Notes under the pieces: generated by a model
Seen by the model: only the letters and a program-made list of their open reading frames with translations
Databases searched by the model: none
What the model was told of the DNA's origin: nothing
Position numbers and translations under genes: made by a program
Shown here: in pieces, positions 1 to 64,000 of the stretch
How positions within the stretch are numbered: the first letter of the stretch is position 1
Layout of the letters: every line of letters begins with the position of its first letter
DNA from: Schmidtea nova
Taxonomy: Eukaryota
Length of the DNA: 64,000 nucleotides
Direction of reading: 5' to 3'
NCBI GenBank assembly: GCA_044892505.1
Contig: CM097882.1
Span: 465,310,001-465,374,000, forward strand

Positions 1-995
1 AAGTAATTAATGTAGCTGCATAGTGTGATTCATTTGATAATGGATTTTCATTTTCGACATGCTCTGGTCTAATGAAATTTTAATTGAGGCCAATTAATCA
101 TAATGCTTTTAGTTTTTCCTACTATACGGAATTTCCATTAGCATTGAGTAAGGTGAGGGAGATTTATACTTCTCGCGCTTCATCTGTATTAATGGATAGA
201 TAATTGAGTTGGGGGCTATTTATCTCATGAGCGGTGATCATTTGTCGTTTCCCCTACACACCACCATGTTGGATTACAATGATTTTATCGAACATCATTA
301 GGGAATTTCCTCGCTCTACTCGTCGGGAATTTTCCTATTTTTTCTAAAATATTCTAGTAATTTCGTGATTAGTCGACAAAATACTTACAATTTTCTTCAC
401 AATTGATTCAAGATTTTCGATAAGGATTTATTTCTTTTTGAATGTGTGAACTTTTCACAGTGGATAGCCAACGGTTATAGTTCACCGACAAATTGTTCAC
501 GGCGTTTGGTTCACGACGTTTGATTCACGATATTTGGTTCACTATTGTGTGGAAATACCAATTTCAAGATATCTATTTATTAACGTGTTTATATGCGTGA
601 AGCGAACATAAACGCGAACAAATATGATCTTGTTTAGTTATTTTGAAATGGCTGTATCTTCACAATCATAAGTTATTTTATCCAAATTTATTAAAAGTTT
701 CAGAATTTCTTTCCCTATCTATCCATTTCCAAAAAATCGTACATTTTATTTGACCTTTAATACCATTACTAAAATAGTAAGAATCATATTTGTAAATTTA
801 AGCAAAATTAACGAATGTCCTTAATGTGTTTCTGTAGCATTGACTATTCCTGAAAATATATACTTCCGATTGAAGACGTAAACATTAATATCAATAATTA
901 AATATTTTTAAAGTAATAAATAATTTTAAAAATTAACGCAACAATGCAGAATTTACGTTTTGAAACAACACAAAGAAATGGTAATCTTCCCATAA

Positions 996-2280
996 ATGAG
1001 AACGGATTTGTTACATAAGACAGAGCAGCAAATGATCCAGGAACTGAATATTGGACATGCGAACAGAGAAGAGTTTTCCCCGGGCGTGGTATTAGTCGAA
1101 ATTACAGACTGGAATTTCGTTAAACACGAACACAACCACCTCCAGGATTCTTTAAGAAGTGTGATGCGCCACATGAAATGCACATGTGCCGATTCATTTA
1201 CCACGAACAAGAGATGCTATCAATATACCACTACAATTCCAAGTTACTGGTAACGTAAACCGGCCAGAGCAATTTCTGCTATGGGATTCTGGTCCGGCAA
1301 TTAACGGCGATGAAAGAATTTTGATGTTCGCCACTCAGTCGAATTTGGATTTTCTAACTACTTGTAATGCGATTTTGATGGACGGGACTTTTAAAACAAC
1401 TCCACAGCATTTCCTCCAACTATACGCTATATATGGAACTAGACTGAAGTGTGTTGCTCAAAAGCCTGGGAAGGCAGTTCCTTTAATTTTTTTCTTATTC
1501 CCAAACAAAACCGAGGGAACTTATGATCAGTTTGAGGGAACTTTGATCAGTTAAGTCTACTTCTTCCGGGATGGGCGCCTAACCGTGTCATGCGTGATTT
1601 TTAAATAGCAGCAATCAATGCCTTTCAGACACGATGGCCAAATTTACAGGTGATTTGTTGTTTTTTCGATCTGAATCAAAATATGTGGAAGACGATAAAA
1701 GAACTTGGCTTATGAACTTTTTACGTAACATGTATAGAATGCAACCAAACTCAAAATGATTTCAGCATTGGCCTTCGTTCTACCAGCAGATGGGATCAAC
1801 AGTTGGGATGAGCTTCTATTGATCTTACAACCGTGGATACAGCAACAACCATTAGACATTAAGACACAATTGATGATCTGTTAATGTATTTTGAAGTTAA
1901 TTACATAGGTCAAAATATTGCAGGTGCGAGACGTGCACCCAGAGTTGCTGCAATTGTGATGTGGAATGTCAGAGAACGCGCACTGGAAAATTGTGGCAGA
2001 ACCGACAATGAGATCGAAGGGTTCCACATGAAAGTTGCACAGACAACAAGGGCACAACAACAACTTATGGAAATTCTTCATAGGACTTCAAGGTCTTCAG
2101 GCTGAAACGGAAAATTTAATACAGGAATTAAATGTCGGAGTTGTAGGGAGAAAACAACGACCAGAATACGTTCGACTTTCGGAGAGGATCGCTAATGTTA
2201 CGGCTACATGGCCAAACAGACAAAATTTGGAAACCTTTTTGAACGGAATCAGTCATAACTTTTACTACGGTGGTCACTGA
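996..2280 (+). pseudogene. MULE transposase, frameshifted and with stops
   Basis: HNH motif (FLYWCH-like), ILMDGTFKTTP (first catalytic D), MRDF*IAAINA and ICCFFDLNQ (second D and CxxH region), RTDNEIEGFH (RTNNxxEGWH-like catalytic E), spread over several frames. Confidence 0.85.
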
Positions 2281-2543
2281 AATTTTTTTTCTTCTATAAT
2301 GTTTTTAGTACATTTTTAGACGTTACGTAGTACATTACAACTTCTGTAATACATTTTAACTTTCTTACATTTGCCTTGATTATTAATAATCAATTTTTTT
2401 AAACATTTTTTGTTATTTAAAGTTGTAGTGAAATTTTACAAAGCTCGTAGCATTTATAATTTAGTATACCATTCTACATTTCATTAACAATTGTTTCTTA
2501 AATATGTTGCATATTACGGTTCCAGCATTCTAACGACTTGAGA

Positions 2544-2546
<3 letters not shown>

Positions 2547-2614
<68 letters not shown>
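2547..2614. repeat. (TA)n microsatellite, about 34 units
   Basis: Direct reading of the sequence. Confidence 0.95.
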
Positions 2615-2618
<4 letters not shown>

Positions 2619-3474
2619 AAGTTTTTAATCATTTTAAAGTGATAACAAAAAAAATTCGTGAACCAAAAGTAATGATCCATTTTTGGTCAACCAAATGTCG
2701 TGAACCATTTGTCAGTGGATCTCCTCGAAATATATCTTTTGAGAAATTGATGTTGGGTGGTCTCAAAACTTGTGGATTCGTACGACGAATCTGAATGTCG
2801 TATAAAATTATGGCTGTTTTTAATGTATTTATGGTTTAAGTCGCAATCCTCGTGAGAAAATTGGCATTATTTATTCAGTCTTACACCCCAAAGGGTTCTA
2901 AATTCTCTGTGTGATAAAATATCCTCTCCTTAGGTTTAAAGTATTTTCCTATCTCGTTTATCAATGATCGACTATATCGACAATCTTTCCTATGCGTTAT
3001 TCGTGTGCTACGATTATCGTTGAAAAAAATAAATTGAAATGTTGACGAAAATATTCTCGGTGCAACCACCCCTATCTACTATTATAATCTTATTGAAAAT
3101 TCGTACTTACTCTCACCGCTCTGCATCACTCTCAGAGTCACGAAGGTTGCAGCTTCAACCTCGTGGCTTTCACTATAAATGTTGCATCGATGTTATTTTA
3201 ATTTATGGAACAAAGCATTCTATTCTTCTGGTAAACAATTTAGGAACGTAGGATTAGCATGCATTCATGACTTGCTACCAGGAGATAAATGTGCTGATCT
3301 ACTAGAATAGATGATCTAAAAGAAAATGGTGTGTCGATAAATAATAATATTGTGAGTAAATAGATGTGAGCCCACTTGCCCAAACTCCCTTTCCCCGAAG
3401 CGAGGGCAAGAGACAGATTGTTTATACCTCTCTTTAGATTTTCATTCTAAAAATAGAGTGGAAATCCTTGGTAA

Positions 3475-4185
3475 TGTTGGGCCAACCAAATTGGGCCTGA
3501 AAACAAATAAAGTGTAAATAATAAATATGTAAATGAAATAAATAAAAATGAATTACCATGATCAGAGAGATCTAAAAATAAAATATATTAATAAAGGCAA
3601 GTGTGAATAAAAAGAAACATATATTAACAGTAAATACCTCCGAATTATCATGAGAGCAGGGAAGGTGAGATATCTGAAAATAATTACAATTAAATCACAA
3701 AAAGCATTAATAATAAAAGTGCATAAATTTAATAATTCGTACCTGCAATAACGTATTAAGACCAGGAATGCATAAAGTAAAGAGAAATCAATTAATGGAA
3801 AATAAACAAATTACTTGAAAAGCCAACCCTGCGAATAAGTAAACGAATTTAATAAAATAAATATTTGATAAATATACTTGCTAAACGGAAAGGGAAGCTC
3901 GAGCTCTGAAAATAGAAATATATGAAATGTAAATAAATTGGTAAATTAAATAAATAATGATACATTAGCAAACAAATAGATACTAGCGTTGAAATCAGTT
4001 AAAAACGGTAAGCGGTAATATTCATCTTTTACCAACAATCACTATTGTCAGGTATCATTACACTTGTAGGACTTGTGATTGAATCATTGATTGAATATTG
4101 TGAAATCTATCGTAGAACTCAATAAAAGGTATTTATTGGTTATAATTGTTATGTTTTGATTATATTATTATTCGGTTAACCCCTC
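3475..4185 (+). repeat. LTR-like repeat (TGTTGGGCCAA...AACCCCTCA family)
   Basis: Starts TGTTGGGCCAA as at 43545; A-rich body; AATAAAAGGTA..TTGGTTATA near the end is shared with 44041-44068; ends AACCCCTCA like the other copies. No adjacent PBS seen. Confidence 0.5.
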
Positions 4186-4682
4186 ATTTTTTGTTAAATT
4201 CGATAAGAGCACGTCCTAATGGTCCCGTGAACTAATGGGCGAAATTTGGCCTCTCGTTCCGACTCATTTTTGGAAGTTGGGCGATGTGGCGACCCAGCGC
4301 TAAATACAGGGATATTGTCGATGTACCTGTAAATACCCTATTTATTTACATTGGTAATGTACATGACAAGCAAATGTGAACCGACAGTTGAGCTCCTTTA
4401 CAAGAACTACTCTCGATCCATCATTCTCACGGGTTCCTTAAGACCAATTGAAGGCCATGTTTTATTTCCCATTCTCACGCTGTGCAGGTCTCTCATTTAG
4501 GGCGTTTCGTTTAAATTTACTATACTTAATGATCAACTTGAACTTAACTCGTCAAGACAGTGTATCTTTGTACTCTTAGATGTCATTACTAAACCTAACA
4601 AAACAAAACAACTTTTTAACCCAATTCAATACATATATTTAATCACTCCTCATAACAAAATTCAGAATTTAGCGTAAAACAA

Positions 4683-5120
4683 TCACGTATTCGTAAAATT
4701 GTCTTTACGGCGTATCTCAACTTCTCGTCGCTCCTTCATCCTTCGTCGACGTTGCGCATGGGTACGACGACGCTTTTTCCCTGATTTACCTGAATCATCT
4801 ATGGTTTCGTTGTTTCCTTCAGTGTGTATGGCGGTTGGAAACCATTCTTTTAAAGTCATCGGTCGTATTTGATCTCTCAGGTTATTGGCCACAAACCGCT
4901 GAGTTATCAGATTTTTGCAATTTCTCATCTCTATCTTGGACCCCTTGATCTCTACTTGTAATTCTACAATAGCCTTGTTGGCTCGGAGTAATTTGTCTTG
5001 AACCTTTTTCATAGCGGCTGGACTAAAATATTTGTTCTCCAATTCCAATATCCGGCGCTTTAATCGTACTACGATCTCTTCATTTTGTTCCATACTGTAT
5101 ATGGTCGAAATGTGTACCAA
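4683..5120 (-). CDS. Coiled-coil protein with Arg-rich C-terminus (family member 1; likely ATG at 5093)
   Basis: Intact ORF; 19/66 identities in an ungapped by-eye alignment to ORF 45904-46461; closer degraded paralog at 41682-42087. Confidence 0.65.
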   Translation of the reverse strand: MVHISTIYSMEQNEEIVVRLKRRILELENKYFSPAAMKKVQDKLLRANKAIVELQVEIKGSKIEMRNCKNLITQRFVANNLRDQIRPMTLKEWFPTAIHTEGNNETIDDSGKSGKKRRRTHAQRRRRMKERREVEIRRKDNFTNT

Positions 5121-5531
5121 TCTGTCAAATTACATACCTATTAAAATATAACCTAGCGTCTCTCGGTTTTCTCGTTATAATTCCATTATTAGTAAATTTT
5201 TATTTAGTGAGGTAGTCATTAGAAAAACCGACTAGGAAATACTACTTGCATCTCTATCACGAGACATTTATATTCTCTGGTTATGGGTCGGTAGATTAAT
5301 ATCCATTACTGTTAGGCCTCAGATTGCCTAAAGTAACAAATTTTAAATCTGGGTCCTCGAAAAAATTTATGACTGAATAACACCCTGCCTAGCCGGCTCG
5401 TGCGTTATCAACGATGCCTCATTAGTATTCAAAAAACAACAAAAAAATCTACTACAAAAGCTCCATTCGACCATAACGGCTGAATTAGTTATTTTACTAA
5501 GATTATTTTAGTTACATTTATTTTATACGGA

Positions 5532-6703
5532 TGTTGAGGTTCCAAATATTTGCTATTTGCAATCTCAACTTGTTATTGGGGTGATTCGTATATAAATATC
5601 AAAAACAAAGTTTGTTTCAAAATTTTATTAATACAATAAAATTACTTTTTATTCCGTTTACAATTAATCACTCAAATTCTTTATTACACAATTTTTTTAA
5701 AAGAAAAAGTCGTGTCAAATCAATTCTTGTAATTGAACCTATTGGGTGACTGCTATGTAGTGCGTGCTATATTTTATTTGTGGATCCAATGTTTCTGATC
5801 CGGGTTTTAATAAGTTTTTCAAGATTTCCTTGAAAACTCGATATTGCGCAGATTTTAATTCTTTAGTTTAAAATTCGATTTTTAAAGCTATGAAATTTTT
5901 GGGCCTTTTTTCTGATTTTTCCATCAGCTTATATAGTAAATTTTTTATCTTTTTAACCATCATATAATTATATTTATTAAAATATTTATATTTCAATCGG
6001 TCTTTTTAACCATCATATAATTGTATTTATTAAAATATTTATATTTCAATCGGTATTTTTAACCGGATTTTGTTTATTTTATCTGGCTCAATATCTAGAA
6101 TAATATCTAGAATTTACATCTAGTCGTTTTACAATTTGCCGTTATCTAAAATTATTATTTTTTTATTAAATATATATCTAAAATTTATTATCTACACTTT
6201 GCCCTTTTTAATATATTATTATCTAAAATTATTATTTTTTTATTAAATAAAATTTTATTATCTACAATTTGCCCTTTTTAATATATTATTACTTCACATC
6301 TCATGCACTGTCATATTTTTTATTTATACAGATATATTACCTTATAGATTTTTACACAAATATATATATAAAATTCAAATGATAATATAAGGAATAATTA
6401 TGAAATTCAAGTACAGAATAATTATATACACTTCAAATACAGAATAATGACACTCATATACAAAATTTAAAAGTATATTAAATAATAAAGTTGTGATCAC
6501 ATAAACATAGTCATATAGTGATTATTTGAGGCTTTGTTGGCTTTGATTGAAGAAGGGTGATTTTTTGAGGCGATTGAAGATGGAGTCTGCATTATTTTCG
6601 GACTGGGTTTCTGCATATATATTAACCCTGTATCGATTAGGCCCTGTCCTGTAATATTTGTTCAGGGTAAATGCTTGGATGGGCTTCCCTCGATCATCCA
6701 ACA
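5532..6703 (-). repeat. 3' LTR (1172 bp, carries a 53-bp tandem duplication at 5950-6055)
   Basis: Direct repeat of 17580-18700 with about 5 substitutions, the 53-bp duplication and a 2-bp (TA) length difference. Confidence 0.97.
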
Positions 6704-8513
6704 TTCCTCCCAGGGCCGTCAAAGTAATGTCCTCATTACCTTTTTCGCTCAGGACCATTTCAATTTCTTTATCCTTTAATTTCATTACTGTTCTCTTGAA
6801 TCCTTTCTTGATTGTAAGATTTAGGGTATCATCTTCCTCAATTCGTCTTCCGAAATGGGTACATAATTGTTTTTCCGTTATCTCTTTTTGGTCGGCACCT
6901 ATAATGAAGCTAGGTTCTTCCTCCTCTTCTATTTCCATTTCAATGTCTGGTTCTGGTCCTAATTCGTCTTCTGCTTTTATTTTACTCTCCATTCCTTTTG
7001 TGAAGTCTTCTTCGTCGTCTTCCTCAACTGAAAAATACTCTTCGTCCGAATCTAAATCGCATATGTCTTCTCTTTCTTTGTATTTTTGTATTAGTTGCGG
7101 TTCGTTTTTAATCATTATTTGATTTTCTGGTGGTCCTTCTTCTTTTGTAATCATTAGGTCGTCATCACCATCTTCATGTATTGTTTCTTCCATATCTGAA
7201 TTTTCATCCATTATTATACTTTCTTCTTCGCTTTCCTTCAACTCTTCCATACATGATTTTCTGTTTTGCATCTGGTATAGGTCTCCTTTCATTTCGATAT
7301 CGTCTGTTATTGGTGTATCACTTTGTAACGCTGTTGAAGCTGCTGAATTCCATTTTATTATCGGTTCCCATTTGTCTTCTACTATTCCATATATTACCTT
7401 TAATATTGTTGTTGTCTTTCTGGCAGAAAATGGCTCACTTTCTACTAATGCTTCATTCAGTCTCTTATCTTTGAACCATCTCTTATGGTATTTAATCACT
7501 TGGTAAGCTAAGTTGGATAGCTTAATTTTGAGTGGATCCACGTTTTTCACGAATGAGCACATAAATTTATCTCCGGCCATTTCTCTCATTCCTGCAATGT
7601 TGTCTAGACCAAATGTTAGCATTTTTAATTTATCTATCATATCAAATCCTATGATTATTTTTCCCCACAACAGCTTTCTGATATCCCATAGCGCCTGGTA
7701 CTCATCTTCATTTCCGACGATACTTTCTTTATTAATCATTGTTTTTTCTGTGCAGAAGTTTTTTATCTTCGTTCTTGGGGTTATCTTTTTGTTGTATATC
7801 ATTTCACCGTTGTACTTTCTTATACATACTTCTACTGGTCGCTTGTTGTCATTTTTATCAATTGCAAATTTTGCATCCATGAACATAATTAGTTGGTGTC
7901 TCTCTTCTGTGGATAATTCATTGTGTGTGAAAGAGATTTTTTCATTTATCCAGCTTTGCTCGTACCAAGGTTTTGAAGGGATTGGCGGCATTGATTGGAA
8001 TGGATTTGATATCAGAGGGATATAGAGTATCTCGATTCCTATGACACACGGTAAGTTGTTCATTTGGATTATGAGGTGATTAAAATCGTCTGGCATACTT
8101 CTGTTGTTTGTAATTGTTTTGATGATGATTGAACAATTACTTGTTGTGATTATTGGTACTTTATGTTGGCAAATTGATACCTCGGTTTTTGTCATGTGGA
8201 ATAGGATTCTATGTGGTACCTTTTTTCCTTCGATTACCGCTTTGTCGACATTAAAATGTTTTTCAAATGTGCCGATTAGGTCTTTTAGTTTTGTTCGTCG
8301 AGCTTCATTAAATTTGATAATGTGTAGTTCTCTTTCTTCAATTTCCACTTTCATATCATTTGGGATGCATACTTGGTTTGGGAAGCTTCTGATTGTGATT
8401 GGATTTCCATCGGTACATATTTTGTTTTGTAGGGTTTTGTAAAAGTTTAGAGGGTGTTTGTTGATCATAGCCACATAGTTCATAGATCGAGAATAATTTG
8501 GCTCTGATTGCAT
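6522..8513 (-). CDS. ORF3: unknown N-terminal region, degenerate DEDDh (REX4/ISG20-like) exonuclease domain, acidic tail; ends inside the 3' LTR
   Basis: IMFMDAKF / PVEVCIRKYNGEMIYNKKITPRTKIKNFCTEKTMI / RKLLWGKIIIGFDM / KLSNLAYQVI / FSARKTTTILKVIY follow the spacing of REX4-type motifs. Start taken as MQSEP (8513); the frame is open to 9017. Confidence 0.75.
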   Translation of the reverse strand: MQSEPNYSRSMNYVAMINKHPLNFYKTLQNKICTDGNPITIRSFPNQVCIPNDMKVEIEERELHIIKFNEARRTKLKDLIGTFEKHFNVDKAVIEGKKVPHRILFHMTKTEVSICQHKVPIITTSNCSIIIKTITNNRSMPDDFNHLIIQMNNLPCVIGIEILYIPLISNPFQSMPPIPSKPWYEQSWINEKISFTHNELSTEERHQLIMFMDAKFAIDKNDNKRPVEVCIRKYNGEMIYNKKITPRTKIKNFCTEKTMINKESIVGNEDEYQALWDIRKLLWGKIIIGFDMIDKLKMLTFGLDNIAGMREMAGDKFMCSFVKNVDPLKIKLSNLAYQVIKYHKRWFKDKRLNEALVESEPFSARKTTTILKVIYGIVEDKWEPIIKWNSAASTALQSDTPITDDIEMKGDLYQMQNRKSCMEELKESEEESIIMDENSDMEETIHEDGDDDLMITKEEGPPENQIMIKNEPQLIQKYKEREDICDLDSDEEYFSVEEDDEEDFTKGMESKIKAEDELGPEPDIEMEIEEEEEPSFIIGADQKEITEKQLCTHFGRRIEEDDTLNLTIKKGFKRTVMKLKDKEIEMVLSEKGNEDITLTALGGMLDDRGKPIQAFTLNKYYRTGPNRYRVNIYAETQSENNADSIFNRLKKSPFFNQSQQSLK
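6704..6711 (-). promoter_or_regulatory. Polypurine tract GGGAGGAA
   Basis: Purine run immediately 5' of the 3' LTR on the minus strand; short. Confidence 0.7.
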
Positions 8514-8529
8514 TGTTAATTGAAGACAC

Positions 8530-8669
8530 AAGAATCGGGATATTGATTGATAAGTTAGTAAACAATAAAACACTAAGAATCGGGATATTGATTGATAAGT
8601 TAGCAAACAATAAAACACTAAGAATCGGGATATTGATTGATAAGTTAGTAAACGATAAAACACTAAGAA
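8530..8669. repeat. 45-bp tandem repeat, 3 copies
   Basis: Unit AAGAATCGGGATATTGATTGATAAGTTAGTAAACAATAAAACACT with 1-2 substitutions, just upstream of the ORF3 ATG. Confidence 0.9.
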
Positions 8670-8949
8670 TATAGATTGATAATGAGATCGAGATATGATT
8701 TTACGACTTGATTTGTGATTGGATTGAAAATTGGAACGATTTGATTGGGAGTTGGTTTGATTGTTTTGATTGTGCTGAGGATTTGATGTAAAACTGGCTT
8801 TATTGGGTTGTTTGTCAAATGGGTGACTTGTTTTTCTAAAAATAAAATGTAAATTTTTATGTTGAGAGCGTATTTCAGGTTTAACCTTATACGCTATTTT
8901 ATAGATATAGATATATGTGATTTTAATATATATTATTGACCAATTTAAC

Positions 8950-9975
8950 TTATACCAATGTGGACCTCGAATATTCACCTGGTATATATTTATCCAAATG
9001 GAAATGCCCTGGTACATTTCTGACCAGTTGGCTCCGATACCGCTGCCTTTTCCATTTGTACTTTTTATAAATTTGTACGCTAGTTATTAAAGCTAAAACT
9101 GCTAATGCTATTATTGATGTTGTGATGACATAAAAAGGCCAATGTGGATTTTTATCTTTTTTACGAAATGCTTGTAGTTCCTCTAAGTTATGTATCACTA
9201 TTGGTCTTCCTTGCCTTATTTTGATAGGTTCTTGTTTTTGTTTTTTGGCATTGTATTGTTTTTGGAGTTTGGCTATTCCAGTGCTTGTTGGTATTTCGTT
9301 TGTATGTAGTGTGGTATTTAGTCTATTATTTGATGTCGTTGTGCTTTTTATTTTATCGGGTGTTATGTTTTGGTTTTTTATTATATCCTTGGGTAATTGT
9401 TCTGTTTTTATCTTTTTGCATCTCCATGTTGTTGTATCTGTGTTTCTCTGTATGCAGATTCTATATATTGTATTAGGTGTTAGTTTTGTGAAATTAATAT
9501 AGTTTCCTCTTTCGATTTCGTTGGTTGTTCTGTCGTCCTTTCCTTTTATCATCTTTGGGTTTTTCCCATTCGTTGTTTGCATGTATAAATCAATTACTCC
9601 TCTATTTATGATAAATGCTCTAACTTCGTTTGTTGATATTTTTATTAATACTCTGTCAAATTCTATTGTTTCGGTTGAGCCAACAATTGTTATGATTGTT
9701 AAGAAGATAGCCGATATTATTAGTTTGTTATGAGATCTTAGATTATACTTGTGAGGTTTATCTATCGTGACCTCGGCTTCCGCCAACTTGCATCTGTTGA
9801 CATGTACTACTATTGGATCCTCGTTTTTATGCTTTTGTAAATGTAAATTCTCATTTATTACTTTTACTACTTCATATGGACCTTTATATGGTCTTGCTAA
9901 TTTTGTTGTCTTTCCCTTTCCTACTTGTGGTGACATAAGTCTAACCTTATCACCTACTTTAAAGTTGTGTGGTTT
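8950..9975 (-). CDS. Integrase C-terminus (GPY) fused in frame to signal peptide, FN3-like ectodomain, Thr-rich stalk, TM helix and basic tail
   Basis: FKVGDKV..RPYKGPYEV, YNLRS, hydrophobic LIISAIFLTIITIVGS, YINFTKLTPNTIYRICIQ, TM WPFYVITTSIIALAVLALITSVQIY, KKYKWKRQR, all in one frame. Confidence 0.75.
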   Translation of the reverse strand, partial: KPHNFKVGDKVRLMSPQVGKGKTTKLARPYKGPYEVVKVINENLHLQKHKNEDPIVVHVNRCKLAEAEVTIDKPHKYNLRSHNKLIISAIFLTIITIVGSTETIEFDRVLIKISTNEVRAFIINRGVIDLYMQTTNGKNPKMIKGKDDRTTNEIERGNYINFTKLTPNTIYRICIQRNTDTTTWRCKKIKTEQLPKDIIKNQNITPDKIKSTTTSNNRLNTTLHTNEIPTSTGIAKLQKQYNAKKQKQEPIKIRQGRPIVIHNLEELQAFRKKDKNPHWPFYVITTSIIALAVLALITSVQIYKKYKWKRQRYRSQLVRNVPGHFHLDKYIPGEYSRSTLV

Positions 9976-11040
9976 TTTGTACCTGTATTTTTTCTTGTTG
10001 CACATATTGTACACGCGTTACACCATCTCTTAACATCTTTCTTTAATTCTTCCCAGTAATATTTTTGTAATAATCTACTTGCTGTCTTTCTAGATGATAA
10101 GTGACCTCCTAATGCTCCATCGTGATATTGTAGTAGGAGTATTTGTCTTAATTTCTGAGGTACTACTATTAGTTGCTTACCATTGAAATCTTCTATTACT
10201 ACTAATTTCTTTGATATTTTATACTTTGAATTGTTTTCTTTTCTGATTTCATTTTTTATTTTACTGATCTCTGGGTCTTTCATCTGTTCCTCATATATAT
10301 TGATTGGTTTTTCTGCTACTAGTGCAAATATTTCAAGTGCTCCTAATTCTGGTATTCTTGATAGTGCATCTGCGTTTTTATTTATTCTACCTGGTTTATA
10401 TATAATTTTTAGGTGCATGTCTTGTATTTTCATTGCCCATTTAAGTAATCTACTTGATGTATCTTTATGTTTCCATAAACCTTCTAATGGTTTATGGTCA
10501 GTTCTTATTATCACTTCAGTCCCATATATGTATGGTTTGAATTGTTTTAGGGCGAATACTATTGCGTAACATTCTTTTTCTATTGTTGAATACCTCAGCT
10601 GTGCTCCTTTTAATGTTTTACTGGCATATGCTATTACGTAATCTTTCCCTTTTTCTTCTTCTTGGCCTAAGACTGCTCCTACGGCTTTCCCGCTGGCATC
10701 CGTCATTACTATAAACTGTTTTTCGAAATCTGGGTATCTTAACACGGGTGCTGTTATCAATCTTTCTTTTAGTTTATTGAATGCTTCTTGGTGTTCCTTT
10801 GTCCACTTCTTTTGTATCTTGTTAACTTTGCTGTTAATTTCTTGTACTATTAGCACATTTTTGCATTCTCCTTTTGTTCTAATTCCCTTTGTTAGTTCTA
10901 TTATCGGTGATGCTATCTTTGCATAATCTTGTATGAGTTTACGATAGTACCCTGTTAGACCTAAAAACCCCTGTACTTGTTGTACTGTTTTTGGTATTGG
11001 GAATTTCTTTACCACTTCTATTTTTTCTGGATTTGTTTTA
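9954..11040 (-). pseudogene. pol: Pol segment: RT connection, RNase H, integrase HHCC zinc finger (integrase core deleted)
   Basis: FLGLTGYYRK, VMTDASGKAVGAVL, YSTIEKECYAI, RTDHKPL, NKNADALSR, YHD..GGHLS..KYYW..CNACTIC, then an out-of-frame jump straight to the GPY region. Confidence 0.93.
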
Positions 11041-13741
11041 TCCCTTCTACTGTAACTATATGCCCTAGAAATAACGCCGAAGGTTCTGCCCATTTACACT
11101 TAGTTGGTTTAATTTTAATTTTTGCTTTTCTTAGTCTCTCGAGTACATTTGTTATATCTTTTAAGTGTTCCTCAAATGTTTTTGATGATATTAGTATATC
11201 ATCCATGTAAACTGCGCAATGTTGTACATTTACTAATATTGTATTCATTAGGCGCTGAAATGTAGCTGGTGCGTTAGTTAACCCGAAAGGTAATCGTGTG
11301 TACTCATATAAACCATCCTCGATAACAAATGCTGTTTTTTCCGCATCCCCTTCTTCCATTTGAATTTGCATATATCCCTTATTTGCGTCAATAACTGAAA
11401 AATACTTAGCATCCCTAAGTTTATCGTATTGCTCTTGTGCTTTTGGGAATGGGTATGAGTCTTTTACTGTTACATCATTTAATTTACGATAGTCAATGCA
11501 CATTCTTATTTCTCCGTCTTTCTTTTTAACGGGTACAATGGCTGATGCCCACTGTGAAAAACTCTGTTTTATTACACCTGCATCGTTTAGTTCTTTGATT
11601 TGTCGTTTTATTTCTTCTCTTAACTTGTATGGTACGCTGTATGGTCTTTGTTTTATTGGTCTCGCATTACCTGTATCTATTACATGTTTGATTATATCGG
11701 TATCTCCTAGATCAAATTCGTGTTTTGCAAAAACATCACTATATTTATCTATCAATGTTTGTAGTTGTGCTTGTTGTGTTATTGTTAAGTATTCATTATT
11801 AATTTTTACTTTGTCATATGATTTTATATTATTTATCTTACTAGGTTCGACTACTCCCTTGCCGTTATTATTCATCACGCTTATCTCACTGACTTCGTAT
11901 GTTTTTTCTAATTCACCTTTGAATAATTTTCCCAATTTCGTACCTTTGTGTATTTTATTATTACTTTTTTCATAATTTGCTATTCTCAATGGTATTATTC
12001 CCTTTCTCGGAATTACGCATTCATTGGTTAGCATTATATTCTGATTTTGTATAATTGCCGTTTCTGGCTCAAAAATAAAAGTGTCCTCACTTTTGATGTT
12101 AACTTTTAAGGGAATTATATGATCGCATTCATATTCCAATTCAAATGCTTCTAATGCAACAACTTCTGTGAACTTGGATTTATGTTTAATTGCTTTTCTC
12201 TTTATCATATTATCTGTTAAATCTATAATGCAATTTTCTAACTTGTTGAGTATATCGATTCCCAATATACATATGCTATTACATTCTTGCACCACTTTAA
12301 ATATGTGGTTTATTACCTGTTCTGGTGTTTCGACTATTAGTTCTATGTCTCCCTTTAGTGGAATACGATGTGCTGATAACGATACTACTTTATCCGTTGT
12401 GCTCATAATATTTCTTTTTTGATCATCTGTCAGTTGATCTTCTCTAATTAAGGATGTTGCTGCTCCTGTGTCTACTAATGCATTTATGATTATATTGTTT
12501 ATAATTATTCTAAGTCTTGGTCTTGCTTCGTTTGCTGCATCTAATCGTTCCATTGTTTCGACTTCTAAGCTATAACAACCATATATCTTTTTAGGTTCAC
12601 AATGACAATTCTTGTTTTCTCTAGGAATTTTGATTTCTATATTTTCTTGTAGCTCTTTTAGTTGTTCTCTTTGGTTTTCATATAGTCCTTGTTGTGGTAC
12701 ATTTCCTTCATGTGATATATGCGCTTTAATTATTTCCTCATCGTTTTCATCATCTACCAGTAATTGCCTTTCTTCACTCCTTTGGACTTTTATTAAACGT
12801 ATTTCCTTGTCGTGTTTCGCCGTAATAAGATATTTAGCTATAAATGGGCACAAACATGCTAATAATTTATATGAATTTCCAAATACTTGTTTTAGCTGTC
12901 TTAGTGATACTAGAGAAGAACATATCATTTTTAGTAATGCAACCGTATAATATATACCTAAGATCGTAGAAAACATGTTTCCAATGACTGCAAAGTATCC
13001 CCATATGCTATATAGTACTTTATATGCTACTTTTTTGAAGTATTCTTTTGATAATAACACATCAAAGTTGTAATTTCCTCCGTAACTTCCTTCGATAACT
13101 CTGTTAACCATTATTGAAAGTACTCTTTCTTTTTCGTTTGGAAATAGCACGTGTTTTCTTGCACTTTCTATAGCTTCTCTCGTATATATGCCATTACTGT
13201 CCATATCGTTGATTTCTTTAAACTCTAATCTTTTTTCTAGCTCTATGAGTTCTAATTTGAGTGGTTTCATTGCCTCCTTTCTATCTGACATAGATATCCA
13301 CATTTCGTCATTTATTTTGTATAATGGGTCTAATAGGTTAGTGCATTTTTCTATTTTTCTCGGTATATATGTTTTTTCTGTTAATATTCTAGTAATTAGT
13401 TGAAGGTATACCCTTTCTCCTTTATATATTACCGGTAATTCATTAGTGCACTGATTATTTGTTGCTAACGATACACTAACAGGTTTACATTGAAATGTCT
13501 GTATCACTTCTCCTACTATCCTTGCAAATGTTCCTTCTTCTGAGAAGATTATTGGTGCCATTAAATCTGGGTTTGTTACCGCCACTGCCATTTTTGTCCT
13601 CAATATTTCTCTGTTGAGTTTGCAATCGCTCATAATTGTTGATTGATATACTTTATCTAATTGTACTAGTTGGTTATGATAGAAAAAATCGATTTTATTG
13701 TTGAAGTATGATGCAAGTTTGACGTCGAATTTATTTACTTT
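11018..13741 (-). CDS. pol: Polyprotein segment: glycoprotein C-half with TM, aspartic protease, reverse transcriptase
   Basis: GEVIQTFQCKPV..CTNELPVIY..TRIL..NGIYT..FPNE..IWGYFAVIG (glycoprotein), ALVDTGAA and CILGIDIL (protease), RMCIDYRKLN, LPFGLTNAPATFQR, YMDDILI (RT). A 1-nt loss in an A-run near 11036-11040 shifts the frame. Confidence 0.93.
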   Translation of the reverse strand, partial: KVNKFDVKLASYFNNKIDFFYHNQLVQLDKVYQSTIMSDCKLNREILRTKMAVAVTNPDLMAPIIFSEEGTFARIVGEVIQTFQCKPVSVSLATNNQCTNELPVIYKGERVYLQLITRILTEKTYIPRKIEKCTNLLDPLYKINDEMWISMSDRKEAMKPLKLELIELEKRLEFKEINDMDSNGIYTREAIESARKHVLFPNEKERVLSIMVNRVIEGSYGGNYNFDVLLSKEYFKKVAYKVLYSIWGYFAVIGNMFSTILGIYYTVALLKMICSSLVSLRQLKQVFGNSYKLLACLCPFIAKYLITAKHDKEIRLIKVQRSEERQLLVDDENDEEIIKAHISHEGNVPQQGLYENQREQLKELQENIEIKIPRENKNCHCEPKKIYGCYSLEVETMERLDAANEARPRLRIIINNIIINALVDTGAATSLIREDQLTDDQKRNIMSTTDKVVSLSAHRIPLKGDIELIVETPEQVINHIFKVVQECNSICILGIDILNKLENCIIDLTDNMIKRKAIKHKSKFTEVVALEAFELEYECDHIIPLKVNIKSEDTFIFEPETAIIQNQNIMLTNECVIPRKGIIPLRIANYEKSNNKIHKGTKLGKLFKGELEKTYEVSEISVMNNNGKGVVEPSKINNIKSYDKVKINNEYLTITQQAQLQTLIDKYSDVFAKHEFDLGDTDIIKHVIDTGNARPIKQRPYSVPYKLREEIKRQIKELNDAGVIKQSFSQWASAIVPVKKKDGEIRMCIDYRKLNDVTVKDSYPFPKAQEQYDKLRDAKYFSVIDANKGYMQIQMEEGDAEKTAFVIEDGLYEYTRLPFGLTNAPATFQRLMNTILVNVQHCAVYMDDILISSKTFEEHLKDITNVLERLRKAKIKIKPTKCKWAEPSALFLGHIVTVEGIKQIQKK

Positions 13742-15367
13742 TTATTTTGCATCTTTGACTTCTTCTTTGCTTATGTATATCCCTTCATAATTAGTTTGTA
13801 TTATTTCCTTACCACATTTTACACTTTTCCTTTTACTAACAAACCTCATTGCTTCGTTTTCAGATTCTGACATATATATTGTTGGTGTATCTTTTTCTTG
13901 TACAATTGTTGTTTTCCTTTCTTGATCTCTCACCCTTTTTGAGTCTACTTCTGTGAACTGTTTTCCTTTGATTTCCCTAAATTTTAATGATTTTAATTTT
14001 GTTAATTGGCAATCATATTTATCTATTTTGTATATTAGCATTGATTCTCCTGTATCGCAATAAGATTCTTCTAATGTACAAAATTTGTATATCATCATTT
14101 TCTTTGAGCTGCTGTCGAATGATGCTTTGAACTTTCTCAGTTCTACCATGTAGTGTCTCCTTACTACAATATTACTCAGTTTTTCGCCCCATATTGTATA
14201 TTCTCCTCCTTCACAATATCCTCCTTTTGATGTCCATCCCACGACATTTACATCTTGTCTCATTTTTGCCCCTATCCTTGCTTCTAATTCTATTCCTTTA
14301 TGACCGCTATATTTTACTTTCTTTGTTTTAAATGCATCTTCACACTCTATTGGTGACAATATTACTGCTTCGGGTGTCCACGTAGGTTTTAACACTGTTC
14401 TTGCCCCAACATGACATATATATGCTTCCTCCTGATACTTTACTATGCACTCTTTGGCCTCTGTATGAATAAAGTCTGATTCTTGATAAACATGGAATAT
14501 TTGAGGCTCTGACATGATTAATTTAGTTGGATTTGCTTCAGGGCAATTTTCAACATCTAACAGTGAGTATTTTTGTCCCCACTTTGGATTTTGACAATCA
14601 TATGCTACCATTGCATTGCCTCCCTTGATTAAATCTAATAACAAAGTGATAATGACTATTACTATGGAGGTTATCGATTTACTCTCTGTCTTTGGTTTTA
14701 CTGTTGCTTTCTTTATTAATTGTTTTATTACCTCATCTGTATCACTCTCTTTATTCGTCGTATCTTTATCATATAATAGTTTCCATCCTCCTTTCTTTTT
14801 TATCCATGGTATTGCCTCTACTTTCAATCTTTTAAACATCATTGTTGCTACTTTTTCTAATTGCTCTTTTGGATTTTCCTTTATGAGCTTTTTATATCTT
14901 GCGGCCAAGTATGCCATGGCCGTTATTATTTTATCTTTATCTATCCCTGTATTAAACATGATTTTTAACACTGTTTTTTCATTTGCTTCCTCTGTAGCTA
15001 GTTCTTTAGTATCCTTTTTAATTAACATCATCCTTTCAGTTATATTTTCAATAAGTACTGTTGGCTTTGTTTCTGGAAATAGCTTAATATTCATTGCTTT
15101 TATTACTTCTTTTATTTTGTTTACGTCATTATTATCGTCTTGATACTCTGGTTGTTCATGTTTATGTTGATTTGCAATCTCTCTTAATCGTTCTGCTGTC
15201 TTCCTATTCTCCGATTTTTCTATTATTTCTGATTTTCGAGGTCTTCCTCTACCTCGTTTTGATGTTTCTGCATCTTTTGTTCTTGCTTCCTCAGCTATTC
15301 TTTCTATTGTTTCTTGTAAGTTACTATACTTTTCATCTATAGGTTTAAATATAATTTCTTCATCCAT
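13742..15367 (-). CDS. Polyprotein N-part: AT-hook, Bcl-2-like domain, signal anchor, glycoprotein N-half (premature TAA at 13742-13744; same frame continues)
   Basis: KRGRGRPRK; AERLREIANQ; MFNTGIDKDKIITAM; PWIKKKGGWKLL; SIVIVIITLLLDLI; AYDC..YSLLDVENC..YCEGG..YCDTGESMLIY. The 108 nt between the TAA and the next ORF are open and in frame. Confidence 0.85.
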   Translation of the reverse strand: MDEEIIFKPIDEKYSNLQETIERIAEEARTKDAETSKRGRGRPRKSEIIEKSENRKTAERLREIANQHKHEQPEYQDDNNDVNKIKEVIKAMNIKLFPETKPTVLIENITERMMLIKKDTKELATEEANEKTVLKIMFNTGIDKDKIITAMAYLAARYKKLIKENPKEQLEKVATMMFKRLKVEAIPWIKKKGGWKLLYDKDTTNKESDTDEVIKQLIKKATVKPKTESKSITSIVIVIITLLLDLIKGGNAMVAYDCQNPKWGQKYSLLDVENCPEANPTKLIMSEPQIFHVYQESDFIHTEAKECIVKYQEEAYICHVGARTVLKPTWTPEAVILSPIECEDAFKTKKVKYSGHKGIELEARIGAKMRQDVNVVGWTSKGGYCEGGEYTIWGEKLSNIVVRRHYMVELRKFKASFDSSSKKMMIYKFCTLEESYCDTGESMLIYKIDKYDCQLTKLKSLKFREIKGKQFTEVDSKRVRDQERKTTIVQEKDTPTIYMSESENEAMRFVSKRKSVKCGKEIIQTNYEGIYISKEEVKDAK

Positions 15368-17340
15368 TACTGATTTCTTTGTTTCGCTAGGTGATTTATA
15401 CTCAACTCAACCGACGGTACTGGCGTCATTATTTCATTGATCATTTGTTTTTCTACTGTGGCTACCACAATATTATCACTTACTGGGTTTATCCCATAAT
15501 CGATTAAGTACTCGTCACTTAATAATTCTATTCCGTTAAAATATAATTTTATTACATCCTTCTCTCCTATGGTTCCTGGCCATTTGGCTCTTACCATTCG
15601 TTTTAATTTGCTCACTTTAGTGCAAGGATGCATCTTTTGTTTAATACTAAAAAAATAATTATCATTTGATTCAATCGTTACATTTAGTGTTTCATGAAAT
15701 TTTTCATTTTTTCTTATATATTCTCCATAACATTTCAGTATCTCTTTTATTTCTATTTCTAATTCAAATACTCTCGTTACATTTTGTCTCTTTACCATCA
15801 TTGGTATTAAATTTCTAAGTCTCTCTAAATCAATCCCATTAACCTGTATTTTATTGATTACTCTTAATGTTTCATTGTCATCAAACGGTTGCTTATGCAA
15901 TACCTCTTTAAATTCCTCTATTAATTCTTTTTGTCTATTTTCTTCTGTAAGAAATATTTCATCTGCTTTTCTAATTTCCTTTAACTCATCATTATCAATA
16001 TCTACTTCATTTGTAAAGGTGCTAAATTCATTTATAGACATTTCAAGTTTTCTCTCAATAAGTCTTCCATATTGAGTTTTAAATTCTTTTAGTTCCTCTC
16101 TTAATATATTTATTTCTTTATTTGCTGATTCGAGCTCAGCACTATTTACTTGTTTTATCTCAGGCTCATTTTTAAATCTTACTCTTATTGGTGAATCTGC
16201 TCGTGGTTTATTACATACCTTTGCTAGGTGGCCATACTTTTGGCAATTATAACATTTTATTTGTCCATTAAAATTCACTTTATCTCTACCATCATTATTA
16301 TAAGTATTTCGCCTCACTGGGCTATCTTGTCTATTTCTCGAATTATCTCTATATCTATTATCTCTTCTATTATATTCGAAGCGACTATCTCTATTATTTT
16401 TATTATATCCACTGTAACTGTTTCTGTTATAACCAGAACGACTATCTCTAAAATTATCTCTGTTGTCTCTATCATTATCTCTATCAAAACGATTGTCTCT
16501 AAAACTGTCTCTATTATTGTTTCTTTGATAACTATCTTTAAAATTATTTCTATTTCTATTATCGAAATTTTTATTTCCTGGACTATTAAACCTTCCCCTG
16601 TTTTCAGGTGATTGGCTTCTATTAGGACTAAATTTTCTTCTATTATTAACAAATTTCAAGTATAATTGTTTCATTTCTTCCCAGGGAATACTATCATCCT
16701 TATTTCTCAACTCAGGTTTTACCTCGGGTTGTTTTTCAACTTCTACAGCATCTACCTCTGGTTTAAATCTATCTCTTTGTATTGCTTCGATACGTTTTGC
16801 CTTTTGAACTAACTCATTTAAGTCTTCATACTCAATTGTAATTAATGCTTTGTATAAATATTTTTGGATTCCGTTCCAAAACTGATCCTCGATTAACCTA
16901 CTAGTGTGATCTCCTGCACCAAATGCCTTTTTTGCTAATTCTGTTATCGTGTATATATATTCACCTACTGATTCTCTTGCTCCTTGGTATCTACTTCTAA
17001 ATTTTTGAACATTTATTTTTTGTAAGTCTCTATCTATTACTATTTCTTTTCTAAGGTTTGTAACTAACTCTTGATAATTAATGCCTTTACATGCTAAATT
17101 ATTGTATGCTTGTAATGCGTATCCTTTTAAATATAATGGAATTCGTTGTTTTAATTCATTTGTTTTCCATCCGCAAGCCTCTGCATATTGTGCGATTTCG
17201 GCAAAAAAGTCGTCGAACTTTTCAGGGTCTCCTTTATATGATTCTATTGGTAGTGTTTTTATAAAATTATGATTACTGTTGATGTTGTCTGTATTGCTGT
17301 TACTTCCACTATTATTGCTGCCTGTACTATTATTACTCAT
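15367..17340 (-). CDS. gag: Gag (capsid, RS/RD-rich linker, CCHC knuckle, coiled coil, C-terminal ubiquitin-like domain)
   Basis: YKGDP..FF..YAEACGW..LYLKGYALQAY, Q..RESVGEY..L..KAF, CYNCQKYGHLAKVC, then LYFNGIELLSDEYLIDYGI. Confidence 0.92.
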   Translation of the reverse strand: MSNNSTGSNNSGSNSNTDNINSNHNFIKTLPIESYKGDPEKFDDFFAEIAQYAEACGWKTNELKQRIPLYLKGYALQAYNNLACKGINYQELVTNLRKEIVIDRDLQKINVQKFRSRYQGARESVGEYIYTITELAKKAFGAGDHTSRLIEDQFWNGIQKYLYKALITIEYEDLNELVQKAKRIEAIQRDRFKPEVDAVEVEKQPEVKPELRNKDDSIPWEEMKQLYLKFVNNRRKFSPNRSQSPENRGRFNSPGNKNFDNRNRNNFKDSYQRNNNRDSFRDNRFDRDNDRDNRDNFRDSRSGYNRNSYSGYNKNNRDSRFEYNRRDNRYRDNSRNRQDSPVRRNTYNNDGRDKVNFNGQIKCYNCQKYGHLAKVCNKPRADSPIRVRFKNEPEIKQVNSAELESANKEINILREELKEFKTQYGRLIERKLEMSINEFSTFTNEVDIDNDELKEIRKADEIFLTEENRQKELIEEFKEVLHKQPFDDNETLRVINKIQVNGIDLERLRNLIPMMVKRQNVTRVFELEIEIKEILKCYGEYIRKNEKFHETLNVTIESNDNYFFSIKQKMHPCTKVSKLKRMVRAKWPGTIGEKDVIKLYFNGIELLSDEYLIDYGINPVSDNIVVATVEKQMINEIMTPVPSVELSINHLAKQRNQ

Positions 17341-17559
17341 TTTGTATATTACCTTATTTCTTAACTTGTGTAATATTTCAGGTTGCTTATCTATAATAAC
17401 TTTCTTTATCTTTTTACCTATTTTGTTATTGTTAACCTTATATGTTTGTATATTTTTGAATTTCTGTTTTGGTCAATAATATTTATATAAATATATTTTC
17501 CCAATATATATTACAATATCCCTCTGATCGCAATTCCTATCCCCCAATTGATTTTATTG

Positions 17560-17577
17560 TCCCGGTTCGCGGCACCA
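17560..17577 (-). promoter_or_regulatory. Primer binding site TGGTGCCGCGAACCGGGA, probably tRNA-Phe
   Basis: Lies 2 nt inside the 5' LTR and starts TGG; the complement ends CGGCACCA as in metazoan tRNA-Phe(GAA) 3' ends. Confidence 0.8.
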
Positions 17578-17579
17578 AA

Positions 17580-18700
17580 TGTTGAGGTTCCAAATATTTG
17601 CTATTTGCAATCTCAACTTGTTATTGGGGTGATTCGTATATAAATATCAAAAACAAAGTTTGTTTCAAAATTTTATTAATACAATAAAATTACTTTTTAT
17701 TCCGTTTACAATTAATCACTCAAATTCTTTATTACACAATTTTTTTAAAAGAAAAAGTCGTGTCAAATCAATTCTTGTAATTGAACCTATTGGGTGACTG
17801 CTATGTAGTGCGTGCTATATTTTATTTGTGGATCCAATGTTTCTGATCCGAGTTTTAATAAGTTTTTCAAGATTTCCTTGAAAACTCGATATTGCGCAGA
17901 TTTTAATTCTTTAGTTTAAAATTCGATTTTTAAAGCTATGAAATTTTTGGGCCTTTTTTCTGATTTTTCCATCAGCTTATATAGTAAATTTTTTATCTTT
18001 TTAACCATCATATAATTATATTTATTAAAATATTTATATTTCAATCGGTCTTTTTAACCGGATTTTGTTTATTTTATCTGGCTCAATATCTAGAATAATA
18101 TCTAGAATTTACATCTAGTCGTTTTACAATTTGCCGTTATCTAAAATTATTATTTTTTTATTAAATATATATCTAAAATTTATTATCTACACTTTGCCCT
18201 TTTTAATATATTATTATCTAAAATTATTATTTTTTTATTAAATAAAATTTTATTATCTACAATTTGCCCTTTTTAATATATTATTACTTCACATTTCATG
18301 CACTGTCATATTTTTTATTTATACAGATATATTACCTTATAGATTTTTACACAAATATATATATATAAAATTCAAATGATAATATACGGAATAATTATGA
18401 AATTCAAGTACAGAATAATTATATACACTTCAAATACAGAATAATGACACTCATATACACAATTTAAAAGTATATTAAATAATAAAGTTGTGATCACATA
18501 AACATAGTCATATAGTGATTATTTGAGGCTTTGTTGGCTTTGATTGAAGAAGGGTGATTATTTGAGGCGATTGAAGATGGAGTCTGCATTATTTTCGGAC
18601 TGGGTTTCTGCATATATATTAACCCTGTATCGATTAGGCCCTGTCCTGTAATATTTGTTCAGGGTAAATGCTTGGATGGGCTTCCCTCGATCATCCAACA
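17580..18700 (-). repeat. 5' LTR (1121 bp)
   Basis: Near-identical to 5532-6703; a TATATAA and several AATAAA are present on the minus strand. Confidence 0.97.
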
Positions 18701-19000
18701 CGGACAACAATCATAACAACAACGAATTTGTAATAAATCAACATCAAATTACAACAAAGTAACAGTACTATATGCACAATTTGAAATTTAAAATTTGTCT
18801 CTGATCAATTTGACTCTGTGGGGACAGTTGGTTGGGAGATCAGATGGAGTCGGCCCAAACACAAAACGGCCCATCAGAAATTCTGCTGTTGGAATGGTTC
18901 CGATGTGTAATGTAATTTTTTATAGTGAGCGTATGATATTTGGGTTCTTTTCGGTTAACTGATCGCATTTTTAAAAATATATTTTATTGATCAAAATCAT

Positions 19001-19876
19001 TTAAATTTCAATATCCGGTGGACAAAAATCAGCAATAAAGCGAAGAATCTGGTCAAACGGTTCATCTTCGCCCCTGTTTCGTCGCCACATGAATTCCTCC
19101 ATATATGATTCCAGAAAAATACGCTTGGTGCCGCTCTGCCTTTTGTTTCGCCACTTCACAGTACGCCACATCCTTTCAGCATTTTGTGTGTGAGCACCGG
19201 TGTCCGGATCGACGAAATTGTAGCGGTGATTGACGCGCTGATGAGTAAAGCCAGTATCCTGCAGTCCGTTGTAAGCACGCCATGAATCGGTTATGATCGT
19301 AGAATTTTGGTGAACATGTTCGGCGATGATCGGCAAGAGAGTGGCGACACTTCGATCAATAACTCGGACAAGGAACACCTGTTTGGTTTCACGACAAATC
19401 CCTCCGAGCATCCATTGCTGTGGCAAAACACGACCCGCATGATTCTTCCGCTTGCTGAACAGGCTTTCATCGATTTCCACGACCATTCCTTCGCCTCCGA
19501 TTATCTGATGCTCTTGTTGAAGGCACCAAGAGCACACTTCGCGCATGAATTTGCAGTATTTGACCGTCGTCTCTCCGTCCATTTCCAGTTGACGTTCGCA
19601 GAATTTGATAGATGCCCATTCCTCAGCCCAGGCGTAGATGAATCGGATGATTGTTTCATAAGGTAGTCGGAGGCCTTCGGTCCAGTTTCCAACTCTCATT
19701 CTCACAGTTCGGTGACACGAGGCTCGATTGCACTTCCAATGGACTTGTTTTCCAAAATATAGCTTCATTTGATGTCCTTTGGCACGCACACGCATGGCCG
19801 GCAGAATCCCACGCTCTTGCAGAAATAGGACACTCTCTTCCTCTCCGTTGGGCAATTCGTGATATTTGAGAACCAT
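19001..19876 (-). CDS. Merlin (IS1595/ISXO2-like) DDE transposase, intact ORF
   Basis: VVEIDESLFSKRK, WMLGGICRET, STIITDSWRAY, HQRVNHRYNFVDPDTGAHTQNAERMW, SYMEEFMWR. A 15-bp inverted repeat lies at 18958-18972 / 20068-20082; true termini not established. Confidence 0.93.
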   Translation of the reverse strand: MVLKYHELPNGEEESVLFLQERGILPAMRVRAKGHQMKLYFGKQVHWKCNRASCHRTVRMRVGNWTEGLRLPYETIIRFIYAWAEEWASIKFCERQLEMDGETTVKYCKFMREVCSWCLQQEHQIIGGEGMVVEIDESLFSKRKNHAGRVLPQQWMLGGICRETKQVFLVRVIDRSVATLLPIIAEHVHQNSTIITDSWRAYNGLQDTGFTHQRVNHRYNFVDPDTGAHTQNAERMWRTVKWRNKRQSGTKRIFLESYMEEFMWRRNRGEDEPFDQILRFIADFCPPDIEI

Positions 19877-21123
19877 GAAAGGCTAAAGTAATGAAAAAAT
19901 AATGAGTATTTCTTGTTAAAATGTTAAAATAAAAAAATGAGAAAAATCATTTAAATATATTTTATTGATCAAAATCATTTAAATATTTTATGAAAAAATA
20001 ATGAGTATTTCTTGTTAAAATGTTAAAATAAAAAAATGAGAAAAATAAGATTTATGCAGAAAATAAAAAAAATGCGATCAGTATTTTATTTTTAGAAAGT
20101 TAGTATTTGGTAGTATGTGATGAGAACTGTAGAGCCCAGAAGATTATCCTATTAAAATCTGTCTTGGGACAGCTGGGGTGGGTGCACTGTACGTACCGCT
20201 GTTTGAGTGTGTGCTTGTGTATGTTAGTAAATGTTTTAATAAAATAAACTAACAAAATACAAAATCTTTCAACGAAACTATTTTAAGAACAAAAATTCAA
20301 AGTTACTCACGTAAAAAACGAATAGCCTGTAATTTCAATTTAGGGGAACTTGTTTCAGATTTACTTCTTCCTTTCAGTTAATTTCTTTCTATAGGGTAAT
20401 TTTCTTTTATCTTCTGTTCTTGATTGTTTATGAATTTTCCTAGGCAATTTTTCTGGTTTTATTTAGTTTTGGTTCCTTCGATTTTATTTTCATCTCGGCA
20501 ATTTATTTTGGTTTTCTTAATTTTCGTTAAACAATCTCTTTTGCACTTAGTAATTTTTTTATTTTTAAAATCCAATTTTTTTCTCTCGTAATTTATTTGT
20601 AATTTATAATCCATTTTTTTCTTTTATAGTTATTTCTAATTTTCAATGACAATTGATTTTTGTTTTGAATTTGAATTTTTTAAAATTTCCTTTTCTTTAA
20701 ATTAATTGTTTATTCATGGCTATTTGCCAAATGAACAAAATGACAGAATCAATAAAAAGGGGGGTCATCCTGTGTCCGCAAGGACGCCCACGACAATAAT
20801 CACACAATACAACATTAACAACAATAATCATAAAAATGCTGTATTAACACGGTGTATTTGATGATAGTGTGCCCTGGAACCTCGCTGGGCAACTCGAAAA
20901 AATAACTGGGATAGTCCTCAAGGTATTGGACATCTACATCGATTGGCCACTCTTGTTTTCCGTGCTAAACGATGTCATCGGGGCTGTCCCGAAATAGGCT
21001 AAAACTAGGCATTTCCCCTGTCTCGGCGAATCGTTCCTGATGTTCAGCTAGGATCTATCTTGCCAGATCTGTAGGAATCTGCTTGAAGTTGCCGTAGTCT
21101 AATATCGGCTTGTAATAATTTGT

Positions 21124-22791
21124 ATGCAAAGATACTTTGAATTTATCCACAGTATCTTTGCATACAAATTATTACAAGCCGATATTAGACTGACAAACAG
21201 CGCCAGGAATATTGAATCTGCTAATGCTACGGCAACTTACATTGTTGAATTTGTCAACATGAAGTGGAAAACAAATGCCTTTTATTACAAATACTTTCTA
21301 GATGTCAGACCATTGAAAGTTTCTGCTAACGGTAAACGTTTGGAAGTTCTTATCAATTCCTATGGATACATCACTACGGAGTCCAATGAATCAATGTTGG
21401 GATATTTCCGCATCAATGATAAATATGAAATCAGCAGATTAGTTGAATCGCATAATAAGCGCTATCAACCGATTTACATCGCTGACGTGCCAGTGATTAT
21501 TCTGCCTGAAATCACAGAAATAGTTGCCTTAGAAACGAAGGAATTTATGGAACTATCTAAAACTTTAAAACTAAATATTTTTAATAAACAATGCTATGCC
21601 AAAGTTGTTATTGGGCCTTACTTTTATGTCAATCTTAGTGATAACATTGAATTTGTTACTGAGAGAGAGAAATTTATAAAGATCGAAATATGGGTACAGA
21701 ATATATTTCTCCGTTTAAACTTGATATTTAATCAACTTCCGTGGGAAATAAGGATCGAGTTCTTGGTGGATCACTTGCCTATTTTGACTCCAAAAACGTG
21801 CTTGAGTGACTTTAAAGGTCCCCGTTTAAGTGCCCGGGAATTGCTCGAACCTTTCAAAAGTGATTCTTCTATTAGATGTTTTAAGTTGGAAGGCCAAATG
21901 CCGTTCACCGGTATGGCTTTAATATTGAATACTACTTTCTATAGGTCTTTGGCAATGATCGTCCAACATTATTACATCAACATTATTTTCGGATTGTTTG
22001 TATTCATTGTCTTTACAATGTGCATTTTTGAAGGTTCTTATATGATGAACTTATTAGTCTCAAGAAAATTACGATTTTATTGTCAATTGATGTCCTATCA
22101 AGATCCGAAAGTGAATGTATTTAGAGTATGTACTGTGCTATCCAATCCATGTGTGTATCATTTTTATATGGTTATTCAATCTTTGAGACCTCCTTTTATT
22201 TTTATTCGTGAAATTTTGGTAAACTGCCTGTTTGATATTTTCACAGACATTTCCAAAACTTGGTGTTATGTTTCAAATCTTATTCTTAAATTTTACAGAT
22301 TTTTCAACGTCTCTTTCAATCAATTAATAAAGAAAAGTGATACAATTAAGATTTATATAGAAACTGGTTATCAAATAAATATTACCTTTTCTGACAATTA
22401 TATCTACACACTCCGAGTGATTGGACAAGTACTTTCTAATAAGCAAGCCGGCAGTGGAACACCTCCTTATGAGATCCTCCTTGGGGGATTACCCGATGGT
22501 TTCGATCGATCTTTGGTTCGACCTGGAATCCTTCTTTCCCTGCTATGTGGCAAGACTAAGTACATGTTAACCAATGGCCGTAAGCCGAATACCGACTACG
22601 GACATTCGGAAACTAAAGTATATTTATATTTATTTGTAAATTTTTGTAAAATAATAAGCGAGGGAACAAATATAAAATTGATGAATCGGCAACCACGCCA
22701 AAAATCTGAATACCTTGGTGTGGTTTCCGGTTCATCAAAAGGGGCATGGCTACTATTAGGAAATTGTCGTACAAGTTGGAATTTGATATAG
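21124..22791 (+). CDS. Orphan 555-aa ORF, intronless, one hydrophobic segment
   Basis: Stop-free length is very unlikely by chance in AT-rich DNA; no motif recognised; candidate TM YYINIIFGLFVFIVFTMCIF. Confidence 0.5.
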   Translation: MQRYFEFIHSIFAYKLLQADIRLTNSARNIESANATATYIVEFVNMKWKTNAFYYKYFLDVRPLKVSANGKRLEVLINSYGYITTESNESMLGYFRINDKYEISRLVESHNKRYQPIYIADVPVIILPEITEIVALETKEFMELSKTLKLNIFNKQCYAKVVIGPYFYVNLSDNIEFVTEREKFIKIEIWVQNIFLRLNLIFNQLPWEIRIEFLVDHLPILTPKTCLSDFKGPRLSARELLEPFKSDSSIRCFKLEGQMPFTGMALILNTTFYRSLAMIVQHYYINIIFGLFVFIVFTMCIFEGSYMMNLLVSRKLRFYCQLMSYQDPKVNVFRVCTVLSNPCVYHFYMVIQSLRPPFIFIREILVNCLFDIFTDISKTWCYVSNLILKFYRFFNVSFNQLIKKSDTIKIYIETGYQINITFSDNYIYTLRVIGQVLSNKQAGSGTPPYEILLGGLPDGFDRSLVRPGILLSLLCGKTKYMLTNGRKPNTDYGHSETKVYLYLFVNFCKIISEGTNIKLMNRQPRQKSEYLGVVSGSSKGAWLLLGNCRTSWNLI

Positions 22792-23507
22792 TGGATCTTC
22801 TCTCTCCTGACACTCCTCCGAGTTTATCTTGATTAAATAAGAACATTGTTTTATATTCTGAGACTAAAATGATATAAGGTAAATTATTCTTTTATTACTG
22901 ATCTATGTCTATAATATAAGCTGTAAAACGTTTTCATTATCCCTAATTTACCTAAACGGTCGCTACATTTAACTACGGGGTTTATTTATGTATTAATTAG
23001 GTAGAATTGAAGAATTTCCCATTATCAATTTATTATCACGGGTGAATTAATTTCATGCATTTAATGTTGTAGTAAAAGTCCTCATTTCCATTAATAGATT
23101 TTATTTAATTAAAATTGTCGCTCCGAGGAGCTAGCGCATATCCCTCTCGGACCAGCATTAGCCTCTGTATGGCCAATGCAGATACAAAAAAAATCTTTAC
23201 AAATTAACAACAGAGAACTCGCAGGGAGTTGACTGTAAAGAAACACAAAAGGTATTAAGCTATATACAACATCGTTTATGTAGTAGGGTCTATAGTTCAT
23301 CGAGCAATGTTATTTCACAAAAGTGCAATCTCACAAAAGTATGGCTCAATCGTAGTCTGAGTGTCATCGGCTGGTGATTACAGGATGCTGCAATACGAGT
23401 GAGGAGTCAGCGCCAGCCGTAGGTTCTTTGATGAGTGACTGGAGGTCCGGCATGAATTTTGATTAACTTTCTAGAGCAATAAATGTATGTATGATAATAA
23501 TCATAGT

Positions 23508-26090
23508 TAATTCCCCTTCATAGTAATGTGGTCCATGAAAATGGCGAAGCTCGAGACAACTGCGGTTTTCATGGTAAGAAGAGTAAGGGATTTAAGCTCA
23601 TTTGGGCGGAGACCAATATCAAGTAAAGGTTTGTCTTTAGCATGATCCCAGGAGCCAAAGGTGCCAACAACAAGGGCAGATATAATAGTCTACAGTTGTT
23701 AGTCTTACCGGTTTCAAGAGCAAGGTCGCGGTATTTTACAAAGTTGTCAAGGTGGGCGTTTTGGAAATTCAGCTGTGTGTCATATGGGACTTACATAAAG
23801 AATGTGTATGAGTTTGTTACGTTGAGATTTGATAGTTAGGTCATGACGGAGAGTGCTATCGACACCGGGAGGGGGACGTTCAATATCAATTTGGAATTTT
23901 TTCGAGATGAAGAAGTTGCTGACGGCAAGCAGGACCGCATTGTGTTTATTACGACGTGCATTCGTGGTTTGAGTGCAGTGGTTAAATATATGGGCTTGAA
24001 TCTCCCAGTCCAGGTTACAGAGTCTGCAATTGAGTGATTCACCATTTTTACGTCTCTGAGTTGAGAACTTTAACGGGAGCATGTAGTTACGTGCTTTGAG
24101 AAGAAACTAATATTAGTTGTCCGTGAGTACCGATTTCTTAAGAAGCATTCCAGATGATCGGTTCTCCCCCACGTTCTTCGAAATATGTCCTTGGCACGTC
24201 ATGATCATCTACTTGGAAGCATACCATTTACTGGTTGGACCGTGTAGCGTTGAGGGTCTTCACGAAGGTTTAGTGAGTTAATATAGATAAGGAAATAAGA
24301 GGTTTTAATTTCAGAGACGTGTCTGTAGACCAAATGTTTGATGTAATCGTTTTGCAGAAGTGCGGAATTTGCCAAAAAGGCATTTAGGTCCACCAATGTC
24401 TCATTTAATGTCAGAGTTAAGCAATTTCAGGGCTTTTGTTAAGCTATCATCTTTTGTCGAGAAACGGGTGTTCATGGCGTGTATCATTTCAGAGGTAATG
24501 AAGTTTCGCATTAAGGAGTCTTGGGAGTTGAGTAAGCGAAGTAGGTGAATAACACTTTGGATCAAGTATTCATCAATGCTTGGGGCAAGACAAGACCACC
24601 ATGAGAGGTGAGCGTAGAAGAAATTATTATTGATATTGTGATGGTAATCTTGCATGGCAGTTTTGACAAGAAATTTAATTTTTTGGTCAAATCTCATTTG
24701 TTTAGAGCGCTTTTGTACAGTTTTTTGCCGGCTGCTATCAAGAATCAGATGGTTGATAATGCAGTTGCGAAAAGGAAAGACAAACCGTGAGTGGATAAAG
24801 GCTTTGTAAACAAAGATCTTTTGAGCTGGATGTAGATCCGATTTGAATAGAGTTTTCGAGTCAGTAAGAGCAGTATCCAGGATGTGGTCTGTATTGTGCT
24901 TGATTTTACTACTAAAACCAACACCAATGTATTTGTAGATGTTGTTCTCATCGATGATTGGAATGACTTCATCAGAGATGTGAAAAGGTTCTTCATTGTG
25001 ATTTCAGTTGATTTGGAAATGTCCGCATTTACTGAGGCGGAATCTGAGGTTAGCCATCATAGTGGAGGAGGTGATATCATGTAGCATGAGTGACATACCA
25101 TTACTTGTTTCAGAGATCAGGGCAATATCATTGGCATACGCCATGATACTGATATCGTATCGATTAATGTGTAGTGGATGGTCAGCAAGTATGTTGCGTA
25201 GGATAAAGTTGACAGAGATACAGAACAATTTCATGGACACGGGGCATCCTTGTTTGACACCATTATGGATTGGGATATAGGGAGTGATTCGCTCTTCACA
25301 TTCATAGAAACATTGCACATCTGTAGAGAGTTCTTTTAGAAGTGCAATGGTTTTTGGGTGAAGTACAATTGTAGAAAGCGTGTGCCACATGAGATCGTGG
25401 GGGAGACTTCCAAAGGCATTGGCAAGGTCAAGCCAAATGACATTGAGATCTTTTTTATTACGGATGGCACATTCTTTGGTAAGAGTGAGAACAAAGTTGT
25501 GTTCGGCACAGCTATCAAGGATACGAACGGCTTTTTGGTTAGGGGAGAGATGATCACCAAGAGAAATCCATTCGAGAAGTCGCATATTGAGAATAGAATA
25601 GAAGATACGATAATAGGTATCAAGAATAGTTAATGAACGCCAGGATGAGAGAGTATGACAGGTTTTCTTTACGAGGTTTAATAATGAGTTTAGTCTTAAA
25701 AGTTTTCCAGACTTTAGGAGTGATATCATTGTGTAAGATATTGTTGAAGAGAGCAGTCAGAAAAGGCAATTTTGGGTCGAGAATTTTGCCCCAGTCATTG
25801 TATGATATATTGCTTTGTCCTGGTGCAGATAGTTTATCAAGAGTTTTAAATTCCTGGTAAGTGTCATCAGCAAGAATAGGGCCTTGAGTGAGAAGGTCAT
25901 AATGCAAATGTGGAGGAGATAGTTTACAAGCCTTAGGATTCATATGCTTCTTAGTTGTTGTAAAACCAGAGCACATGCGACCGAGTTCAAGAGTGGCAAG
26001 GGTTTCCTTTTTATTTAAAAGATTATCCATAGTAAGTTTTGTTTTCCTATCAAAGTTGGTGCGTAGTGTGAAGACAAGTTTCATTTCCAT
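23508..26090 (-). mobile_element. Degenerate non-LTR retrotransposon with restriction-like endonuclease (R2/NeSL-type)
   Basis: WRSLTILDTYYRIF, WLDLANAFGSLPH, GVKQGCPVS, YANDIALI, CRLCNLDWEIQAHIFNHC, RRNKHNAVL, LRHDLTI, ALVVGTFGSW; many stops and frameshifts. Confidence 0.88.
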
Positions 26091-26642
26091 TAATTTCTAC
26101 ATAGAGTTTCAATTGACTCTGGAGATTGCACTTAACTCTGTTGCCTAAATGAACACCACTTTCTGTCTATTTTCAATTACGGCCTGTCAGTCATTATCTC
26201 CTACGATCTACGGTAAATTCACTTTATTATCATAATTGCTCCAGGCACGAATGCACTTAGAGGTAATTGATCCATGTGATAAATCAAAAATTTTAGCGCT
26301 AAGTGGTTTCCCTAAATCTATTTTCGATGAAAGCACGTTTGCAATTATCGGCGCTATTACGAACACACACTGCATGTGGATCATTATATAATCAATTAGT
26401 TTAACTGTTACTCACCTAAGTTACTCACCCTCGCCGTGCTTCAAAAAAACAAAAATAATTGATTTTGTTGCAATTAGTGCATTAGATGGCTGGTAATCAG
26501 TATCTCTGCTATTTCGTTATTAATTCTCTCTTAATAGTTATCGAACAACCATCGTAAATTAGTCTATTTTTTATATATTTGTACCTTCTCGTCCACTGGT
26601 TGTAACGCTCTCTGGGAATAGCCGAAAATGTGAGTATTTGAA

Positions 26643-27097
26643 AGTAGGTAGATGTGTGGAGTCAAAGACAAAGGAATGCGTGGGCGTAAAATTTTAAACA
26701 AAGAGTTTTTTTTCAAGACCCCCCCGGGGGGGTAAAATTTTTTTTTTCAAATTTTTTTTCGCGCCAAAAATTTTTTTCAAATTTTTTTTTGCGCCAAAAA
26801 TCTTTTTCAAATTTTTTTTTTAACAAATTTTTTTAACACTAATATGAGTCATTGAAAAGTTTGCAACACGCGTGCAACTTAAACAAAGACAATGCAATAC
26901 ACGTGCAACATGAACAAAGACATTCTAAATACAAAGACAAAGACTTTGCAACACGCGTGCAACATGAACAAAGACTTTGCAACACATGTGCAAGGTAAAA
27001 CTTATTTATGAACAACTTAAATTATAAAAATAAATTAATAAAGTAAACTTAAAAAAAAATTATAATAAAAAAAATAATAATATTGACTTATAAAAAT
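26643..27097 (+). mobile_element. Terminal segment of a second Polinton-like copy (runs into a gap)
   Basis: Begins AGTAGGTAG ((AGT)n-like terminus); 26820-26990 is homologous to 53410-53570 (AATATGAGTCAT and repeated AACAAAGACA / TGCAA units). Confidence 0.5.
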
Positions 27098-27502
27098 NNN
27101 NNNNNNNNNNNNNNNNNNNNNNNNNNNNNNNNNNNNNNNNNNNNNNNNNNNNNNNNNNNNNNNNNNNNNNNNNNNNNNNNNNNNNNNNNNNNNNNNNNNN
27201 NNNNNNNNNNNNNNNNNNNNNNNNNNNNNNNNNNNNNNNNNNNNNNNNNNNNNNNNNNNNNNNNNNNNNNNNNNNNNNNNNNNNNNNNNNNNNNNNNNNN
27301 NNNNNNNNNNNNNNNNNNNNNNNNNNNNNNNNNNNNNNNNNNNNNNNNNNNNNNNNNNNNNNNNNNNNNNNNNNNNNNNNNNNNNNNNNNNNNNNNNNNN
27401 NNNNNNNNNNNNNNNNNNNNNNNNNNNNNNNNNNNNNNNNNNNNNNNNNNNNNNNNNNNNNNNNNNNNNNNNNNNNNNNNNNNNNNNNNNNNNNNNNNNN
27501 NN
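27098..27502. other. Assembly gap (N run)
   Basis: 405 N bases. Confidence 1.
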
Positions 27503-28149
27503 AATCCAAATATATATTTTGCACAATATATTTCGAGAACTTAATTCTCTTCATCAGGTGCTACCCAATCTTACATCGAAATATAAATCACATAAATCGA
27601 TTTATTCGAACAAATTAGTATTAATTTTTAAAATAAAATATATATTTTAAATTCTATTATAGTCAAAAAATTTATATCGATTAAAAATTTTAAAATTTAA
27701 ATAAATCAATCTTAAAAATATAATATTCTTTTATTTTTACACAAAAAAATATTTTTTTTAAGAATATATTATAAATATTTTCATATATTTCGCAATCTGT
27801 TTTCAATTCTGTTTTATTTTCGGTACTTTTTTTTTCTAAAATCTAAATTCTAAAAAAAAACTGTTTGTTACAATCATAAATTTTGGCCCTGAAGAGGGCC
27901 GATTGTGCATTCTCATATCTTTTTTTTGGATTTTTCTGTTTTTGGATTTTCTGTTTGTATTTTTTTTTTTGATTTTCTCTTATTTTTTCCATTTTCTGTT
28001 TTTAATTATTTCCAGCCATCATTGCAAATAATTATGCTCCGGCTCTTCGTAAAAGAAATACGGATCGTCATCTTGTATCTGTTGTTGTAGCTGTTGTTGT
28101 TGTTGTTGATTCTGCTGAGGCTGCTCCGTATCTAAAATACTGTTACCCC

Positions 28150-29022
28150 CTCTATAATGAGTAACATTGTATTCCTTAAAAACAGCTATTGTATCTCGGC
28201 AAATCAAACATGTTAATTTTGAGTTCTGCATTATAAAGAAATAATTTTCTTCCCAATGATCGCTGTATTTTCTGTTTTCTTCTGAAACTCTTCTTTTTTT
28301 GGAATACATTCTAAAGGCCATGTATAATTATTCAAAATAAGTGCATTTACTGTTACTTAATTATTTATTTAATTTTTCTGGTATAGAAATATAATTAATT
28401 AGATTTTTTATATTACTTTTTTTTGTGTTATATAATTTGATATTGTTTATCACTTAAAAATACGCCACTTCATATCTTAACAAAAACAAAGCCAAACTAA
28501 AAAAGTTTTTCAATAATTGTCGCCATCTTTAGTTATATTTTTCTGGCAAAGCCTACTATATAAATATTTTTGAATTACTCGTTTAAATTTTTTACTTATG
28601 AATAAATATATATGCACGGAAAACGGATTTTTCTGCCAACTGAGAAAACGGATTTTTTCCAAACAAGTATACTGTGTGTCCATTTCATTACATAAAACAA
28701 AAATGTTTACAACAATTTTATTACACGTAAAAATATGCAATCAAATAAAAACCAATGAAGATTATGAATATAAACTTTTCACAAAACAAAAATTATAATG
28801 AGACGGACTAAAAATCATAACAAAAACTTTTTAATATTGAATTTTGTAGTCAATTTTTTTCTAAAAAGTCTGTATTTAATAATTTGGGTAGATTTTGTAA
28901 TATATTTATTTTTTTATAGATTCTGTAAAAATATTTTACCGCGAATAATAATCATGCCACGGGCCGCAAAATATTCACAAAGGGCCGCATGCGGCCCGCG
29001 GGCCGCGGGTTGGCCACGCCTG
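28150..29022 (-). mobile_element. 5' fragment of a hAT (Buster/SPIN-like) transposon
   Basis: Terminus CAGGCGTGGCCAACCCGCGGCCCGCGGGCCGCATGCGGCCC; truncated transposase N-terminus KKRRVSEENRKYSDHWEENYFFI..LTCLICRDTIAVFKEYN. Confidence 0.8.
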
Positions 29023-29223
29023 ATAATGACCATATGCCAGGCTTTTATTTTTCCCTACCCAATTGCGCAAAAGCTGGTAGCCTCTATGGCCTCCCTGACT
29101 CTCACAAGCAAGAGAGTTCCGAAAATTAAACATAAAACTTCAAAAGAGAATCAAGAACAATATTAAATTGTTTATAAAAATATATTAAACAAACACAAAA
29201 ATTTTACGATACAGCTTAATATC

Positions 29224-29825
29224 AGAGGGTTCCACACAAATTGAGTTACTCTTCCAAGGATTTTTATTTGACTCTTAGTTTAATGCTAGATGAAATTAAT
29301 GCGTGCTTCTGTGTAAGGATGAATTGCTGCTAAAATGTTACTAAGGTATGCTACTAAAAATTATGCTCGAAATGAGAAAATAATAATAACGCTAAAATGT
29401 GTTAAAACAAACTGCCGAAGTCTGATTGAGCGTCCTTTTTTATAAAAAAATTTTTGCTCGTTCAACTAATTAAAATTGGCTTGTGTTTTTATTGGCTTAA
29501 TAACCAATTTTTAATATTTCTCCCATTTTTTGTTAATTATTTCTTTTTCGTTTGTTTTATTTTTCTGGTTTATTTTTATAAATCAATTTAATTCTTATTT
29601 TATTTTATTTTTCTATGTTTCACTTTACTTTAGAATTTTTTTTCTCGTTTTATTTGTTTTGCTTGTTCATTTTTATTTTTTATTATTTCTATTATTCACT
29701 GAAATTTTCGTTTTTTGGTTTTCTTGTATTATTTCACCGTTTAATTAATTTTCTTAATTTCTTTTGTATTTTTCTTATATTATTTTAGGTTTAATGTCGT
29801 TTTTGTCTATGATACTAACCCAACT
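29224..29825 (-). repeat. Solo LTR-like repeat of the TGTTGGG...AACCCTCA family
   Basis: Shares TACTAACCCAAC with 47614-47625 and GAGGGTT with 47012; A-rich body on the minus strand; flanks ATATC/ATATA resemble a TSD; terminal dinucleotides read AG/CT rather than TG/CA. Confidence 0.45.
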
Positions 29826-31014
29826 ATATAAAAGTTAATATTTTAAAAAAACAATAAAACTTTCGATAAAGAAATTACAATGAAGGATAAACTTTTTTCT
29901 CTACAACCAGAATTATATTTTGAAAAAATAGTAATAATTCGTTATACTTTTTTGTAAAAAAATATAATTAATTATATTATGATAATCATTCAATGTTAAA
30001 AAACTAATCTTTGAGAATAGAACATGTTTTGATAAATGTATAAAGACAAAAAAATAGTACTAATTTGGTATTTAACAAAATGTATTATGCGATGTACAGG
30101 CGGGTAACTTAATACCCGTTCACTTCACAATCTTCATATGAAATAGCACTAACATGTAACATGATGTACTTTGTTATTGCAGGAAGATATAGATAACGGC
30201 AAGCGATCAGCAATGGCCGGTCGAAAATCATGCAGACTGTAGTCTAGGGATTGCAATACCGAACACCTTCCGGTATTTCGGCATTTCGGTATTAAGGAAA
30301 TCTCGATACCGGTATTACCGCTATTTTCGGTATTACTATTATTTATGGAATAAAAAGATTTAATTACAAGATACCAAGAATACAACAAAGTTATTATTCA
30401 ATTCAATTCAATGTTTATTTAGTTATTAAAAACAAAACAATTGAAGATTAAATATATACAGTAATTTTCCTACTTTTTAAATCCTTTTTTGCACGCAGAA
30501 AACATAAATTATCGATGCTTTCATCCGAAAGGCGTGATCTTATTTTCTTGCAGATTAATCCTGTTGCAGAAAACGCACGTTCACATTCTACACTTGTAGG
30601 ACAAACAGTCATGAGGAAATTGCACACATTTTGCAAATATTTGCTTTTCATATTTTAAGATTCGAAATATGGGATTTCCCTTTGAATAACTTTGGTGAGA
30701 TCCTTAGCTGATTTCTTCGAATTAATCTCATTTTCACGCTTACTTTGTTGGGTTTTTTCCATCATAAATTTGTTGCAACTTTTCCTGAATTGTAAGAAAT
30801 TTGTCCTAAGCAATAATTTCTGGAGCAATATTAATCGGCTCTACATCATCATCGGATTTATCTGCCACTGATACGTCTATGTTTATGTTTTGATCACCTA
30901 AACGTTCAACCAACTTAACAATTATTTGTATTAGGGCTGTTTTGCTTATTTTGTTAAATATTCCGTAATTGTCATCGTTTTCATGGTTAGATGGATTGTA
31001 CAAATAGTGTAGAA

Positions 31015-33833
31015 CAGTGTTTCTCAAACTTTTGACTCGTGCGTACCTCTTGCAAACATTTTCCAACTCTGTGTACCCCCTACTAAAAATTGTAGGATTT
31101 AATATTTAAAAAAACTAATCAGGTATTACTATTTTTAATATAGGTTATGGTTCGAAAATATATACAAGCATATACAAATATTGTTTAAAAAGGCAAATAA
31201 TAATAATATGTATTTATTAATATCAGGGACGGTCCGATATGGTGACGCTTAGGCCACCTGTCAAAATTATAGAATAAATTTTTTTGCATAAAAGCAAGCT
31301 ATTTTGACGCCAAAATTTATCGACCCGACCCTGATTAATGCGATGGGTGATACTGCGTATGATCAGATACAATAGCATATAAATCTGGCTCTCGGTCTGA
31401 TAATTTCAATCTTAGATGCGGATCAACATCTAGCAACCTGTTTCTTTTTTTCTTTATATCCACAAGCGCAGAAAAAGCTACTTCACATAGATAGGAAGAG
31501 GAAAAAGGCAACAATATTTTTAAAACTTTTTCGGCCAATTCTGGATATACATTTAAATTTTCTAACCAGAATGTTGACAGTGAAAATTCTGTATATTTAT
31601 TTTTTACAAAACCATCATTGGACAAATTCAATAATTGTTCCTCTTCCTTTCTTGTTAGACTTACTGGCATAGATTCTGGAGATATATTAAATGGATATCT
31701 TATCCATTCTATATTTTCATGTAATTCCGGAAAATATACCTGGAGATCTGCTTGTAACGTCTTTAAATGTTCTTTTATACTTTTTAATATTTCAGAATCG
31801 ATCGTGTTATTGTTTGAATTTAAAATTAAATCGTGAAGACAAGTAAATGAATCAAATTCCCCATTAGTAACCCTTCTGTAGTACAGATTTAATTTTGACA
31901 ACATAGCTTTCACTTTATCTTGCACATGTATTATTGTAATATCTTTTCCTTGCAAAGATAAATTAAAAATATTTAGCATAGAAAATATGTCTGCTAAATA
32001 AGATAATTTACATAACCATTTCCAGTCACATAAATAGTATTTTAAGTCAAAATTATCATCAATCAGGAACTCTTTTATCTCTTCCCGAAGTTCAAATAAA
32101 CGATTTAGGATTTTGCCTCTCGAGAGCCAACGCACATCTGTATGGTAGAGAAGGTTAGTATGGGTACTTCCCATTTCTTCACATAGTTGTGAAAAAATAT
32201 GAGCATTCAATGGACGGCCTTTGATATAATTATTAATTTTTACACAATCATTCAATACATTTTTTAAATCTGTTGGCATACTCCGTGTTGCCAATGAATG
32301 CAACAATGCGTGGATTTAACATTTTTTGCAACAGACTGTATTCTTGCTACAAGACCTTTTTTTAGAGCCGACCATGCTTTTAGCTCCGTCTGTACTGATA
32401 CCAATACATTTATCCCAATTGATATTGTTCTCTCGCATAAAATGATTAATTATATTAAATATATCATCTCCTCTCGTATTCCCCAATAAGGGCTTACAAA
32501 ATAAAAATTCTTGTATCTTTTTGTCTTTTTCAAACCTAACAAATACAATTAAATTTGCAATGTCAGTAGATTCGTCCGTTTGTAAAGCAAAATACCTGCT
32601 CTGAATAATATCAGATAACAACATTTCTCTTATATTTGCAGCCATATTAATTATTCTCCTATGAACCGTGTCATTTGAGAGTGGAATAGAATCAAACATT
32701 TTCTTGGTCTCATCTCCTATCATTATTTCCCTCATAATTTTAGCTGCAGGTTTGACTTATCTTTCACCTATGTTTTCCACTGACCCACATTTTGCTATTA
32801 GAATTGATACTCGATATGAAACTTCCAAAATCTTTTTATTGTTGCCCTTTGCCAAATTTAACATTTTCATTTGAGACTGATTTAATTCTTAAAGCCTAAT
32901 TTCAAAAAAAATCAACTGTTCTGTCCTTATATTGAGCGTGCTTAGTTTCAAAATGACGTTTTAAATTCGATGGTTTCATGCTGTCTTTGGATAGAGTTTC
33001 GCGGCAAATAACGCATAATGGAATAGGTTCTTCTTCAGTCCCAGTCCAAGAAAAACCAAATGATAAATACCTTTTATCGTATTTTCTAAATTTTCTTTTT
33101 TTCTTTTTGGCCGGTCCAGTCGAAGCCTCAACTGGCCTATCTGATGTACAACATCCAGTCTTTACCCAACGGCATATTAAAATTAATTTACAATAAATAT
33201 TTATAACATTAATAATTATCGAACTTAAAAAATGGTTCAGTAAAATGTCAGTCAAATTAGCTAAAACTTAAATAATTTTCAGTTAAAGCTCTTAGAATTT
33301 ATGTAGTTAATTTGACAGATAAGGTGATATGTATTATAGTTATTTTAATGTTAATATGTGATGTAAAGTAAAGGCATTTTTATGTATGTACAAATAAATT
33401 TTTAACAGCTTACCTTATTGAGGAAAAAAAAATTTTTTCACAAAAAAATAGATATAACACATACACAATGCTCTCTGTACTCCAAAAAAATCTAAATTAT
33501 ACTGATTTCAAGTCGAGATACGTGGCTTATCGTAACAGTCGTGGCGACCGTTAAATAAATCACGGAATCTATAAAACGTCACTTTATGTATTTTCACGGA
33601 ATCTTTAAAACACCACAGCAAATTTTAGTCAGTCTATAAAAATAATTTTTATATTTGACAAAAAAAACTAGCTACTGGCATCTAGCTAGGGCGATACATT
33701 ATGAATATTCTTTGAATTATTTTATTTTTACTTTCTTTGGATTTGTACATTTCTGCATAGATTATTATGTTGAAAAAAAAAATTTCGCGTAGCTCATACG
33801 GATTCTTCGCGTACCCCGGTTTGAGAAACACTG
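31015..33833 (-). mobile_element. hAT Buster/Charlie-type transposon nested in the outer hAT; frameshifted transposase (33255-31335)
   Basis: 15-bp TIR CAGTGTTTCTCAAAC, 8-bp TSD GTGTAGAA (31007-31014, 33834-33841), MKPSNLKRH, LQTDESTD, STDGAKSM, VRWLSRG, SSSYLCEVAFS. Confidence 0.95.
31224..31333. mobile_element. 110-bp hAT-like MITE at the inner transposase stop codon
   Basis: Termini CAGGGACGG / CCGACCCTG; flanks ATTAATAT / ATTAATGC (6 of 8 match). Confidence 0.45.
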
Positions 33834-36800
33834 GTGTAGAACATCAGACAAGTTCGTACGCCTTTCAAAAATTCGACATATTTATGTAGTTTTTTAAGTG
33901 ATACTTAGTGAAGTCTTTTGTTGTGTAAGCTCATCTAACATGAATTTTAAGTATAATATCTGCTTTATAAAGATTTGAATCTGCACAGCATAATCTTTCA
34001 ACTGCAACCTTAATAGGGCTTAAAGCAGATATTATTGTTGAGAGTAACTAAAATTCATCTTCCAAAATACAAGTATTATTATTTAAATCAATAAGTGCCT
34101 TTCTAACGCAATCTTTCAGCATCTAAAATCTTTCCAGCATAGCTAGTAAACTCTTCCAACGAGTTTTAGAATCTAATACCAACATCAACTCTTTACCAAA
34201 TTCTTCGTTAACATATTTTTGTAACATTGCTTCATTTTTTGTCGGCGAGTAGCGAAACAATTTATTTACACTTCGAATTTTTATAATCAATGTATGTATT
34301 TCAGAAGTTAATGATATGTTAAGCATCTTCTTCTTACATACAATCTCCTATACTATTAGCATACCATCATGACCATCATCAGCTTTGTTATCAGTTTCTT
34401 CTTCTGTATCTGTGTCATTTTCATAGGGAAATAATTCTCGTTCATCAGAAAGTCTACTGATATAGCACGCTAATAACCGCTAGTTGTATGCCATGTATCA
34501 GACATTGTTGATGATCTGCATTCAAAAGTTTACCCACTTTTTTCATTACAAAAGCGCCATCCTTTGTCAGTGTAACAATGTCCGCCTGTAGTGAAATACC
34601 GCGATCTTTCATTTTTTGTCAACTAACTCAATGCATTTTTCTGCTAGCAACTCTACCCAAGGTTTCAAAAGCTTTTGTTAGAATGGACATTTATGTTAAT
34701 ATAACGTCTATTTCTTATTGACGTCCATTCATCGAATGTAATGCTGAACTTCTCTCCACTGATTTTCCTAGACAACTTCATTTTTCAACTGCACTCTAAT
34801 TTTATTGCAGTAATTCATCACCATTGATTGAATAAAATTTGACGATTTAGGAATTTCACCAGGTCCTCTTGCTGTTAGTGCTCGTCTTAAATCAATGGAG
34901 TACAAAAAATATTAAAAGCTAAACGATCTTTAGCTGTCATTCTAGCTAAAACAGCAGGCAATGTATTATTTTCTTCTTTTTTAAAATAGTCGGTAAGTCT
35001 ACCAACCTTTGGATTCATATTTTCAGGTGCTACAAAAAAGATTCTCGTTAACGTTCAAAACAAATCTTTTTGATTATAACAAATTTATTCCATGGATAGT
35101 TTTGAGATGTGTATGCATTCCACTTGTGTTTCCATCGCAGACTTTAATTATTTGCATGCATTTATATTGCGTCTACCCAGTTTTTCATTTCGTTCTCGTA
35201 GAAAATAGTACCAGACTGAAGTTTCGTCTTGGCTTCCTTGGCAATTTTTTCAAAAATATGATTTTCCATGGTTTAAGATTTTTCATTTAAATTTCAATCA
35301 AAACGAAATTAAAAGTATATTTACTTTTTATACAACTTTTGTTTATAAAACGCTAAACCGGAAATTAATATAGTTACTATGTATTATTATTAAAGGACGC
35401 AATATGCTATTGTCAATATTGTCAATATCTAATGAATTGAAAATATATATTTATTTACTCTTACATGTTCATCATGTGGTGAATGTACTAGATTAAACAA
35501 TAATTTTTGATATTCATAAAACAAAAAATTAGCGGAACATTTTGCTACCACGACTACATGAAATTAATTTTAACGCCTACTAAAATGGATTATAAAAAAA
35601 CAGTTTAAATTTTAAAACAACAAACGACAAACGAAAATTTATACATAATTTTTATTTTCATATATATTGTGCATTTTATATATAAAAACGAATACCGGTA
35701 TTGTTACATGCGGTATTGTGGAATTTCGGTATTCAATTGAACTCTGTTATACCGGTAGTTCGGTATTAGTAATACCGGTATTGCAATCTGTACTGTAGTC
35801 TCATGAGCCACGACAATTAGATGAATTGAATTATAAACGAACGAACGGGTAGTCGGTTACCCGGAAAATCAGATAACCGTTGACAGCCTTATTCTTAACA
35901 CTGCTTATTGCAATTAATCCTTTATTTATAAATAAAATTATTGATATTCATGATAAATATTAATTATTTTCTAATGTTCGTGTAAAAATAAAAAACGACA
36001 ATTCTCTTTCTAAATTCTTCAATTCTCTCTCAAAAATTTACAAAGGTATCGTTGTGTTTAAAATTTACAGAAGGTAAAACAAAAAACCTGGATCTAACGA
36101 CTACTTCTCTGGATACAACCCTCAAAATAAATTGCTGGTTCCTGTGTAACGCAAAAATCGACACTTTAAAGTAAGAGAAAAAGAATCTAATGATTTTGGG
36201 GCTACCCAAGTGCGACGAAAGCGGTTGTATTCCTTGCTCACTATACTTAACTTTGATACTAAACTAATAAGTTTCCCTACTTAAAAAGAAACAAAATTGC
36301 AATTTTCACTTTTGGAGTCATGTTATCCTGCAATATAATTCGATTACATATATCATAAATATTACTATTTAATATTCGCAAGTCTTTTCTTGGGTTATCG
36401 ATTTTATATTCACCAGATAACCCACATAACGTAAAAGAAACTGAAAGCTACATTTCGAACCACATAGTATGCTTTATCTTGGTGACCTAATTTACGATGA
36501 TTATCAGTTACGCGCCCAAAATATAATAAAAACATTTACTAAATCACAGCTGATAACAGGTTTAATTAAACTTCAAACTCAAATCGATACTTAACATTTA
36601 CACACTTATATTAGTCTTTCCGGATCTCAGTTTCGTGTTTTCTTATGGGCCTTGTGGGCGGAAAAATCATGCCCATATCATGGAATTCTTTTTGTGATAT
36701 CCGTTCGTCATGGACAATTCATCGGTAATCCGATACCGCACATCTTACGGTGCGGAAATAAGTTGGGCAGTTGCCATACTTGGAATCCATTATGATCGGC

Positions 36801-39800
36801 CAACACTGGCTTCCTAACTAGACGACCTGGCCTTCTCGCCGTTCGTACCAGGGAAGTCCTTATTCTCTTGCTCTTTCGGAGGGTTCGTTCGGTTTGGCTC
36901 TCCAGCAGGCAGGATATTGATTTTCTAATCACTGAAGTTATCAGGTGAATCGATTGAACAATATTCTGCATAAGGTTTTCGTCTAGATTTTCGCATTCTG
37001 TTCTTTATTGCATTGATTTTATGTCCAGATTTATCGAGAAATTATAATTATTTTATTCGGGTCCTTGACTTACGGAGATTTATGTTACTGGTATTAGGTT
37101 TTATTGAGAGCTAGAACAAAATATCCGCGGATAAAATGGCACGGAGAAAAAGTCATGAGGTCAAAATGGCACTGACAAAAATGTATGATGGAAAAACAGA
37201 TAAAAGAGTAAATTTAGTCCGTGCCTTTTTATATGGCCACCGTTTTGTTGTATTACGTTGAGTTTGGGTATTCTCTCTAGTTTATAGTTATTTTGCCTCT
37301 AATCGGGGAAATGCATATCATATTTCAATAAATTCAGCTTCGAGGTTCTCTACTCTCCACCAGTAACTCGATCTCTTCTTACTCTCTTATCCATTTTCTC
37401 GGTCGAAATCCAATATTCTATTGTGTTGAAATCTTGATCAACCATTCTCCGGTTTCTGCATCCCACAAGATTTTTTCTCTTAGAATCCAAAAATTAGCAC
37501 TCGTTCTCGACTTTTACTAGCTATGTAGTAATGTTCTGTCAAACGCTATGTGAAATCCGAATCAATTGACTTGCTCTTGCCTAAAACCTTCAATTTAATT
37601 TAATTCATTTTTAGCGGTAATATTCCCTAAAAATCAGATTCTACGAAATCTCTGGTATTTCTACTTTTCACTTGTCTTTACTTGTTCATAGCCATGCATA
37701 GATTCTAGAATCGAATTTTAAATGCGATGATCTGAATTCCTGTTCGGAAGATTCCGACTCATCGGGATCTCGTGACTGATTAGCCTACAGATCAGTTTGA
37801 TTTCGAGTGAAAACGCATATAAAACGCAAGGTAATAATAATACTAAAAAGCAGAATAAAAATGACCAATCCGTTATTTCTCAAATCTTCGGTACAATCGA
37901 TTCCAATTACATTGACTGCTCACAACAAATATTAGGTCGCAGTTAAGACTAGTTTAGTTCGGATAAGTCCTGACGACGACGCAATTAATTTACTATACTA
38001 AGTTTTATTTTAGATAAATTTCTACTGGTATATCGCAATAATAACTGACTTATAAATGATAAATCTTTAAGGTTAGTGCGTTCCTTTTATACTCAATTCT
38101 TGTTGAATACTTAACCAATCAAAATTGATGTGTCCTCACAATTCTGTAAATTTTATTATTTTATTTAACAAATCATGGCTGTATTTTCTAATACTATATT
38201 TTCTGTTTGTTTTTTAATTAATTTTTCTAATTCTACTAATTACTTGGGTTCGTAGTCTAAATGATGAACGGACACTTGGACTTGAACTCTCGACGCCATT
38301 TGCGCATCGACACATCTACTTCCTGTAATATTTCCAATGGGATATGCTTGAGATTGCCGAATTCTATCCGTCGGTGATCACACTTTCTTTGGACGACACT
38401 GGAAGTACTTGGATTTATTCCTATTTCCCGATTTATATCATTCGAAGATTTCATATCCATTTTCTCTAGATTTTATAAGTGAATTAATTTAAACGGTAAG
38501 ATTGGTTATTTAATTTGTGAAGTGACCGGACTTGACGATTCTGTTTTGGATTCGCCGTGGTTCCTAGTGAATCTAGTTCGAATTTTTATGTCTGTGATAC
38601 GGGCGTCGTGTACGATTATCGATCACGAGTTTCTGCGTTTATCTGGCAAGAAATAAACACGAGAAAAACACAAACGAAACAATTTAACAAAAAAAATTCG
38701 GAAAAGAATTAACTAAACATAAAAATTCAAAATTTTTATGAATAATTTTCCTAGTTTTAATAATATAGATGCACAAAAAAATTGTGAAGATTAAAATAGT
38801 TAAAATTTAGGTAAAAACAAAATTTATTAAAATAATAGATGAAATTTTATACATAAAAAAATTAATTTATTAAAAAAAAATATTTAACTTTTAAAATAAA
38901 TTAAATTAAGCAAAAAGAGTATTCTAGAACATTTTGTTTTAATACATCAACTTAATTAAATGTTCTGAAAATGGTATATATAGAGAAACCATTTTCAGTA
39001 AAATCATCACTTTTTCTGGAAAAGTTTTAGACTTTACAAGAAGCCCCCTGCAACGAAAACACTAAGGTTGGACAGCGCTGCCGAATTTTTTTTATGGGAG
39101 AGACGCCATCATTCTGCGCATGTATCTCATGACATTTTGATGCTTTGTTAAAACGAATGCATACTTTATCTGACACCGGTCATGCCCTGGATGTCTGTGT
39201 GAAGCATTTTATTTTTATGATTCAATAAAATATTTCTTCGATCAGAAAATTCTCGGATGTCAACACAATTAAAAAGCATTAGTTAAAATGAATTTTTTGG
39301 TTTTTGACCTTCCGAGCTGCTAACTCGCTGTGGCATACCCAGCTTATTGCGGTGCAGGTAGTCAGTGTGTGCATACGTGTTCGGAGTTGATTCTCCTGAA
39401 CTTTCCGACTTAATGCTCACAAAGCGACTTATGATTTCGGCCTCATACTCTGCGTAGATGAGAGAGAATGGATGGAGGAATATCCACAAGATTGTTATAT
39501 TAATTTAATTTTCTTTATGCAACATTTTTATTTTATTTTTGTTTTGTTTTCAAAATAAAAGCTTCTTAAACTACCAGAAACAAGTTTAACATATATAGAT
39601 ATTGCAGGTAAATGAAAGATGTTCTTCGAGGGAAAAAGGCTACAACCAGGTATAGCTTTCTTAAGGTTAATAATTAAAATTATTGTATAGTCACGAATCT
39701 CTAGAGTAATAGTGCGGAAATTTAGCGAAACACGTAAATTTGTTGAAAGCTATTCAGAGATTTAGTTGTGATAAATGTCTTAGAACTACATTATCGATAT

Positions 39801-41681
39801 TTGATAAAATATTATGATATATTAAATTGCTAGAAATAAATAAACAAAAGAAATTTAAATACCAATTCATATATTTTAACAATCACATGCATGATAGAAA
39901 ATACCCAATAGTTGTTTCCACCACGACTAAGAAAATCCTTTAAGAGAGTGCTGGTTTCTACATCATATTCATCTAAAATTCTAAAAATTAAATTGATACA
40001 CTTTAATATAGAACCTTACTATGCGTGATTATTGAATATTAGATTTGATCAACACTGAGTAGGTCGTAACCAACCATAAAATAATTTATCGATCGATATA
40101 TAATAAGATGTACTCTTCATACATAAAATCTTGCTCAGCCACATACATAAATGCTCCCAGGAATTATCCCTAATACAAATAATGCTCGAAGCAAATCCTG
40201 AAGACATCTTCTATGAAAATAAAATATATATCTCGTAAAATACGGTCATGTATATCATCATACACATTATCAATAGTTTAAACGCATTTTCCTATGTCAA
40301 ACACATTTTCATAAATTCTCGAATAGTATAATCATTAAAAGTTAAAATAAGACCTAATTGTAGTTGAAACATAATATTTCTAACTTAAACTTCCCTAAAC
40401 AACGGGAACAAGTTTCTACATATATAATATAAAAACTATCATTAGATGAGGAAGGAAAGTGACAGAAAAGCGATTTTCTTTGTCAATAGAGTTTCAGGAG
40501 ACAAAAATAGAAGAGTTGAGATATCATGTAAATAAATTACAAAACTTTGAATGTATTTCGTTGTAAATTACATAATTTGTGTGACACAAAACAACGTGCT
40601 AGAAAAAAACAAAATACATTATTATATTTATGAGATACCAATTAATCTCAGAAAATTGTAAAAAATAAAATTAAAACAAACTGATTGAATATGTTTATTT
40701 AGACAACAAATTACATTAGTGAAAATAAATATTCCTTCGACAACGCATGACACAATAAAATAACTACTCACAGAGGCCGGTAATCTTTCCTTAAGTCAGA
40801 AGATTTAAAACCTGAAATAAAATTGAAAAAATACAATAATTAAATTGCAAAATAACGTACATTAACGTTAGGGTTCAATGAACTTTAAACGATCAGATTG
40901 AGTAGGTCGCATTTGTGATGTGTTTAGCATAATATAATTTGTAACCTTAATGCTCTTAAAAAATTCACAGCATGTCTCTTTTCTTAGTTACAGACTTATT
41001 TCCTTCTGACCTCGTCTATCTGGTATCCTCAAAATCAGTCCCTCCGAAGTCTCTAAATGATTCTTTCCTTCGTAAATCAATAATTCTAGCCAGTCTTGCT
41101 GGTTGTACTCGTGGAAAATTTTATTCACCTTTTTCTTTATATTTTCAGTTTCGAGTCACGCCACAACACATAAATACCATCTGTCCATATACCCGTACAT
41201 ACTATCTTGTAGATTAATTGATGATGTATTCGTCAATTGAATGCAATTCGGCATGTGAGCTGCTGTGTTAGTACTACTTCCGACTTGAACATTCTAAAGG
41301 GGTTCACTACGACCGATAGAAGGTCAATTCAAACTATTTCTATCCATCCCTATCTTGGTCGCTCCTTTAGGGAATTTGAATCCAACTAAACTAATTCAAT
41401 TGTCAATTGGGGAATGGAAATATCCTATCCTTTAGCCGTGGTGGTTGCTCAAAATAATAATACGCTACAGTATTTATACTTTTCCTCTTTTTCTTTTATC
41501 TTATTTCTCTCTATTACAGTGGTATATGAACAATAACTATGAAATAACACAACAAATTTTGAAATTAATGGAAAACACTTATTTCAGCTAATACATTTAT
41601 TTAGTCAACTACAATCCTACAACAAGTCGATATCTACTATAAGGTCACTATACATTGGGTTGGTGAACGGAGATATAACTC

Positions 41682-42087
41682 TAGTCTACTGGGTCTTTGA
41701 CTCTGCTTCTCGCTTCTTCTTTTAACGTATTCTTTTCTGTGCACTAATTCATTTACGTTTCATCACGCCGGTGAATTCTGGATTCGCTTTCTGGACTTCA
41801 GCGGAGGTTTTGGCGAGTGGAAACTATTTTTCCAAATTAATGGGTCTCAAACTTCATCCATCTCAAATCATTATCGACAAATGTTTGCGTTAAATGTTTC
41901 TTACAATTTCGTAGTTCGATCTCCAGGGCCTTGTTTTCTAGCTGGAGGTCTGCGATGACTTGGTTTGCTCGGTTAAATCTTTCTCAGACCATCTTCATCT
42001 CACTTGTGAATAACGCTTTTTTAATTCTAAGATGTGTCTTTTAAAGGGTCCAATTTTATCGTTAACTATATCTCGTCGCGATGTCAT
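41682..42087 (-). pseudogene. Degraded paralog of ORF 4683-5120 (family member 2)
   Basis: Across frameshifts reads FKRHILELKKRY..EMKMV*ERFNRANQVIADLQLENKALEIELRNCKKHLTQTFVDNDLR..RPINLEK*FP; 41255-41325 also resembles 4390-4455. Confidence 0.75.
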
Positions 42088-43544
42088 CTTGTATGGGTTG
42101 CTTTTTTCTATGAGCTGAGCGGTATTAATTTATCTGAAATTTGAATATCATTTCTCGCCCATTTTCTGAAATATTATCGTTATAGAACTAAATTTAGGCC
42201 TATTTCTCGTCGGTTCTCTATTATTCACTTTAATGCTTTATTTATTACAAGTTTTTCCGATCTGTCATGCTCTCTAAGGAATCTCTTCTAAGATTTAGCT
42301 CGACATGATTTTATCTTGGCTTAAAAGTTAACTACGCTTTTCATGATTTTGGCTATGAGTCTATCCAACTAATTTCTGGTGATTTACATTAAAAGACAAA
42401 TTTTAACTAAACAAACCGAATAAATACGGAAAATTTATTTGATAACGATACACATAAATTATTAATGAAAAGATACCAAATAGATAATCGAAATGTTCAC
42501 ATTAACGACCAAGTAGATCTTTCGACGTGCTCAGCTTTCCTCCGAATCTTCTATTCATAAACTCTTTTGGCGTTGTCGGTTGAAAAATCAGTTTTCCCAT
42601 CTTTATGAATTCGGCATGTGGAATGTCTCCAGAGAATATTATTTTATTTGGCCTTTGTATATCACTTGGGGTTTGACAAAGTATTTCGGGGAATAATGGG
42701 GAAAATGGGCTTCTACGTCAATGGGCCATTCGGCACTACCTTTCCAGATAATCTTATCTGGGTTGTCTCTGTCAAGGCTAAACTGTGTTTCCGTTTCTTA
42801 TTGTAGGTATTGTTTAATATGGCATCATAATTACTAACGGATTGTCATATTCAGGTTTCGGACACCCGTTATCCTTCCTAGATGATCCACTTCTTTTTCC
42901 GCCCTCAGTTCCATGAGTTATTTTCGAATCGAAGCTAAACATTTCTTTATTGGCTGTATTATATTATTGCTGATTAGACTCGTGAATTTTTACTTAAATC
43001 GTTCGCTAAATTATGGGTATAATTTTCCCTGCTATATTTATCGTGCCGGGCACGTGCCGGATACTTTTAGAAAAACCATGGTCTTCCGCTCAAACTAATT
43101 GAGGGCTATTGCTCTATTTCTATTGTGTAGAATCTATTGTATTCAAACAATGTTCACTCCTGAAACCTCTTAATTACTACCATCTATCCGCTATTATTTA
43201 TATTCTTGACAGTCAGTATTCTATTCAAACTCTCTTAACAATGAATTTCCGGATTGTGTTTTTCACAATGGGATTCAATTAAAGCACTCTCGTTGTCTGT
43301 AAATCGTTAACATTTTCTATCTACGGTAGAAGTTAATGAAAATTTTTATGAATACTTTATCAACTTCATTAATTAATTTACTCTCGTGTACTTTTATCAT
43401 TCTAAAAATTTGATTTATTTTATTTAACTAACACCTGTAGTTCAGGTTTTTTTAAACTTGTTTGTAAAATATTTTCTTATCTGGCAAATCTATCGCTGCT
43501 GCCAAAATCTTAAGAACAGCAACTATGGTCTCGTAAGACCCTAT

Positions 43545-44092
43545 TGTTGGGCCAAGCAATCTGAAAAGAAACATTAAATAAAGGGAATAAATAACAATAA
43601 ATAAAGCAAATAATTGAGCAAAACAACTAAACAGTCGGTTTGTTGCCAGTATACAACAAAGGCTGAAAAGATAACAAAAGAATTAAATCAAATAAAAATA
43701 ACAATACACAAACTCACCCAGATGGAACCAAAATCTGACAGACGTAGGCGGATATTGACGGAATATCTAAAATTTAACAAAAGCGAACAAAAGAATCATA
43801 AATAAATGAATAGTAGCTCACCAAATTAAATACACAAAAGAAAATCACTAAACGTGAAAGGTAATCAATATCCACACACATGCTCAATTCTGATTGGCTG
43901 GTCAGCAACGTCATTCAGTATAAATACAGCAGTAAAATCAGTAGCGAGAGTCAATTTTTTACCAAGTGTTACTTCACTAGTAAACCATCCTTCTTACTAG
44001 TTGTGAACCAGAACAAGATTGTACTTGGAGAACCTGATTGAAATAAAAGGTATGCGAGTTTGGTTATAGTTATTATTTATGTAAACCCTCAT
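43545..44092 (+). repeat. LTR-like repeat with CCAAT box, TATA box and poly(A) signal
   Basis: TGTTGGGCCAA start, CTGATTGGCTG near 43890, TATAAATA at 43919, AATAAA at 44042, end TAAACCCTCA. Confidence 0.55.
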
Positions 44093-45111
44093 GATTGTAA
44101 AATGCATAAGTTTTGTCCCGAAGGTAAGTCGATCTGACGGGATTCTCGGCCTCTCGGCACAACACATTTTCATGTGAGGTGCTGATGCGGCGAGACCATA
44201 AGTGTCCTAAATTCAATTTATGGGGAAAAGGATGCACATAGGGTATCAAATCTGTAATGCGAGTAAAGTGGTGCAGCAATAATCTCAGTACAAGCCAGAC
44301 GACCTAAAGGCTTAAACGCCCACTAAGATCGATCAACAAGATTAAAATAATGTGGTAAAGTGAGTATATGCGAGGAACATGAATATGAAACCGATTTGGA
44401 ATAAGCATCATCTAGATCCAAATTAATGGTTCACCAACTGTCGTAGCAGGTCTCATGAGTGTGACATTCTAAGTAACGAGGTCCGAATCCCGGTGTCGAA
44501 TGTGTTCCCGAAAATCAAAAACTAAATTTGAGTATGATCATTGTTTGTCGGATAAACAGTAGCTGAAAATATGAACATTGTTTGTTGGATAAATAATGGT
44601 TGAAAACGATCAGAGCTTGTTGAATGAATTATGGTTGAACAAATAATCATTGTTGTACCAATAAATCACGATTAAAAATCAAAAATTAGATCACTCAGTG
44701 ATAAGCCAACCTCGGTCTGATGAGTTAACTCGTGATGTACTGCATACAATGACTACTGTCTCATATGAAATGTATATGGTTGATGAAACACGAGTAGTGT
44801 ATCGTGAGACGATGGTGACCGTGGGTGTGCCTGTGACACCTAACAACAAACTGGTGTAGGATCAATACGATAAAATGTCAATCGAATGACCAAATGATTA
44901 TTTACGCAAACCAATCTCAACGACGGAGAATTTGCGGAGAATGCAGGTAATCCAAGTTAATATCGTACGTTGTGGATGTGGTCGAATGATGGATTGAATG
45001 ATGATGAGATGCGGAACCTTTTTCTTCCGACACACGAAAATTAAACCAAGTATAATCTTTTAGATAGACAAGACAAGGTCAACACGCAAGCTACCCATCA
45101 AGAGCCGAAAG

Positions 45112-45597
45112 ATGGAGATCAAAGGTGCTGAGAAGGCCCCTGCCAGTATCCTGAATAGAACACGACGACATCTCAGGGCCAGGGTTCGCCAACACGTGGA
45201 GGTCGCTGCGCGATCGCCATCATGCTTATTCAATGTACGAATCAGGTGGGAAGGCGACCCAGAGTGGCCGATTCTACCGAGCTTCCCGAACCAAAAATCA
45301 ATCCGATGGTTTCTGCAGTTCGAAAATCATCAACGCCAACCCCTATGGATCTTGACCAACGATTCCATAACGGGCCCTGATCTCTACAGGCTCGGTTATG
45401 TCTTGATGGATCGGCCGCGATGCATCTACACCGGCGAAATGCGGCCATACTTCAATGCGCCGAGAAGTATCAATATGGAGCAGCACCAAGAGAAAGACAA
45501 CGGGAGACTATGGGAGGTCTTCGTCTTTAACGACCATCTCTGTTGGGATCCGTGTCCCGAAATCTATCGACCAGACGGGAAGGGACCGAAAATATGA
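45112..45597 (+). CDS. Hypothetical 161-aa Trp/Pro-rich protein, upstream of family member 3
   Basis: Intact ATG ORF, GC-richer than flanks; ends in the first unit of a 30-bp tandem duplication (45586-45645). Confidence 0.45.
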   Translation: MEIKGAEKAPASILNRTRRHLRARVRQHVEVAARSPSCLFNVRIRWEGDPEWPILPSFPNQKSIRWFLQFENHQRQPLWILTNDSITGPDLYRLGYVLMDRPRCIYTGEMRPYFNAPRSINMEQHQEKDNGRLWEVFVFNDHLCWDPCPEIYRPDGKGPKI

Positions 45598-45903
45598 TCA
45601 GGAATTGGTAGAGTTCCGAAAATATGATCAGGAATTGGTAGAGTTCTCTTGAAGCTCTATGACATTGTGAAAATTGTGTGTTATATATAATGATAAAAAT
45701 AAATAAATGTTTGTGTCGAAATTTGTACTCGGATTGAAGTGATGATGACCTGTATGATGCTGATTGACGGAATGCTGAATGTTTGAGGAAAGGAAGGATC
45801 AGTTTAACGCTTTTAGATTGACAGCGACATATCACTCGAGGGTAGGAGGGGGCATAAGACCGTAACACCATAGTGCACTTTAATTCTAGTTTCCTTCTTT
45901 TAG

Positions 45904-46461
45904 ATGAGTGCGAATAAAGTCCACGATTATAAAAAGGAGGCCAAAGAATCGAAGTTGCGGGTCAAAGTACTCGAAAGTAGATTGCGACAGTTGGGCGAGG
46001 AATATCAAGTTATAAGAACTACGTGGTTCCACCCGAAACGCGTGAAAACGATACAACAGGCCAGGTACCGGGCCGAGCGAATGGCTGAAGAGCAAACACG
46101 GGAAACGGCAGCCGTGAAGCTAGAATTAAATAACTACATGAGAGCGTCAACGAAAGACTTCATAGAACAACAGTTACGACCTCTCATTCGGGCCAGCACC
46201 TTCGACCGCTGGATAGAGTCCACAAGTGTCTCTACAAGCGTACAGACTGAGATAGATGTGAGTTCGGCCGTAGATACCCCGAAAACCACACCGAAAGTCG
46301 AGGGATCCAAACGAACAAAACGGCGAAATCGATTGGGAGCCAAGAGACGGCGGGAACGAAGAGAGTATGCCGAGCAAATCGGAATTGAGGTGGACCTTCT
46401 GAGTGGTCTCACCGAGAAACAGTTACTCGCAGTGATAAATCCGTCGGTGTTGTTGAACTAA
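45904..46461 (+). CDS. Coiled-coil protein with Arg-rich C-terminus (family member 3)
   Basis: Intact 185-aa ORF; aligns without gaps to ORF 4683-5120 (WFHP/YFSP..RA..E..KLELNN/KIEMRN..T..F..LR..IR..T..W). Confidence 0.7.
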   Translation: MSANKVHDYKKEAKESKLRVKVLESRLRQLGEEYQVIRTTWFHPKRVKTIQQARYRAERMAEEQTRETAAVKLELNNYMRASTKDFIEQQLRPLIRASTFDRWIESTSVSTSVQTEIDVSSAVDTPKTTPKVEGSKRTKRRNRLGAKRRRERREYAEQIGIEVDLLSGLTEKQLLAVINPSVLLN

Positions 46462-47010
46462 ATAAATGTACTCTAGTTGAATTGTCTGACTTGAATGTTT
46501 GAGGTACGTATGTGTAGTTTAACCCATGAAATGATTGAACAAAACCAATTCATTATATACCATAGGACATCCTGATATCGAATATACCCTAGATGAGATA
46601 AAAGAGATTAAGTAAGAAGGGACCGGAACAAAACCACACAGCCCTTCTAACGGTAGTGTTGGACCCGTGAATAAACAATGGAATAGTAACCGCAAGGTTG
46701 CTCACCTGCCTTGTCATTTAACAACGTTGACACAGTACCAACATGATGAGTAGTTAGGTATACATCATGGGTGTCAGCGGGGATGTGTGTTTATGTTGGC
46801 AAGGTTACCCTAACGTATAACATCAACAACGACCTCAGTTGAAAAACCTAACCAACACACCAGCACTATTATTCATTTTAGTTTCACCGATGACTACTCC
46901 GCCCACTGGTTTGGAACTTACAATTCGAGCCACCCAAGCCAGCGACTTATTAGGACGTGATGGCCTTACATGTAGTCAATCAAAATTTACGCATACTCAA
47001 AAAATTTGCA

Positions 47011-47626
47011 TGAGGGTTTTACAACAACATAACAAAACAAAATGAAAATAACAAACAATAGAATTACTTGTAGAAAGTTATATTTAATAACAGGTATATG
47101 AATATTCCAATACAATGTCTTATTGAATCACGAAAATCAAAGTTTACAACTTGAATATGCTAAGCTCAGTTGAAATAATTAAAAATAACGTTCAGTTGAA
47201 GTAAACAGGTAAGTAAAATATAATGTTGTACTGAAGTCGGCTGCTCCTTAAATTCTGATTTTGAGGTCTGGTCAGCTAATCAGATTCTAGGTTCCCTATA
47301 ATTGGTTAAATTAATTCTAAAAATTTTGTCCACTTGCATTTTGGTTTCAAACCAATTATTTCGCATTAATCTCCATTTTTCCAATATATTTTTGGATTAT
47401 TTTAAATTTACTCTCTTTTCATTTACTTTTTAATTTTTGAGGTTTTTTTTCGGCATTGCTTTCTAAATTATGATTACTTGTTCTTTTAATTTTTTCATAC
47501 TTTCACTTTTAATTTAATTTCCTTTTTTATTTTCCTTTAATTATTTTAAATTCTGCTTTTATTTTCAGCTTACTCTAGCTTTTTAAATTATTTTCACCTA
47601 ATTTTATTGGTTGTACTAACCCAACA
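47011..47626 (-). repeat. LTR-like repeat of the same family
   Basis: Minus strand TGTTGGGTTAGTA...CTGATTAGCTGACCAG...AAAACCCTCA; downstream CACGTCCTAAT is shared with the 3475 copy. Confidence 0.55.
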
Positions 47627-48001
47627 CTCTGTTTCCACTCTAGCATTGAGTAAAATGCGACAATCACAAAATCAACGTAGCAACTTGTTAAAAACAATAA
47701 ATGTCACGCAATCAGACAAAGATAGTAGGACCCCGCGATGATGAACAAAACCAATAGTAGTTGGTCCTGAGGTCTTATTTCCCGCTATAAATTGGCATGA
47801 CAATGAACCGTAAAGCATAATTTTACTTGTACCGAAATCAGTATTACAAAAATTTCTACAGGTAAATTTTTTCTACTTTTTTAATATGATGCGAAGAATG
47901 ATGAATTAGATGATGACTGAGATGTTGCGGAATGATTGAGATGCGTGAATATTTTAGCACCAATTTTTGCTATATTTGAAGTTAGTTTTTTCCTTTTAGT
48001 A

Positions 48002-48424
48002 ATGGAAAAGGTGTTTGAAAAATTAAGAAGTAGAATGGGCTGTTAGGAAGCCAAGAATGAAGAATTAGTAAAGGCAAACCAGGAATTGTCGCTCCTCCTA
48101 AAGAGATTTGTTCAACAGTCTTGTAAATATGAATCTACATGGTTCACACGCAAAAAATGAATATGGCTCAGGACAAGATCAATCACTACAAGAAGCTCTT
48201 TGAAGAGGAATAAGTCCAGAAATAAAGCAGCCCAGGTGGCTCTGAAAGCAAAGGAAACGGAACTGTGTTTATATCGCATTGGAAACGGTCTTATTGCAGT
48301 CATCCAGGCCTCAGTCTATCTCAAGCTGGCCGAACTGTTTCCAACAGCCGAAAGTTCGAGACCTAGCATTACAAGCCAAGCAAGACGGAGAAGGCGAGGA
48401 GCAAGAAAAGGAATGCCCAATTAA
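48002..48424 (+). pseudogene. Degraded family member 4
   Basis: YESTWFTRKK(fs)MNMAQDKINHYKKLFEEE and terminal ARRRRRGARK match the family pattern. Confidence 0.5.
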
Positions 48425-49932
48425 TGGGTCAAGTGAGAAAAATGGCTTTTACTTCGCAAGTCAATTTGGACGCAGAATGAGCTCACGCAACAAAATCATT
48501 AGTTTTGTCATTTTGTTCGCAATAAACATAAAATTTCTTTGTGTATCCTTTACTTGATTTTTAAATTTTATTTATTTATGTTTTTGTTGGCTGCTGAAAT
48601 CTTGTGCTTTATTTTTGTATATTATTAAAAATTTCGTTGAATTTTGTTAAAATTATTTTTATCTTTTTTTATATTACTTGAATTATGAATCTCACTTTAT
48701 TTATATGCTATTTTAGTAGTATTTTAATGAGTAAGAAAAATGATTTCGAAATTCTCTTAAATAATTGCACGAATATCAGATTAAGTTGATTTATGAAGGT
48801 TCAATAAAAAAGTAAAATAAAGGAAATGATCTATACACGAATCGCGAAGGTTAAAATGTAAAAAGAGACCGAATACTGAATAGAGTGCACATCTTCTATT
48901 GATAACTCGTGAACCCAGAGAGTATTCAAATAATGATACTTTTGGAAACAACGCTCACTTTTTGCGAGTATTTTCACCCATTAGTTGTTGGCAACGGGTA
49001 ACTATTTGGAAATTCAGCCATTATATGTTCACCAAAAATTATCATCCTACTATCGTACCAACACAGCAATCAATACTTCTGAACAAGTGAAAGAATCAAT
49101 AGTAAAAGCATATATAATAAATTTCTGCCATAACCCTCGTTTACTTCTTAGCATCATGATTCTACTAATACATTTGTGAGGTGTTTTTGTAATTTATTTT
49201 AAAGTATAATGGTATGATGCTGTGTATGTTTAATAGTATGTTGAAATCATTACTTTACTTACATTAATTATTATTTTTAGAAATTTCTCAAACAAATTAA
49301 CGATATAATTTGTTTAAATATTATTTTCATTAAATAAACATGCTAATTACAAATTTTATGGATTCAATAAATACCCGAAGCTCTATGGCTTATGTGGCGA
49401 CCATGATTACAAATCTTATCAAGTCACCGGAAACATGTGACATTGATTAGGACGTGGAAGATTTAATCTTAGACACGAAACGATTCTTTGAAATGGCAAA
49501 TATTGTCGATGAATACCGACGAAAATTGGACAAAGCTTTTCTCTCAATCAATGCAACGAAGAAATATGACTTGGAAAATGGAACTCTGCATTATACAGAA
49601 AGGTTAAGGAATGATTTTGCTAAGAACAGAAGTCTCATAGACGATCTCAACAAAGCTCTAAATCATGGGTTCTCATAGTGTGTCGCGGAAATTGTTTGGT
49701 GTCGCTAAATTTTTTAAAAATTTTATTGATATTTGATGTTGGATGTAAAGTTATTAGTTGATAAACAATAAATAGATAAATACAATGAATAGATAAAAAC
49801 TTTAAGATCTAGATGCAGAAATACGTGTTAGTCTTCCTAAAATAAGACCATGTTTCGAAAGCTTGTACTCAAAATATATCAACAATAAATCTCTTTGATT
49901 TAAAATTTTATTAATTGTTAGAATATAATTAA

Positions 49933-50153
49933 CCTGTTAACCGGGCAGGACGTATATACAAGTCCTACGAAAATTACTATCAAACGGGCGAGACGTATAA
50001 ATGCGTCCTCAAAACATATGTAAAACTTGTAAAAATGAGTCATACAACAGGCTAACAAAGTTCCGCCAGTTTTTGCGCACTACATTTATACGTCTCGCCC
50101 GTTTGATAGTAATTTTCGTAGGACTTGTATATACGTCCTGCCCGGTTAACAGG
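49933..50153. mobile_element. piggyBac-type MITE (221 bp)
   Basis: Perfect 71-bp TIRs (49933-50003, 50083-50153), CC...GG termini, TTAA on both sides. Confidence 0.9.
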
Positions 50154-50407
50154 TTAATTAAATTTTACATCTATCTTTTTAATGTCGAAGATGTTAAAAA
50201 AGAATTTTTAAGTGTCTTGCAAGAAATGAAGTCTTAAGAACTCCTGCTCTAAATTATCTTCAAGGAAATGGTGTGGCCGAAGAATTCTGTTCAAAAATTG
50301 AGAAATTAGCAAAATATATTTTGAAGCATAAACTTTATGAAGAAGAAATAAAGAAATTTTTACAATTTATTTAGCTTTAAGATAAAGAAGTTAAAGACTA
50401 TCTCAAA

Positions 50408-52382
50408 ATGCAAGATTTAAAACCATTTGACAAACTAAAAGAAAGATTAAAAAGACACGATCAAGTTTCAATAGAAATTAATGCAGTGTTGTCCAAACTG
50501 TGTGCCGTAGTATGCATAGTATGTTTTAGTACTCTTGCAAATGAGTCCATGGTCCCAAGCAAACTTGAAAGACATCTCCAACAAAAACATCCAGAATTAA
50601 AAGACAAATCAAAAGATTACTTCGAAGGACTGAAAGAAAGTATGGTAAATCAAGCTAAGAAATTTAAAGCATTTACAACTTTATCTGGCCAGTTAAAAAA
50701 AATCGCACAAATGCTTGCTAAAAATAAGAAATCACATCTCGTGCCGAGTCAATTATACATCCTGCACTAACAGTAGCAGCTGGTATCATGATCGGACCTG
50801 AAGCAGCAGAAAAGTTTAAAACAATTCCGCTCTCACATCAAACAATATCACGTAGGATTGGCGATATGTCAGAAGACATTCATGAGCAGATAAAAAATCA
50901 TTTTTCGGAAGCGCAGAAAATTTTGAGAAATTGTGGGCTCTTCAAATTGATGAAAGCACAGATATTAGCAACAAAGCACAACTGTTGGCATTTTTTCGCA
51001 TCGTAAAGGATGGCAAGATTGTCGAAGAATATTTTTGTGTGATGATTTGAAGCAAACTACAACTGGTAAGGATATATTTGAATTGGTGAATAGCAAAGTT
51101 GCAATCAATGGCATGTCATGGAGTTTTTGTGTAGGTATTTTTATGGATGGTGCCCCCTCAATGCAAAGTCATAAAAAAGGATTCGCAGCATATGTCCTCG
51201 AACAAAATTCTGGTATCAAAGTAAATCACTGTATGATTCACAGAGAAATGCTTATGTCGAAAAATTTGCCAGAAAATCTTAAAACAACGTTGAACGATGT
51301 TGTTAAGATCGTAAATTACAATTTTGAATCACTTTTTTGAATCACTTTGTGAATCGATGGACTCTGACTATAAATGTCTCCTTTACCATACTGAGGTGCG
51401 CTGGCTATCCAAGGGAAAAGTTCTCGCGAGATTTATAACACTGAAAAAATTAAATAACAACTTTCTTTAGCTCACAACCTGGCACATTTAAAGTTCTCGA
51501 GCGTGATGATTGGTGGTTGAAAGTAGTATTCTTAAATGATGTTTTCGAAAAGTTGAATGCACTTAATACTAGTATTCAAGGATCATGTGAAAATGTATTA
51601 ACTATTTCTGGCAAACTAAGATAATTTCAACAAAAGCTTCAAATTTGGACTGCAAAATCCATGAACAAAGAACTTGATTGCTTTCCTGGTCTTGATTCGT
51701 CAAAAGACAAATATAATTTTTTGATTGATGTCATTGCTACACTGCAAAATCTTTCAAAAACATTCAAACAATATTTTCCAGACGTCGATACAAGTAAAGT
51801 TTCTTGGGTAATCAATCCATTTGTTGAAATATCTGAGACAAATTTGTAAGGAATTGAGCTGGAAAACCTCATTGATTTGAGAAACGATATAACTTTGAAG
51901 ATATTATTTTCTCAGAAAGAATTGTCTGAATTTTGGGTTTTTGTTAAAGACGAATATCCAAATTTGAGTAAGAAGGCAATTGAAATATTATTACAATTTG
52001 GTTCTTCTTATCTGTGTGAACTGGGATTTTCAACTCTTACCAAAATTAAATCAAAGAAGCGGGAACGTATGGTTAACATTGATCAAGAATTAAGAGTTTG
52101 TTTGTCAAAAATTCCACCACGATTGGAACTTATTTGTTCGGAACATCAAGCACATAAATCTCATTAACTATATTTTATGAATTTTTCATTCACTAATTTT
52201 TCTAAATTTAAAATTTTTTACATTAAATTTATTTCAAGTAAATAAGTTTTTCATTTCTTATTAAAAGATTAGTAAAAGTGCAATAAAAAATTGCAAATAA
52301 AGCAAAAAAAAATTTAGGTGTGCCACGAAAACTTTTAATTCAGCCAAGTGTGCCGTGGCTCAAAAAAGTTTGGACAACACTG
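50408..52382 (+). mobile_element. Degenerate hAT Buster/Charlie-type transposon, 5' end not seen
   Basis: MVPSKLERHLQQKH, IPLSHQTISRRI, IFMDGAPSM, HCMIHRE, EVRWLSKG, FGSSYLCELGFS; 3' TIR TTTGGACAACACTG ends at 52382. Confidence 0.9.
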
Positions 52383-52786
52383 AATTAATGTATATAATAC
52401 TAATGTAACTGTAATGAAGAAAACCCAAAATTATGCTTGTAAAGAATAAGAATGACTTTTGAAGTCTAAAACTTTATTTAAGAAATCTTGGTACAATTTA
52501 TAGTACCCGGTGTGCCGACACCAGCACAATCAGCAAAGCTTCTTGGTAAAATAATAAACAATGATGTCATCTGAGGACCCAGACAATCAAGCATAATCAA
52601 TCACACATGCAGGCATGACACAATATATATAATAAGGGTTAGGAAATCAAATATCCCATTATAATTATCACCAGTTTACCAAGAGATTGTTATGATAACA
52701 GATCAAATAGAGAACGGGGAGCTAATCCAAGATTCAAAAATGAATTTATAAAAGAACATCAGCCTATTTGAAACGGATGGAAATCT

Positions 52787-52980
52787 ATGAATAGCAGTAA
52801 CCTTTATAATTCCAGAAAATTTCATTCACGAGATCATACTCGAACAAGTAAAATTTTGCTATGTTGGGCGTGCCACGAAGAAGGCCATAGAAGATCTGAA
52901 TGCCACGATATACGATGTGTTCGTTGTAAAAGATCAGGACATTTCAAACGTCACTGCGATGATTTATTTCCAGAAATTCG
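52787..52980 (+). pseudogene. Gag-like fragment with two CCHC zinc knuckles (cut by a gap)
   Basis: CWACHEEGHRRSEC and CVRCKRSGHFKRHC. Confidence 0.7.
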
Positions 52981-53303
52981 NNNNNNNNNNNNNNNNNNNN
53001 NNNNNNNNNNNNNNNNNNNNNNNNNNNNNNNNNNNNNNNNNNNNNNNNNNNNNNNNNNNNNNNNNNNNNNNNNNNNNNNNNNNNNNNNNNNNNNNNNNNN
53101 NNNNNNNNNNNNNNNNNNNNNNNNNNNNNNNNNNNNNNNNNNNNNNNNNNNNNNNNNNNNNNNNNNNNNNNNNNNNNNNNNNNNNNNNNNNNNNNNNNNN
53201 NNNNNNNNNNNNNNNNNNNNNNNNNNNNNNNNNNNNNNNNNNNNNNNNNNNNNNNNNNNNNNNNNNNNNNNNNNNNNNNNNNNNNNNNNNNNNNNNNNNN
53301 NNN
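52981..53303. other. Assembly gap (N run)
   Basis: 323 N bases. Confidence 1.
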
Positions 53304-53596
53304 TTTAAAGACTCACCTCTAACTTCTATTGAAATAATTGTTATAATTGAAATAATTGGGTATCACAAAGAAAATCACAAGCTTTTTTTTGTTTAAAACA
53401 AATTTTTTTAACACAAATTTTTTTAACACAAATTTTTTTAACACAAATATGAGTCATCAAAAACATTGCAATACATGTGCAACGTAAACAAAGACATTGC
53501 AATACATGTGCAATATGAACAAAGACATTGCAATACATGTGCAATATGAACAAAGACATTGAAAATACAAATACAAAGAACAAGATAAAATAAAAT

Positions 53597-54185
53597 TTAT
53601 TTATAAATATATTGTTGTGTGCGTGTACAAAATTTCATTTCAAAATTATTTACATCTAAATTATTACTCGGAATATTATTCATAGGAATATTATTCATTG
53701 TAATATTATTCGTCGGAATATTATTATTAATTTTTGGAATATTATTCTTTAGAATATTAGATATTTTTTCTAATCGTATGGATGCGGATAATATCAGTAT
53801 AATTATTAATATAAATAAACTTATATAATGTAATACAATGGCTGTTTTTTTCGTTTTCAACTGTTTGATTTTGGTATCTGACTTCATATTGTTTTTTAAC
53901 AAAAGTTTGATTTGTACTTTTTAATCTTTCAACTATTTTCATCATTATTTTGGTAATTATCTTTTCAAAGTCATTATTAATCAAATTATTTTTCGAAGGA
54001 CATTGATCACATTGTAATTTTATTTGACTGCATTCAATGTTTGAGTAAACACATATTTCATTATAACTCGCGCAAGTACTATCTTGTCTTCTAAAAGGAT
54101 GGGATGATTGACAATCTTCCAAAGCTTGTTCTCCTTCAGTATTGTGAACACATAATAATAATAAAATAACTATATTTAATTTCAT
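53597..54185 (-). pseudogene. Signal peptide, Cys-rich domain, helical region, TM and Asn-rich tail (frameshifted)
   Basis: MKLNIVILLLLCVHNTEG, six Cys in 38 residues; ORF 53597-53902 supplies TM IVLHYISLFILIIILILSASI and NNIP repeats. Confidence 0.5.
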
Positions 54186-54327
54186 TTTAAAAACAAAAAA
54201 CTAATATAAAAACTAAAATTGTTCATACTAAAATATTTATTAAATAACAATTAAGCGTATCTTGCATTGTCAACTCTCCAAATTGGAGTAACAACATCTT
54301 TTTTATCAATCTTGTACCCTTGAATAA

Positions 54328-54594
54328 TTATTGTAACGAACCAGTGTTCTTGATCCACGAATTCGATAGTTTGAAAAGCATCATGGAACCGAGTTTTCTG
54401 TTATTGATGTACATGGTTTCTTTACAAGTTAAATTAACATTGATCTTTGAAAACAATCGATTTAGTGCTATAATATCTTCTTTATCAATAATTACAGCAA
54501 GACTATCATACAAAGACTTTGTTAACTTTACCGGATAAGATAATCGAAACGGTATTTCATTAACCAAAAAATAAATTCGGCTGTCATAGTACAT
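54328..54594 (-). CDS. Hypothetical 88-aa Polinton accessory protein
   Basis: ATG ORF co-oriented with its neighbours; no motif recognised. Confidence 0.35.
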   Translation of the reverse strand: MYYDSRIYFLVNEIPFRLSYPVKLTKSLYDSLAVIIDKEDIIALNRLFSKINVNLTCKETMYINNRKLGSMMLFKLSNSWIKNTGSLQ

Positions 54595-55335
54595 CTATAC
54601 TGGTTTTACCTCAGTCTAAATTATTTTTTCTTCTCTGATATCTAAATTTTGTTTTCTTGAATGCATTTTATAAATTGTGACAATATTTGAAAAAATGACT
54701 TTGTATTTATACTGATGACTGGATAACTTTGTCCAATCATAATCATGCATTTATGTTGCACACACTATGCATCTGTATTGTAATGTCTTTGTTGTATGCA
54801 TGTTTAATAATTTTGTATATGTTCAAGTATGAAGCTTTTGCACATAAAAACCATCACAGAATAGGTTCTGCTTCCAGGCTTCTGATCGCAATGTTCTGAT
54901 ACTAATGTTGTTATGTATTTATTTATTTATTTCACAATTATTATCTTTCATAAAATACACTTTCTTACTAATTAGTATTTAATAAAAACTATTTACTTTT
55001 TATATATATATAGTTAATAAAAACTACTACAACTACTACTACTACTAAAAATTTTTAAATGTTTAATAAAAACCTATTACTATTATTATTTAAATAACTG
55101 AAAACAAAAACTAAAACTAAAATGAAAAAATTTTAATTCAACTAAACTAAAATGACAAAACCTTTTATTAAACTAAAATAACTAAACTAAAATGACATTA
55201 ACTAAAAAACATTTCCTAAAAAGAAACTGATTACAATGAACACACAATTGATCATTGTTCTTCATTGTTTTCTTTTTCTTCTTCTTCTTCTTCTTCTTCT
55301 TCTTGATTATCATCACAATCATCAGCCTTTCGGTG

Positions 55336-55861
55336 TCATTCCGCACAATCAGGTGATTGTGGTGATTCTAATGGAAACGGACCATCTATTGTTGGTGCTT
55401 CCATATTGATTGAATTATCAATCGGTTCTGGAGTAGAGTTGGGCCATGTTTCTTTTATTTGCTCTTCGTCCTCCTCCTCAACCTTTTCCATTTGTTGAAC
55501 ATCGAATAATTTGAGGGAGTTCCTCAAAACCCAGATGTTGAACTGGCAGATTCGTTCAACACAGCTACCACATTGATAAGCACAGAGAATGTGCTCTGCC
55601 ACAACGGGTAGATCGGTATTCTGATCCGTCATGTGGTCCAGCACGATCTGGTTGATGTCGATACCAGTGAGGATCATTATCTTGTACGGGAACATTTCTG
55701 GAGCGGTGTAAACCAGAGCCGGCATCAGGTTCGGAAATAGCTCCTCCAACTTCCTGTATATCACATTCATTAATTTTTCTAAAAAAAGAAATAATATTAA
55801 ATATGAAAAATAAATAATTAAAATCCTTACGGCTTTTAATAAGAGTTTGAGTTAATGACAT
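55336..55861 (-). CDS. Two-exon gene: HxxCxxxCxxC motif and acidic/Pro-rich tail
   Basis: Exon 55861-55831, GTAAG..AG intron 55830-55779, exon 55778-55336; splicing gives in-frame MSLTQTLIKSQKLMNVIY. Confidence 0.6.
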
Positions 55862-56039
55862 AATTGTAGATATAAACTATGTCAGTTTGTTCATAGTATA
55901 TATATGAAAGAAACACACATGATTTGCAAAATGATACATACTGAACCAATCAGAATCAAGCATTCACAACATGTCTTTATTCTCGAAATACACACTCAAC
56001 CAATCAGAATCTTGCATTTCTACTGCATCGATATTGCAG

Positions 56040-56507
56040 TCATGAGTCACATGTTAGTATGAAATCAACAAAGGCTTTATCTTCGATAATTGATTTTATA
56101 TCGTTAATAATATCATCAACTATAGTTGAATAATCTTTGTTTTTTAATCCTAATATGACTAATTTCCCACTTGCAAATATATTTACACACATGGGATTAT
56201 ATTTGATATATCTCAAAGCTGGAAACAATTCTGGCTCGTAAACACACGGTATCAATTTAGATAATTCATTTAAATTACAAATAAATCCTAAATCCGCAGT
56301 TACAGTTATCGATTGAATTGATAAATCGTAAAACTTAACTTGTTCTTCACTAATAAATTCCCTGCATCCCATTATTCTATATCTTCCTGTTTTAAAGTAT
56401 ATTATTGGATATTTTCCACTTCTATCTACAATTTGCTGTGGTTTTCCATTTGGAAATTTCATGTGTGATACATCTGTCTTACCCTTGTAATTAATGTTTC
56501 TAATCAT
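56040..56507 (-). CDS. TATA-binding-protein-like protein
   Basis: Second repeat IQSITVTADLG..YEPELFPALRY..VNIFASGKLVILG and first repeat IYFKTGRYRIMG match the TBP fold; likely ATG at 56507. Confidence 0.85.
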   Translation of the reverse strand: MIRNINYKGKTDVSHMKFPNGKPQQIVDRSGKYPIIYFKTGRYRIMGCREFISEEQVKFYDLSIQSITVTADLGFICNLNELSKLIPCVYEPELFPALRYIKYNPMCVNIFASGKLVILGLKNKDYSTIVDDIINDIKSIIEDKAFVDFILTCDS

Positions 56508-56600
56508 TACTGAAAATATTTTTAAATGAAACAATTACTTTGAGAACGAGTATTTAAAACAAATATAAACAATAATATTAATTAAATATAATTTTTAAAT

Positions 56601-57224
56601 ATGGAATTAAGAAATGATGCAGTGTTTCAAATTGTTGGTCCGAGCGGGAGCGGAAAAACTTTATTTGTTTGTAAATTATTGCTATCGAAATTATTCAAAT
56701 CAAAATTCAATAAAATTTATTGGCATAGGGGTGCTGACGACGAAAGCGGAATGACTCAAGATCAATTTTGTAAAATAAAATTGACAATCATAAAAGGTTT
56801 CGATAAAAACTGGTCATCTAGATTGCGTCAAGGTGATGTTATTATCATTGATGATTTGTATCAAGAAGCAAATAAAGAAAAGGATTTCAATAATTTATTT
56901 ACGAAAATCAGTAGACATAAAGGTGTTACTGTTATTTTTATAACTCAGAATTTATTTCATCAGGGCGGCAGTCATCGAACCCGTAATTTAAATGTTCGAT
57001 ATCTTGTTGTGTTTAAAAATCCTAGAGATGCAACAGTTATTGATTTTCTGGCAAGACAAGCTTATCCTTCAAATCGTAACTTTTTGATGGAAGCCTTTCA
57101 AGATGCTACAAAATCTCCTCATGGATATATTTTCCTGGATTTTAATCAACAATGCAGTGATGATTTAAGAGTTAGAACTGATATTTTTAACAAGGAAGGA
57201 GCCATGGTTTATAAACAAAGTTAA
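56601..57224 (+). CDS. A32/FtsK-like DNA packaging ATPase
   Basis: Walker A GPSGSGKT, Walker B IIIDD, SRHKGVTVIFITQNLF, RTRNLNVRYLVVFKNPRD. Confidence 0.95.
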   Translation: MELRNDAVFQIVGPSGSGKTLFVCKLLLSKLFKSKFNKIYWHRGADDESGMTQDQFCKIKLTIIKGFDKNWSSRLRQGDVIIIDDLYQEANKEKDFNNLFTKISRHKGVTVIFITQNLFHQGGSHRTRNLNVRYLVVFKNPRDATVIDFLARQAYPSNRNFLMEAFQDATKSPHGYIFLDFNQQCSDDLRVRTDIFNKEGAMVYKQS

Positions 57225-57244
57225 ATTGATTTACAGTAATAATA

Positions 57245-57787
57245 ATGTTAATGAAATCTCGAGTAAAGTTTGAACGATTGATAAAAGCTCGAAAATCAAT
57301 GAAAATAGGTAAGAAAGCAGGTCGAAGAAAGAAATTATCAAAGAAATCCGTTACAAAATCAGTTTCAAAAACAAGTTATACGCCATCGAAAAAACTAATT
57401 ATGGATAATTTTCCCAAACAAAATCAAATTCCAATTAATTTGAAATCTAATGCTAAACAAATACATCATCGGAGTTTTTCGTTTTTAATGCATTGCTTAA
57501 AGCCCCCTGCTAGAAGAATGGGTATTCTTCAATCGTTTCCTAATTACGTTATCGATGATTTACTCGCTATTTTAATTAAAGTAGTGAGAGGTAAAATGCA
57601 TCTCAGTCCATCTAATCGACGTGTTTTGAACAAGCATAAGAAACCATTGTTGTCGCTTGTAAAAACAAAAAATCGAAAACTTATGCGTAAAATAATATAT
57701 AAACAACAAGGAGGATTTATTGCCGCATTGTTACCACTAGCTTTATCATTATTGGGAGGTGCTGGTTTATTGGGACAAAGGTCATAA
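57245..57787 (+). CDS. Basic Polinton core/virion protein precursor
   Basis: Lys/Arg-rich; C-terminal KQQGGFIAALLPLALSLLGGAG includes an adenain-type LxGG site. Confidence 0.65.
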   Translation: MLMKSRVKFERLIKARKSMKIGKKAGRRKKLSKKSVTKSVSKTSYTPSKKLIMDNFPKQNQIPINLKSNAKQIHHRSFSFLMHCLKPPARRMGILQSFPNYVIDDLLAILIKVVRGKMHLSPSNRRVLNKHKKPLLSLVKTKNRKLMRKIIYKQQGGFIAALLPLALSLLGGAGLLGQRS

Positions 57788-57790
57788 ACA

Positions 57791-58012
57791 ATGGGTCAAT
57801 CATTACCTAATTTAAATTTAAACTTTAAATCTTCTTGTTGTAATGGAGAAGATCTGGACGAACCCCAAAGACGACGCCGGTTTCGGTGGAGTCGAAAAGC
57901 TAAGGAAAAAAGTACAGAAGTCGAAACAACAGACACAAAGTTGGTTATCGGGGCAACTTGCATACAGTCTAAACAAACCGATTTTGAAACGGTTTCCAAC
58001 TCGAGCATATAA
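57791..58012 (+). CDS. Small MG-starting ORF overlapping the integrase start in another frame
   Basis: MGQSLPNLNLNFKSSCC..RRRRFRWSRK; ATG lies 3 nt after the upstream stop in AAACAATGG context. Confidence 0.4.
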   Translation: MGQSLPNLNLNFKSSCCNGEDLDEPQRRRRFRWSRKAKEKSTEVETTDTKLVIGATCIQSKQTDFETVSNSSI

Positions 58013-58892
58013 AACATATAGAATCAATGATTTGTGGCAAAGGGACTTGATGGAAATGATTCCGTATTCTGCTATTAACAAGGGATACAAGTATATTTTA
58101 ACATGTATTGATGTTTACGGTCGTTTTGCTCGAGCAATTGCAGTCAAATCTAAATCTGCTAATGACATGGCAATCGCTATTAAAACAATGATGAAAAAGG
58201 ATCGGCCAACTAATTTACAAACAGATTTGGGTAAGTTTAAATAGAAATATATATATATATATTTAATATTTTTTAGGAAAGGAATTTTACAACAGTAAAG
58301 TCAGGGAAGTTATCAAGGGAATAAATCATTATTCGGTATTCTCGCAATTCAAAGAAGCTCATGTCGAGAGATTTAATCGAACTTTGCGTGATCGATTGAA
58401 AAAATACTTTGTTTTAAAGGCAATAAAACCTGGATTAATGTTTTACCTCAAATGATTCACAGTTATAATCATAGTGCTCATCGGGGTATAAATGGTAGGA
58501 AACCGGTCAAAGTAGTTGATACTGAAAATATTTTGAGTGATACGAAAATAAAGAAACCAAAATATAAAATTGGTGATCATGTTCGAATTAGCAAAATTAG
58601 TGCATCGCCATTCATTAAAAATTTTGATAATAATTGGAGTGATGAGGTATATCAAATATCGAAAGTCAAAACAGTGCAGAATCCTTTCATGTATACTATT
58701 TGTGACTCTGATAACAATATAATCAGCGGGAAATTCTATGAACAAGAATTACAAGTTATTCCCCCGCCGACAATATTTAGAATTCAAAAAATCCTGAAAT
58801 CTAAAATGGTGGGTAAGAATAAACAATACTATGTCAAGTGGCATGGATATAAAGAACCATCATGGATATCATCAAAAAACCTAGTAAAATGA
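57843..58892 (+). pseudogene. Polinton retroviral-like integrase with chromodomain; one intron (58231-58276), one frameshift near 58413
   Basis: GFGGVEKL, LWQRDLMEM, YILTCIDVY, spliced LQTDLG|KEFYN, VERFNRTL, YKIGDHVRI, YYVKWHGY. Confidence 0.93.
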
Positions 58893-59915
58893 ATTTTTAT
58901 ATGATTCTACCTAGCAACAGTTGTCCAGATATACATCCAGATAATACTTCCAATAATTTCATGGTCAATCTCCAAAATCCGATGTATTTGGACGGGATTT
59001 GGGAAGTCGCTCTCTTAGACTTTACATTTGTGTATAATCCATTTCCATTTTACAGTAAATCAGAAATTCGGTACAAAAAGAAAACTATACATACAAAATA
59101 TAAAAATTTGATTATTACCAATCAATTTTGTGAAGTTGATATATCTAATCCTACCGATGATATTGCTCAAATAAGTAGCGATAGGCATTCTATTTATTTT
59201 ACCTGTGATCATTTTCCCTTCACTATAACATTTGATACTTTGGCAATGGCGAAAAGAATGTGGTTAACGAAACAGAGTATTGTAAGTCTTACAGATACAT
59301 ACAAGATACCGTTACCGGCATATGGTATAGATGGTCCATTAACGGAAACAAATTCGAATAAAGATAGAGTACAAGGATGATACTGCATTTATACATACAT
59401 TTGCTGATAATTTATACATATCGAAACTGGATGAAATGCAATCATATTTTATTCTAAATTTTGCAAGTATTTTTAAATTGTTGGAATTGGTAGATGATAC
59501 TTACTTCAAATTCAGTTTGAATGCAGATGTTAGCGAAATAACCTTTCACAATAACCTAGTAAAAACATTGGGATTATCGAAAGCAACATATGCTCAAGAT
59601 GGAAGCTTCACTGTTGGAGTAAATAAACCGAAAATAATTAAACTTCATCAGCAAATGTTCATTTACAGTAATATAGTCAATCCTATAATTGTTGGTGATT
59701 CATTAGTTCCCATGTTGAAATCTGTATGGATTGAAAAATATGAACAGGATGAGGTTGTTCAAATACAAGTTGAAAATCCAATGTACTTATCTGTTTCAAC
59801 ATCCTGTATAAACAATATAGAAATAAATATCCGAGATGATAGAGGTAATTTAATAAATTTTCCAAAAAATTCAAAAACTCATTTGACTCTACATTTTCGA
59901 AAACATCATGAGTAA
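58889..59915 (+). pseudogene. Minor capsid (penton) protein, frameshift near 59370
   Basis: FYMILPSNS..PDNT..F..L..P..L.G.WEVAL N-terminus and FIYSNIV..VGD..PMLK..IEINIRD..G..I.F..TLHFR C-terminus; ATG overlaps the integrase TGA. Confidence 0.85.
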
Positions 59916-60362
59916 TCCCAATATACTTAATTCCCGATGATACTTACTTCAAATTCAGTTTGAATGCAGATGTTAGCGAAATAACCTTTCACAATAACCT
60001 AGTAAAAACATTGGGATTATCGAAAGCAACATATGCTCAAGATGGAAGCTTCACTGTTGGAGTAAATAAACCGAAAATAATTAAACTTCATCAGCAAATG
60101 TTCATTTACAGTAATATAGTCAATCCTATAATTGTTGGTGATTCATTAGTTCCCATGTTGAAATCTGTATGGATTGAAAAATATGAACAGGATGAGGTTG
60201 TTCAAATACAAGTTGAAAATCCAATGTACTTATCTGTTTCAACATCCTGTATAAACAATATAGAAATAAATATCCGAGATGATAGAGGTAATTTAATAAA
60301 TTTTCCAAAAAATTCAAAAACTCATTTGACTCTACATTTTCGAAAACATCATGAGTAATCCC
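59493..60362 (+). repeat. Tandem duplication of the penton 3' half (427 bp x2, 16-nt filler)
   Basis: 59493-59919 equals 59936-60362; filler AATATACTTAATTCCC. Confidence 0.92.
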
Positions 60363-60716
60363 GATATAATTTCATTGTACAGTAATAGTCTAACTGGTGG
60401 CGGATTACCGTATTTTATAGGTAAACAGTATGGATCAGGCTGGTTGAAAACTATTGGAAGATTTGCACTTACACTACTTAAGCGACTGGGTAGTTTTGGA
60501 ATGAAAACTGCTAAAGATGTTATAATGAAAGATCAGAAAACTTTGCCTACATTGAAAACCAATGCTATGGAGGCTGTATCCAAGGCGATACCGTCAATTT
60601 CAAATATGTTTTCCAAAAATGAACCGGAACCTGAACCGGTAGGACCAAGACGTAAAAAGGTTAGAAAACGTATAAACAAACGAATGAAAGATCATGGAAC
60701 TATATTTGAAGAATGA
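60351..60716 (+). CDS. Conserved Polinton core-like protein
   Basis: LTGGGLPYFIGKQYGSGWLKTIGRFALTLLKRLG (LxGG site and amphipathic helix), basic C-terminus. Confidence 0.7.
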   Translation: MSNPDIISLYSNSLTGGGLPYFIGKQYGSGWLKTIGRFALTLLKRLGSFGMKTAKDVIMKDQKTLPTLKTNAMEAVSKAIPSISNMFSKNEPEPEPVGPRRKKVRKRINKRMKDHGTIFEE

Positions 60717-61934
60717 TTTGCGGTAAATCTGAATTATGTCTTTTTGATCGACCATCACCTCAAGCAGTTATTGAATATGGGGTGTTTGAAGATGTTTTTC
60801 CAATGAATTCTATTACAGATAGTAGAAATGATGTTGAATTTTACATTAATGGATCGGCAACCGAATATTTGGATTTGAACGATACTTTATTATCCGTTAC
60901 TGTCAAGGTTCTAGATAAAGATAAAAATAAATTAGTTGATGCGAGTGATGTAGTGCCTAATAATTACTTGTTTCATACTCTTTTCAAAGATGCGATTCTT
61001 GGATTTAATAATATAAAAATTGAAGGTGGAAACAATACATATGCACACAAGGCCATAATCGAAACTGTTTTAAATTATACTAGCGATACAAAAGAAACTT
61101 GTCTTACTCCAATGGGATATGGTTCATCTGATGATAGGAAAAAGTGGATCAAGGGATCTAAACTTTTCAACATGTGTTCATCATTACAACTCAATTTTAT
61201 GGATCAACCTAAATACTTACTTCCCGGAGTTAATGTACATATTAGATTGAAGAGATCTGAATCTTCATTATCATTGAAATCGGCAGCTAGGAAACCAATA
61301 ATCCAATTAGTAGACGCAAAATTAATGGTAAGAATAGTTCGATGTGAATCTTCAGTTTTGGCCGGTCATCAAATTGGTTTAAATAGTAAACATGCAATTT
61401 ATCCATTAAAATCCAAAGAAATCGTATCGTTTGCAATCGGTAAAGGGGCATCGTCATTTTACAAGGAGCAAAAAATTTGGAGATAGAAGAATGCCTAATT
61501 TCATTCTTTTGGCTTTTCAAACTGAAAATCAATATAATGGATCTTATACCGAGTCTGCATCTACATTCAAACATTTCAATGTGACTTCATTATCGTTATC
61601 GAAAAATACCGATTTTCGAGAAACTTATACTCAAGATTTTGAAAATGATAATTTTAGTGCCACATATATGCAAAGTCTTGTCAGAGATTTAGGATATTTG
61701 GATAAAAACTTGAATTGTGGTATAAGTCTGGATGAATTTAAAACTAAATATCCATTCTTTACATTTGTTCTCGCTCCCGATTTTGATTTGAATCAAAGTC
61801 AAATCCCTCAAAACGGAAATTTACGACTCGATATAAAGTTTGCAAAACCCATTGATGAACCGGTTCATGTAATAATATATGGAGGTTTTGAAAATGAAGT
61901 ACAAATTACTGCCAATCGAACAGTATTAGTTTGA
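60713..61934 (+). pseudogene. Major capsid protein (double jelly roll), frameshift near 61470
   Basis: CGKSELCLF..P..Q..IE..VEFYI.G..EYLDLNDT.L, MDQPKYLLPGV, C-terminal GNLRLDIKFAKP..V.VIIYG.FEN...I..NR.V. Confidence 0.9.
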
Positions 61935-61999
61935 GCAGAGCTCAAACATTGCTAGTTTAAGTTCAAACAGTATAAATGACCAAAGTTATTATTATTATC

Positions 62000-62351
62000 A
62001 TGGAGTAAGTTTTTTATTTGATTAATTATTTATTTTTAATTAGTTCTATTCAGGTATTACAACAAGGTAAAAAACTATTGGGAAATCAATTTATTGGAGT
62101 ATTTCCCCTAGATAAAATACCTTATTTGAAAATGAATCAAGCCATCATTGTAAATACATTGGATTGCAGTTTACGTGAAACCAGATCGAATACATGTATT
62201 TGATCCCTTTGGATATTATTATCCGAATTTACTTGTTCGAAAACTTCAAACTATTGGTAAACCTATTGTGTATAATAGAATTCGTTATCAACATCCTTTA
62301 ACAATCACTTGTGGTGAACATTGCCTTGCATGGTTGAATACAATGTTATAA
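62000..62351 (+). pseudogene. Adenain-like cysteine protease; putative intron 62005-62043; catalytic His segment missing
   Basis: Spliced MDSIQVL..FIGVFPLDKIP..IIVNT, then in a shifted frame VFDPFG..VYN..YQHPLTITCGEHC; no GxHW segment. Confidence 0.8.
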
Positions 62352-62386
62352 ACAATTTATTTTAATAAATTTTATTTGAAAAAAAA

Positions 62387-62790
62387 ATGTCTTGTTATTT
62401 TATCGATATTTATGGTTATAATGAAATGGGTGGAACAACAATTAAGGAATTATGTATTATGAATGTCAATAATATTTTCACACCCCAGTATTATATATAT
62501 ACAGTGATTTATCTTTCTGGCCTGATCGTATAGAATCGTTTGAAGGACAAGATTATTTTTGCCCAAAATGTATTATGGATGATATTACAGATAAAGGAGC
62601 TATTTTCTATGTTACAGATAATGAAAAGTTGCATGTTTTGAAGAAGTATTTCCTCAAATTAAGATTAATTAAATATAATTTTAAAGAAGTTGAATATGTT
62701 CCTGAAAACATCTTATGTCCCTATAAAGATCATTGTATGTGTGCCTATAAAGGGTGCTTTTCTGCTGTTGTAGATTATTTAAAACAATAA
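62387..62790 (+). pseudogene. Polinton accessory gene, possibly DEDD exonuclease-like, frameshifted
   Basis: YFIDIYGY..TIKELCI N-terminus, IFYVTDNEKLHVLKKYF, C-terminal CPYKDHCMCA. Confidence 0.45.
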
Positions 62791-63057
62791 ATGTATTATT
62801 TTGTGTTTTATTATTATTATTTTTATAAACTTGCAGAATTCACATCCAATTTACAGATTAACATCCATCTTTCGATAATCATATAGAAATTACATGCAGA
62901 TACGCATGCATACACTCAATATTTCACATGTAAATTTTTTTGGGTGTATCGACATCTGTATCTACACCCATCATTTATTTCATATACATTTTAGTCACGT
63001 AGTGTCTTTGTAACATTGCATCCGACATGCATCGTGCAACATAACAAAGACATGAAT

Positions 63058-63148
63058 CATACTTGGTGAGTGAATTTTAACACACATACTTGGTGAGTGA
63101 ATTTTAACACACACATACTAGGCGAGTGAATTTTAACACACATACTCG
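63058..63148. repeat. 27-29 bp tandem repeat, 3 copies
   Basis: Unit CATACTTGGTGAGTGAATTTTAACACA with minor variants. Confidence 0.85.
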
Positions 63149-63402
63149 GTGCATGATCAGTGCGTGATAAACGCGCGATATCATGTCTTTGTCACGATAC
63201 AAAGCAAGTATCATGACGTCAAACACATAAACAAAGTATATTGAGTGTGCAGTATGTGTGCATGTATTTGCCTATCCTATATCGATTGTGATTGGACGGG
63301 TAATAAAATTCATCTTTATATAGTATATACTTGCATTATTTCTTCACTTTTTACTCACAAATTTTTCAAGAATTTTAAATCAATTTATTTCGATACCTAA
63401 AT

Positions 63403-63776
63403 ATGAATAGTATGAATTTAAATATATCAAAACGGATCGTTGGAGGATTAAACGGTATAATTATTATTATTTTTATTATTATTATTATTAATTTATTACA
63501 GTTGTTAATATATCGAAAAATATGGCCAGACAATCAACAAAAGGACTCAGAAATGAATATTCTAATCTTGGTAAAATTAATAATTTTTTAAATTTCTTTA
63601 TTAATAAATTATTTTTTAGAAAATTATAACAATTTCAATGGTGTGGATATAGATGCACCGATTAATGATATGAATGATGTTATGGTTTATGCTATGAATG
63701 ATATCCCGGTTGATGCTATGAATGATGTTCCAAATGGACAGATGACTATGCAGAGTTTTAAAAACTCTAAAAAATG
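63403..63776 (+). CDS. Multi-exon Asn/Asp/Met-rich gene of unknown function (incomplete)
   Basis: GT-AG introns 63455-63501 and 63571-63619 join three exons into one open frame ending in MNDV/MNDI repeats. Confidence 0.6.
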
Positions 63777-64000
63777 TAATTATTTATTTTTATTTTTTTA
63801 TATAATAATAATAATTATTTTTTTATTATTTTTAATTAATTCATTTGTTATTATTATTTAATATATTAATATATATTTTTTATGATGAAATGATTTTTTT
63901 TATTATTATTAACATGATGTAATAATAATGATTATTTAAATTATTAAATGAAGAAAAGATTAAATATGAAGAAGAAAATTGTATGATGAAGAAATTTTTT

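Follow-up and report, generated by a model that had tools for sequence, protein, structure and literature searches.

A predicted ISG20-type nuclease fold with an altered catalytic site in the third gene of an envelope-bearing Ty3/Gypsy element of Schmidtea nova

The third gene (ORF3) of a Ty3/Gypsy element located on the minus strand of a 64-kb stretch of the Schmidtea nova genome (termed the window in the following) encodes a protein with a predicted ISG20-type nuclease fold in which four of the five catalytic residues are gone. As judged from sequence comparisons among the genomic copies, ORF3 is under purifying selection across four old types, and the gene product is very probably a functional protein devoid of catalysis. 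Moreover, ORF3 and its LTR are inherited together as a cassette on a common gag-env-pol backbone.

The four types were recognized by a genome search for ORF3 in which 150 of 2053 candidates were scored. The resulting copies fall into the main types A to D, with the window copy belonging to type A. The types share 60-66% identity in the nuclease domain, where comparisons between types (one pair per type) yielded dN values of 0.25-0.29 and pS values of 0.78-0.81. When both folded domains were considered (one copy per type), synonymous sites were saturated with pS values of 0.73-0.81, at dN values of 0.18-0.29.

Organization of the element and extent of ORF3

The LTR retroelement carrying ORF3 is young and shows the gene order gag, env, pol and ORF3, all on the minus strand. 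The features expected of a Ty3/Gypsy element, i.e. LTRs, a PBS-like site, a PPT-like tract and a target duplication, are all present. The 5' LTR (17580..18700), delimited by comparison with the 3' LTR (5532..6703), differs from the latter by 7 mismatches and 3 gaps, and both flanks of the element carry the 4-bp target duplication TCCG. A putative PBS-like sequence (17560..17577) is common to types A, B and D, and a short purine tract resembling a PPT (6704..6711) is located within ORF3, directly 5' of the start of the 3' LTR. The context of this tract is the same in types A, B and C, with pyrimidines occurring in type D.

The Pfam matches follow the order gag, fusion glycoprotein, protease, reverse transcriptase, RNase H and integrase that defines the GAG-ENV-POL type. 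The gag gene (15367..17472) specifies a zinc knuckle and, at the C-terminus of the deduced protein, a weak ubiquitin/SUMO-like match (E 0.01). The adjacent region (11018..15406) contains, according to Pfam, a Bcl-2-like region (E 1e-6, under the Pfam cut-off), a Monjiviricetes-type fusion glycoprotein, a protease and a reverse transcriptase, and is followed by a region (8950..11093) encoding RNase H, an integrase zinc finger, the integrase SH3 end and a membrane-anchored tail. The window copy is defective at three sites, as the fusion glycoprotein gene is broken by a stop at 13742-13744, the frame changes near the border of reverse transcriptase and RNase H (around 11020-11090) and the integrase core is missing.

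ORF3 occupies positions 6522..8513 on the minus strand and comprises 663 codons from an ATG at 8513 to a stop at 6522, in agreement with an earlier note that had been made from the sequence of the window. The same frame is present in types A to D. Additionally, about 190 codons upstream of 8513 that had been missing from this note stay open in the ORF3 frame and reach into pol (8514..9083), the end of which they overlap in the +1 frame. Of 49 copies, 48 keep this frame in register between the pol tail and the first domain and 41 have no stop in it, whereas the remaining frames are open in none of them; shuffled upstream segments kept the frame open in 0.05-3% of the trials each. The extension varies between 462 and 837 nt among the copies, is low in complexity and revealed no membrane helix (best 19-mer hydropathy 1.5).

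The earlier note had proposed expression from a subgenomic RNA, and the open upstream frame offers several candidates for the start of ORF3. Translation may begin at an in-frame ATG at 9017 that was found in types A to D, after splicing at a splice-acceptor-like T-rich motif ending with AG (8836..8847) that lies in the same phase to ORF3 in all types, or by a +1 frameshift from pol. With respect to the latter, the heptamer AAA-AGG-C, which we take to resemble the +1 frameshift site of Ty1, is retained in the pol tail region in all five types compared. Contigs from four sequencing runs of unrecorded kind contained no intron-like joint except a 42-nt skip, which equals the length of a local repeat unit, and a search for integrated spliced copies revealed an unbroken acceptor region in all 40 hits scored of 249 candidates. 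A stretch of 14 nt (8930..8943) is perfectly complementary to leader positions 17469-17482. For the whole region, the leader pairing energy surpassed that of shuffled sequences in part only (0 to 52 of 200).

Domains of the ORF3 protein and the origin of the altered nuclease site

The earlier note had assigned a DEDDh exonuclease fold to ORF3 by motif order, and both profile searches and structure prediction bear out an ISG20/REX4-type fold at positions 7356..7892. When the ORF3 protein was used alone, a Pfam search gave no usable family and phmmer detected weak matches to ISG20L2 (E 0.006) and ISG20 (E 0.06). A family profile of 65 rows matched ISG20L2 at 5e-32, ISG20 at 1e-19 and SDN1 at 7e-17. 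An RNase_T match was obtained with 32 of the 65 family rows and none with the window protein alone, and the nuclease part was assigned to RNase_T clusters of the ESM Atlas at 0.94. The structure of residues 23-396 was modelled on the family alignment with a pLDDT of 93 and a pTM of 0.90. The nearest folds to this model are ISG20, PAN2 and SDN1; ISG20 was aligned at Z 18.2 with an rmsd of 2.4 A over 160 residues (next row Z 14.5; Foldseek E 5e-8). A first structure model from seven close rows had been set aside at a pLDDT of 37.6.

The motifs DAK, GFDMIDK and SARKT lie where the earlier note had placed them, but its reading of the last one against SxEDA was one place off, as the catalytic Asp aligns to T367 and the His to F362. 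Instead of the canonical D-E-D-H-D set, the five catalytic positions D213, K215, K295, F362 and T367 read D-K-K-F-T in 56 of 58 copies; the other two loci comprise one that is cut short and one with a single change. Since these copies belong to four types with only 60-66% identity, the altered site is not the result of copy decay. The Asp beside the second lysine is retained in types A to D and is replaced by Asn or Ser in two outside relatives. A basic insert of 13 residues precedes the last nuclease motif, and the net charge of the domain ranges from +3 to +8 in the types versus +4 in the intact sister family described below. The RNA-binding residues M186/R226/W229 of ISG20L2 are not kept in ORF3, and by-eye reading of the alignments indicated that the intact sister lacks their equivalents as well. 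In ISG20L2 itself, each single mutation of the five catalytic residues abolishes activity (PMC10899777). The earlier note had named two outcomes that would speak against a pseudo-nuclease accessory gene, namely the absence of a DEDD fold and the presence of the catalytic residues in intact copies. Neither was observed, as the fold is confidently predicted and the substitutions are fixed under purifying selection in four types, and the proposal of such a gene is thereby supported.

The nuclease fold is preceded by a second folded domain (8016..8447; model residues 1-144), which is absent from the earlier note. It is predicted to be a double-stranded beta-helix of the cupin/2OG-oxygenase-like kind, with the cupin and AlkB/2OG branches tied: the model matched cupins at Z 10.5 over 97 residues (1yhf) and prolyl hydroxylases at Z 10.2 over 135 residues (2jij). 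No HxD or HxH metal motif was detected in this domain, where a single His (92%) and a Glu at some distance from it (83%) are the only conserved residues of this kind, and a comparison with the ESM Atlas gave no usable match.

Downstream of the nuclease fold, an acidic linker (6879..7349; residues 389-545) contains 55 D/E among 157 residues, shows 39-49% identity between the types and received low pLDDT values in the model from seven close rows. It is followed by a conserved C-terminal domain (6612..6893; about residues 541-634) that extends across the PPT into U3, covering its first ~95 nt, and for which no solved structural relative was found. Accordingly, the long D/E-rich tail described previously holds for the linker and not for the tail as a whole. 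The 3' LTR starts at 6703 within the Met codon of Leu-Gly-Gly-Met, after the purine run GGGAGGAA. The coding of this tetrapeptide by the PPT applies to the window copy, with the Leu being replaced by Arg or Gln in other types. Similarly, the statement that about 60 codons lie in the 3' LTR is right by position, but only about the first 31 of these codons are kept. In a set of 21 5' LTRs, the stretch of U3 read in the ORF3 frame measures between 32 and 67 codons, and in the element's own 5' LTR it ends after 46 codons. To judge from the substitution pattern within types, the first ~30 U3 codons are under selection (pS 0.29-0.55 and pN 0.04-0.08 in eight non-independent pairs with at least six differences), and no conservation is apparent beyond about codon 31. 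Accessory genes reading through the PPT into U3 are represented among retroviruses by nef, MMTV sag and foamy virus bel, to which the likeness of ORF3 is one of position only.

A Pfam search of the same genome revealed a sister GAG-ENV-POL family, here named family E, with the same two-domain gene. The catalytic positions of this family read D-E-E-H-D; 28 of 30 loci were fetched, and all five residues were visible by eye in 27 of these. In the one copy that was resolved, a conventional PPT follows about 2.4 kb after the end of the family E gene, and the overlap of ORF3 with the LTR therefore looks special to the lineage of types A to D. A homology between the C-terminal domain of ORF3 and the C-terminus of family E, by which the LTR border would have moved into an old gene, was considered and found to be unsupported (probability 0.1%, shallow alignments).

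Further relatives were collected by a protein-library search, of which 62 of the 150 listed matches were kept. The other 88 matched unrelated tails of two profile rows and were dropped, so the family is under-sampled by this search; word-index searches returned only 2 and 4 proteins. Among the 49 library relatives covering all five catalytic positions, 31 are intact (D-E-[D/E]-H-D) and carry a His in the last motif, and 18 are altered, with the lineages other than types A to D having different residues, not lysines, at the catalytic positions. One outside relative with genomic context is preceded by an ORF encoding a protease and a membrane helix. A tree of 44 rows calculated without the catalytic columns needs five changes, at least two of which are forced by strong branches, and a single origin of all dead forms was rejected on these grounds. 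When the catalytic columns were retained, 21 altered rows were grouped with a support of 91/89. Family E, the intact relatives and the tree without catalytic columns together indicate that the gene goes back to a family of retroelements whose site was intact and that catalysis was lost more than once.

Linkage of ORF3 types and LTR types on a shared backbone

The upstream 9.9 kb were taken for 38 copies picked by ORF3 type, and a backbone matching the reference segments was present in 35 of them. Irrespective of the ORF3 type, the segments between gag and RNase H share 85-100% identity with those of the window. In type B copies, for instance, the backbone is 95-100% identical to the window and the ORF3 protein 64%. 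Likewise, dS values of 0.015-0.49 in env and pol stand against saturation in ORF3. The LTRs consist of a coding part of 100 nt, a variable middle part, which has been replaced even among copies of one type, and a type-specific last part of ~410 nt. The ORF3 type corresponds to the promoter/R type of the LTR in all 34 LTRs with definable borders (from 30 elements; four are the references themselves). Saturation in ORF3, the similarity of the backbones and the pairing of the LTR types thus indicate that old cassettes of ORF3 and LTR ride one recombining backbone. Exchange inside the LTR does occur, since the U3 middle of two type A copies is also present in a type B LTR. Plain linkage alone could be the source of the pairing of ORF3 and LTR, and we infer that the two may in addition be functionally matched. 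The complete pairing would somewhat favour an action on the RNA or promoter of the element itself over a role as general decoy.

Possible roles of ORF3 and comparison with known systems

The reading that we prefer, tentatively and with slightly less than even confidence, is that ORF3 may encode an RNA-binding protein without cutting activity that regulates its own element and is matched to the accompanying LTR. The two lysines at the former metal-ligand positions would grip the RNA backbone without metal, and the protein would attach to an RNA end or an R/U5 structure and leave it untrimmed. Host factors serving transcription, export or protection of the genomic RNA would be brought in by the acidic linker together with the cupin and C-terminal domains, a role modelled on Rev-, Tas- or CERV-like factors, and the overlap with the PPT and U3 would physically tie the ORF3 gene to its LTR. 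Several observations count against a regulator: the pairing may be plain linkage, as crossover finds scant homology between diverged cassettes and the two ends of the RNA need matching R sequences; the nuclease domain is overall no more basic than that of the intact sister; the ISG20L2 residues M186/R226/W229 are not kept; and the family E gene lies far from its LTR in the one copy available. Because other dead lineages carry other residues at the respective positions, the lysines are not a general solution.

It is rather unlikely, though well within consideration, that ORF3 is instead a counter-defence factor that protects small RNAs or the ends of the element's RNA against silencing or host exonucleases, or that mimics a host protein of the REX4/SDN1/PAN2 type to sequester its partners. 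The cassettes would then have diversified to evade silencing directed at the LTR, and their linkage would be incidental. The identity of the nearest folds is in line with such a role, as are the further host-like domains of the element (the Bcl-2-like and ubiquitin-like matches), the loss of catalysis on at least two occasions in the family and the precedent of Maelstrom-type proteins, whereas selection is purifying and not diversifying at the level measured and the complete pairing with the promoter type is not itself predicted. An improbable alternative is a role as structural protein or constituent of the particle, with ORF3 being produced as a Pol extension by +1 frameshifting or by splicing and acting in particle assembly, RNA packaging or strand transfer instead of gene regulation. 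The frame that is open and in register from within the pol tail, the conserved heptamer and the leader complement at the cassette border would fit this assumption, but the ATG at 9017 in types A to D accounts for the open frame without a frameshift, and the extension is variable in length and low in complexity.

The near invariance of D213 and both lysines across types with saturated synonymous sites, along with the Asp adjoining the second lysine in types A to D, could also point to a still active nuclease with a site rebuilt on lysines. This is quite improbable, as the adjoining Asp is not kept in the two outside relatives, and the site has lost its general-base His along with three metal ligands, any single one of these losses being sufficient to kill ISG20L2 (PMC10899777). 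The defects of the window copy elsewhere might finally suggest a decayed passenger gene without function, which is highly improbable and already contradicted by the selection signal: the same residues are present in 56 of 58 copies, dN is far under dS, length changes keep the frame and U3 codons appear to be under selection.

Extending the regulator reading to the whole family is speculative and on balance unlikely. Types A to D would represent ancient cassettes of regulator and promoter on one backbone, with each dead nuclease recognizing the RNA or promoter of its own LTR only, i.e. a private Tat-TAR- or Tas-like pair made from an RNA-processing enzyme and locked by the PPT/U3 overlap. The wider cupin-DEDDh family would comprise undescribed accessory genes of envelope-bearing retroelements that changed from enzyme to regulator several times.

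The closest known arrangement is provided by the LTR retrotransposons Juno and Vesta of bdelloid rotifers, Ty3/Gypsy elements that likewise encode a DnaQ-like exonuclease as third ORF, the function of which is given as untested (PMC5408684). The rotifer protein is an RNase D-like DEDDy enzyme with intact DEED residues that replaces env, whereas the window ORF3 is of the ISG20/REX4 type DEDDh, joined to a cupin domain, altered in its site, located beside env and overlapping the LTR. A DEDDy enzyme of the rotifer type is also not indicated by the intact relatives, which have the His, or by the best folds, which are DEDDh. A passage of PMC6338049 cites only the rotifer case. Nematodes, bryozoans and flatworms are reported to harbour GAG-ENV-POL errantiviruses that have a gB-type envelope, the same gene order and a class III-type fusion gene (PMC13524379); a term search of the available text and seven supplements of this source found no mention of an exonuclease or accessory 3' ORF.

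Human ISG20 and ISG20L2 (1wlj, 7yw5) are the best profile and fold matches, compared to which ORF3 keeps one of the five catalytic residues and adds the basic insert and the cupin, acidic and C-terminal domains. Functional analogues are seen in CERV and Maelstrom. CERV, encoded by the Ty3/Gypsy element Cer1 of C. elegans, likewise is an accessory protein containing a pseudo-enzyme domain, exports genomic RNA and is needed for the element's own RNA, but its fold is that of a pseudo-GTPase and it arises by splicing from the gag region, and no homology to ORF3 is expected (PMC10309623). A DEDD fold without catalysis is shared with Maelstrom, which binds single-stranded RNA (PMC4408791), and with Exuperantia (5l80), to which the ORF3 model was aligned at Z 10.5. 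These are, however, host proteins of another DEDD branch, and the ECHC zinc motif is absent from ORF3 by inspection. No description of a cupin-DEDDh accessory family was found in the literature searched (Repbase, most subscription papers and PMID 35550022 lying outside it), and new findings of the present analysis are the cupin fusion, the intact-site sister family and the cassette exchange.

The accessory genes of envelope-bearing retroelements of invertebrates are almost uncharacterized. In the genome of S. nova, family E with its preserved site and the dead version maintained by selection form a natural pair, by which the step from enzyme to regulator becomes comparable. Moreover, ancient modules of ORF3 and LTR on a young backbone imply that families defined by LTRs and families defined by pol can disagree completely, and the pattern raises the question of what keeps several cassettes alive. 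If the pairing of ORF3 and LTR is functional, it would represent a regulatory circuit in the style of complex retroviruses outside the vertebrate retroviruses.

Cassette border and upstream region of ORF3

The ORF3+LTR cassette of the minus-strand GAG-ENV-POL element is bordered on its upstream side by a short sequence with a counterpart in the leader. A stretch of 14 nt at positions 17469-17482 of the leader is perfectly complementary to positions 8930-8943, located directly past the pol stop codon, and this complementarity is mostly conserved in the other cassette types. The 14-nt complement marks the cassette border, and it is reminiscent of the cyclisation pairing of Ty1. Upstream of the ORF3 start codon, a tandem repeat with a unit of approximately 45 nt was detected at positions 8523-8700, each unit of which comprises a TACTAAC-like word and a pyrimidine-AG. 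The number of units differs between copies, and these differences do not interrupt the ORF3 reading frame.

Related elements and exchange of cassettes

The sister family E, likewise of GAG-ENV-POL type (L059-L088; for instance L093/L094), was represented by 28 of the 30 fetched loci and displays 37-43% identity in pol. Its cupin-DEDDh ORF, with an intact catalytic motif, ends about 2.4 kb ahead of the 3' LTR in the one copy that was resolved. A relative with an intact motif was also identified on the metagenome contig L142 (positions 3-1682 and 1937-3550), downstream of an ORF encoding a retroviral-type protease, a Thr-rich stalk and a membrane helix. Contig L142 represents a similar layout in a different organism. 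The two closest outside relatives, P0001 and P0002, both share the residues D-K-K-F-T and are represented by gene models with a fusion to unrelated host proteins; these fusions are likely to be mis-predicted gene models at insertion sites.

A comparison of LTR sequences revealed that the type A 3' LTRs of loci L047 and L048 have the middle part of U3 in common with the type B 5' LTR of L111 (84-86%), despite U3 starts that remain specific to the own type. Moreover, L139 carries a decayed fifth cassette type, and in L140 a type C cassette is located behind an unrelated pol.

Other features of the window

An ORF for an ISXO2-like DDE transposase (19001-19882, minus strand; PF12762, E = 3.5e-18) is located shortly beyond the outer end of the 5' LTR. 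An open frame of 562 codons (21103-22791, plus strand) gave no match in a Pfam search. Two further repeats were noted in the window, namely a 436-nt tandem duplication (59493-60371; 99.5%) and, at 49919-50167, an inverted repeat of 85 nt whose arms are separated by 79 nt.

Possible additional domains in Gag, Env and Pol

Within the env ORF, the N-terminal portion (14660-15406, minus strand) matched Bcl-2 (PF00452, E = 1e-6) with 29.7 bits, slightly below the Pfam cut-off of 31.4, and also contains an AT-hook-like motif. A retroelement with a Bcl-2-like domain would be unusual. A weak ubiquitin/SUMO-like match was detected at the end of Gag (15370-15900, minus strand; E = 0.01) as well as in Gag of family E (E = 0.02). 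Beyond the end of the integrase SH3 domain, Pol is extended (8950-9720, minus strand) by a hydrophobic stretch and a region with a likeness to fibronectin-III. The likeness was judged by eye, and a Pfam search yielded no match for this region. The extension continues with a Thr-rich stalk and a membrane helix and ends in a basic tail. The Pol tail possibly represents a second surface protein of the element.

Follow-up and report, generated by a model that had tools for sequence, protein, structure and literature searches.

A conserved FN3-like transmembrane module follows the integrase in the polyprotein of Burro-like Ty3/gypsy elements of Schmidtea nova

We analysed a 64,000-nt stretch of the Schmidtea nova genome (assembly GCA_044892505.1, contig CM097882.1, positions 465,310,001 to 465,374,000; hereafter the window), and found that it holds a broken copy of a young Burro-like Ty3/gypsy element whose reading frame continues past the integrase into a second membrane protein module, made up of a signal sequence, an FN3-like ectodomain, a stalk, a transmembrane (TM) helix and a cytoplasmic tail. 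This module is under purifying selection and recurs in five families (A-E) of this genome. That it is a real protein with the topology described here seems to us very probable. As for its role, we lean towards an accessory type I glycoprotein, released from the polyprotein by cleavage, that would act in cell contact or attachment alongside the gB-type fusogen of the same element.

The element is a multi-copy Ty3/gypsy retrotransposon of 13.2 kb with 1.1-kb LTRs (Table 1). Its TG..CA ends and 4-bp target duplication (CGGA) are those of Ty3/gypsy elements, as are the PR-RT-RH-IN order and the GPY/F module; a Troyka identity was ruled out by the same ends and duplication. The 3' LTR exceeds the 5' LTR by about 50 nt, owing to a 53-nt tandem duplication at 5948-6053. 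Four breaks interrupt the window copy: the missing stretch at 9975, the stop at 13744-13742, and frame interruptions near 11035 and 15395. On the minus strand, the hydrophobic segment (14674-14618) that comes after the Bcl-2-like domain (14980-14783) could be both the C-terminal anchor of that domain and the gB signal. The ISG20/REXO4-like ORF downstream of the module, which runs into the 3' LTR in the window copy, is present in every family (also at L073:5586-7034 and L077:2003-3409); judged by eye, its catalytic-looking motifs (D-A-E, GHD, H-x-A-L-E-D) remain intact in families B and C, and those of A, D and E have decayed. Nearby in the window lie an ISXO2-like transposase (19001-19882, E 3.5e-18), a weak hAT piece (31335-32315) and an RT piece (25004-25756), all on the minus strand, and a plus-strand ORF of 562 aa without Pfam match (21103-22791) that starts at a 47-nt inverted repeat.

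Table 1. Features of the element copy in the window (positions counted from the first letter of the window)
Feature	Position	Strand	Remarks
5' LTR	17579..18700	-	followed by primer-binding-site-like sequence at about 17576-17558
Gag frame with CCHC knuckle	15367..17472	-	joined in frame to all downstream parts in unbroken copies; broken near 15395 here
Ubiquitin/SUMO-like domain	15487..15681	-	Rad60-SLD E 0.005, below Pfam cut-off
Bcl-2-like domain	14783..14980	-	E 1e-6, just under Pfam cut-off
gB-type fusogen (Pfam Monjiviricetes_fusion, PF24664)	12725..14674	-	signal 14674-14618, TM about 12988-12908
PR 12529-12236, RT 11530-11054, RNase H 10805-10419, IN zinc finger 10163-9987	9987..12529	-	Pfam
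Missing integrase core, about 675 nt	9974..9975	-	in this copy
Integrase C-terminal domain	9733..9972	-	GPY 9882-9874, YNLRS 9747-9733; Pfam Integrase_p58_C and SH3_Tf2-1, both weak
Internal signal sequence, 16-aa h-region	9676..9723	-	adjoins integrase end; Kyte-Doolittle peak 1.88
FN3-like beta-sandwich ectodomain, 94 aa	9394..9675	-	L-x-P-x-T-x-Y strand motif; dN/dS 0.28
Stalk, Thr/Lys/Gln-rich	9211..9393	-	length varies by whole codons
Membrane-proximal segment	9145..9210	-	kept between subfamilies; dN/dS 0.21 (L002 vs L051)
Transmembrane helix, 25 aa	9070..9144	-	hydropathy peak 2.23
Cytoplasmic tail, 39 aa	8950..9069	-	polybasic stretch, C-terminal STLV, stop 8952-8950
Three 45-nt tandem repeats	8530..8670		between module stop and exonuclease-like ORF3 (repeat family D11)
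Downstream ORF, ISG20/REXO4-like exonuclease fold	6522..8513	-	profile E 2.2e-9
3' LTR	5531..6702	-	about 99% identical to 5' LTR

A minus-strand frame of 355 aa (10017-8950) leads from the integrase C-terminus into the module without a stop after YNLRS; the Y and R of YxLR are invariant across 11 polyproteins. The first-pass annotation of this DNA had described a hydrophobic signal, a beta-rich region, a Thr-rich stalk, a TM and a basic tail running on from the integrase end, and all of them are present in this frame, the beta-rich domain containing FTKLTPNTIYRICIQ..WRCKKIKT. Small residues occupy positions -3/-1 of the window signal (by eye), which is putatively cleaved, and the stalk of a near-identical copy (L071) is 16% Thr and 20% Thr+Ser. 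The proposal that a second membrane protein occupies the usual env position is supported. The accompanying idea that Pol lies between two membrane anchors holds for unbroken copies but not for the window copy, which lacks about 675 nt of integrase core at 9975 and has a disrupted frame, so that the module is fused there only to a C-terminal piece of the integrase.

The genome copies of the element are near-identical (97-100% identity among the 40 of 856 candidates that were scored). By hand count, 30 of 150 scored protein matches (357 candidates) sit in open frames of 3,054-3,082 aa; one of these 30 long frames is flagged with an internal stop, and 3 of the 150 matches list one. Multiple near-identical copies with unbroken frames, a mark of gB-type errantiviruses, are therefore present. 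In unbroken copies a single frame of about 3,070 aa encodes Gag, the ubiquitin-like and Bcl-2-like domains, gB, PR-RT-RH-IN, signal, FN3-like domain, stalk, TM and tail, and in both L071 and L072 one ORF spans the complete set of domains, Gag through module. The PF24664 match of L071 covers aa 949-1610 (E 9.5e-87) and its PR starts at aa 1661, which places a gB-type env between gag and pol. In the same polyprotein hydrophobicity rises above 1.75 at exactly four peaks (aa 945, 1516, 2821 and 3018), a pattern consistent with a luminal gB and FN3-like domain and a cytosolic Gag, Pol and tail. Hydropathy and charge bias are compatible with a putative type I membrane protein that has a cleaved signal, a luminal ectodomain, one TM and a cytosolic tail, but the charge bias matches this topology in only 13 of the signals and 12 of the TMs of 17 module rows. 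Glycosylation sequons are 1.8-fold enriched in the ectodomains, yet also 1.4-fold in Pol. No in-frame Met precedes the h-region of the module in the seven loci inspected, and outside relatives carry up to about 900 aa of extra domains between IN and signal in the same frame; translation as part of the polyprotein is therefore favoured over a separate start, though a spliced mRNA is conceivable.

The frame past YNLRS is not due to chance, since it continues in 40 of 40 loci read (20/20 and 20/20), 32 of which reach the full C-terminus. A stop directly after YNLRS in other copies, which the first-pass annotation had named as evidence against its fusion model, was seen in 0 of these 40. The dN/dS comparison that it had suggested was made by a simple counting method on 27 aligned unbroken copies, and values below 1 in ectodomain and tail indicate purifying selection. 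For L002 against L051, two copies of different subfamilies (dS about 0.3), dN/dS reached 0.01 for the IN core, 0.24 for the tail, 0.28 for the beta domain (Fisher p 0.001), 0.43 for the TM and 1.03 for the stalk; the beta domain gave 0.26-0.40 across five informative pairs and 0.65 in one further pair. Length changes also preserve the frame: 35 of the 40 loci could be oriented and 34 measured, and the YNLRS-to-TM distance, which falls into seven in-frame length classes (594-657 nt), is a multiple of three in 33 of these 34. While the four breaks of the window copy would suit a non-functional read-through or a relic, this explanation is largely refuted by the clade-wide presence of the module, the dN/dS below 1 and the frame-preserving length changes, and we find it hardly credible.

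Families B and C, found by a gB-model search (68 of 3,412 candidates scored), have ORFs of 3,401 and 3,393 aa and an ectodomain of about 320 aa. The module is present in 13 of 13 fetched loci of these families, 10 of them unbroken from GPY onward, and two upstream stretches that were scanned contain Gag and a weak Bcl-2 match. Judged by eye, the Bcl-2-like domain seems to be preceded by two ubiquitin-like repeats in families B and C (L086 and L087) and by one in family A. Searches with the Bcl-2 and family D domains yielded families D and E (ORFs of 2,992 and 2,993 aa, one domain, short stalk); several loci fetched in the course of these searches were truncated, interrupted or unrelated. Four copies (L096, L101, L107 and L122) are interrupted by inserts that carry a packaging-ATPase-like motif and an integrase-like ORF, which we take to resemble Maverick/Polinton elements.

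Outside this genome, 81 long polyproteins match the IN region. Among the 12 closest (44-52% identity, source ENA, 9 of 12 with PF24664), a signal-like segment and a TM follow IN in 11, whereas at least two hydrophobic segments after IN occur in only 3 of the remaining 69. In a quick maximum-likelihood tree of RH-IN, rooted at the midpoint, run without bootstrap and limited to the 74 of 87 rows whose cover was sufficient, a single clade with an SH-aLRT of 100 unites the 17 module rows with P0013. Repeats with an L-x-P-x-T-x-Y-like motif number one to three in ten outside members; in P0015 a short Cys-rich head takes their place, and P0013, although in the clade, ends without the module. At least one extra aspartic-protease-like domain (D-[TS]-G) follows the integrase in P0005-P0010, P0013, P0014 and P0016, with more elsewhere in the polyprotein; ankyrin repeats occur in P0008, P0010 and P0011, and C2H2 fingers in P0013 and P0016. 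In several members such protease-like and ankyrin domains sit in frame in the interval from IN to the signal. L071 and L072 gave no MATH, BIR or ankyrin Pfam match. In the P0005 and P0006 clusters, full polyproteins of 3,700-4,000 aa appear 20-21 times on metagenome contigs of 14-18 kb, about one element's length, and these contigs could be collapsed host repeats or free particles. A very abundant family of this genome (loci L125-L139, from 1,295 BIR candidates) has its ankyrin/protease, RING-TRAF-MATH and BIR-RING domains on separate ORFs, along with an ORF of 527 aa ending in EETFV and a signal-ectodomain-TM ORF of 275-283 aa without Pfam match; no pol was found in the stretches fetched. This MATH/BIR/ankyrin family and the architecture of the element are both in keeping with a planarian-type host.

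The best reading of the ectodomain is an FN3-like fold, which is well supported and not decisive. Language-model neighbours of the domain fall in FN3 clusters at 0.86-0.89, a lead only. A profile from an alignment of 17 domains (A1) gave 52 PDB sequence matches at E <= 10, the best being neogenin (E 6.5e-4), and 51 of the 52 are, going by their names, presumably FN3-containing proteins; this result is partly circular, because the ten outside rows of A1 were chosen by their FN3 motif. In the E-F motif of A1, L65 is invariant and Y71 is kept in at least 90% of the 17 rows, ten of them motif-chosen. When modelled with A1, the window domain is all beta with 8 short strands (pLDDT 83, pTM 0.75). 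The best Foldseek rows for this model are FN3 domains (E 1.3e-3 to 1e-2; none <= 0.001), and VIA-align places sevenless, sDscam FNIII, IFNAR2 D2 and fibronectin at Z 7.7-7.9 (no Z of 8), the best Z of 7.9 (rmsd 3.0, 75 aligned) being tied with a carbohydrate-binding module and other Ig-like folds. A single-sequence model, free of motif selection, was mediocre (pLDDT 64), with FnIII domains still its top fold matches. The viral fold library returned no match at E <= 0.001, and the Pfam fn3 model scored 13.2 bits on the window domain against a gathering score of 25 (E 0.11). Canonical FN3 domains are seven-stranded beta-sandwiches with a Trp in strand B; this Trp is absent in the window domain, and families B and C have it in their second repeat. 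The FN3 fold proposed in the first-pass annotation thus leads in the Foldseek, VIA and profile comparisons, but its best E and Z stay at the values given above and the strand-B Trp is lacking. Homology of the window domain to the outside repeats rests on position, motif and tree: the direct comparison was not significant alone (best 9.2 bits vs 9.7 for shuffles; hhalign probability 21%), and profile searches in either direction, between families A/D/E and the outside repeats, gave nothing that exceeded the shuffled controls.

The module had also been taken for a captured host gene, and for this origin no cellular relative or donor emerged from sequence, representative or profile searches. Cellular or other relatives numbered 0 among 1,620 candidates in a weak search and 0 among 1.84 billion representatives, and the A1 profile, with 8,000 scored, picked out just two members of the clade. 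In this genome the Pfam fn3 model gave 141 matches, none in a frame of about 3,000 aa; the fn3 model is therefore blind to the element's domains, and no donor could be picked. FN3 receptors and adhesion molecules (neogenin/DCC, Dscam, cytokine receptors) consist of a signal, one or more FN3 repeats, a stalk, a TM and often a PDZ-binding tail; they share the layout and fold neighbourhood of the module, but at 10-18% identity and with no specific donor among them. With IFNAR2, the IL-20/22 receptors, sevenless and neogenin among its fold neighbours, the head might imitate a cytokine or adhesion receptor and, together with the PDZ-type tail, dampen host signalling or block superinfection as a mimic or decoy with no entry role. 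Such a function would suit the host-modulating cargo of the clade (Bcl-2-like, ubiquitin-like and ankyrin domains and the ISG20-like ORF) and an arms race behind the fast ectodomain change; according to PMC13465017, Lee et al. 2026 report that a Burro1 IAP protects stem cells of the host. We nevertheless consider it unlikely: the relative searches found no specific host receptor relative, the 1-3 repeats and the head swap in P0015 fit a spacer or adhesin better than a mimic of a fixed ligand, and the module was seen only in the gB-carrying clade.

A class I PDZ-binding motif is a C-terminal [ST]-x-[VIL], and the STLV end of the window module fits this pattern, making it a candidate PDZ ligand. 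Tails end in STLV or STQV in family A, in ETFV in B and C, and in TSWV, TTLV, ATTV, STFV, GTVV, ESSV or ETSL in outside members, while D and E end in STLC (T-L-C), P0015 ends in EVFV, and P0009, P0014 and P0016 are without a PDZ-type motif. An [ST]-x-[VIL] end is found in 11 of 17 module rows, and in 7 of the 12 closest outside members vs 2 of the 69 others (Fisher p 7e-6, over relatives that are not independent). Given the exceptions of P0015, P0013, D/E, P0009, P0014 and P0016, neither the head nor the PDZ-type motif is universal. The clade-wide range, the 1-3 repeats, the PDZ-type end in most families and the single Gag-to-tail polyprotein all go beyond what had been noticed before.

Head and tail evolve at different rates. 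The ectodomains (118-386 aa, mostly with 1-3 FN3-like repeats) diverge far faster than gB, which within family A is 97% identical when the domain is 82% identical. Comparing A with D or E, identity is 83-85% in the integrase, 30-39% in the domain and 72-76% in the tail, and among A, D and E the tail is 72-86% identical vs 30-47% for the head; the head therefore changes fast and the cytosolic end is held. Together with the exchangeable head (P0015) and the membrane segments that bracket Pol, this conservation of the tail could mean that membrane segments and tail are the working parts, which would hold Pol at the membrane where assembly takes place and bring in scaffolds or Gag, and that the ectodomain is mainly a folded spacer. 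The head, however, is itself under purifying selection and has grown to 2-3 repeats in several lineages, which would be needless for a mere tether, and we rate this explanation as improbable.

For the accessory glycoprotein that we prefer, we infer cleavage, surface location, a partner and a role in spread. The module would be translated as the last part of a polyprotein that crosses the ER membrane four times, with Gag, Ubl and Bcl-2-like domains in the cytosol, then a signal, gB in the lumen, a TM, Pol in the cytosol, a second signal, the FN3-like domain and stalk in the lumen, a TM and the cytosolic tail. Signal peptidase would release the module, and the element's protease would presumably release the Pol enzymes. 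At the cell or particle surface, the FN3-like head on its variable stalk may contact a host surface molecule, and the polybasic PDZ-type tail may link the module to membrane scaffolds, likely at cell-cell contacts, whereby gB-driven entry or cell-to-cell passage would be placed at the right membrane. Tentatively, we suggest as a possible further step that a whole clade of gypsy elements combines two entry glycoproteins of unrelated origin in one four-pass polyprotein: the class III fusogen ahead of Pol and, past the integrase, an FN3-based protein for attachment or adhesion, whose PDZ-binding tail would direct assembly to cell junctions and so promote cell-to-cell spread. Other class III fusogens (rhabdovirus G, GP64) work without a partner, which counts against our best reading.

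As an accessory protein of an LTR element that spans the membrane once and carries a basic patch on its cytoplasmic side, the module also recalls the short sORF2 proteins of MDG1-group elements and FAST proteins; sORF2 has been linked to cell-to-cell transfer (PMC11952523). It could accordingly be imagined as a second cell-cell fusogen of this kind that moves capsids between cells without gB, given its single TM followed by a basic patch, as in sORF2 (PMC11952523), and a weak Pfam Orthoreo_P10 match over the TM of L055 (E 0.19). However, sORF2 is a short separate ORF of env-less elements and has no folded ectodomain (PMC11952523), whereas the module is part of a polyprotein and coexists with gB. 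Proteins of the FAST/sORF2 type are short, with a small ectodomain, and often N-myristoylated; the module, with ectodomains of 118-386 aa, folded FN3-like repeats and an internal signal vs FAST proteins of about 100-200 aa, does not belong to that type. It has no free N-terminus for myristoylation, and the element already contains gB, so we regard a fusogen of this sort as very improbable.

Planarian Burro/GYPSM1 elements encode a single polyprotein with Gag (CCHC), Ubi/SUMO-like, BCL-2-like, env and pol, in which the first env lies in frame between gag and pol and matches mononegaviral fusion proteins, and Burro relatives have ankyrin repeats and accessory ORFs (PMC6431247). The window element type likewise has Gag, Ubl, BCL-2-like, env and pol in one ORF, its Ubl and Bcl-2 matches being below the Pfam cut-offs. 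Unlike Burro (>30 kb, 4,873-5,140 aa; PMC6431247), it measures 13 kb with an ORF of about 3,070 aa, and it gave no MATH, BIR or dUTPase match. Because it falls short of the size of Burro, we call it Burro-like rather than Burro, a placement made by domain order. The main text of PMC6431247, as distinct from its figure, mentions no FN3, second TM protein or PDZ motif, and the word 'fibronectin' is absent from it.

The gB-type errantiviruses with a GAG-ENV-POL arrangement, which occur in flatworms, nematodes and bryozoans (PMC13524379), share with the window element type a Ty3/gypsy pol, a gB-type env before pol and many near-identical young copies. Those described in PMC13524379 have three ORFs and one envelope protein, whereas the window element type adds a second surface protein; neither 'fibronectin' nor 'FN3' occurs in the main text or the seven supplements of that paper, nor does 'PDZ' in the supplements. 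Their entry mechanism is called unknown there, because herpes gB needs partner glycoproteins (PMC13524379). Atlas virus and the Cer-type belpaoviruses also have a single polyprotein, glycoproteins joined in frame to the integrase end and two surface proteins, with GN of Atlas virus for receptor binding and GC for fusion (PMC9094657). Atlas virus, in contrast, is a BEL/Pao element with a class II fusogen, and both its glycoproteins derive from one captured phlebovirus-like 3' block (PMC9094657), whereas here a class III fusogen stands before Pol and an unrelated second protein follows IN. Our literature search found no report of an FN3-TM-PDZ protein at an integrase end; key Burro papers, Repbase and figures lay outside this search, and a prior mention is possible. 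The gag-env-pol polyprotein is already published, and the second surface protein is apparently unreported.

With at least five module families, and at least 100 candidate copies for each or for pairs of them, these elements bear on the evolution of the host genome. They represent a retroelement with a flavivirus-like four-pass polyprotein, in which the enzymes are bracketed by membrane segments. Should the module be a receptor mimic instead, a surface component would join the host-modulating cargo of Burro-like elements. If the two-glycoprotein reading is true, gB errantiviruses would turn out to have the receptor-binding partner that they were believed to be missing. The conserved second surface protein offers a testable candidate for attachment, tropism or junction-directed spread of gB elements.

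What the first reader, a model, noticed from the sequence alone, without database searches (positions are those of the whole stretch)
11018..14680. Viral fusion glycoprotein placed between gag and pol and fused in frame to protease-RT in a Ty3/Gypsy element
Seen: from a signal-like helix (about 14610-14680) the frame encodes about 600 aa with AYDC..YSLLDV..C, C..GES.LIY, GEV....CKPV.V, C.NELPV.Y, TRIL, GIYT..FP.E and WG.F...G...S..LGIY, then continues in the same frame into ALVDTG protease and YMDD RT (only one TAA intervenes). Knowledge: this motif series is what I recognise from chuvirus (Jingchuvirales) class III-type glycoproteins, and env genes of retroviruses and errantiviruses normally lie 3' of pol as a separate ORF. 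Inference: an independent env capture giving an Env-Pol polyprotein in which Pol is made membrane-tethered behind the glycoprotein TM and released by its own protease. This would be a new kind of invertebrate retrovirus-like architecture.
Basis: partly seen in the sequence, partly recalled or inferred. Interest (0 to 1): 0.95.

Follow-up and report, generated by a model that had tools for sequence, protein, structure and literature searches.

The report
Burro-like retroelement with in-frame viral fusogen
This is a recently inserted but broken 13-kb Ty3/gypsy retrovirus-like element whose chuvirus-type fusion glycoprotein sits in frame between gag and protease-RT, a real and striking layout that was already described for planarian 'Burro' elements in 2019 and for other gag-env-pol elements since.

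Summary
On the minus strand lies a complete LTR retroelement (5532-18700; LTRs 99.6% identical, TG..CA, 4-bp target duplication). Its second gene encodes a BCL2-like module, a hydrophobic helix, a Monjiviricetes/chuvirus-type class III fusion glycoprotein (Pfam PF24664, E 4e-20 and 5e-62; fold matches only to gB, GP64, rhabdovirus G and chuvirus G), a membrane anchor, then protease and RT in the same frame.

The in-frame fusion is a family trait, not an accident. Thirteen distant relatives in public data carry G and protease in one uninterrupted ORF. Seven of these run on through RT, and six through the integrase core. All fused glycoproteins form one clade.

The window copy itself is defective: one stop in the glycoprotein, and one frameshift plus one deletion in pol, so no integrase core is left.

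The novelty claim is not supported. Arkhipova and Yushenova (2019) described exactly this order (gag, SUMO-like, BCL2-like, mononegavirus-type env, PR) in Burro elements and called it the first in-frame env between gag and pol. Gag-env-pol elements were later reported in nematodes, bryozoans and flatworms.

This is a compact new member of a known kind. A membrane-tethered Env-Pol polyprotein is a coherent inference but remains untested.

The parts
5532..18700 (-). Whole LTR retroelement (13,169 bp)
   Evidence: LTR pair, TG..CA ends and flanking 4-bp duplication
17580..18700 (-). 5' LTR (1,121 bp)
   Evidence: 99.55% identical to the 3' LTR over aligned bases: 5 mismatches plus a tandem-repeat length difference
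5532..6703 (-). 3' LTR (1,172 bp)
18701..18704 (-). Target-site duplication TCCG, upstream copy
5528..5531 (-). Target-site duplication TCCG, downstream copy
17560..17577 (-). Putative primer-binding site, starting TGG two bases after the 5' LTR
   Evidence: Read directly from the sequence. The cognate tRNA was not identified.
6704..6711 (-). Polypurine tract abutting the 3' LTR
15367..17340 (-). gag ORF (657 aa): capsid-like N-terminal part, one CCHC knuckle, C-terminal extension
   Evidence: zf-CCHC at E 3e-4. 29% identity to the Retrotrans_gag ORF of L001. phmmer hits to the N-termini of P0025, P0023 and P0089.
16210..16260 (-). CCHC zinc knuckle of gag
15487..15681 (-). Possible SUMO/ubiquitin-like domain at the gag C-terminus (weak)
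   Evidence: PF11976 Rad60-SLD at E 0.017, below threshold. Burro elements have the same family in the same position (PMC6431247).
8950..15367 (-). env-pol polyprotein gene, broken in this copy: one stop in the glycoprotein part, and one frameshift and one deletion in pol
14783..14986 (-). BCL2-like module (BH1-BH2 region), sub-threshold
   Evidence: PF00452 at E 8.7e-7, 29.9 bits against a cut-off of 31.4. About 50 Bcl-xL chains match at E 0.07-0.5 with one ungapped alignment. A weak PF00452 hit lies in the same position in relative P0026. Helical in the AF2 model, pLDDT 70-80.
14618..14674 (-). Hydrophobic helix: internal signal or signal-anchor of the glycoprotein, placed where a Bcl-2 tail anchor would be
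   Evidence: Kyte-Doolittle 2.12. Helix 232-246 in the model.
12725..14665 (-). Class III fusion glycoprotein (chuvirus / Monjiviricetes G type), given as one part although it is broken
   Evidence: PF24664 on both pieces. AF2 pLDDT above 90 over most of it. Foldseek. Invariant cysteines in 90- and 94-sequence alignments.
12908..12988 (-). Membrane anchor of the glycoprotein
   Evidence: Hydropathy. Long helix in the model.
12236..12529 (-). Retroviral aspartyl protease (DTG), same frame as the glycoprotein
   Evidence: PF00077 at E 4e-7. Motif visible.
11054..11530 (-). Reverse transcriptase (YMDD), same frame as the glycoprotein and protease
   Evidence: PF00078 at E 3e-36
10419..10805 (-). 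RNase H (Ty3/gypsy type)
   Evidence: PF17917 and PF17919 at E about 1e-38
9787..10163 (-). Integrase remnants: the H2C2 zinc domain and the C-terminal SH3-like domain. The catalytic core is absent.
   Evidence: PF17921 at E 1e-19, with weak PF24626 and PF22938. The rve domains of three intact relatives are 0% covered.
8950..9726 (-). Unassigned segment in frame behind integrase. A signal-like helix (9664-9720), about 175 residues and a second membrane helix (9076-9132) give it the look of a type I membrane protein.
   Evidence: Hydropathy. No Pfam or PDB match.
6522..9017 (-). 3' accessory ORF (831 aa) with an exonuclease-like (RNase T / ISG20) region at 7365-8366 and an acidic tail. It runs into the 3' LTR.
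   Evidence: BLASTP E 3e-19 to the PF00929-bearing ORF downstream of pol in L003. Weak ISG20-family PDB hits. No Pfam hit of its own.

Best explanation
The region is the env-pol gene of a young, full-length but defective Ty3/gypsy (Metaviridae-like) endogenous retrovirus-like element. It belongs to the Burro-like, gag-env-pol lineage.

Shown: gene order is LTR, gag (capsid-like, CCHC, possible SUMO-like domain), then one long frame holding a BCL2-like module, a hydrophobic helix, a chuvirus-type class III fusion glycoprotein, a membrane anchor, PR and RT. RNase H, integrase remnants, an unassigned membrane-protein-like segment and an exonuclease-like accessory ORF follow, then the 3' LTR. Relatives keep glycoprotein, PR, RT, RH and IN in one uninterrupted ORF, and some include gag as well. 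The fused glycoproteins form one clade nested among stand-alone chuvirus-like G proteins. So a glycoprotein of a negative-strand RNA virus was captured once, long ago, upstream of PR.

Inferred: the family translates a polyprotein in which the internal hydrophobic helix sends the ectodomain into the ER lumen. The anchor then leaves PR-RT-RH-IN on the cytosolic side, tethered to the membrane. Signal peptidase would separate the BCL2-like module, leaving it with a tail-anchor-like helix, from mature G. The element's own protease would free Pol from the G tail. Trimeric G on budding Gag particles would then allow cell-to-cell spread, while the BCL2-like module would delay death of the producing cell.

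This copy cannot do this as it stands: it has one stop in G, and one frameshift and one deletion in pol that leave no integrase core.
For: Element anatomy: LTRs, TSD, PBS and PPT.

Domains.

Class III fold, tested on the window's own two pieces:
- AF2 mean pLDDT 75.6 for the first piece (glycoprotein part above 90) and 84.9 for the second.
- Foldseek against PDB gives 64 hits at E<=1e-3 for the first piece, and the 50 listed are all gB, GP64 or vesiculovirus G. The second piece's top 50 are all gB.
- Foldseek against BFVD is led by chuvirus and chu-like G, at E 7e-20 to 1e-15.
- A family profile against PDB sequences finds only gB, 33 sequences.

Closest stand-alone relatives include a named chuvirus glycoprotein and beetle EVE-like glycoproteins.

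Conserved fusion:
- P0019, P0020, P0021, P0022, P0023, P0024, P0025, P0027, P0028, P0089, P0102, P0171 and P0177 carry PF24664 and an aspartyl protease in one ORF.
- Seven of these continue through RT, and six through the rve core.
- Four have gag similarity in the same ORF.

In L001 the two glycoprotein halves are contiguous, so the stop is specific to this copy. The fused G proteins form one clade of 18 among 142 sequences. Defects were counted against three intact relatives. Topology rests on the hydrophobic segments.

Literature: PMC6431247 and PMC13524379.
Against: - No second copy of this exact family could be found. Whether its own intact copies keep the G-PR-RT frame and the separate gag ORF is therefore inferred from relatives at 26-44% identity.
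- The way gag and env-pol are co-expressed is unknown. The gag stop overlaps the env-pol ATG, with env-pol in the -1 frame. Only 13 open codons lie upstream and no canonical slippery heptamer is present. L001 and L004 have a +1 relation instead, and other relatives have one continuous ORF.
- The BCL2-like and SUMO-like assignments are below Pfam thresholds.
- The ectodomain has no N-glycosylation sequon.
- Signal-peptidase and protease processing, particle formation and fusion activity are untested.
- The NJ tree has no support values.
- Direct homology to Burro sequences was not tested, because no tool returned them.
Confidence: 0.8

Rival explanations
1. The glycoprotein is an unrelated endogenous viral element (a chuvirus EVE, or a piece of another element) that landed by chance inside a gypsy element. 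On this view the shared frame with PR-RT is coincidence.
For: EVE-like stand-alone chuvirus-type glycoproteins are common in animal genomes (PMC7642597). The copy carries a stop in G.
Against: Thirteen relatives at 26-44% identity keep G and PR in one ORF. The fused G proteins are monophyletic. No repeats or target duplication flank the G segment. The pre-signal region is also shared with P0026.
Confidence: 0.02
2. The in-frame layout is real, but Env and Pol are not made as one membrane-tethered polyprotein. Env would come from a spliced or subgenomic mRNA, or by reinitiation. Pol would reach particles by another route, such as a Gag-linked product that bypasses or skips the ectodomain, or internal initiation downstream of the anchor.
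For: The gag stop and the env-pol start overlap, and no slippery site is present. The frame relation between gag and env-pol is not conserved among relatives (note 6). Classical retroviruses and errantiviruses make Env from spliced RNA (established knowledge).
Against: Relatives keep thousands of codons open from G through IN, and sometimes from gag. That is hard to explain unless the long frame is translated. No splice signals were tested.
Confidence: 0.15
3. The element is only a dead relic. The family has no envelope function any more, and G is kept in relatives only because their insertions are young.
For: This copy has three disabling defects. Fusion activity has never been shown for this clade. 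The ectodomain has no glycosylation sequon.
Against: G is conserved across relatives that are only 26-44% identical. Its cysteines are invariant and its fold is confidently predicted. That implies long purifying selection on the protein.
Confidence: 0.05

Closest known systems
Burro / GYPSM1 giant Ty3/gypsy elements of planarians (Jurka 2007; Grohme et al. 2018; Arkhipova & Yushenova 2019, PMC6431247)
   Same: The module order is the same: gag with CCHC, a SUMO-like domain (PF11976), a BCL2-like motif, then an env region with hits to mononegavirus fusion glycoproteins lying in frame between BCL2 and PR, then PR-RT-RH-IN plus accessory ORFs. The relative L001 also carries ankyrin repeats, as Burro does.
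   Different: This element is 13.2 kb rather than over 30 kb. Its gag is a separate ORF rather than part of a 4,873-aa ORF1. No MATH/TRAF, BIR, ankyrin or dUTPase domain was found in this copy. The host is unknown. Sequence-level relatedness to Burro was not tested.
Non-canonical nematode endogenous retroviruses (Sacco et al. 2022, J Gen Virol 103:001739; cited in PMC13524379)
   Same: According to the title and the citing text, a metavirus captured an RNA-virus glycoprotein gene and has env ahead of pol.
   Different: The host phylum is different. The paper is not held, so I could not check details. My memory that it describes one continuous gag-env-pro-pol frame and a nyami/chuvirus-like G is unverified.
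GAG-ENV-POL 'errantiviruses' with HSV/gB-type ENV in Nematoda, Bryozoa and Platyhelminthes (Chary & Hayashi, eLife 2026, PMC13524379)
   Same: These are Ty3/gypsy elements with a class III fusogen placed between gag and pol. The ectodomain is flanked by a signal peptide and a TM, or by two TM helices. My models also match gB best in the PDB.
   Different: That study treats ENV and POL as separate ORFs, allowing gaps of up to 2 kb, and does not mention in-frame fusion or BCL2-like modules. I could not test whether this element is one of their families, because no supplement is held.
Anakin: BEL/Pao elements with a chuvirus glycoprotein in mosquitoes (Dezordi et al. 2020, PMC7642597)
   Same: An LTR retroelement carrying a chuvirus-type G.
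   Different: It belongs to a different superfamily (BEL/Pao). In P0123, G follows a DUF5641 domain, which I take from my own knowledge to be a BEL/Pao pol marker, so I read P0123 as Anakin-like with G behind pol. I did not check where P0123 falls in the tree.
Glycoproteins of Jingchuvirales / Mononegavirales (Pfam PF24664 Monjiviricetes_fusion)
   Same: The protein family, the fold and the conserved cysteines are the same.
   Different: Identity to the stand-alone, virus-like G proteins is 23-30%. Here the protein is embedded in a retroelement polyprotein, with a long pre-signal region and PR-RT behind its tail.

Membership tests
Ty3/gypsy (Metaviridae-like) LTR retroelement | Two LTRs with TG..CA ends and a 4-6 bp target-site duplication, with a PBS and a PPT next to the LTRs | tested here: met
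Ty3/gypsy (Metaviridae-like) LTR retroelement | Domain order PR-RT-RH-IN, with gypsy-type RNase H and H2C2 integrase domains | tested here: met
   PF00077, PF00078, PF17917/PF17919, PF17921 and weak PF24626/PF22938, in that order. The nearest pol proteins have gypsy-type domain sets.
Ty3/gypsy (Metaviridae-like) LTR retroelement | Integrase catalytic core (rve) present | tested here: not met
   Absent from this copy but present in relatives. This is a defect of the copy, not of the family.
Ty3/gypsy (Metaviridae-like) LTR retroelement | RT groups with Ty3/gypsy in a phylogeny with curated references | not tested
   No reference set is available through the tools.
Monjiviricetes fusion glycoprotein (PF24664; chuvirus-type G) | Profile match above the curated threshold over most of the profile | tested here: met
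   71.9 and 210.4 bits against a cut-off of 27, covering profile positions 4-207 and 304-638 of 653
Class III viral fusion proteins | Fold shared with gB, GP64 and rhabdovirus G | tested here: met
   Foldseek probability 0.92-1.00, with class III fusogens alone at the top of both lists. TM-scores are low (0.2-0.3) because half-ectodomains were modelled apart.
Class III viral fusion proteins | Trimer formation, fusion loops and membrane-fusion activity | not testable with these tools
   Only monomer half-models were made. No functional evidence exists.
Burro-like gag-env-pol elements | env in frame between a BCL2-like motif and PR | tested here: met
   The definition comes from PMC6431247.
Burro-like gag-env-pol elements | BCL2-like and SUMO-like modules upstream of env | tested here: inconclusive
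   PF00452 scores 29.9 bits against a cut-off of 31.4, and PF11976 has E 0.017. Bcl-xL PDB hits have E 0.07-0.5.
Burro-like gag-env-pol elements | Giant size (over 30 kb) with a single polyprotein of about 4,900 aa from gag to IN, plus MATH/TRAF, BIR, ankyrin and dUTPase modules | tested here: not met
   The element is 13.2 kb, gag is in a separate frame, and none of these modules is found.
Burro-like gag-env-pol elements | Sequence relatedness to Burro1-4/GYPSM1, and a planarian host | not testable with these tools
   No tool returned Burro sequences, and the host of the window could not be identified.
Bcl-2 family | Helical bundle with BH1 and BH2 motifs and a C-terminal tail anchor | tested here: inconclusive
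   The sequence signal is sub-threshold but consistent. Helices have pLDDT 70-80. A hydrophobic helix lies about 35 residues behind the BH2-like motif. The fold of this part could not be searched on its own.

The most novel reading that the evidence does not exclude
This would be a compact (13-kb) branch of the Burro-like lineage with its own expression logic:
- gag is a separate ORF whose stop overlaps the env-pol start.
- One hydrophobic helix serves both as the tail anchor of a captured BCL2-like protein and as the signal of the fusogen, so a single signal-peptidase cut would yield an anti-apoptotic membrane protein and mature G.
- A second membrane-protein-like segment follows, in frame behind integrase.
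- The accessory exonuclease-like ORF has lost its catalytic residues.

Together with the many uninterrupted G-PR-RT-RH-IN ORFs in environmental assemblies, this would make Env-Pol polyprotein retroelements a broad, still-active animal lineage rather than a planarian curiosity.
Probability: 0.25. Interest if true: 0.55.

Novelty: new member of a known kind. Interest (0 to 1): 0.4.

Why it matters
It gives an independent, tool-based confirmation that a negative-strand RNA virus glycoprotein was built into the polyprotein of a Ty3/gypsy lineage, upstream of protease.

It shows that this layout is kept in at least 13 distant relatives in public assemblies, all from one capture. It also shows that compact 13-kb forms with nearly identical LTRs exist alongside the giant Burro elements.

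For annotation, such loci should be filed as gag-env-pol (Burro-like) endogenous retrovirus-like elements. They are not chuvirus EVEs, and they are not a new class.

The open biological question is how a membrane-inserted Env-Pol polyprotein is expressed and processed. That question is general to the lineage and can be approached with descriptive transcript and proteome data.

Tried and rejected
- Exact-sequence look-ups of gag, the neighbouring IS1595-like transposase and a 555-aa ORF found nothing. The host and other copies therefore stay unknown.
- Rfam and tRNA scans of the window found nothing.
- A word-based homologue search with the whole G-PR-RT piece was swamped by RT hits. Restricting it to the G part gave one hit. 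The search with the pre-signal region gave none.
- The closest pol relative, on L002, has no glycoprotein.
- There is no other copy or solo LTR of the element in the window.
- The metagenome scan for close relatives found none.
- Sacco et al. 2022 is not held. The eLife supplements are not held. The ENA sample accession appears in no paper.
- One Pfam call failed on a mis-framed reference.
- A programmed -1 frameshift at the gag/env-pol junction was considered and is not supported, because no slippery heptamer is present.
- A nested-insertion origin of G was considered and rejected (see rivals).
- L001 shows no LTR pair within the 23.9 kb fetched.
Full report
**1. What is there.**
ORF listing and translation of the minus strand show a string of long ORFs between two direct repeats.
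- The repeats are LTRs of 1,121 and 1,172 bp (17580-18700 and 5532-6703). They are 99.55% identical over aligned bases, differ by a tandem-repeat length, and start TG and end CA.
- A 4-bp duplication (TCCG) flanks the element. A TGG-initiated primer-binding site lies two bases inside the 5' LTR, and a purine tract abuts the 3' LTR.
- The element is therefore a complete, recently inserted LTR retroelement of 13,169 bp.
- No other copy or solo LTR lies in the window.

**2.
The stated frame contains every listed motif. It runs from a hydrophobic helix through about 600 residues into a DTG protease and a YMDD RT, with a single in-frame stop inside the glycoprotein part.
- The two glycoprotein pieces, searched apart, match Pfam PF24664 (Monjiviricetes_fusion, viral fusion glycoprotein) at E 3.7e-20 and E 4.5e-62, together covering profile positions 4-207 and 304-638 of 653.
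- The second piece also matches RVP and RVT_1.

**3. Fold.**
I modelled the window's own two pieces separately, each with an alignment of about 90 natural relatives.
- First piece: the glycoprotein part has pLDDT above 90. Foldseek against the PDB gives 64 hits at E<=1e-3; the 50 listed are all class III fusogens: herpesvirus gB, baculovirus GP64, and Chandipura and VSV G.
- Second piece: mean pLDDT is 84.9, and its top 50 PDB matches are all gB (central helix plus domain IV).
- Against predicted viral structures, the best matches are chuvirus and chu-like glycoproteins, then xinmo-, nyami- and rhabdo-like G, at E 7e-20 to 1e-15.
- A family profile against PDB sequences finds only gB.
- Eight columns are invariant in the first alignment and six in the second. 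Eleven of these fourteen are cysteines.
- TM-scores are low (0.2-0.3) because half-ectodomains were modelled apart.

**4. Is the in-frame fusion an accident of this copy?**
It is not.
- An exhaustive search of 1.84 billion representatives with the C-terminal half of G gave 848 hits in two tiers.
- The top tier (32-44% identity) consists of long proteins. The second tier (23-30% identity) consists of stand-alone glycoproteins of 650-690 aa. These include a named chuvirus glycoprotein and beetle EVE-like genes.
- Pfam scans show PF24664 followed by one or more aspartyl proteases in a single uninterrupted ORF in P0019, P0020, P0021, P0022, P0023, P0024, P0025, P0027, P0028, P0089, P0102, P0171 and P0177.
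- Seven of these continue through RT and RNase H. Six of them, up to 4,099 aa long, continue through the integrase core.
- Four also carry gag similarity or a gag domain upstream in the same ORF.
- In locus L001 the two halves of G are contiguous in one frame, so the stop in the window is specific to this copy.
- In a neighbour-joining tree of 142 G domains, all retroelement-fused G proteins fall into one clade of 18 (no support values were computed).
- The capture therefore happened once, before these families diverged. It was not an independent event in this element.

**5. State of this copy.**
Against three intact relatives, G, PR, RT, RNase H and the integrase zinc domain are fully covered. 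The integrase core is 0% covered, and the env-pol frame changes twice.
- Glycoprotein: one stop.
- pol: one frameshift and one deletion, which leave no integrase core.
- gag, the LTRs and the 3' ORF are open.
- The places of the breaks are deliberately not listed.

**6. Other parts of the element.**
- gag (657 aa) has one CCHC knuckle. It resembles the Retrotrans_gag ORF of L001 and has a weak SUMO-like signal at its C-terminus.
- The first 235 residues of the env-pol gene precede the signal-like helix. They contain a sub-threshold but consistent BCL2-like signal: PF00452 at E 8.7e-7 and 29.9 bits against a cut-off of 31.4, and about 50 Bcl-xL chains aligned without gaps over BH1-BH2.
- Relative P0026 shows the same weak signal in the same position.
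- The hydrophobic helix follows the BH2-like motif by about 35 residues, where a Bcl-2 tail anchor would lie.
- Behind the integrase C-terminal domain, in frame, lies an unassigned segment that looks like a type I membrane protein.
- The last ORF (831 aa) is homologous (E 3e-19) to the RNase_T-family ORF downstream of pol in L003. It gives weak ISG20 hits. In that alignment the catalytic residues of the relative are not matched in the window protein.

**7. How it probably works.**
The shown facts are the anatomy, the fold, the conserved long frame and the two hydrophobic segments. The rest is inferred:
- The internal helix acts as a signal or signal-anchor.
- The ectodomain is lumenal, and the anchor leaves PR-RT-RH-IN cytosolic and tethered to the membrane.
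- Signal peptidase and the element's protease cut the polyprotein.
- G then arms Gag particles.
- The BCL2-like module, and in relatives the ankyrin and other modules, act on the host cell.

How gag and env-pol are co-expressed is open:
- In the window, the gag stop overlaps the env-pol ATG, env-pol is in the -1 frame, and no slippery heptamer is seen.
- L001 and L004 have a +1 relation.
- Other relatives have one continuous frame.

**8. Comparison with what is known.**
- Arkhipova and Yushenova 2019 (PMC6431247) describe planarian Burro/GYPSM1 elements. These have gag with CCHC knuckles, a SUMO-like domain (PF11976), a BCL2-like motif, and an env region between BCL2 and PR that hits fusion glycoproteins of arthropod and fish mononegaviruses. 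[quoted passage not shown]
- Chary and Hayashi (PMC13524379) report GAG-ENV-POL Ty3/gypsy elements with class III ENV in Nematoda, Bryozoa and Platyhelminthes. They cite Sacco et al. 2022 for nematode elements that arose when a metavirus captured an RNA-virus glycoprotein.
- Dezordi et al. 2020 (PMC7642597) describe BEL/Pao elements carrying a chuvirus G.
- The architecture is thus already known. The window element differs by its compact size, its separate gag ORF and the absence of several Burro modules.
- Direct relatedness to Burro and the host species could not be tested. The AT-rich composition would fit a planarian, but that is only a guess.

**9. Verdict.**
- The claims of independent capture and of a new architecture are not supported.
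- This is a new member of a known kind, of moderate interest.

- In my reasoning I also worked out the position of the stop from the ORF table.

Noticed in passing
window 56601-61934, + strand: A run of close-packed same-strand ORFs. It includes a Pox_A32-like packaging ATPase (E 1e-6) and a double-jelly-roll-like capsid domain (E 4e-4, below threshold). This looks like a Polinton/Maverick-like or polinton-like-virus insertion.
   Followed up: partly
window 19001-19876, - strand: An intact 291-aa ORF with an ISXO2/IS1595-like DDE transposase domain (E 3.5e-18), about 300 bp outside the 5' LTR. No exact copy is on record.
   Followed up: partly
window 25004-25729 (-) and 31335-32306 (-): Fragments of other mobile elements: an RVT_1 reverse-transcriptase ORF (E 2e-18) and a weak hAT dimerisation-domain ORF.
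   Followed up: no
window 6522-9017, - strand; L003 9547-11619: The element's 3' accessory ORF is homologous to an RNase_T/ISG20-like exonuclease ORF that follows pol in a distant relative. In the pairwise alignment, the window protein does not keep the relative's catalytic acidic and histidine residues.
   Followed up: partly
window 8950-9726, - strand: In frame behind the integrase C-terminal domain lie a signal-like helix, about 175 residues and a second membrane helix. This resembles a type I membrane protein and has no family match.
   Followed up: partly
window 12989-14617, - strand: The glycoprotein ectodomain has no N-x-S/T sequon. Composition shuffles of the two pieces give zero sequons in 35% and 13% of trials, so the joint chance is about 0.05.
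   Followed up: yes
L001, L003, L004 (ENA ERZ25039515): One ENA assembly holds at least three diverged families of these elements. L001 carries six or more aspartyl-protease domains and ankyrin repeats spread over several overlapping ORFs.
   Followed up: partly
P0024 (NCBI HBK71150.1): A 2,627-aa G-PR-RT-RH-IN protein is deposited as a hypothetical protein of a Flavobacteriaceae MAG. This is almost certainly a eukaryotic contig binned into a bacterial genome.
   Followed up: no
window 15250-15260 region of the env-pol N-terminus; P0019 N-terminus: A short basic GRP (AT-hook-like) motif is shared by the pre-signal regions of the window protein and P0019. The Pfam AT_hook match is only E 0.058.
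   Followed up: no
window 27098-27502 and 52981-53303: Two runs of N (assembly gaps or masked stretches). They were left untouched.
   Followed up: no

Follow-up and report, generated by a model that had tools for sequence, protein, structure and literature searches.

A divergent Bcl-2-like domain within the Gag-to-integrase polyprotein of a compact Burro-type Gypsy element of Schmidtea nova

An open reading frame at 15367-13742 in a 64,000-nucleotide stretch of Schmidtea nova DNA (GenBank assembly GCA_044892505.1, contig CM097882.1, positions 465,310,001 to 465,374,000; hereafter the window) was predicted from the sequence to begin with an AT-hook and a Bcl-2-like domain that head an Env-Pol polyprotein. 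The locus raises the question of whether this domain belongs to the Bcl-2 family, what kind of element carries it, and what it would do there.

The element and its unbroken copies

The domain lies in a 13.2 kb LTR element on the minus strand at 5532-18700 (Table 1). Aligned over 1,135 bases, the two LTRs mismatch at 7 positions, and a 4 bp target duplication can be read from the flanks of the element. Four lesions interrupt the copy in the window: a small deletion near 15,400 shifts the frame, env is cut by a stop codon at 13,742-13,744, the frame shifts again near 11,050, and at about 9,975 the integrase core is missing. Comparison with unbroken copies shows that the deletion near 15,400 is the reason that an ORF starting at 15367 exists. 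With these breaks, ORF 15367-13742 represents only a piece of the coding frame, and the Bcl-2-like domain, rather than heading an Env-Pol polyprotein as had been proposed, is internal to a polyprotein that runs from Gag to integrase. A TAATG stop-start coupling of the Gag and Bcl-2 ORFs, suggested by the window, was rejected as an artefact of the break in this copy.

Table 1. Features of the element in the window. Positions are those of the window.
Feature	Position	Strand	Basis or remark
5′ LTR	17580..18700	-	Termini TGTTG...CAACA; comparison with 3′ LTR
Gag part of polyprotein, CCHC knuckle 16260-16210	15370..17337	-	Stops at frameshift near 15,400 in window copy
Ubiquitin-2/SUMO-like (Ubl) domain	15487..15681	-	PF11976 E 0.01, weak, under cut-off; equivalent place in P0001 (see text): PF00240 E 0.031
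AT-hook KRGRGRPRK	15233..15259	-	Pfam E 0.06, 13.7 bits vs cut-off 17.4; identity to HMGA AT-hook 1
BH3-like amphipathic helix TAERLREIANQ, N-terminal to Bcl-2 fold	15167..15199	-	Lacks the BH3 Asp
Bcl-2-like helical domain	14759..15130	-	Pfam, profile, predicted fold
BH1-position segment MFNTGIDKDKIITAMAYL	14906..14959	-	DKDK at 14941-14930
BH2 segment PWIKKKGGWKLL	14774..14809	-	W..GGW motif
Hydrophobic helix	14612..14674	-	Hydropathy in three subfamilies and spacing; putative Env signal/tail anchor
Monjiviricetes-type fusion glycoprotein (Env)	12725..14611	-	PF24664 E 3.7e-20 and 4.5e-62; stop at 13744-13742
Protease, RT, RNase H, integrase zinc finger	9957..12529	-	Frameshift near 11,050; integrase core gone at ~9,975
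Polyprotein tail: second signal-like helix, short ectodomain, TM helix, basic tail	8953..9750	-	Hydropathy; no Pfam family
ORF2, ISG20/REX4-like DEDDh exonuclease fold	6525..8510	-	Catalytic positions apparently substituted
3′ LTR	5532..6703	-	LTR comparison

Candidate copies in the genome searched (G000) numbered 1,859, and the 150 that were scored are 86-100% identical; 30 of these 150 have an open frame of at least 3,000 aa. Two natural copies examined in full each contain a single ORF of 3,058-3,059 aa extending from Gag to past the integrase. The order in unbroken copies is Gag-CCHC-Ubl-AT-hook-Bcl-2-hydrophobic helix-Env-PR-RT-RH-IN, followed by a second signal-like helix and a TM segment, with ORF2 downstream. 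Two further subfamilies in the same genome have ORFs of 2,992 and 2,993 aa, and the copies examined span 13.2-14.1 kb with LTRs of 1.1-1.6 kb and ORFs of 2,992-3,059 aa. Of 30 subfamily-1 loci, 28 keep the Ubl, the Bcl-2-like domain and the start of Env together in a single open frame (the exceptions being the window copy and one locus interrupted by a stop), as do 29 of 30 subfamily-2 loci, though conservation within subfamilies is inflated as loci were picked by similarity to the Bcl-2 region. The element is a 13-14 kb Gypsy retrotransposon that has been recently active and is small, young and abundant, with three divergent subfamilies.

Seven of 9 old subfamily-2-like loci (L112-L116, L118 and L120) fuse Gag-Ubl-Bcl-2-anchor directly to the C-terminal tail without Env and Pol, and this form is an amplified derivative with an internal deletion. 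The polyprotein tail includes an ectodomain of ~170 aa between its second signal-like helix and its TM segment and basic tail in all three subfamilies. The core of ORF2 (~7883-7400, minus strand) matches ISG20L2 (PDB) with an E of 1.7e-4 and RNase_T in the Atlas at 0.95; the first Asp apart, its catalytic positions look substituted in the three subfamilies, and the product is possibly a pseudo-nuclease or an RNA-binding accessory protein. The window also has other mobile elements (19004-19882, 25007-25756, 31338-32315 and 56592-61931), namely an ISXO2-like transposase, another RT, part of a hAT element, and a group of ORFs, including A32-like ATPase and chromodomain ORFs, that resembles a Maverick.

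Bcl-2 homology and the altered motifs

The Pfam Bcl-2 family (PF00452) matches the domain in the window with an E of 8.5e-7 and 29.9-30.8 bits, just below the cut-off of 31.4. All 11 aligned element members are matched across BH1-BH2 (best E 2e-8), several copies scoring above the cut-off. A gapless alignment with Bcl-xL over 69-74 aa places DKDK opposite NWGR, as originally predicted, and gives an E of ~0.1 for the single sequence; a profile built from 11 element copies only finds Bcl-xL at an E of 6.2e-7, and all of the 60 matches listed are Bcl-xL or Bcl-2. The N-terminal half of the domain found no Bcl-2 sequence match in either the single-sequence or the profile comparisons. Searching 1.84 billion representatives with a profile recovered three proteins, P0001 to P0003, and word-based homologue searches among longer proteins gave none in one case and only P0001 in another, which is weak evidence either way.

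An AlphaFold model was built from 12 sequences, namely 9 copies of the element, P0001, P0003 and P0002 (a fragment of 82 aa), with no host gene of G000 and no PDB sequence in the input, and has a pLDDT of 74.9 and a pTM of 0.77; a single-sequence AlphaFold model (pLDDT 44.8) was set aside. A Bcl-2 helical bundle is predicted. In a VIA fold comparison rows 1-15 are all Bcl-2 family (Z 6.5-7.4, rmsd 3.2-4.6, 101-117 aligned residues), as are 28 of the 31 top rows, with the first unrelated row at Z 6.4; these Z values are middling, and the best of 7.4 may reflect an arrangement common among helical bundles. The viral Bcl-2 mimics CNP058, GIV66, A179L, KsBcl-2, BHRF1 and F1L score Z 5.8-7.3 against the model. 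Foldseek returned nothing at E ≤0.001, the best row being Bcl-xL at 3.3e-3 (TM 0.32-0.52, rmsd 7-15 Å across rows), a BFVD fold search also returned nothing at E ≤0.001 with viral Bcl-2-like proteins in its top rows, and the ESM Atlas gave no usable match for the domain. The Bcl-2 assignment rests mainly on sequence, and the predicted fold is consistent with it though not strong alone. The identity of the domain and the architecture of its element are nonetheless almost certain.

Motifs were tallied over 102 element matches in the fetched loci, which had been chosen by similarity, some copies having been fetched twice. The BH2 W..GGW is kept in 99 of these, and W-x-x-x-x-G-G-W is invariant as far as P0001-P0003, so that the predicted WIxxxGGW motif is conserved in related copies. 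The BH1 tetrapeptides are DKDK (48), NRDR (22), NQDR (12), DENR (9), DKDR (4), NQDK (3), NQEK (2), NWDR (1) and NRDI (1), and those of P0001, P0002 and P0003 are SRNK, NQEK and DKSR. Glycine at the equivalent of Bcl-xL G138 is found in none of the 102 matches and in none of the three distant proteins; the position holds Asp, Asn, Glu or Ser, and the BH1 Trp is lost too. In Bcl-xL, G138A leaves neither Bax binding nor cell rescue (PMC2148190). The NWGR with its Gly138 equivalent that marks pro-survival members is thus missing. The R139 equivalent is Arg or Lys in 101 of the 102. A proposal that a sister family keeps NW was rejected; it applies to 1 of 35 such rows (L047), at a CGG/CAG/TGG site, and is likely CpG decay. 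NWGR is retained by 2 non-element Bcl-2 loci of G000, and several other non-element loci have no BH1 glycine, hence loss of this residue is by itself no proof of a new function.

These changes bear on whether the domain could act as a classical anti-apoptotic mimic that sequesters the BH3 motifs of host Bak/Bax despite its altered BH1. Bcl-xL is the closest solved relative and the Arg/Lys at R139 is nearly constant, and some viral Bcl-2 proteins bind BH3 despite an altered BH1. Against this, the Trp and the glycine are gone, and the predicted anchor described below is of the ER rather than the mitochondrial type; such a role is improbable.

The sequence TAERLREIANQ is present as predicted; its labelling as BH3 finds no support. 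L-x-x-hydrophobic-G/A-D-x-hydrophobic in helix 2 was not found. The AERLREIANQ helix is common to all three subfamilies, with the BH3 Asp replaced by N or S in each, and is absent from P0001. It occupies residues 10-19 of the model, and Bcl-2 structures align only to ~27-157; because it falls outside the aligned stretch, the helix is, on the model, not the BH3 of the domain itself. A Bak BH3 exon of the host was sought in five 10-kb stretches (50 kb) and was not found there.

The AT-hook stood up. KRGRGRPRK is identical to the nonapeptide of HMGA AT-hook 1 (PMC11526092), and it has the R-G-R-P core and basic flanks of such hooks and may bind DNA. When the linker was shuffled 20,000 times, the pattern [KR].RGRP[KR] never arose. 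In G000 the hook is confined to subfamily 1 and missing from the other two, occurring in 44 of the 48 DKDK rows and in 2 of 54 others (both DKDR and close to subfamily 1). P0001, ~30% identical, also has an RGRP hook between Ubl and Bcl-2 (shuffle frequency at most 1e-4). As it is limited to one subfamily yet recurs in P0001 beyond shuffle expectation, the AT-hook is real but dispensable.

Relationship to Burro, origin and constraint

P0001 has the order Gag-CCHC-Ubl-Bcl-2-Env, identical to that of the element at ~30% identity, and in P0003 the Bcl-2 domain is followed by the Env start. A similar order is on record for planarian Burro elements. Section 7 of PMC6431247 notes a BCL2-like motif in Burro-2, -3 and -4, a Ubi2/SUMO-like domain before BCL2 and a mononegavirus-like env in frame between BCL2 and PR, such that Burro (GYPSM1, Burro1-4) has one ORF with Gag-CCHC, Ubi2/SUMO-like, BCL2-like, in-frame env and PR-RT-RH-IN. 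The Ubl-Bcl-2-Env order is already published there and the core finding is known; the original prediction overstated its novelty.

Burro elements differ in being >30 kb with an ORF of 4,873-5,140 aa (PMC6431247), compared with 13-14 kb, LTRs of 1.1-1.6 kb and an ORF of ~3,000 aa here. The window element has one CCHC match, and seven window translations gave no Pfam match at E ≤1 to BIR, MATH, ankyrin or dUTPase. Conversely, section 7 of PMC6431247 does not mention for Burro an AT-hook, a membrane module at the C-terminus or an exonuclease-like ORF2. Since size and cargo do not agree, the element is filed as compact Burro-type and not as Burro proper, a likeness drawn from the published domain order. 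The compact form, the uniform loss of the BH1 glycine, the AT-hook distribution, the BH3-like helix outside the fold and the fixed BH2-to-Env spacing are added here, and other papers on Burro may have covered such compact relatives, the hook or the altered BH1 before. PMC11410931, in the part available, mentions Burro by size alone. No paper listed in the literature searches deals with what the Bcl-2 domain of Burro does, or with a helix serving as both signal and anchor.

Apoptosis-related cargo occurs in another type of element in G000. A 25-kb LTR element (C1:119,234,955-119,260,038; L125, L121-L123) with LTRs of 4.1 kb that are 99.98% identical carries ankyrin and an aspartic protease, RING-TRAF-MATH and a 399-aa BIR ORF, and contains no match to the RT of the polyprotein. 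Of 1,295 BIR candidates in this genome 150 were scored, all above the cut-off and mostly with the 399-aa frame, and the element is likely a non-autonomous high-copy IAP carrier.

Compared with Bcl-xL and cellular Bcl-2 proteins, the domain of the element shares gapless BH1-BH2, the BH2 W..GGW, a helical bundle and a hydrophobic helix downstream, and differs in the replaced NWGR, an unalignable N-terminal half and its place in a polyprotein. In 6 of 14 non-element Bcl-2 loci of G000 a GT directly follows the BH2 Trp codon, whereas the element reads through. The apparent lack of an intron at this point is what acquisition through an RNA, or from a virus, would be expected to leave. The best non-element score to the element domain, among 16 sequences, was that of locus L042 (E 1.5e-9). 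Among the Bcl-2-like sequences outside the element, two small sets of divergent duplicates (L044/L056 and L048/L062/L065) also have no intron after BH2, and some contain stops. Viral Bcl-2 mimics are free-standing genes of DNA viruses. The six mimics compared above resemble the domain in fold scores, divergent sequence and carriage by a parasite genome, and differ from it in that here Bcl-2 is a polyprotein domain of a retroelement, with an anchor predicted to double as the Env signal.

Between subfamilies the Bcl-2 domain is 39-48% identical, compared with 72-95% for Gag, Env, RT and IN. Its dN is 0.41-0.52 with dS of 1.3-3.3 (near saturation), and dN is 0.05-0.17 for Env and 0.02-0.10 for RT. 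The flanking linkers are 17-46% identical. By these measures the domain is constrained yet faster-evolving than the core of the element, and the faster rate could reflect relaxed constraint and not host conflict. A captured Bcl-2 gene decaying to a spacer ahead of the Env signal would account for a dN that is high relative to the core genes and for the lost functional motifs. However, dN is well under dS, unlike in the flanking linkers, W-x-x-x-x-G-G-W is invariant to P0001-P0003 and the fold is still predicted; this conservation largely refutes a vestigial passenger already, leaving it very improbable.

Predicted topology and possible role

The hydrophobic helix that had been predicted after BH2 was found, beginning 36 aa past GGW. 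The gap from GGW to Env is 59 aa in copy A, 61 aa in P0001 and 60 aa in P0003. In all three subfamilies the Env start is preceded by a run of basic residues, a hydrophobic core and, at -3/-1, small residues, and each subfamily has four hydrophobic segments. A helix shared as Env signal and tail anchor fits the fixed spacing and the small -3/-1 residues, a role suggested by these sequence features.

The helix after BH2 would open translocation of Env as an internal signal, and signal peptidase would cut ahead of the x-x-A/V-Y-D-C Env start. Gag-Ubl-(AT-hook)-Bcl-2 would then remain at the cytosolic face of the ER with the helix as its C-terminal anchor, the Env TM would bring Pol back to the cytosol, and the protease of the element may trim the cytosolic portion. 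This topology is probable. In flaviviruses and HCV the C-terminal helix of the capsid is the signal for the next glycoprotein; the likeness is an analogy only, and the element differs in having a Bcl-2 fold between capsid and anchor.

An arrangement of this kind could also serve the particle itself. At the end of Gag, the bundle and anchor might tether it to the membrane or stand in for a matrix domain, placing the capsid beside its own Env for budding and taking no part in signalling. The position between Gag and Env and the BH2-to-Env spacing are fixed at ~30% identity, the core and BH2 are retained while the BH1 Trp and Gly are gone, and a Pfam scan of the Gag ORF found no matrix family. 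Nevertheless, the evolutionary rate of the domain is several times that of Gag, Env and RT, and the related elements treated in section 7 of PMC6431247 gather apoptosis and ubiquitin modules, which points to host targets; a purely structural part is unlikely, if the least so of the alternatives. A more speculative extension, doubtful at present, is that a grooveless bundle, the AT-hook and the Env-signal anchor tether Gag, together with nucleic acid or chromatin, to the membrane of the ER or nuclear envelope within a four-pass, flavivirus-like polyprotein, in a minimal enveloped-retrovirus-like lineage of which the giant Burro elements are cargo-laden derivatives.

A non-canonical host modulator is favoured over the structural tether, the classical BH3 sink and the relic because of the changes to the groove. 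The ER-anchored domain would modulate cell-death or stress signalling of the host via a remodelled groove, and the chances for and against this role are judged about equal, the host target being the least certain part of the explanation. The reading as a whole, a divergent Bcl-2-fold domain in the Gag-Ubl-Bcl-2-Env-Pol polyprotein of a compact Burro-type Gypsy element that acts as an ER-tethered host modulator, is moderately likely.

As a precedent for a host-modulating role, the IAP of Burro1 is reported to protect planarian stem cells (PMC13465017). The family described here is small, young and abundant and has no IAP of its own, and would be a cleaner system than Burro1 for the function of retroelement Bcl-2 in a stem-cell-rich animal. 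The absence of the BH1 glycine throughout the family leads one to expect a non-canonical activity.

Follow-up and report, generated by a model that had tools for sequence, protein, structure and literature searches.

A compact TBP-like protein of Schmidtea nova Polintons and a shared upstream word as a candidate late promoter of their virion genes

To our knowledge, the control of capsid genes in Polintons (Mavericks) is an open question. The TBP-like proteins of Nucleocytoviricota mostly come with a viral RNA polymerase. According to the accessible part of Ravarani et al. (PMC7221094), these giant-virus proteins are mostly paired with a viral TFIIB, and the N-lobe signature of eukaryotic TBPs is not conserved in them. 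The same part of that paper places the patch for TFIIA, TAF1, Brf and Mot1 largely on helix H2 of the N-lobe, and the contact with TFIIB on two glutamates of the C-lobe. Beta- and gammaherpesviruses possess another TBP mimic with a polar DNA face (vTBP; KSHV ORF24, EBV BcRF1, CMV UL87), which acts with host Pol II at late promoters that carry the variant TATA word TATT; the available text of PMC12529657 describes ORF24 as a multi-domain protein of 752 aa which functions as part of a viral complex, is devoid of the TFIIB glutamates and carries polar swaps at V122, T124, V161 and L205. Among Polinton-related midsize dsDNA viruses, MELD viruses with an adintovirus-like PolB bear the gene label 'TBP' in the Fig. 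5 legend of Starrett et al. 2021 (PMC8502044), and this label, known from the legend alone, may bear on the family described here; section 3.4 and the legend hold no analysis of a TBP protein or of a promoter motif. Finally, the engineered yeast variant TBPm3 (I194F, V203T, L205V) gains binding to TGTA, and its three altered-specificity positions contact base 2 of the box as stated in the accessible part of PMC1636458.

No mention of a TBP was found in PMC10748475, PMC8097293 or bioRxiv 2026.06.19.733378, nor any mention of Polintons in PMC7221094. Within the literature searched, subscription papers and Repbase aside, the MELD virus label is the only direct mention of such a gene, and we found no analysis of a Polinton/Maverick TBP.

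The window, that is the whole stretch of 64,000 nucleotides that was analysed, carries the TBP-like gene in a decayed Polinton copy (Table 1). Pfam matches identify a Pox_A32 ATPase, an rve integrase with chromodomain and, weakly, a DJR-like capsid protein within the window; a protein-primed PolB (DNA_pol_B_2, E 1.4e-25) with an endonuclease VII-like domain lies just outside it, and this gene content places the element among the Polintons/Mavericks. Other copies begin at a shared AGTAG terminus, which was looked for at the window copy and not found. In this copy the TBP-like gene and the ATPase are unbroken; the integrase, the two capsid genes and the putative protease are all disrupted. We assigned the names PZ-like, PW-like, minor capsid, protease and g133 as presumptive labels from position and known motifs.

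Table 1. Genes of the Polinton copy and upstream words, in positions of the window
Feature	Position	Strand	Remark
SSB-like gene, remains	54248..54594	-	intact copies predicted to have a T7 gp2.5/Enc34-like SSB fold
Cys-containing fast-evolving gene	55336..55770	-	downstream of TBP-like gene
TBP-like gene	56040..56507	-	155 aa, intact here; N-lobe without helices in model
Gap between TBP-like gene and ATPase	56508..56600	.	93 bp, AT-rich (87% AT)
TGTTTTA word	56555..56561	-	upstream of TBP-like gene; word class in 15/35 distinct upstream regions
TATAAACA, candidate late promoter	56564..56571	+	37 nt before ATPase start
A32-like packaging ATPase	56601..57224	+	Pfam Pox_A32, E 1e-06
TATAAACA	57210..57217	+	inside ATPase 3' end, 35 nt before PZ-like gene
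PZ-like basic 180-aa gene	57245..57787	+	label from position
CATAAACA	57783..57790	+	before Met-Gly ORF and integrase
Small Met-Gly ORF	57788-58012	+	overlaps integrase start
rve integrase with chromodomain	57843..58892	+	frame change in window copy
Putative minor capsid gene	58862..60358	+	label from position, no Pfam match; broken, partly duplicated
TATAAACA	60250..60257	+	about 100 nt before 121-aa gene; duplicate at 59807-59814
121-aa gene	60351-60716	+	
TATAAACA	60671..60678	+	42 nt before major capsid start
Major capsid gene	60713..61934	+	weak DJR-like Pfam match; split here
Putative maturation protease, remains	61931..62351	+	label from known motifs; split
TATAAACA	62347..62354	+	40 nt before roughly 133-aa gene
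Roughly 133-aa gene (g133)	about 62387-62790	+	

From the letters of the window alone, a preliminary description had proposed a compact, intronless gene for a two-repeat TBP-like protein, and the ORF of 155 codons without intron bears this out. The Pfam TBP match (PF00352; E 4.7e-13, 49.2 bits against a curated cut-off of 22.9) covers residues 62-126, that is repeat 2 only, and hhalign gave a probability of 99.4 over 131 columns. An AlphaFold model (pLDDT 90.8, input alignment of 35 sequences) forms a saddle across the whole chain. Because it aligns over 140 residues (Z 11.8, rmsd 2.8) to the TBP of M. jannaschii, the best solved relative of the protein (E 8.6e-17), both repeats are present, as had been claimed. 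Repeat 1 is reduced, a point not raised in the preliminary description: helices are absent from the model ahead of residue 79, and both helices of the N-lobe are missing, including H2, which in canonical TBPs provides the basic patch for TFIIA, TAF1, Brf and Mot1. Among 152 proteins the span from N69 to V122 has a median of 43 residues (53 in canonical TBP) and that from V122 to E186 one of 51 (64 in canonical TBP). Some distant family members, such as P0216 and P0275, are enlarged by a further TBP repeat or by a long stretch at the N-terminus.

With cellular TBPs (yeast Spt15, archaeal TBP) the protein shares the saddle fold (Z 11-11.8), N69, the TFIIB stirrup EPELF and three of the four canonical intercalating phenylalanines. 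The latter agree with the residues initially pointed out, namely F95 and F111 of repeat 2 (F190 and F207 in yeast) and a single one in repeat 1, F38 (yeast F116), whose partner site is Pro23. By contrast, it is about 25 residues shorter, lacks the N-lobe helices in the model, has proline in place of F99, shows polar, nearly fixed swaps at base-facing positions and resides on a multicopy mobile element. The head-to-head arrangement with the ATPase across an AT-rich gap, also part of the preliminary description, is correct for the window but recurs in only two of 14 relatives with an ATPase; the other 12 have both genes on one strand. We therefore rejected it as a conserved feature and regard the divergent arrangement as incidental.

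The TBP-like gene is a stable Polinton gene and not a host retrocopy. Lack of introns is what one would expect of a recent processed copy of the host TBP gene riding in the element, but its identity to the canonical host TBP stretch is 27.5% over 69 aa, compared with 61-90% to TBP-like proteins of other element classes; the host stretch itself shows 79% identity with a canonical TBP. Besides its single canonical TBP, the host possesses several TBP-like genes of greater divergence (L139-L143; 5 top places). In a quick unrooted tree of 51 rows, for which family rows had been chosen with the family profile and labelled viral TBPs were left out, a long branch (SH-aLRT 100) sets the 37 family rows apart from all others, host TBP/TRF included. 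Together with its spread over many distinct elements, this refutes a retrocopy, to which we give practically no credence.

The TBP-like gene recurs in other copies of this Polinton. Neither of the two conditions that the preliminary description had named as refuting it, a recent host copy and absence from other copies, therefore holds. At least 150 copies with 97-100% identity occur in this genome; first-look candidates number 19,194 for the TBP-like gene and 19,163 for the ATPase, candidates not being equal to copies, and the element likely exists in thousands of copies. Three TBP-like genes met in 180 kb fetched for a control family (see below) agree with a very high copy number. Among 30 loci picked by their ATPase, a sample biased toward well-preserved copies which includes the window copy, the TBP-like ORF is intact in 28, reduced to a shortened match in one and absent from the last. 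The gene is under purifying selection, with a dN/dS of 0.146 over 21 distinct haplotypes (repeat 1, 0.115; repeat 2, 0.163). This value supersedes an earlier one of 0.078, for which copies had been chosen by TBP similarity. The flanking genes at 55336-55770 and 57245-57787 outpace the TBP-like gene and the ATPase in divergence (best-segment identities of 51-95% and 55-97%, respectively, vs 91-99%). A second TBP-like class (L147, L150) is about 60-61% identical and lies beside an ATPase that is 89-93% identical, which suggests module exchange between subfamilies.

Beyond this genome, forty homologues of the protein are 34-75% identical to it, a set that profile searches widened. A metagenome scan yielded 59 TBP-like loci. 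Core Polinton genes are present in 24 of them and element genes of any kind in 37; another element gene is seen in 17 of the 19 loci of 3 kb or more. The TBP-like gene has two locations in these metagenome loci, one close to the ATPase and one behind the capsid-protease-g133 block. Scans of viral contigs with the TBP alignment, capsid and ATPase confirmed no locus and thus supplied no TBP-less control from outside this genome.

Residues that contact DNA or TFIIB were compared in a family set of 179 out of 280 fetched proteins (minimum identity 33%, minimum aligned length 125 residues, maximum protein length 200 aa), from which twelve rows, mostly canonical TBPs, had been removed; yeast numbering corresponds to P0045 + 48, assuming no gaps. 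The intercalating phenylalanines F116, F190 and F207 are kept in 178, 178 and 179 proteins, respectively, while F99 is replaced with proline in 174. Based on these alignments, the predicted DNA-contact face is rewired, with polar swaps nearly fixed at eight base-facing positions: V71N (157), V122R (177), T124M (179), N159S (164), V161T (157), I194R (162), V203C (166) and L205N (179). KSHV ORF24 has polar swaps at several of these sites too. The three positions altered in TBPm3 are all changed, to Arg, Cys and Asn, residues other than those of TBPm3, and the phosphate-contacting Arg196 is not conserved. As in canonical TBPs, the TFIIB glutamates are kept (E186 in 170 and E188 in 177 of the 179), whereas the accessible part of PMC7221094 gives about 40% conservation for the E186 position in viral TBPs. 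At the TFIIB/TFIIA interface, which the preliminary description had proposed to check, the TFIIB side is retained and the H2 surface is gone in the model.

The bare 155-aa core with its glutamates differs from the herpesvirus vTBPs, which are large multi-domain proteins with a Pol II-binding N-terminal domain and without the TFIIB glutamates; the fold match to BcRF1 is weak (E 0.045). BFVD matches to Nucleocytoviricota TBP-like proteins reach E 1e-06, with 9-23% identity among the best matches. Unlike in those viruses, neither a viral RNA polymerase nor, with Pfam and with several element genes lacking an assignment, a TFIIB-like gene was detected in the element. The genome has six Pfam TFIIB matches at four places, none of which tracks the element; the sole two-repeat, single-exon match reads as BRF1-like, and the others have one repeat each.

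Genes of TBP-bearing elements share the word YATAAAC(A) upstream of their starts. ATAAAC was counted within 80 nt of the start in distinct upstream regions only (13 of 18 for the ATPase, 35 of 51 for the TBP-like gene); since related elements share ancestry, these counts and their P values are not independent tests. All 13 ATPase starts are preceded by the word at -31 to -47 (shuffle mean 1.2, maximum 4), and it is found before capsid (6/7), g133 (7/9), PZ-like (5/8), protease (3/3), integrase (4/9), minor capsid (1/4), PW-like (1/4; in PW-like genes the motif lies near -100) and SSB-like genes (3/13). T precedes ATAAAC in 32 and C in five of 37 instances, and A follows it in 31. The copy in front of the window ATPase is kept at 56 of 57 ATPase starts in 60 loci of this genome. 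Only three of the 35 TBP-like genes have ATAAAC upstream. Canonical TATA precedes 15 of them (shuffle mean 4.0), often 30 nt before an initiator-like word, and TGTTTWA, seldom together with canonical TATA, also precedes 15. A variant word shared by structural genes and rare before TBP-like genes is the pattern of a late promoter, lateness being deduced from that pattern.

The signal of the motif lies in position and strand, not in overall count. Virion modules of ten loci contain 62 sense sites and one antisense site, about one per gene; after removal of one near-copy the bias is 57:1, at 1.45 sense sites per kb. The strand counts in window positions 1-44000 are 9:12. Counts over whole sequences are uninformative (ATAAAC 18 vs 15.3 expected in L035; YATAAACA 21 vs 14.0 expected in the window, with five of 100 shuffles as high). 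The motif is kept at synonymous sites inside coding sequence: of the Ile-Asn pairs within the final 40 codons of an ORF, 20 of 31 use ATAAAC, and of those elsewhere five of 48, the expectation from codon usage being 10%; as the lineages are related, the P value of this contrast is no clean test. Three sequencing runs covered genes and gaps alike and were uninformative on expression.

A second Polinton family in the same genome lacks a TBP-like gene of its own and served as control. It was represented by 18 stretches of 10 kb around nine copies, in which element coverage may be incomplete; three TBP matches in these stretches all lie beside an ATPase of the first family and thus belong to nested copies. 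None of 84 control upstream regions contains the motif, some of the control capsid starts possibly being internal methionines. The 85th region, the sole one with the motif, was excluded as that of a TBP-family capsid gene (L190). Control-family sequence has 0.23 sense sites per kb and a strand ratio of 11:5, lower on both counts than TBP-bearing elements. Because the TBP-less control is one lineage, the link between gene and motif rests on one contrast. Many control-family genes (L175-L192) have TATAAAA, TAATAA or ATTAAA directly before the start codon, a start-proximal signature of another kind. The two families are found nested in or beside each other (L179/L180, L187, L189/L190).

Taking these data together, we consider it rather probable that the protein is an element-specific TBP that is expressed early and drives the late virion genes via host TFIIB and Pol II. 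It would recognise the element's own TATAAACA and bring host TFIIB together with RNA polymerase II to the virion genes and the integrase gene. Early transcription of the TBP-like gene by host TBP is proposed because many relatives have canonical TATA some 30 nt ahead of an initiator-like word, and often CCAAT as well. The three kept phenylalanines would then bend the motif and the altered face would read C at position 7, the stirrup would engage host TFIIB, and loss of helix H2 would free the protein from TFIIA, TAF1, Brf1 and Mot1. The outcome would be an early-to-late switch made of one gene. An element-specific basal factor for late (capsid) promoters had been proposed at the outset; family, selection, TFIIB glutamates, DNA face and shared motif speak for it, whereas DNA binding and late timing are what we infer. 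A more sweeping version, in which a large Polinton clade encodes such a one-gene late switch with the smallest two-lobed TBP, a stripped H2 surface, a face matched to YATAAACA and direct use of host TFIIB, is offered tentatively, as somewhat doubtful when taken as a whole.

Host factors might instead read the same motif as a weak TATA box or as a site of forkhead type, with the TBP-like protein serving as a decoy or repressor that binds host TFIIB or occupies AT-rich promoters and so dampens transcription of host or element. The forkhead consensus is RYAAAYA, with which ATAAACA agrees; the forkhead variant GTAAACA, however, occurs in none of the upstream regions examined. TATAAAC is a one-base variant of the TATA box and, judging from the title of PDB entry 1qn3, a crystal structure exists of wild-type TBP with a C(-25) TATA variant; therefore, host TBP might read the motif. 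Kept TFIIB glutamates combined with a lost coactivator surface are also what a dominant negative needs, and the reversed-looking TGTTTWA before TBP-like genes could reflect self-repression. Yet a decoy has no need of a nearly fixed new base-reading face, the TBP-less family is exposed to the same host factors and does without the motif, and a dominant-negative mimic leaves the motif unexplained. We judge a decoy or repressor unlikely, if still deserving attention. Smaller again is the probability of a DNA-bending factor for replication, integration or packaging with an unrelated motif, e.g. a poly(A) signal variant. The SSB-like gene adjoins the TBP-like gene in 17 of 59 metagenome loci, the TBP fold weakly resembles that of rolling-circle Rep proteins (Z 5.7-6.0) and many copies of the motif sit in the 3' end of the preceding gene, but such a role would not explain why the TFIIB glutamates are kept. 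The motif is not merely a poly(A) signal either, because it precedes ATPase genes that have no upstream gene on the same strand (window, L097, L132). This reading is very improbable.

Between these two in probability, and nearer the decoy, stands a further explanation in which the protein does read the motif, but without host TFIIB or a normal preinitiation complex, through reversed binding, another element protein or the polymerase of a helper virus. In the normal binding orientation base 2 of the motif is unchanged (A), yet base 2 is what the TBPm3 positions contact; given the orientation of the TBP lobes on the box, which we presume, the swaps at these positions fit better with the reversed reading TGTTTATA, i.e. 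with G at base 2 of the bottom strand, and this would aim TFIIB the wrong way. The distance of 31-47 nt between motif and ATPase start codon would leave very short leaders if transcription started 30 nt downstream. Herpesvirus and giant-virus TBPs likewise need partners, most viral TBPs have a TFIIB of their own (accessible part of PMC7221094), and several element genes lack an assignment. Against this explanation, which we find rather improbable, stand the two TFIIB glutamates, far better kept than the E186 position in viral TBPs, the failure of any Pfam TFIIB match to track the element, and the likely spliceosomal intron of the integrase, which would point to nuclear Pol II. The most frequent neighbour, moreover, has an SSB-like and not a TFIIB fold: this gene (e.g. 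L034:7988-8401), once entertained as a TFIIB-like partner and dropped, is predicted to encode an OB-fold protein similar to the SSBs T7 gp2.5, Enc34 and ASFV CP312R (Z 6.9-7.6, middling score). Pfam and Atlas gave nothing usable for it.

Polinton particles have not been observed, as stated in the accessible part of PMC8097293. With a dedicated factor and its short cognate word, the control of Polinton capsid genes becomes testable. The TBP-like protein is also a natural experiment on the surfaces that a TBP can do without and on the retuning of its DNA face while the contact with TFIIB is retained. At the very high copy number, leaky expression could touch host promoters that bear the same word. 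If the more sweeping version of a one-gene late switch is true, it would represent a third way in which viruses have independently solved late transcription, next to the herpesvirus vTBP and the TBP-TFIIB pairs of giant viruses, a natural orthogonal pair of TBP and promoter, and a control point deciding whether endogenous Polintons express their particle genes.

Several observations concern other genes of the element. The integrase contains a likely GT-AG intron of 46 nt (58231-58276). Unspliced, its ORF ends at about 132 aa in most copies read from this genome, and an uninterrupted ORF of 347-348 aa is found in one copy of this genome (L041) and in metagenome relatives (L090, L093 and L117 examined); judging from these sequences, the intron was likely gained in one subfamily. 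The Met-Gly ORF contains a Cys-Cys pair and recurs in relatives behind a motif of its own, and its product could be a lipid-modified virion protein. The putative minor capsid gene of the window copy is partially duplicated (about 59500-60358), and some elements have two tandem minor-capsid-like genes (L093, L180). The fast-evolving gene that follows the TBP-like gene gave no Atlas match, and CCAAT occurs at 55946 and at 56000. The SSB-like gene has many giant-virus look-alikes and is duplicated in L104. A Cys-rich gene without Pfam match at 53597-54185 (about 190 aa elsewhere, split here) encodes a product whose start resembles a signal peptide and whose end is hydrophobic. Immediately to the left of the element, at 50381-52167, are remains of a transposase gene with weak zf-C2H2_12 and zf-BED matches, which we take to be a DNA transposase of the hAT-like/Spin type.
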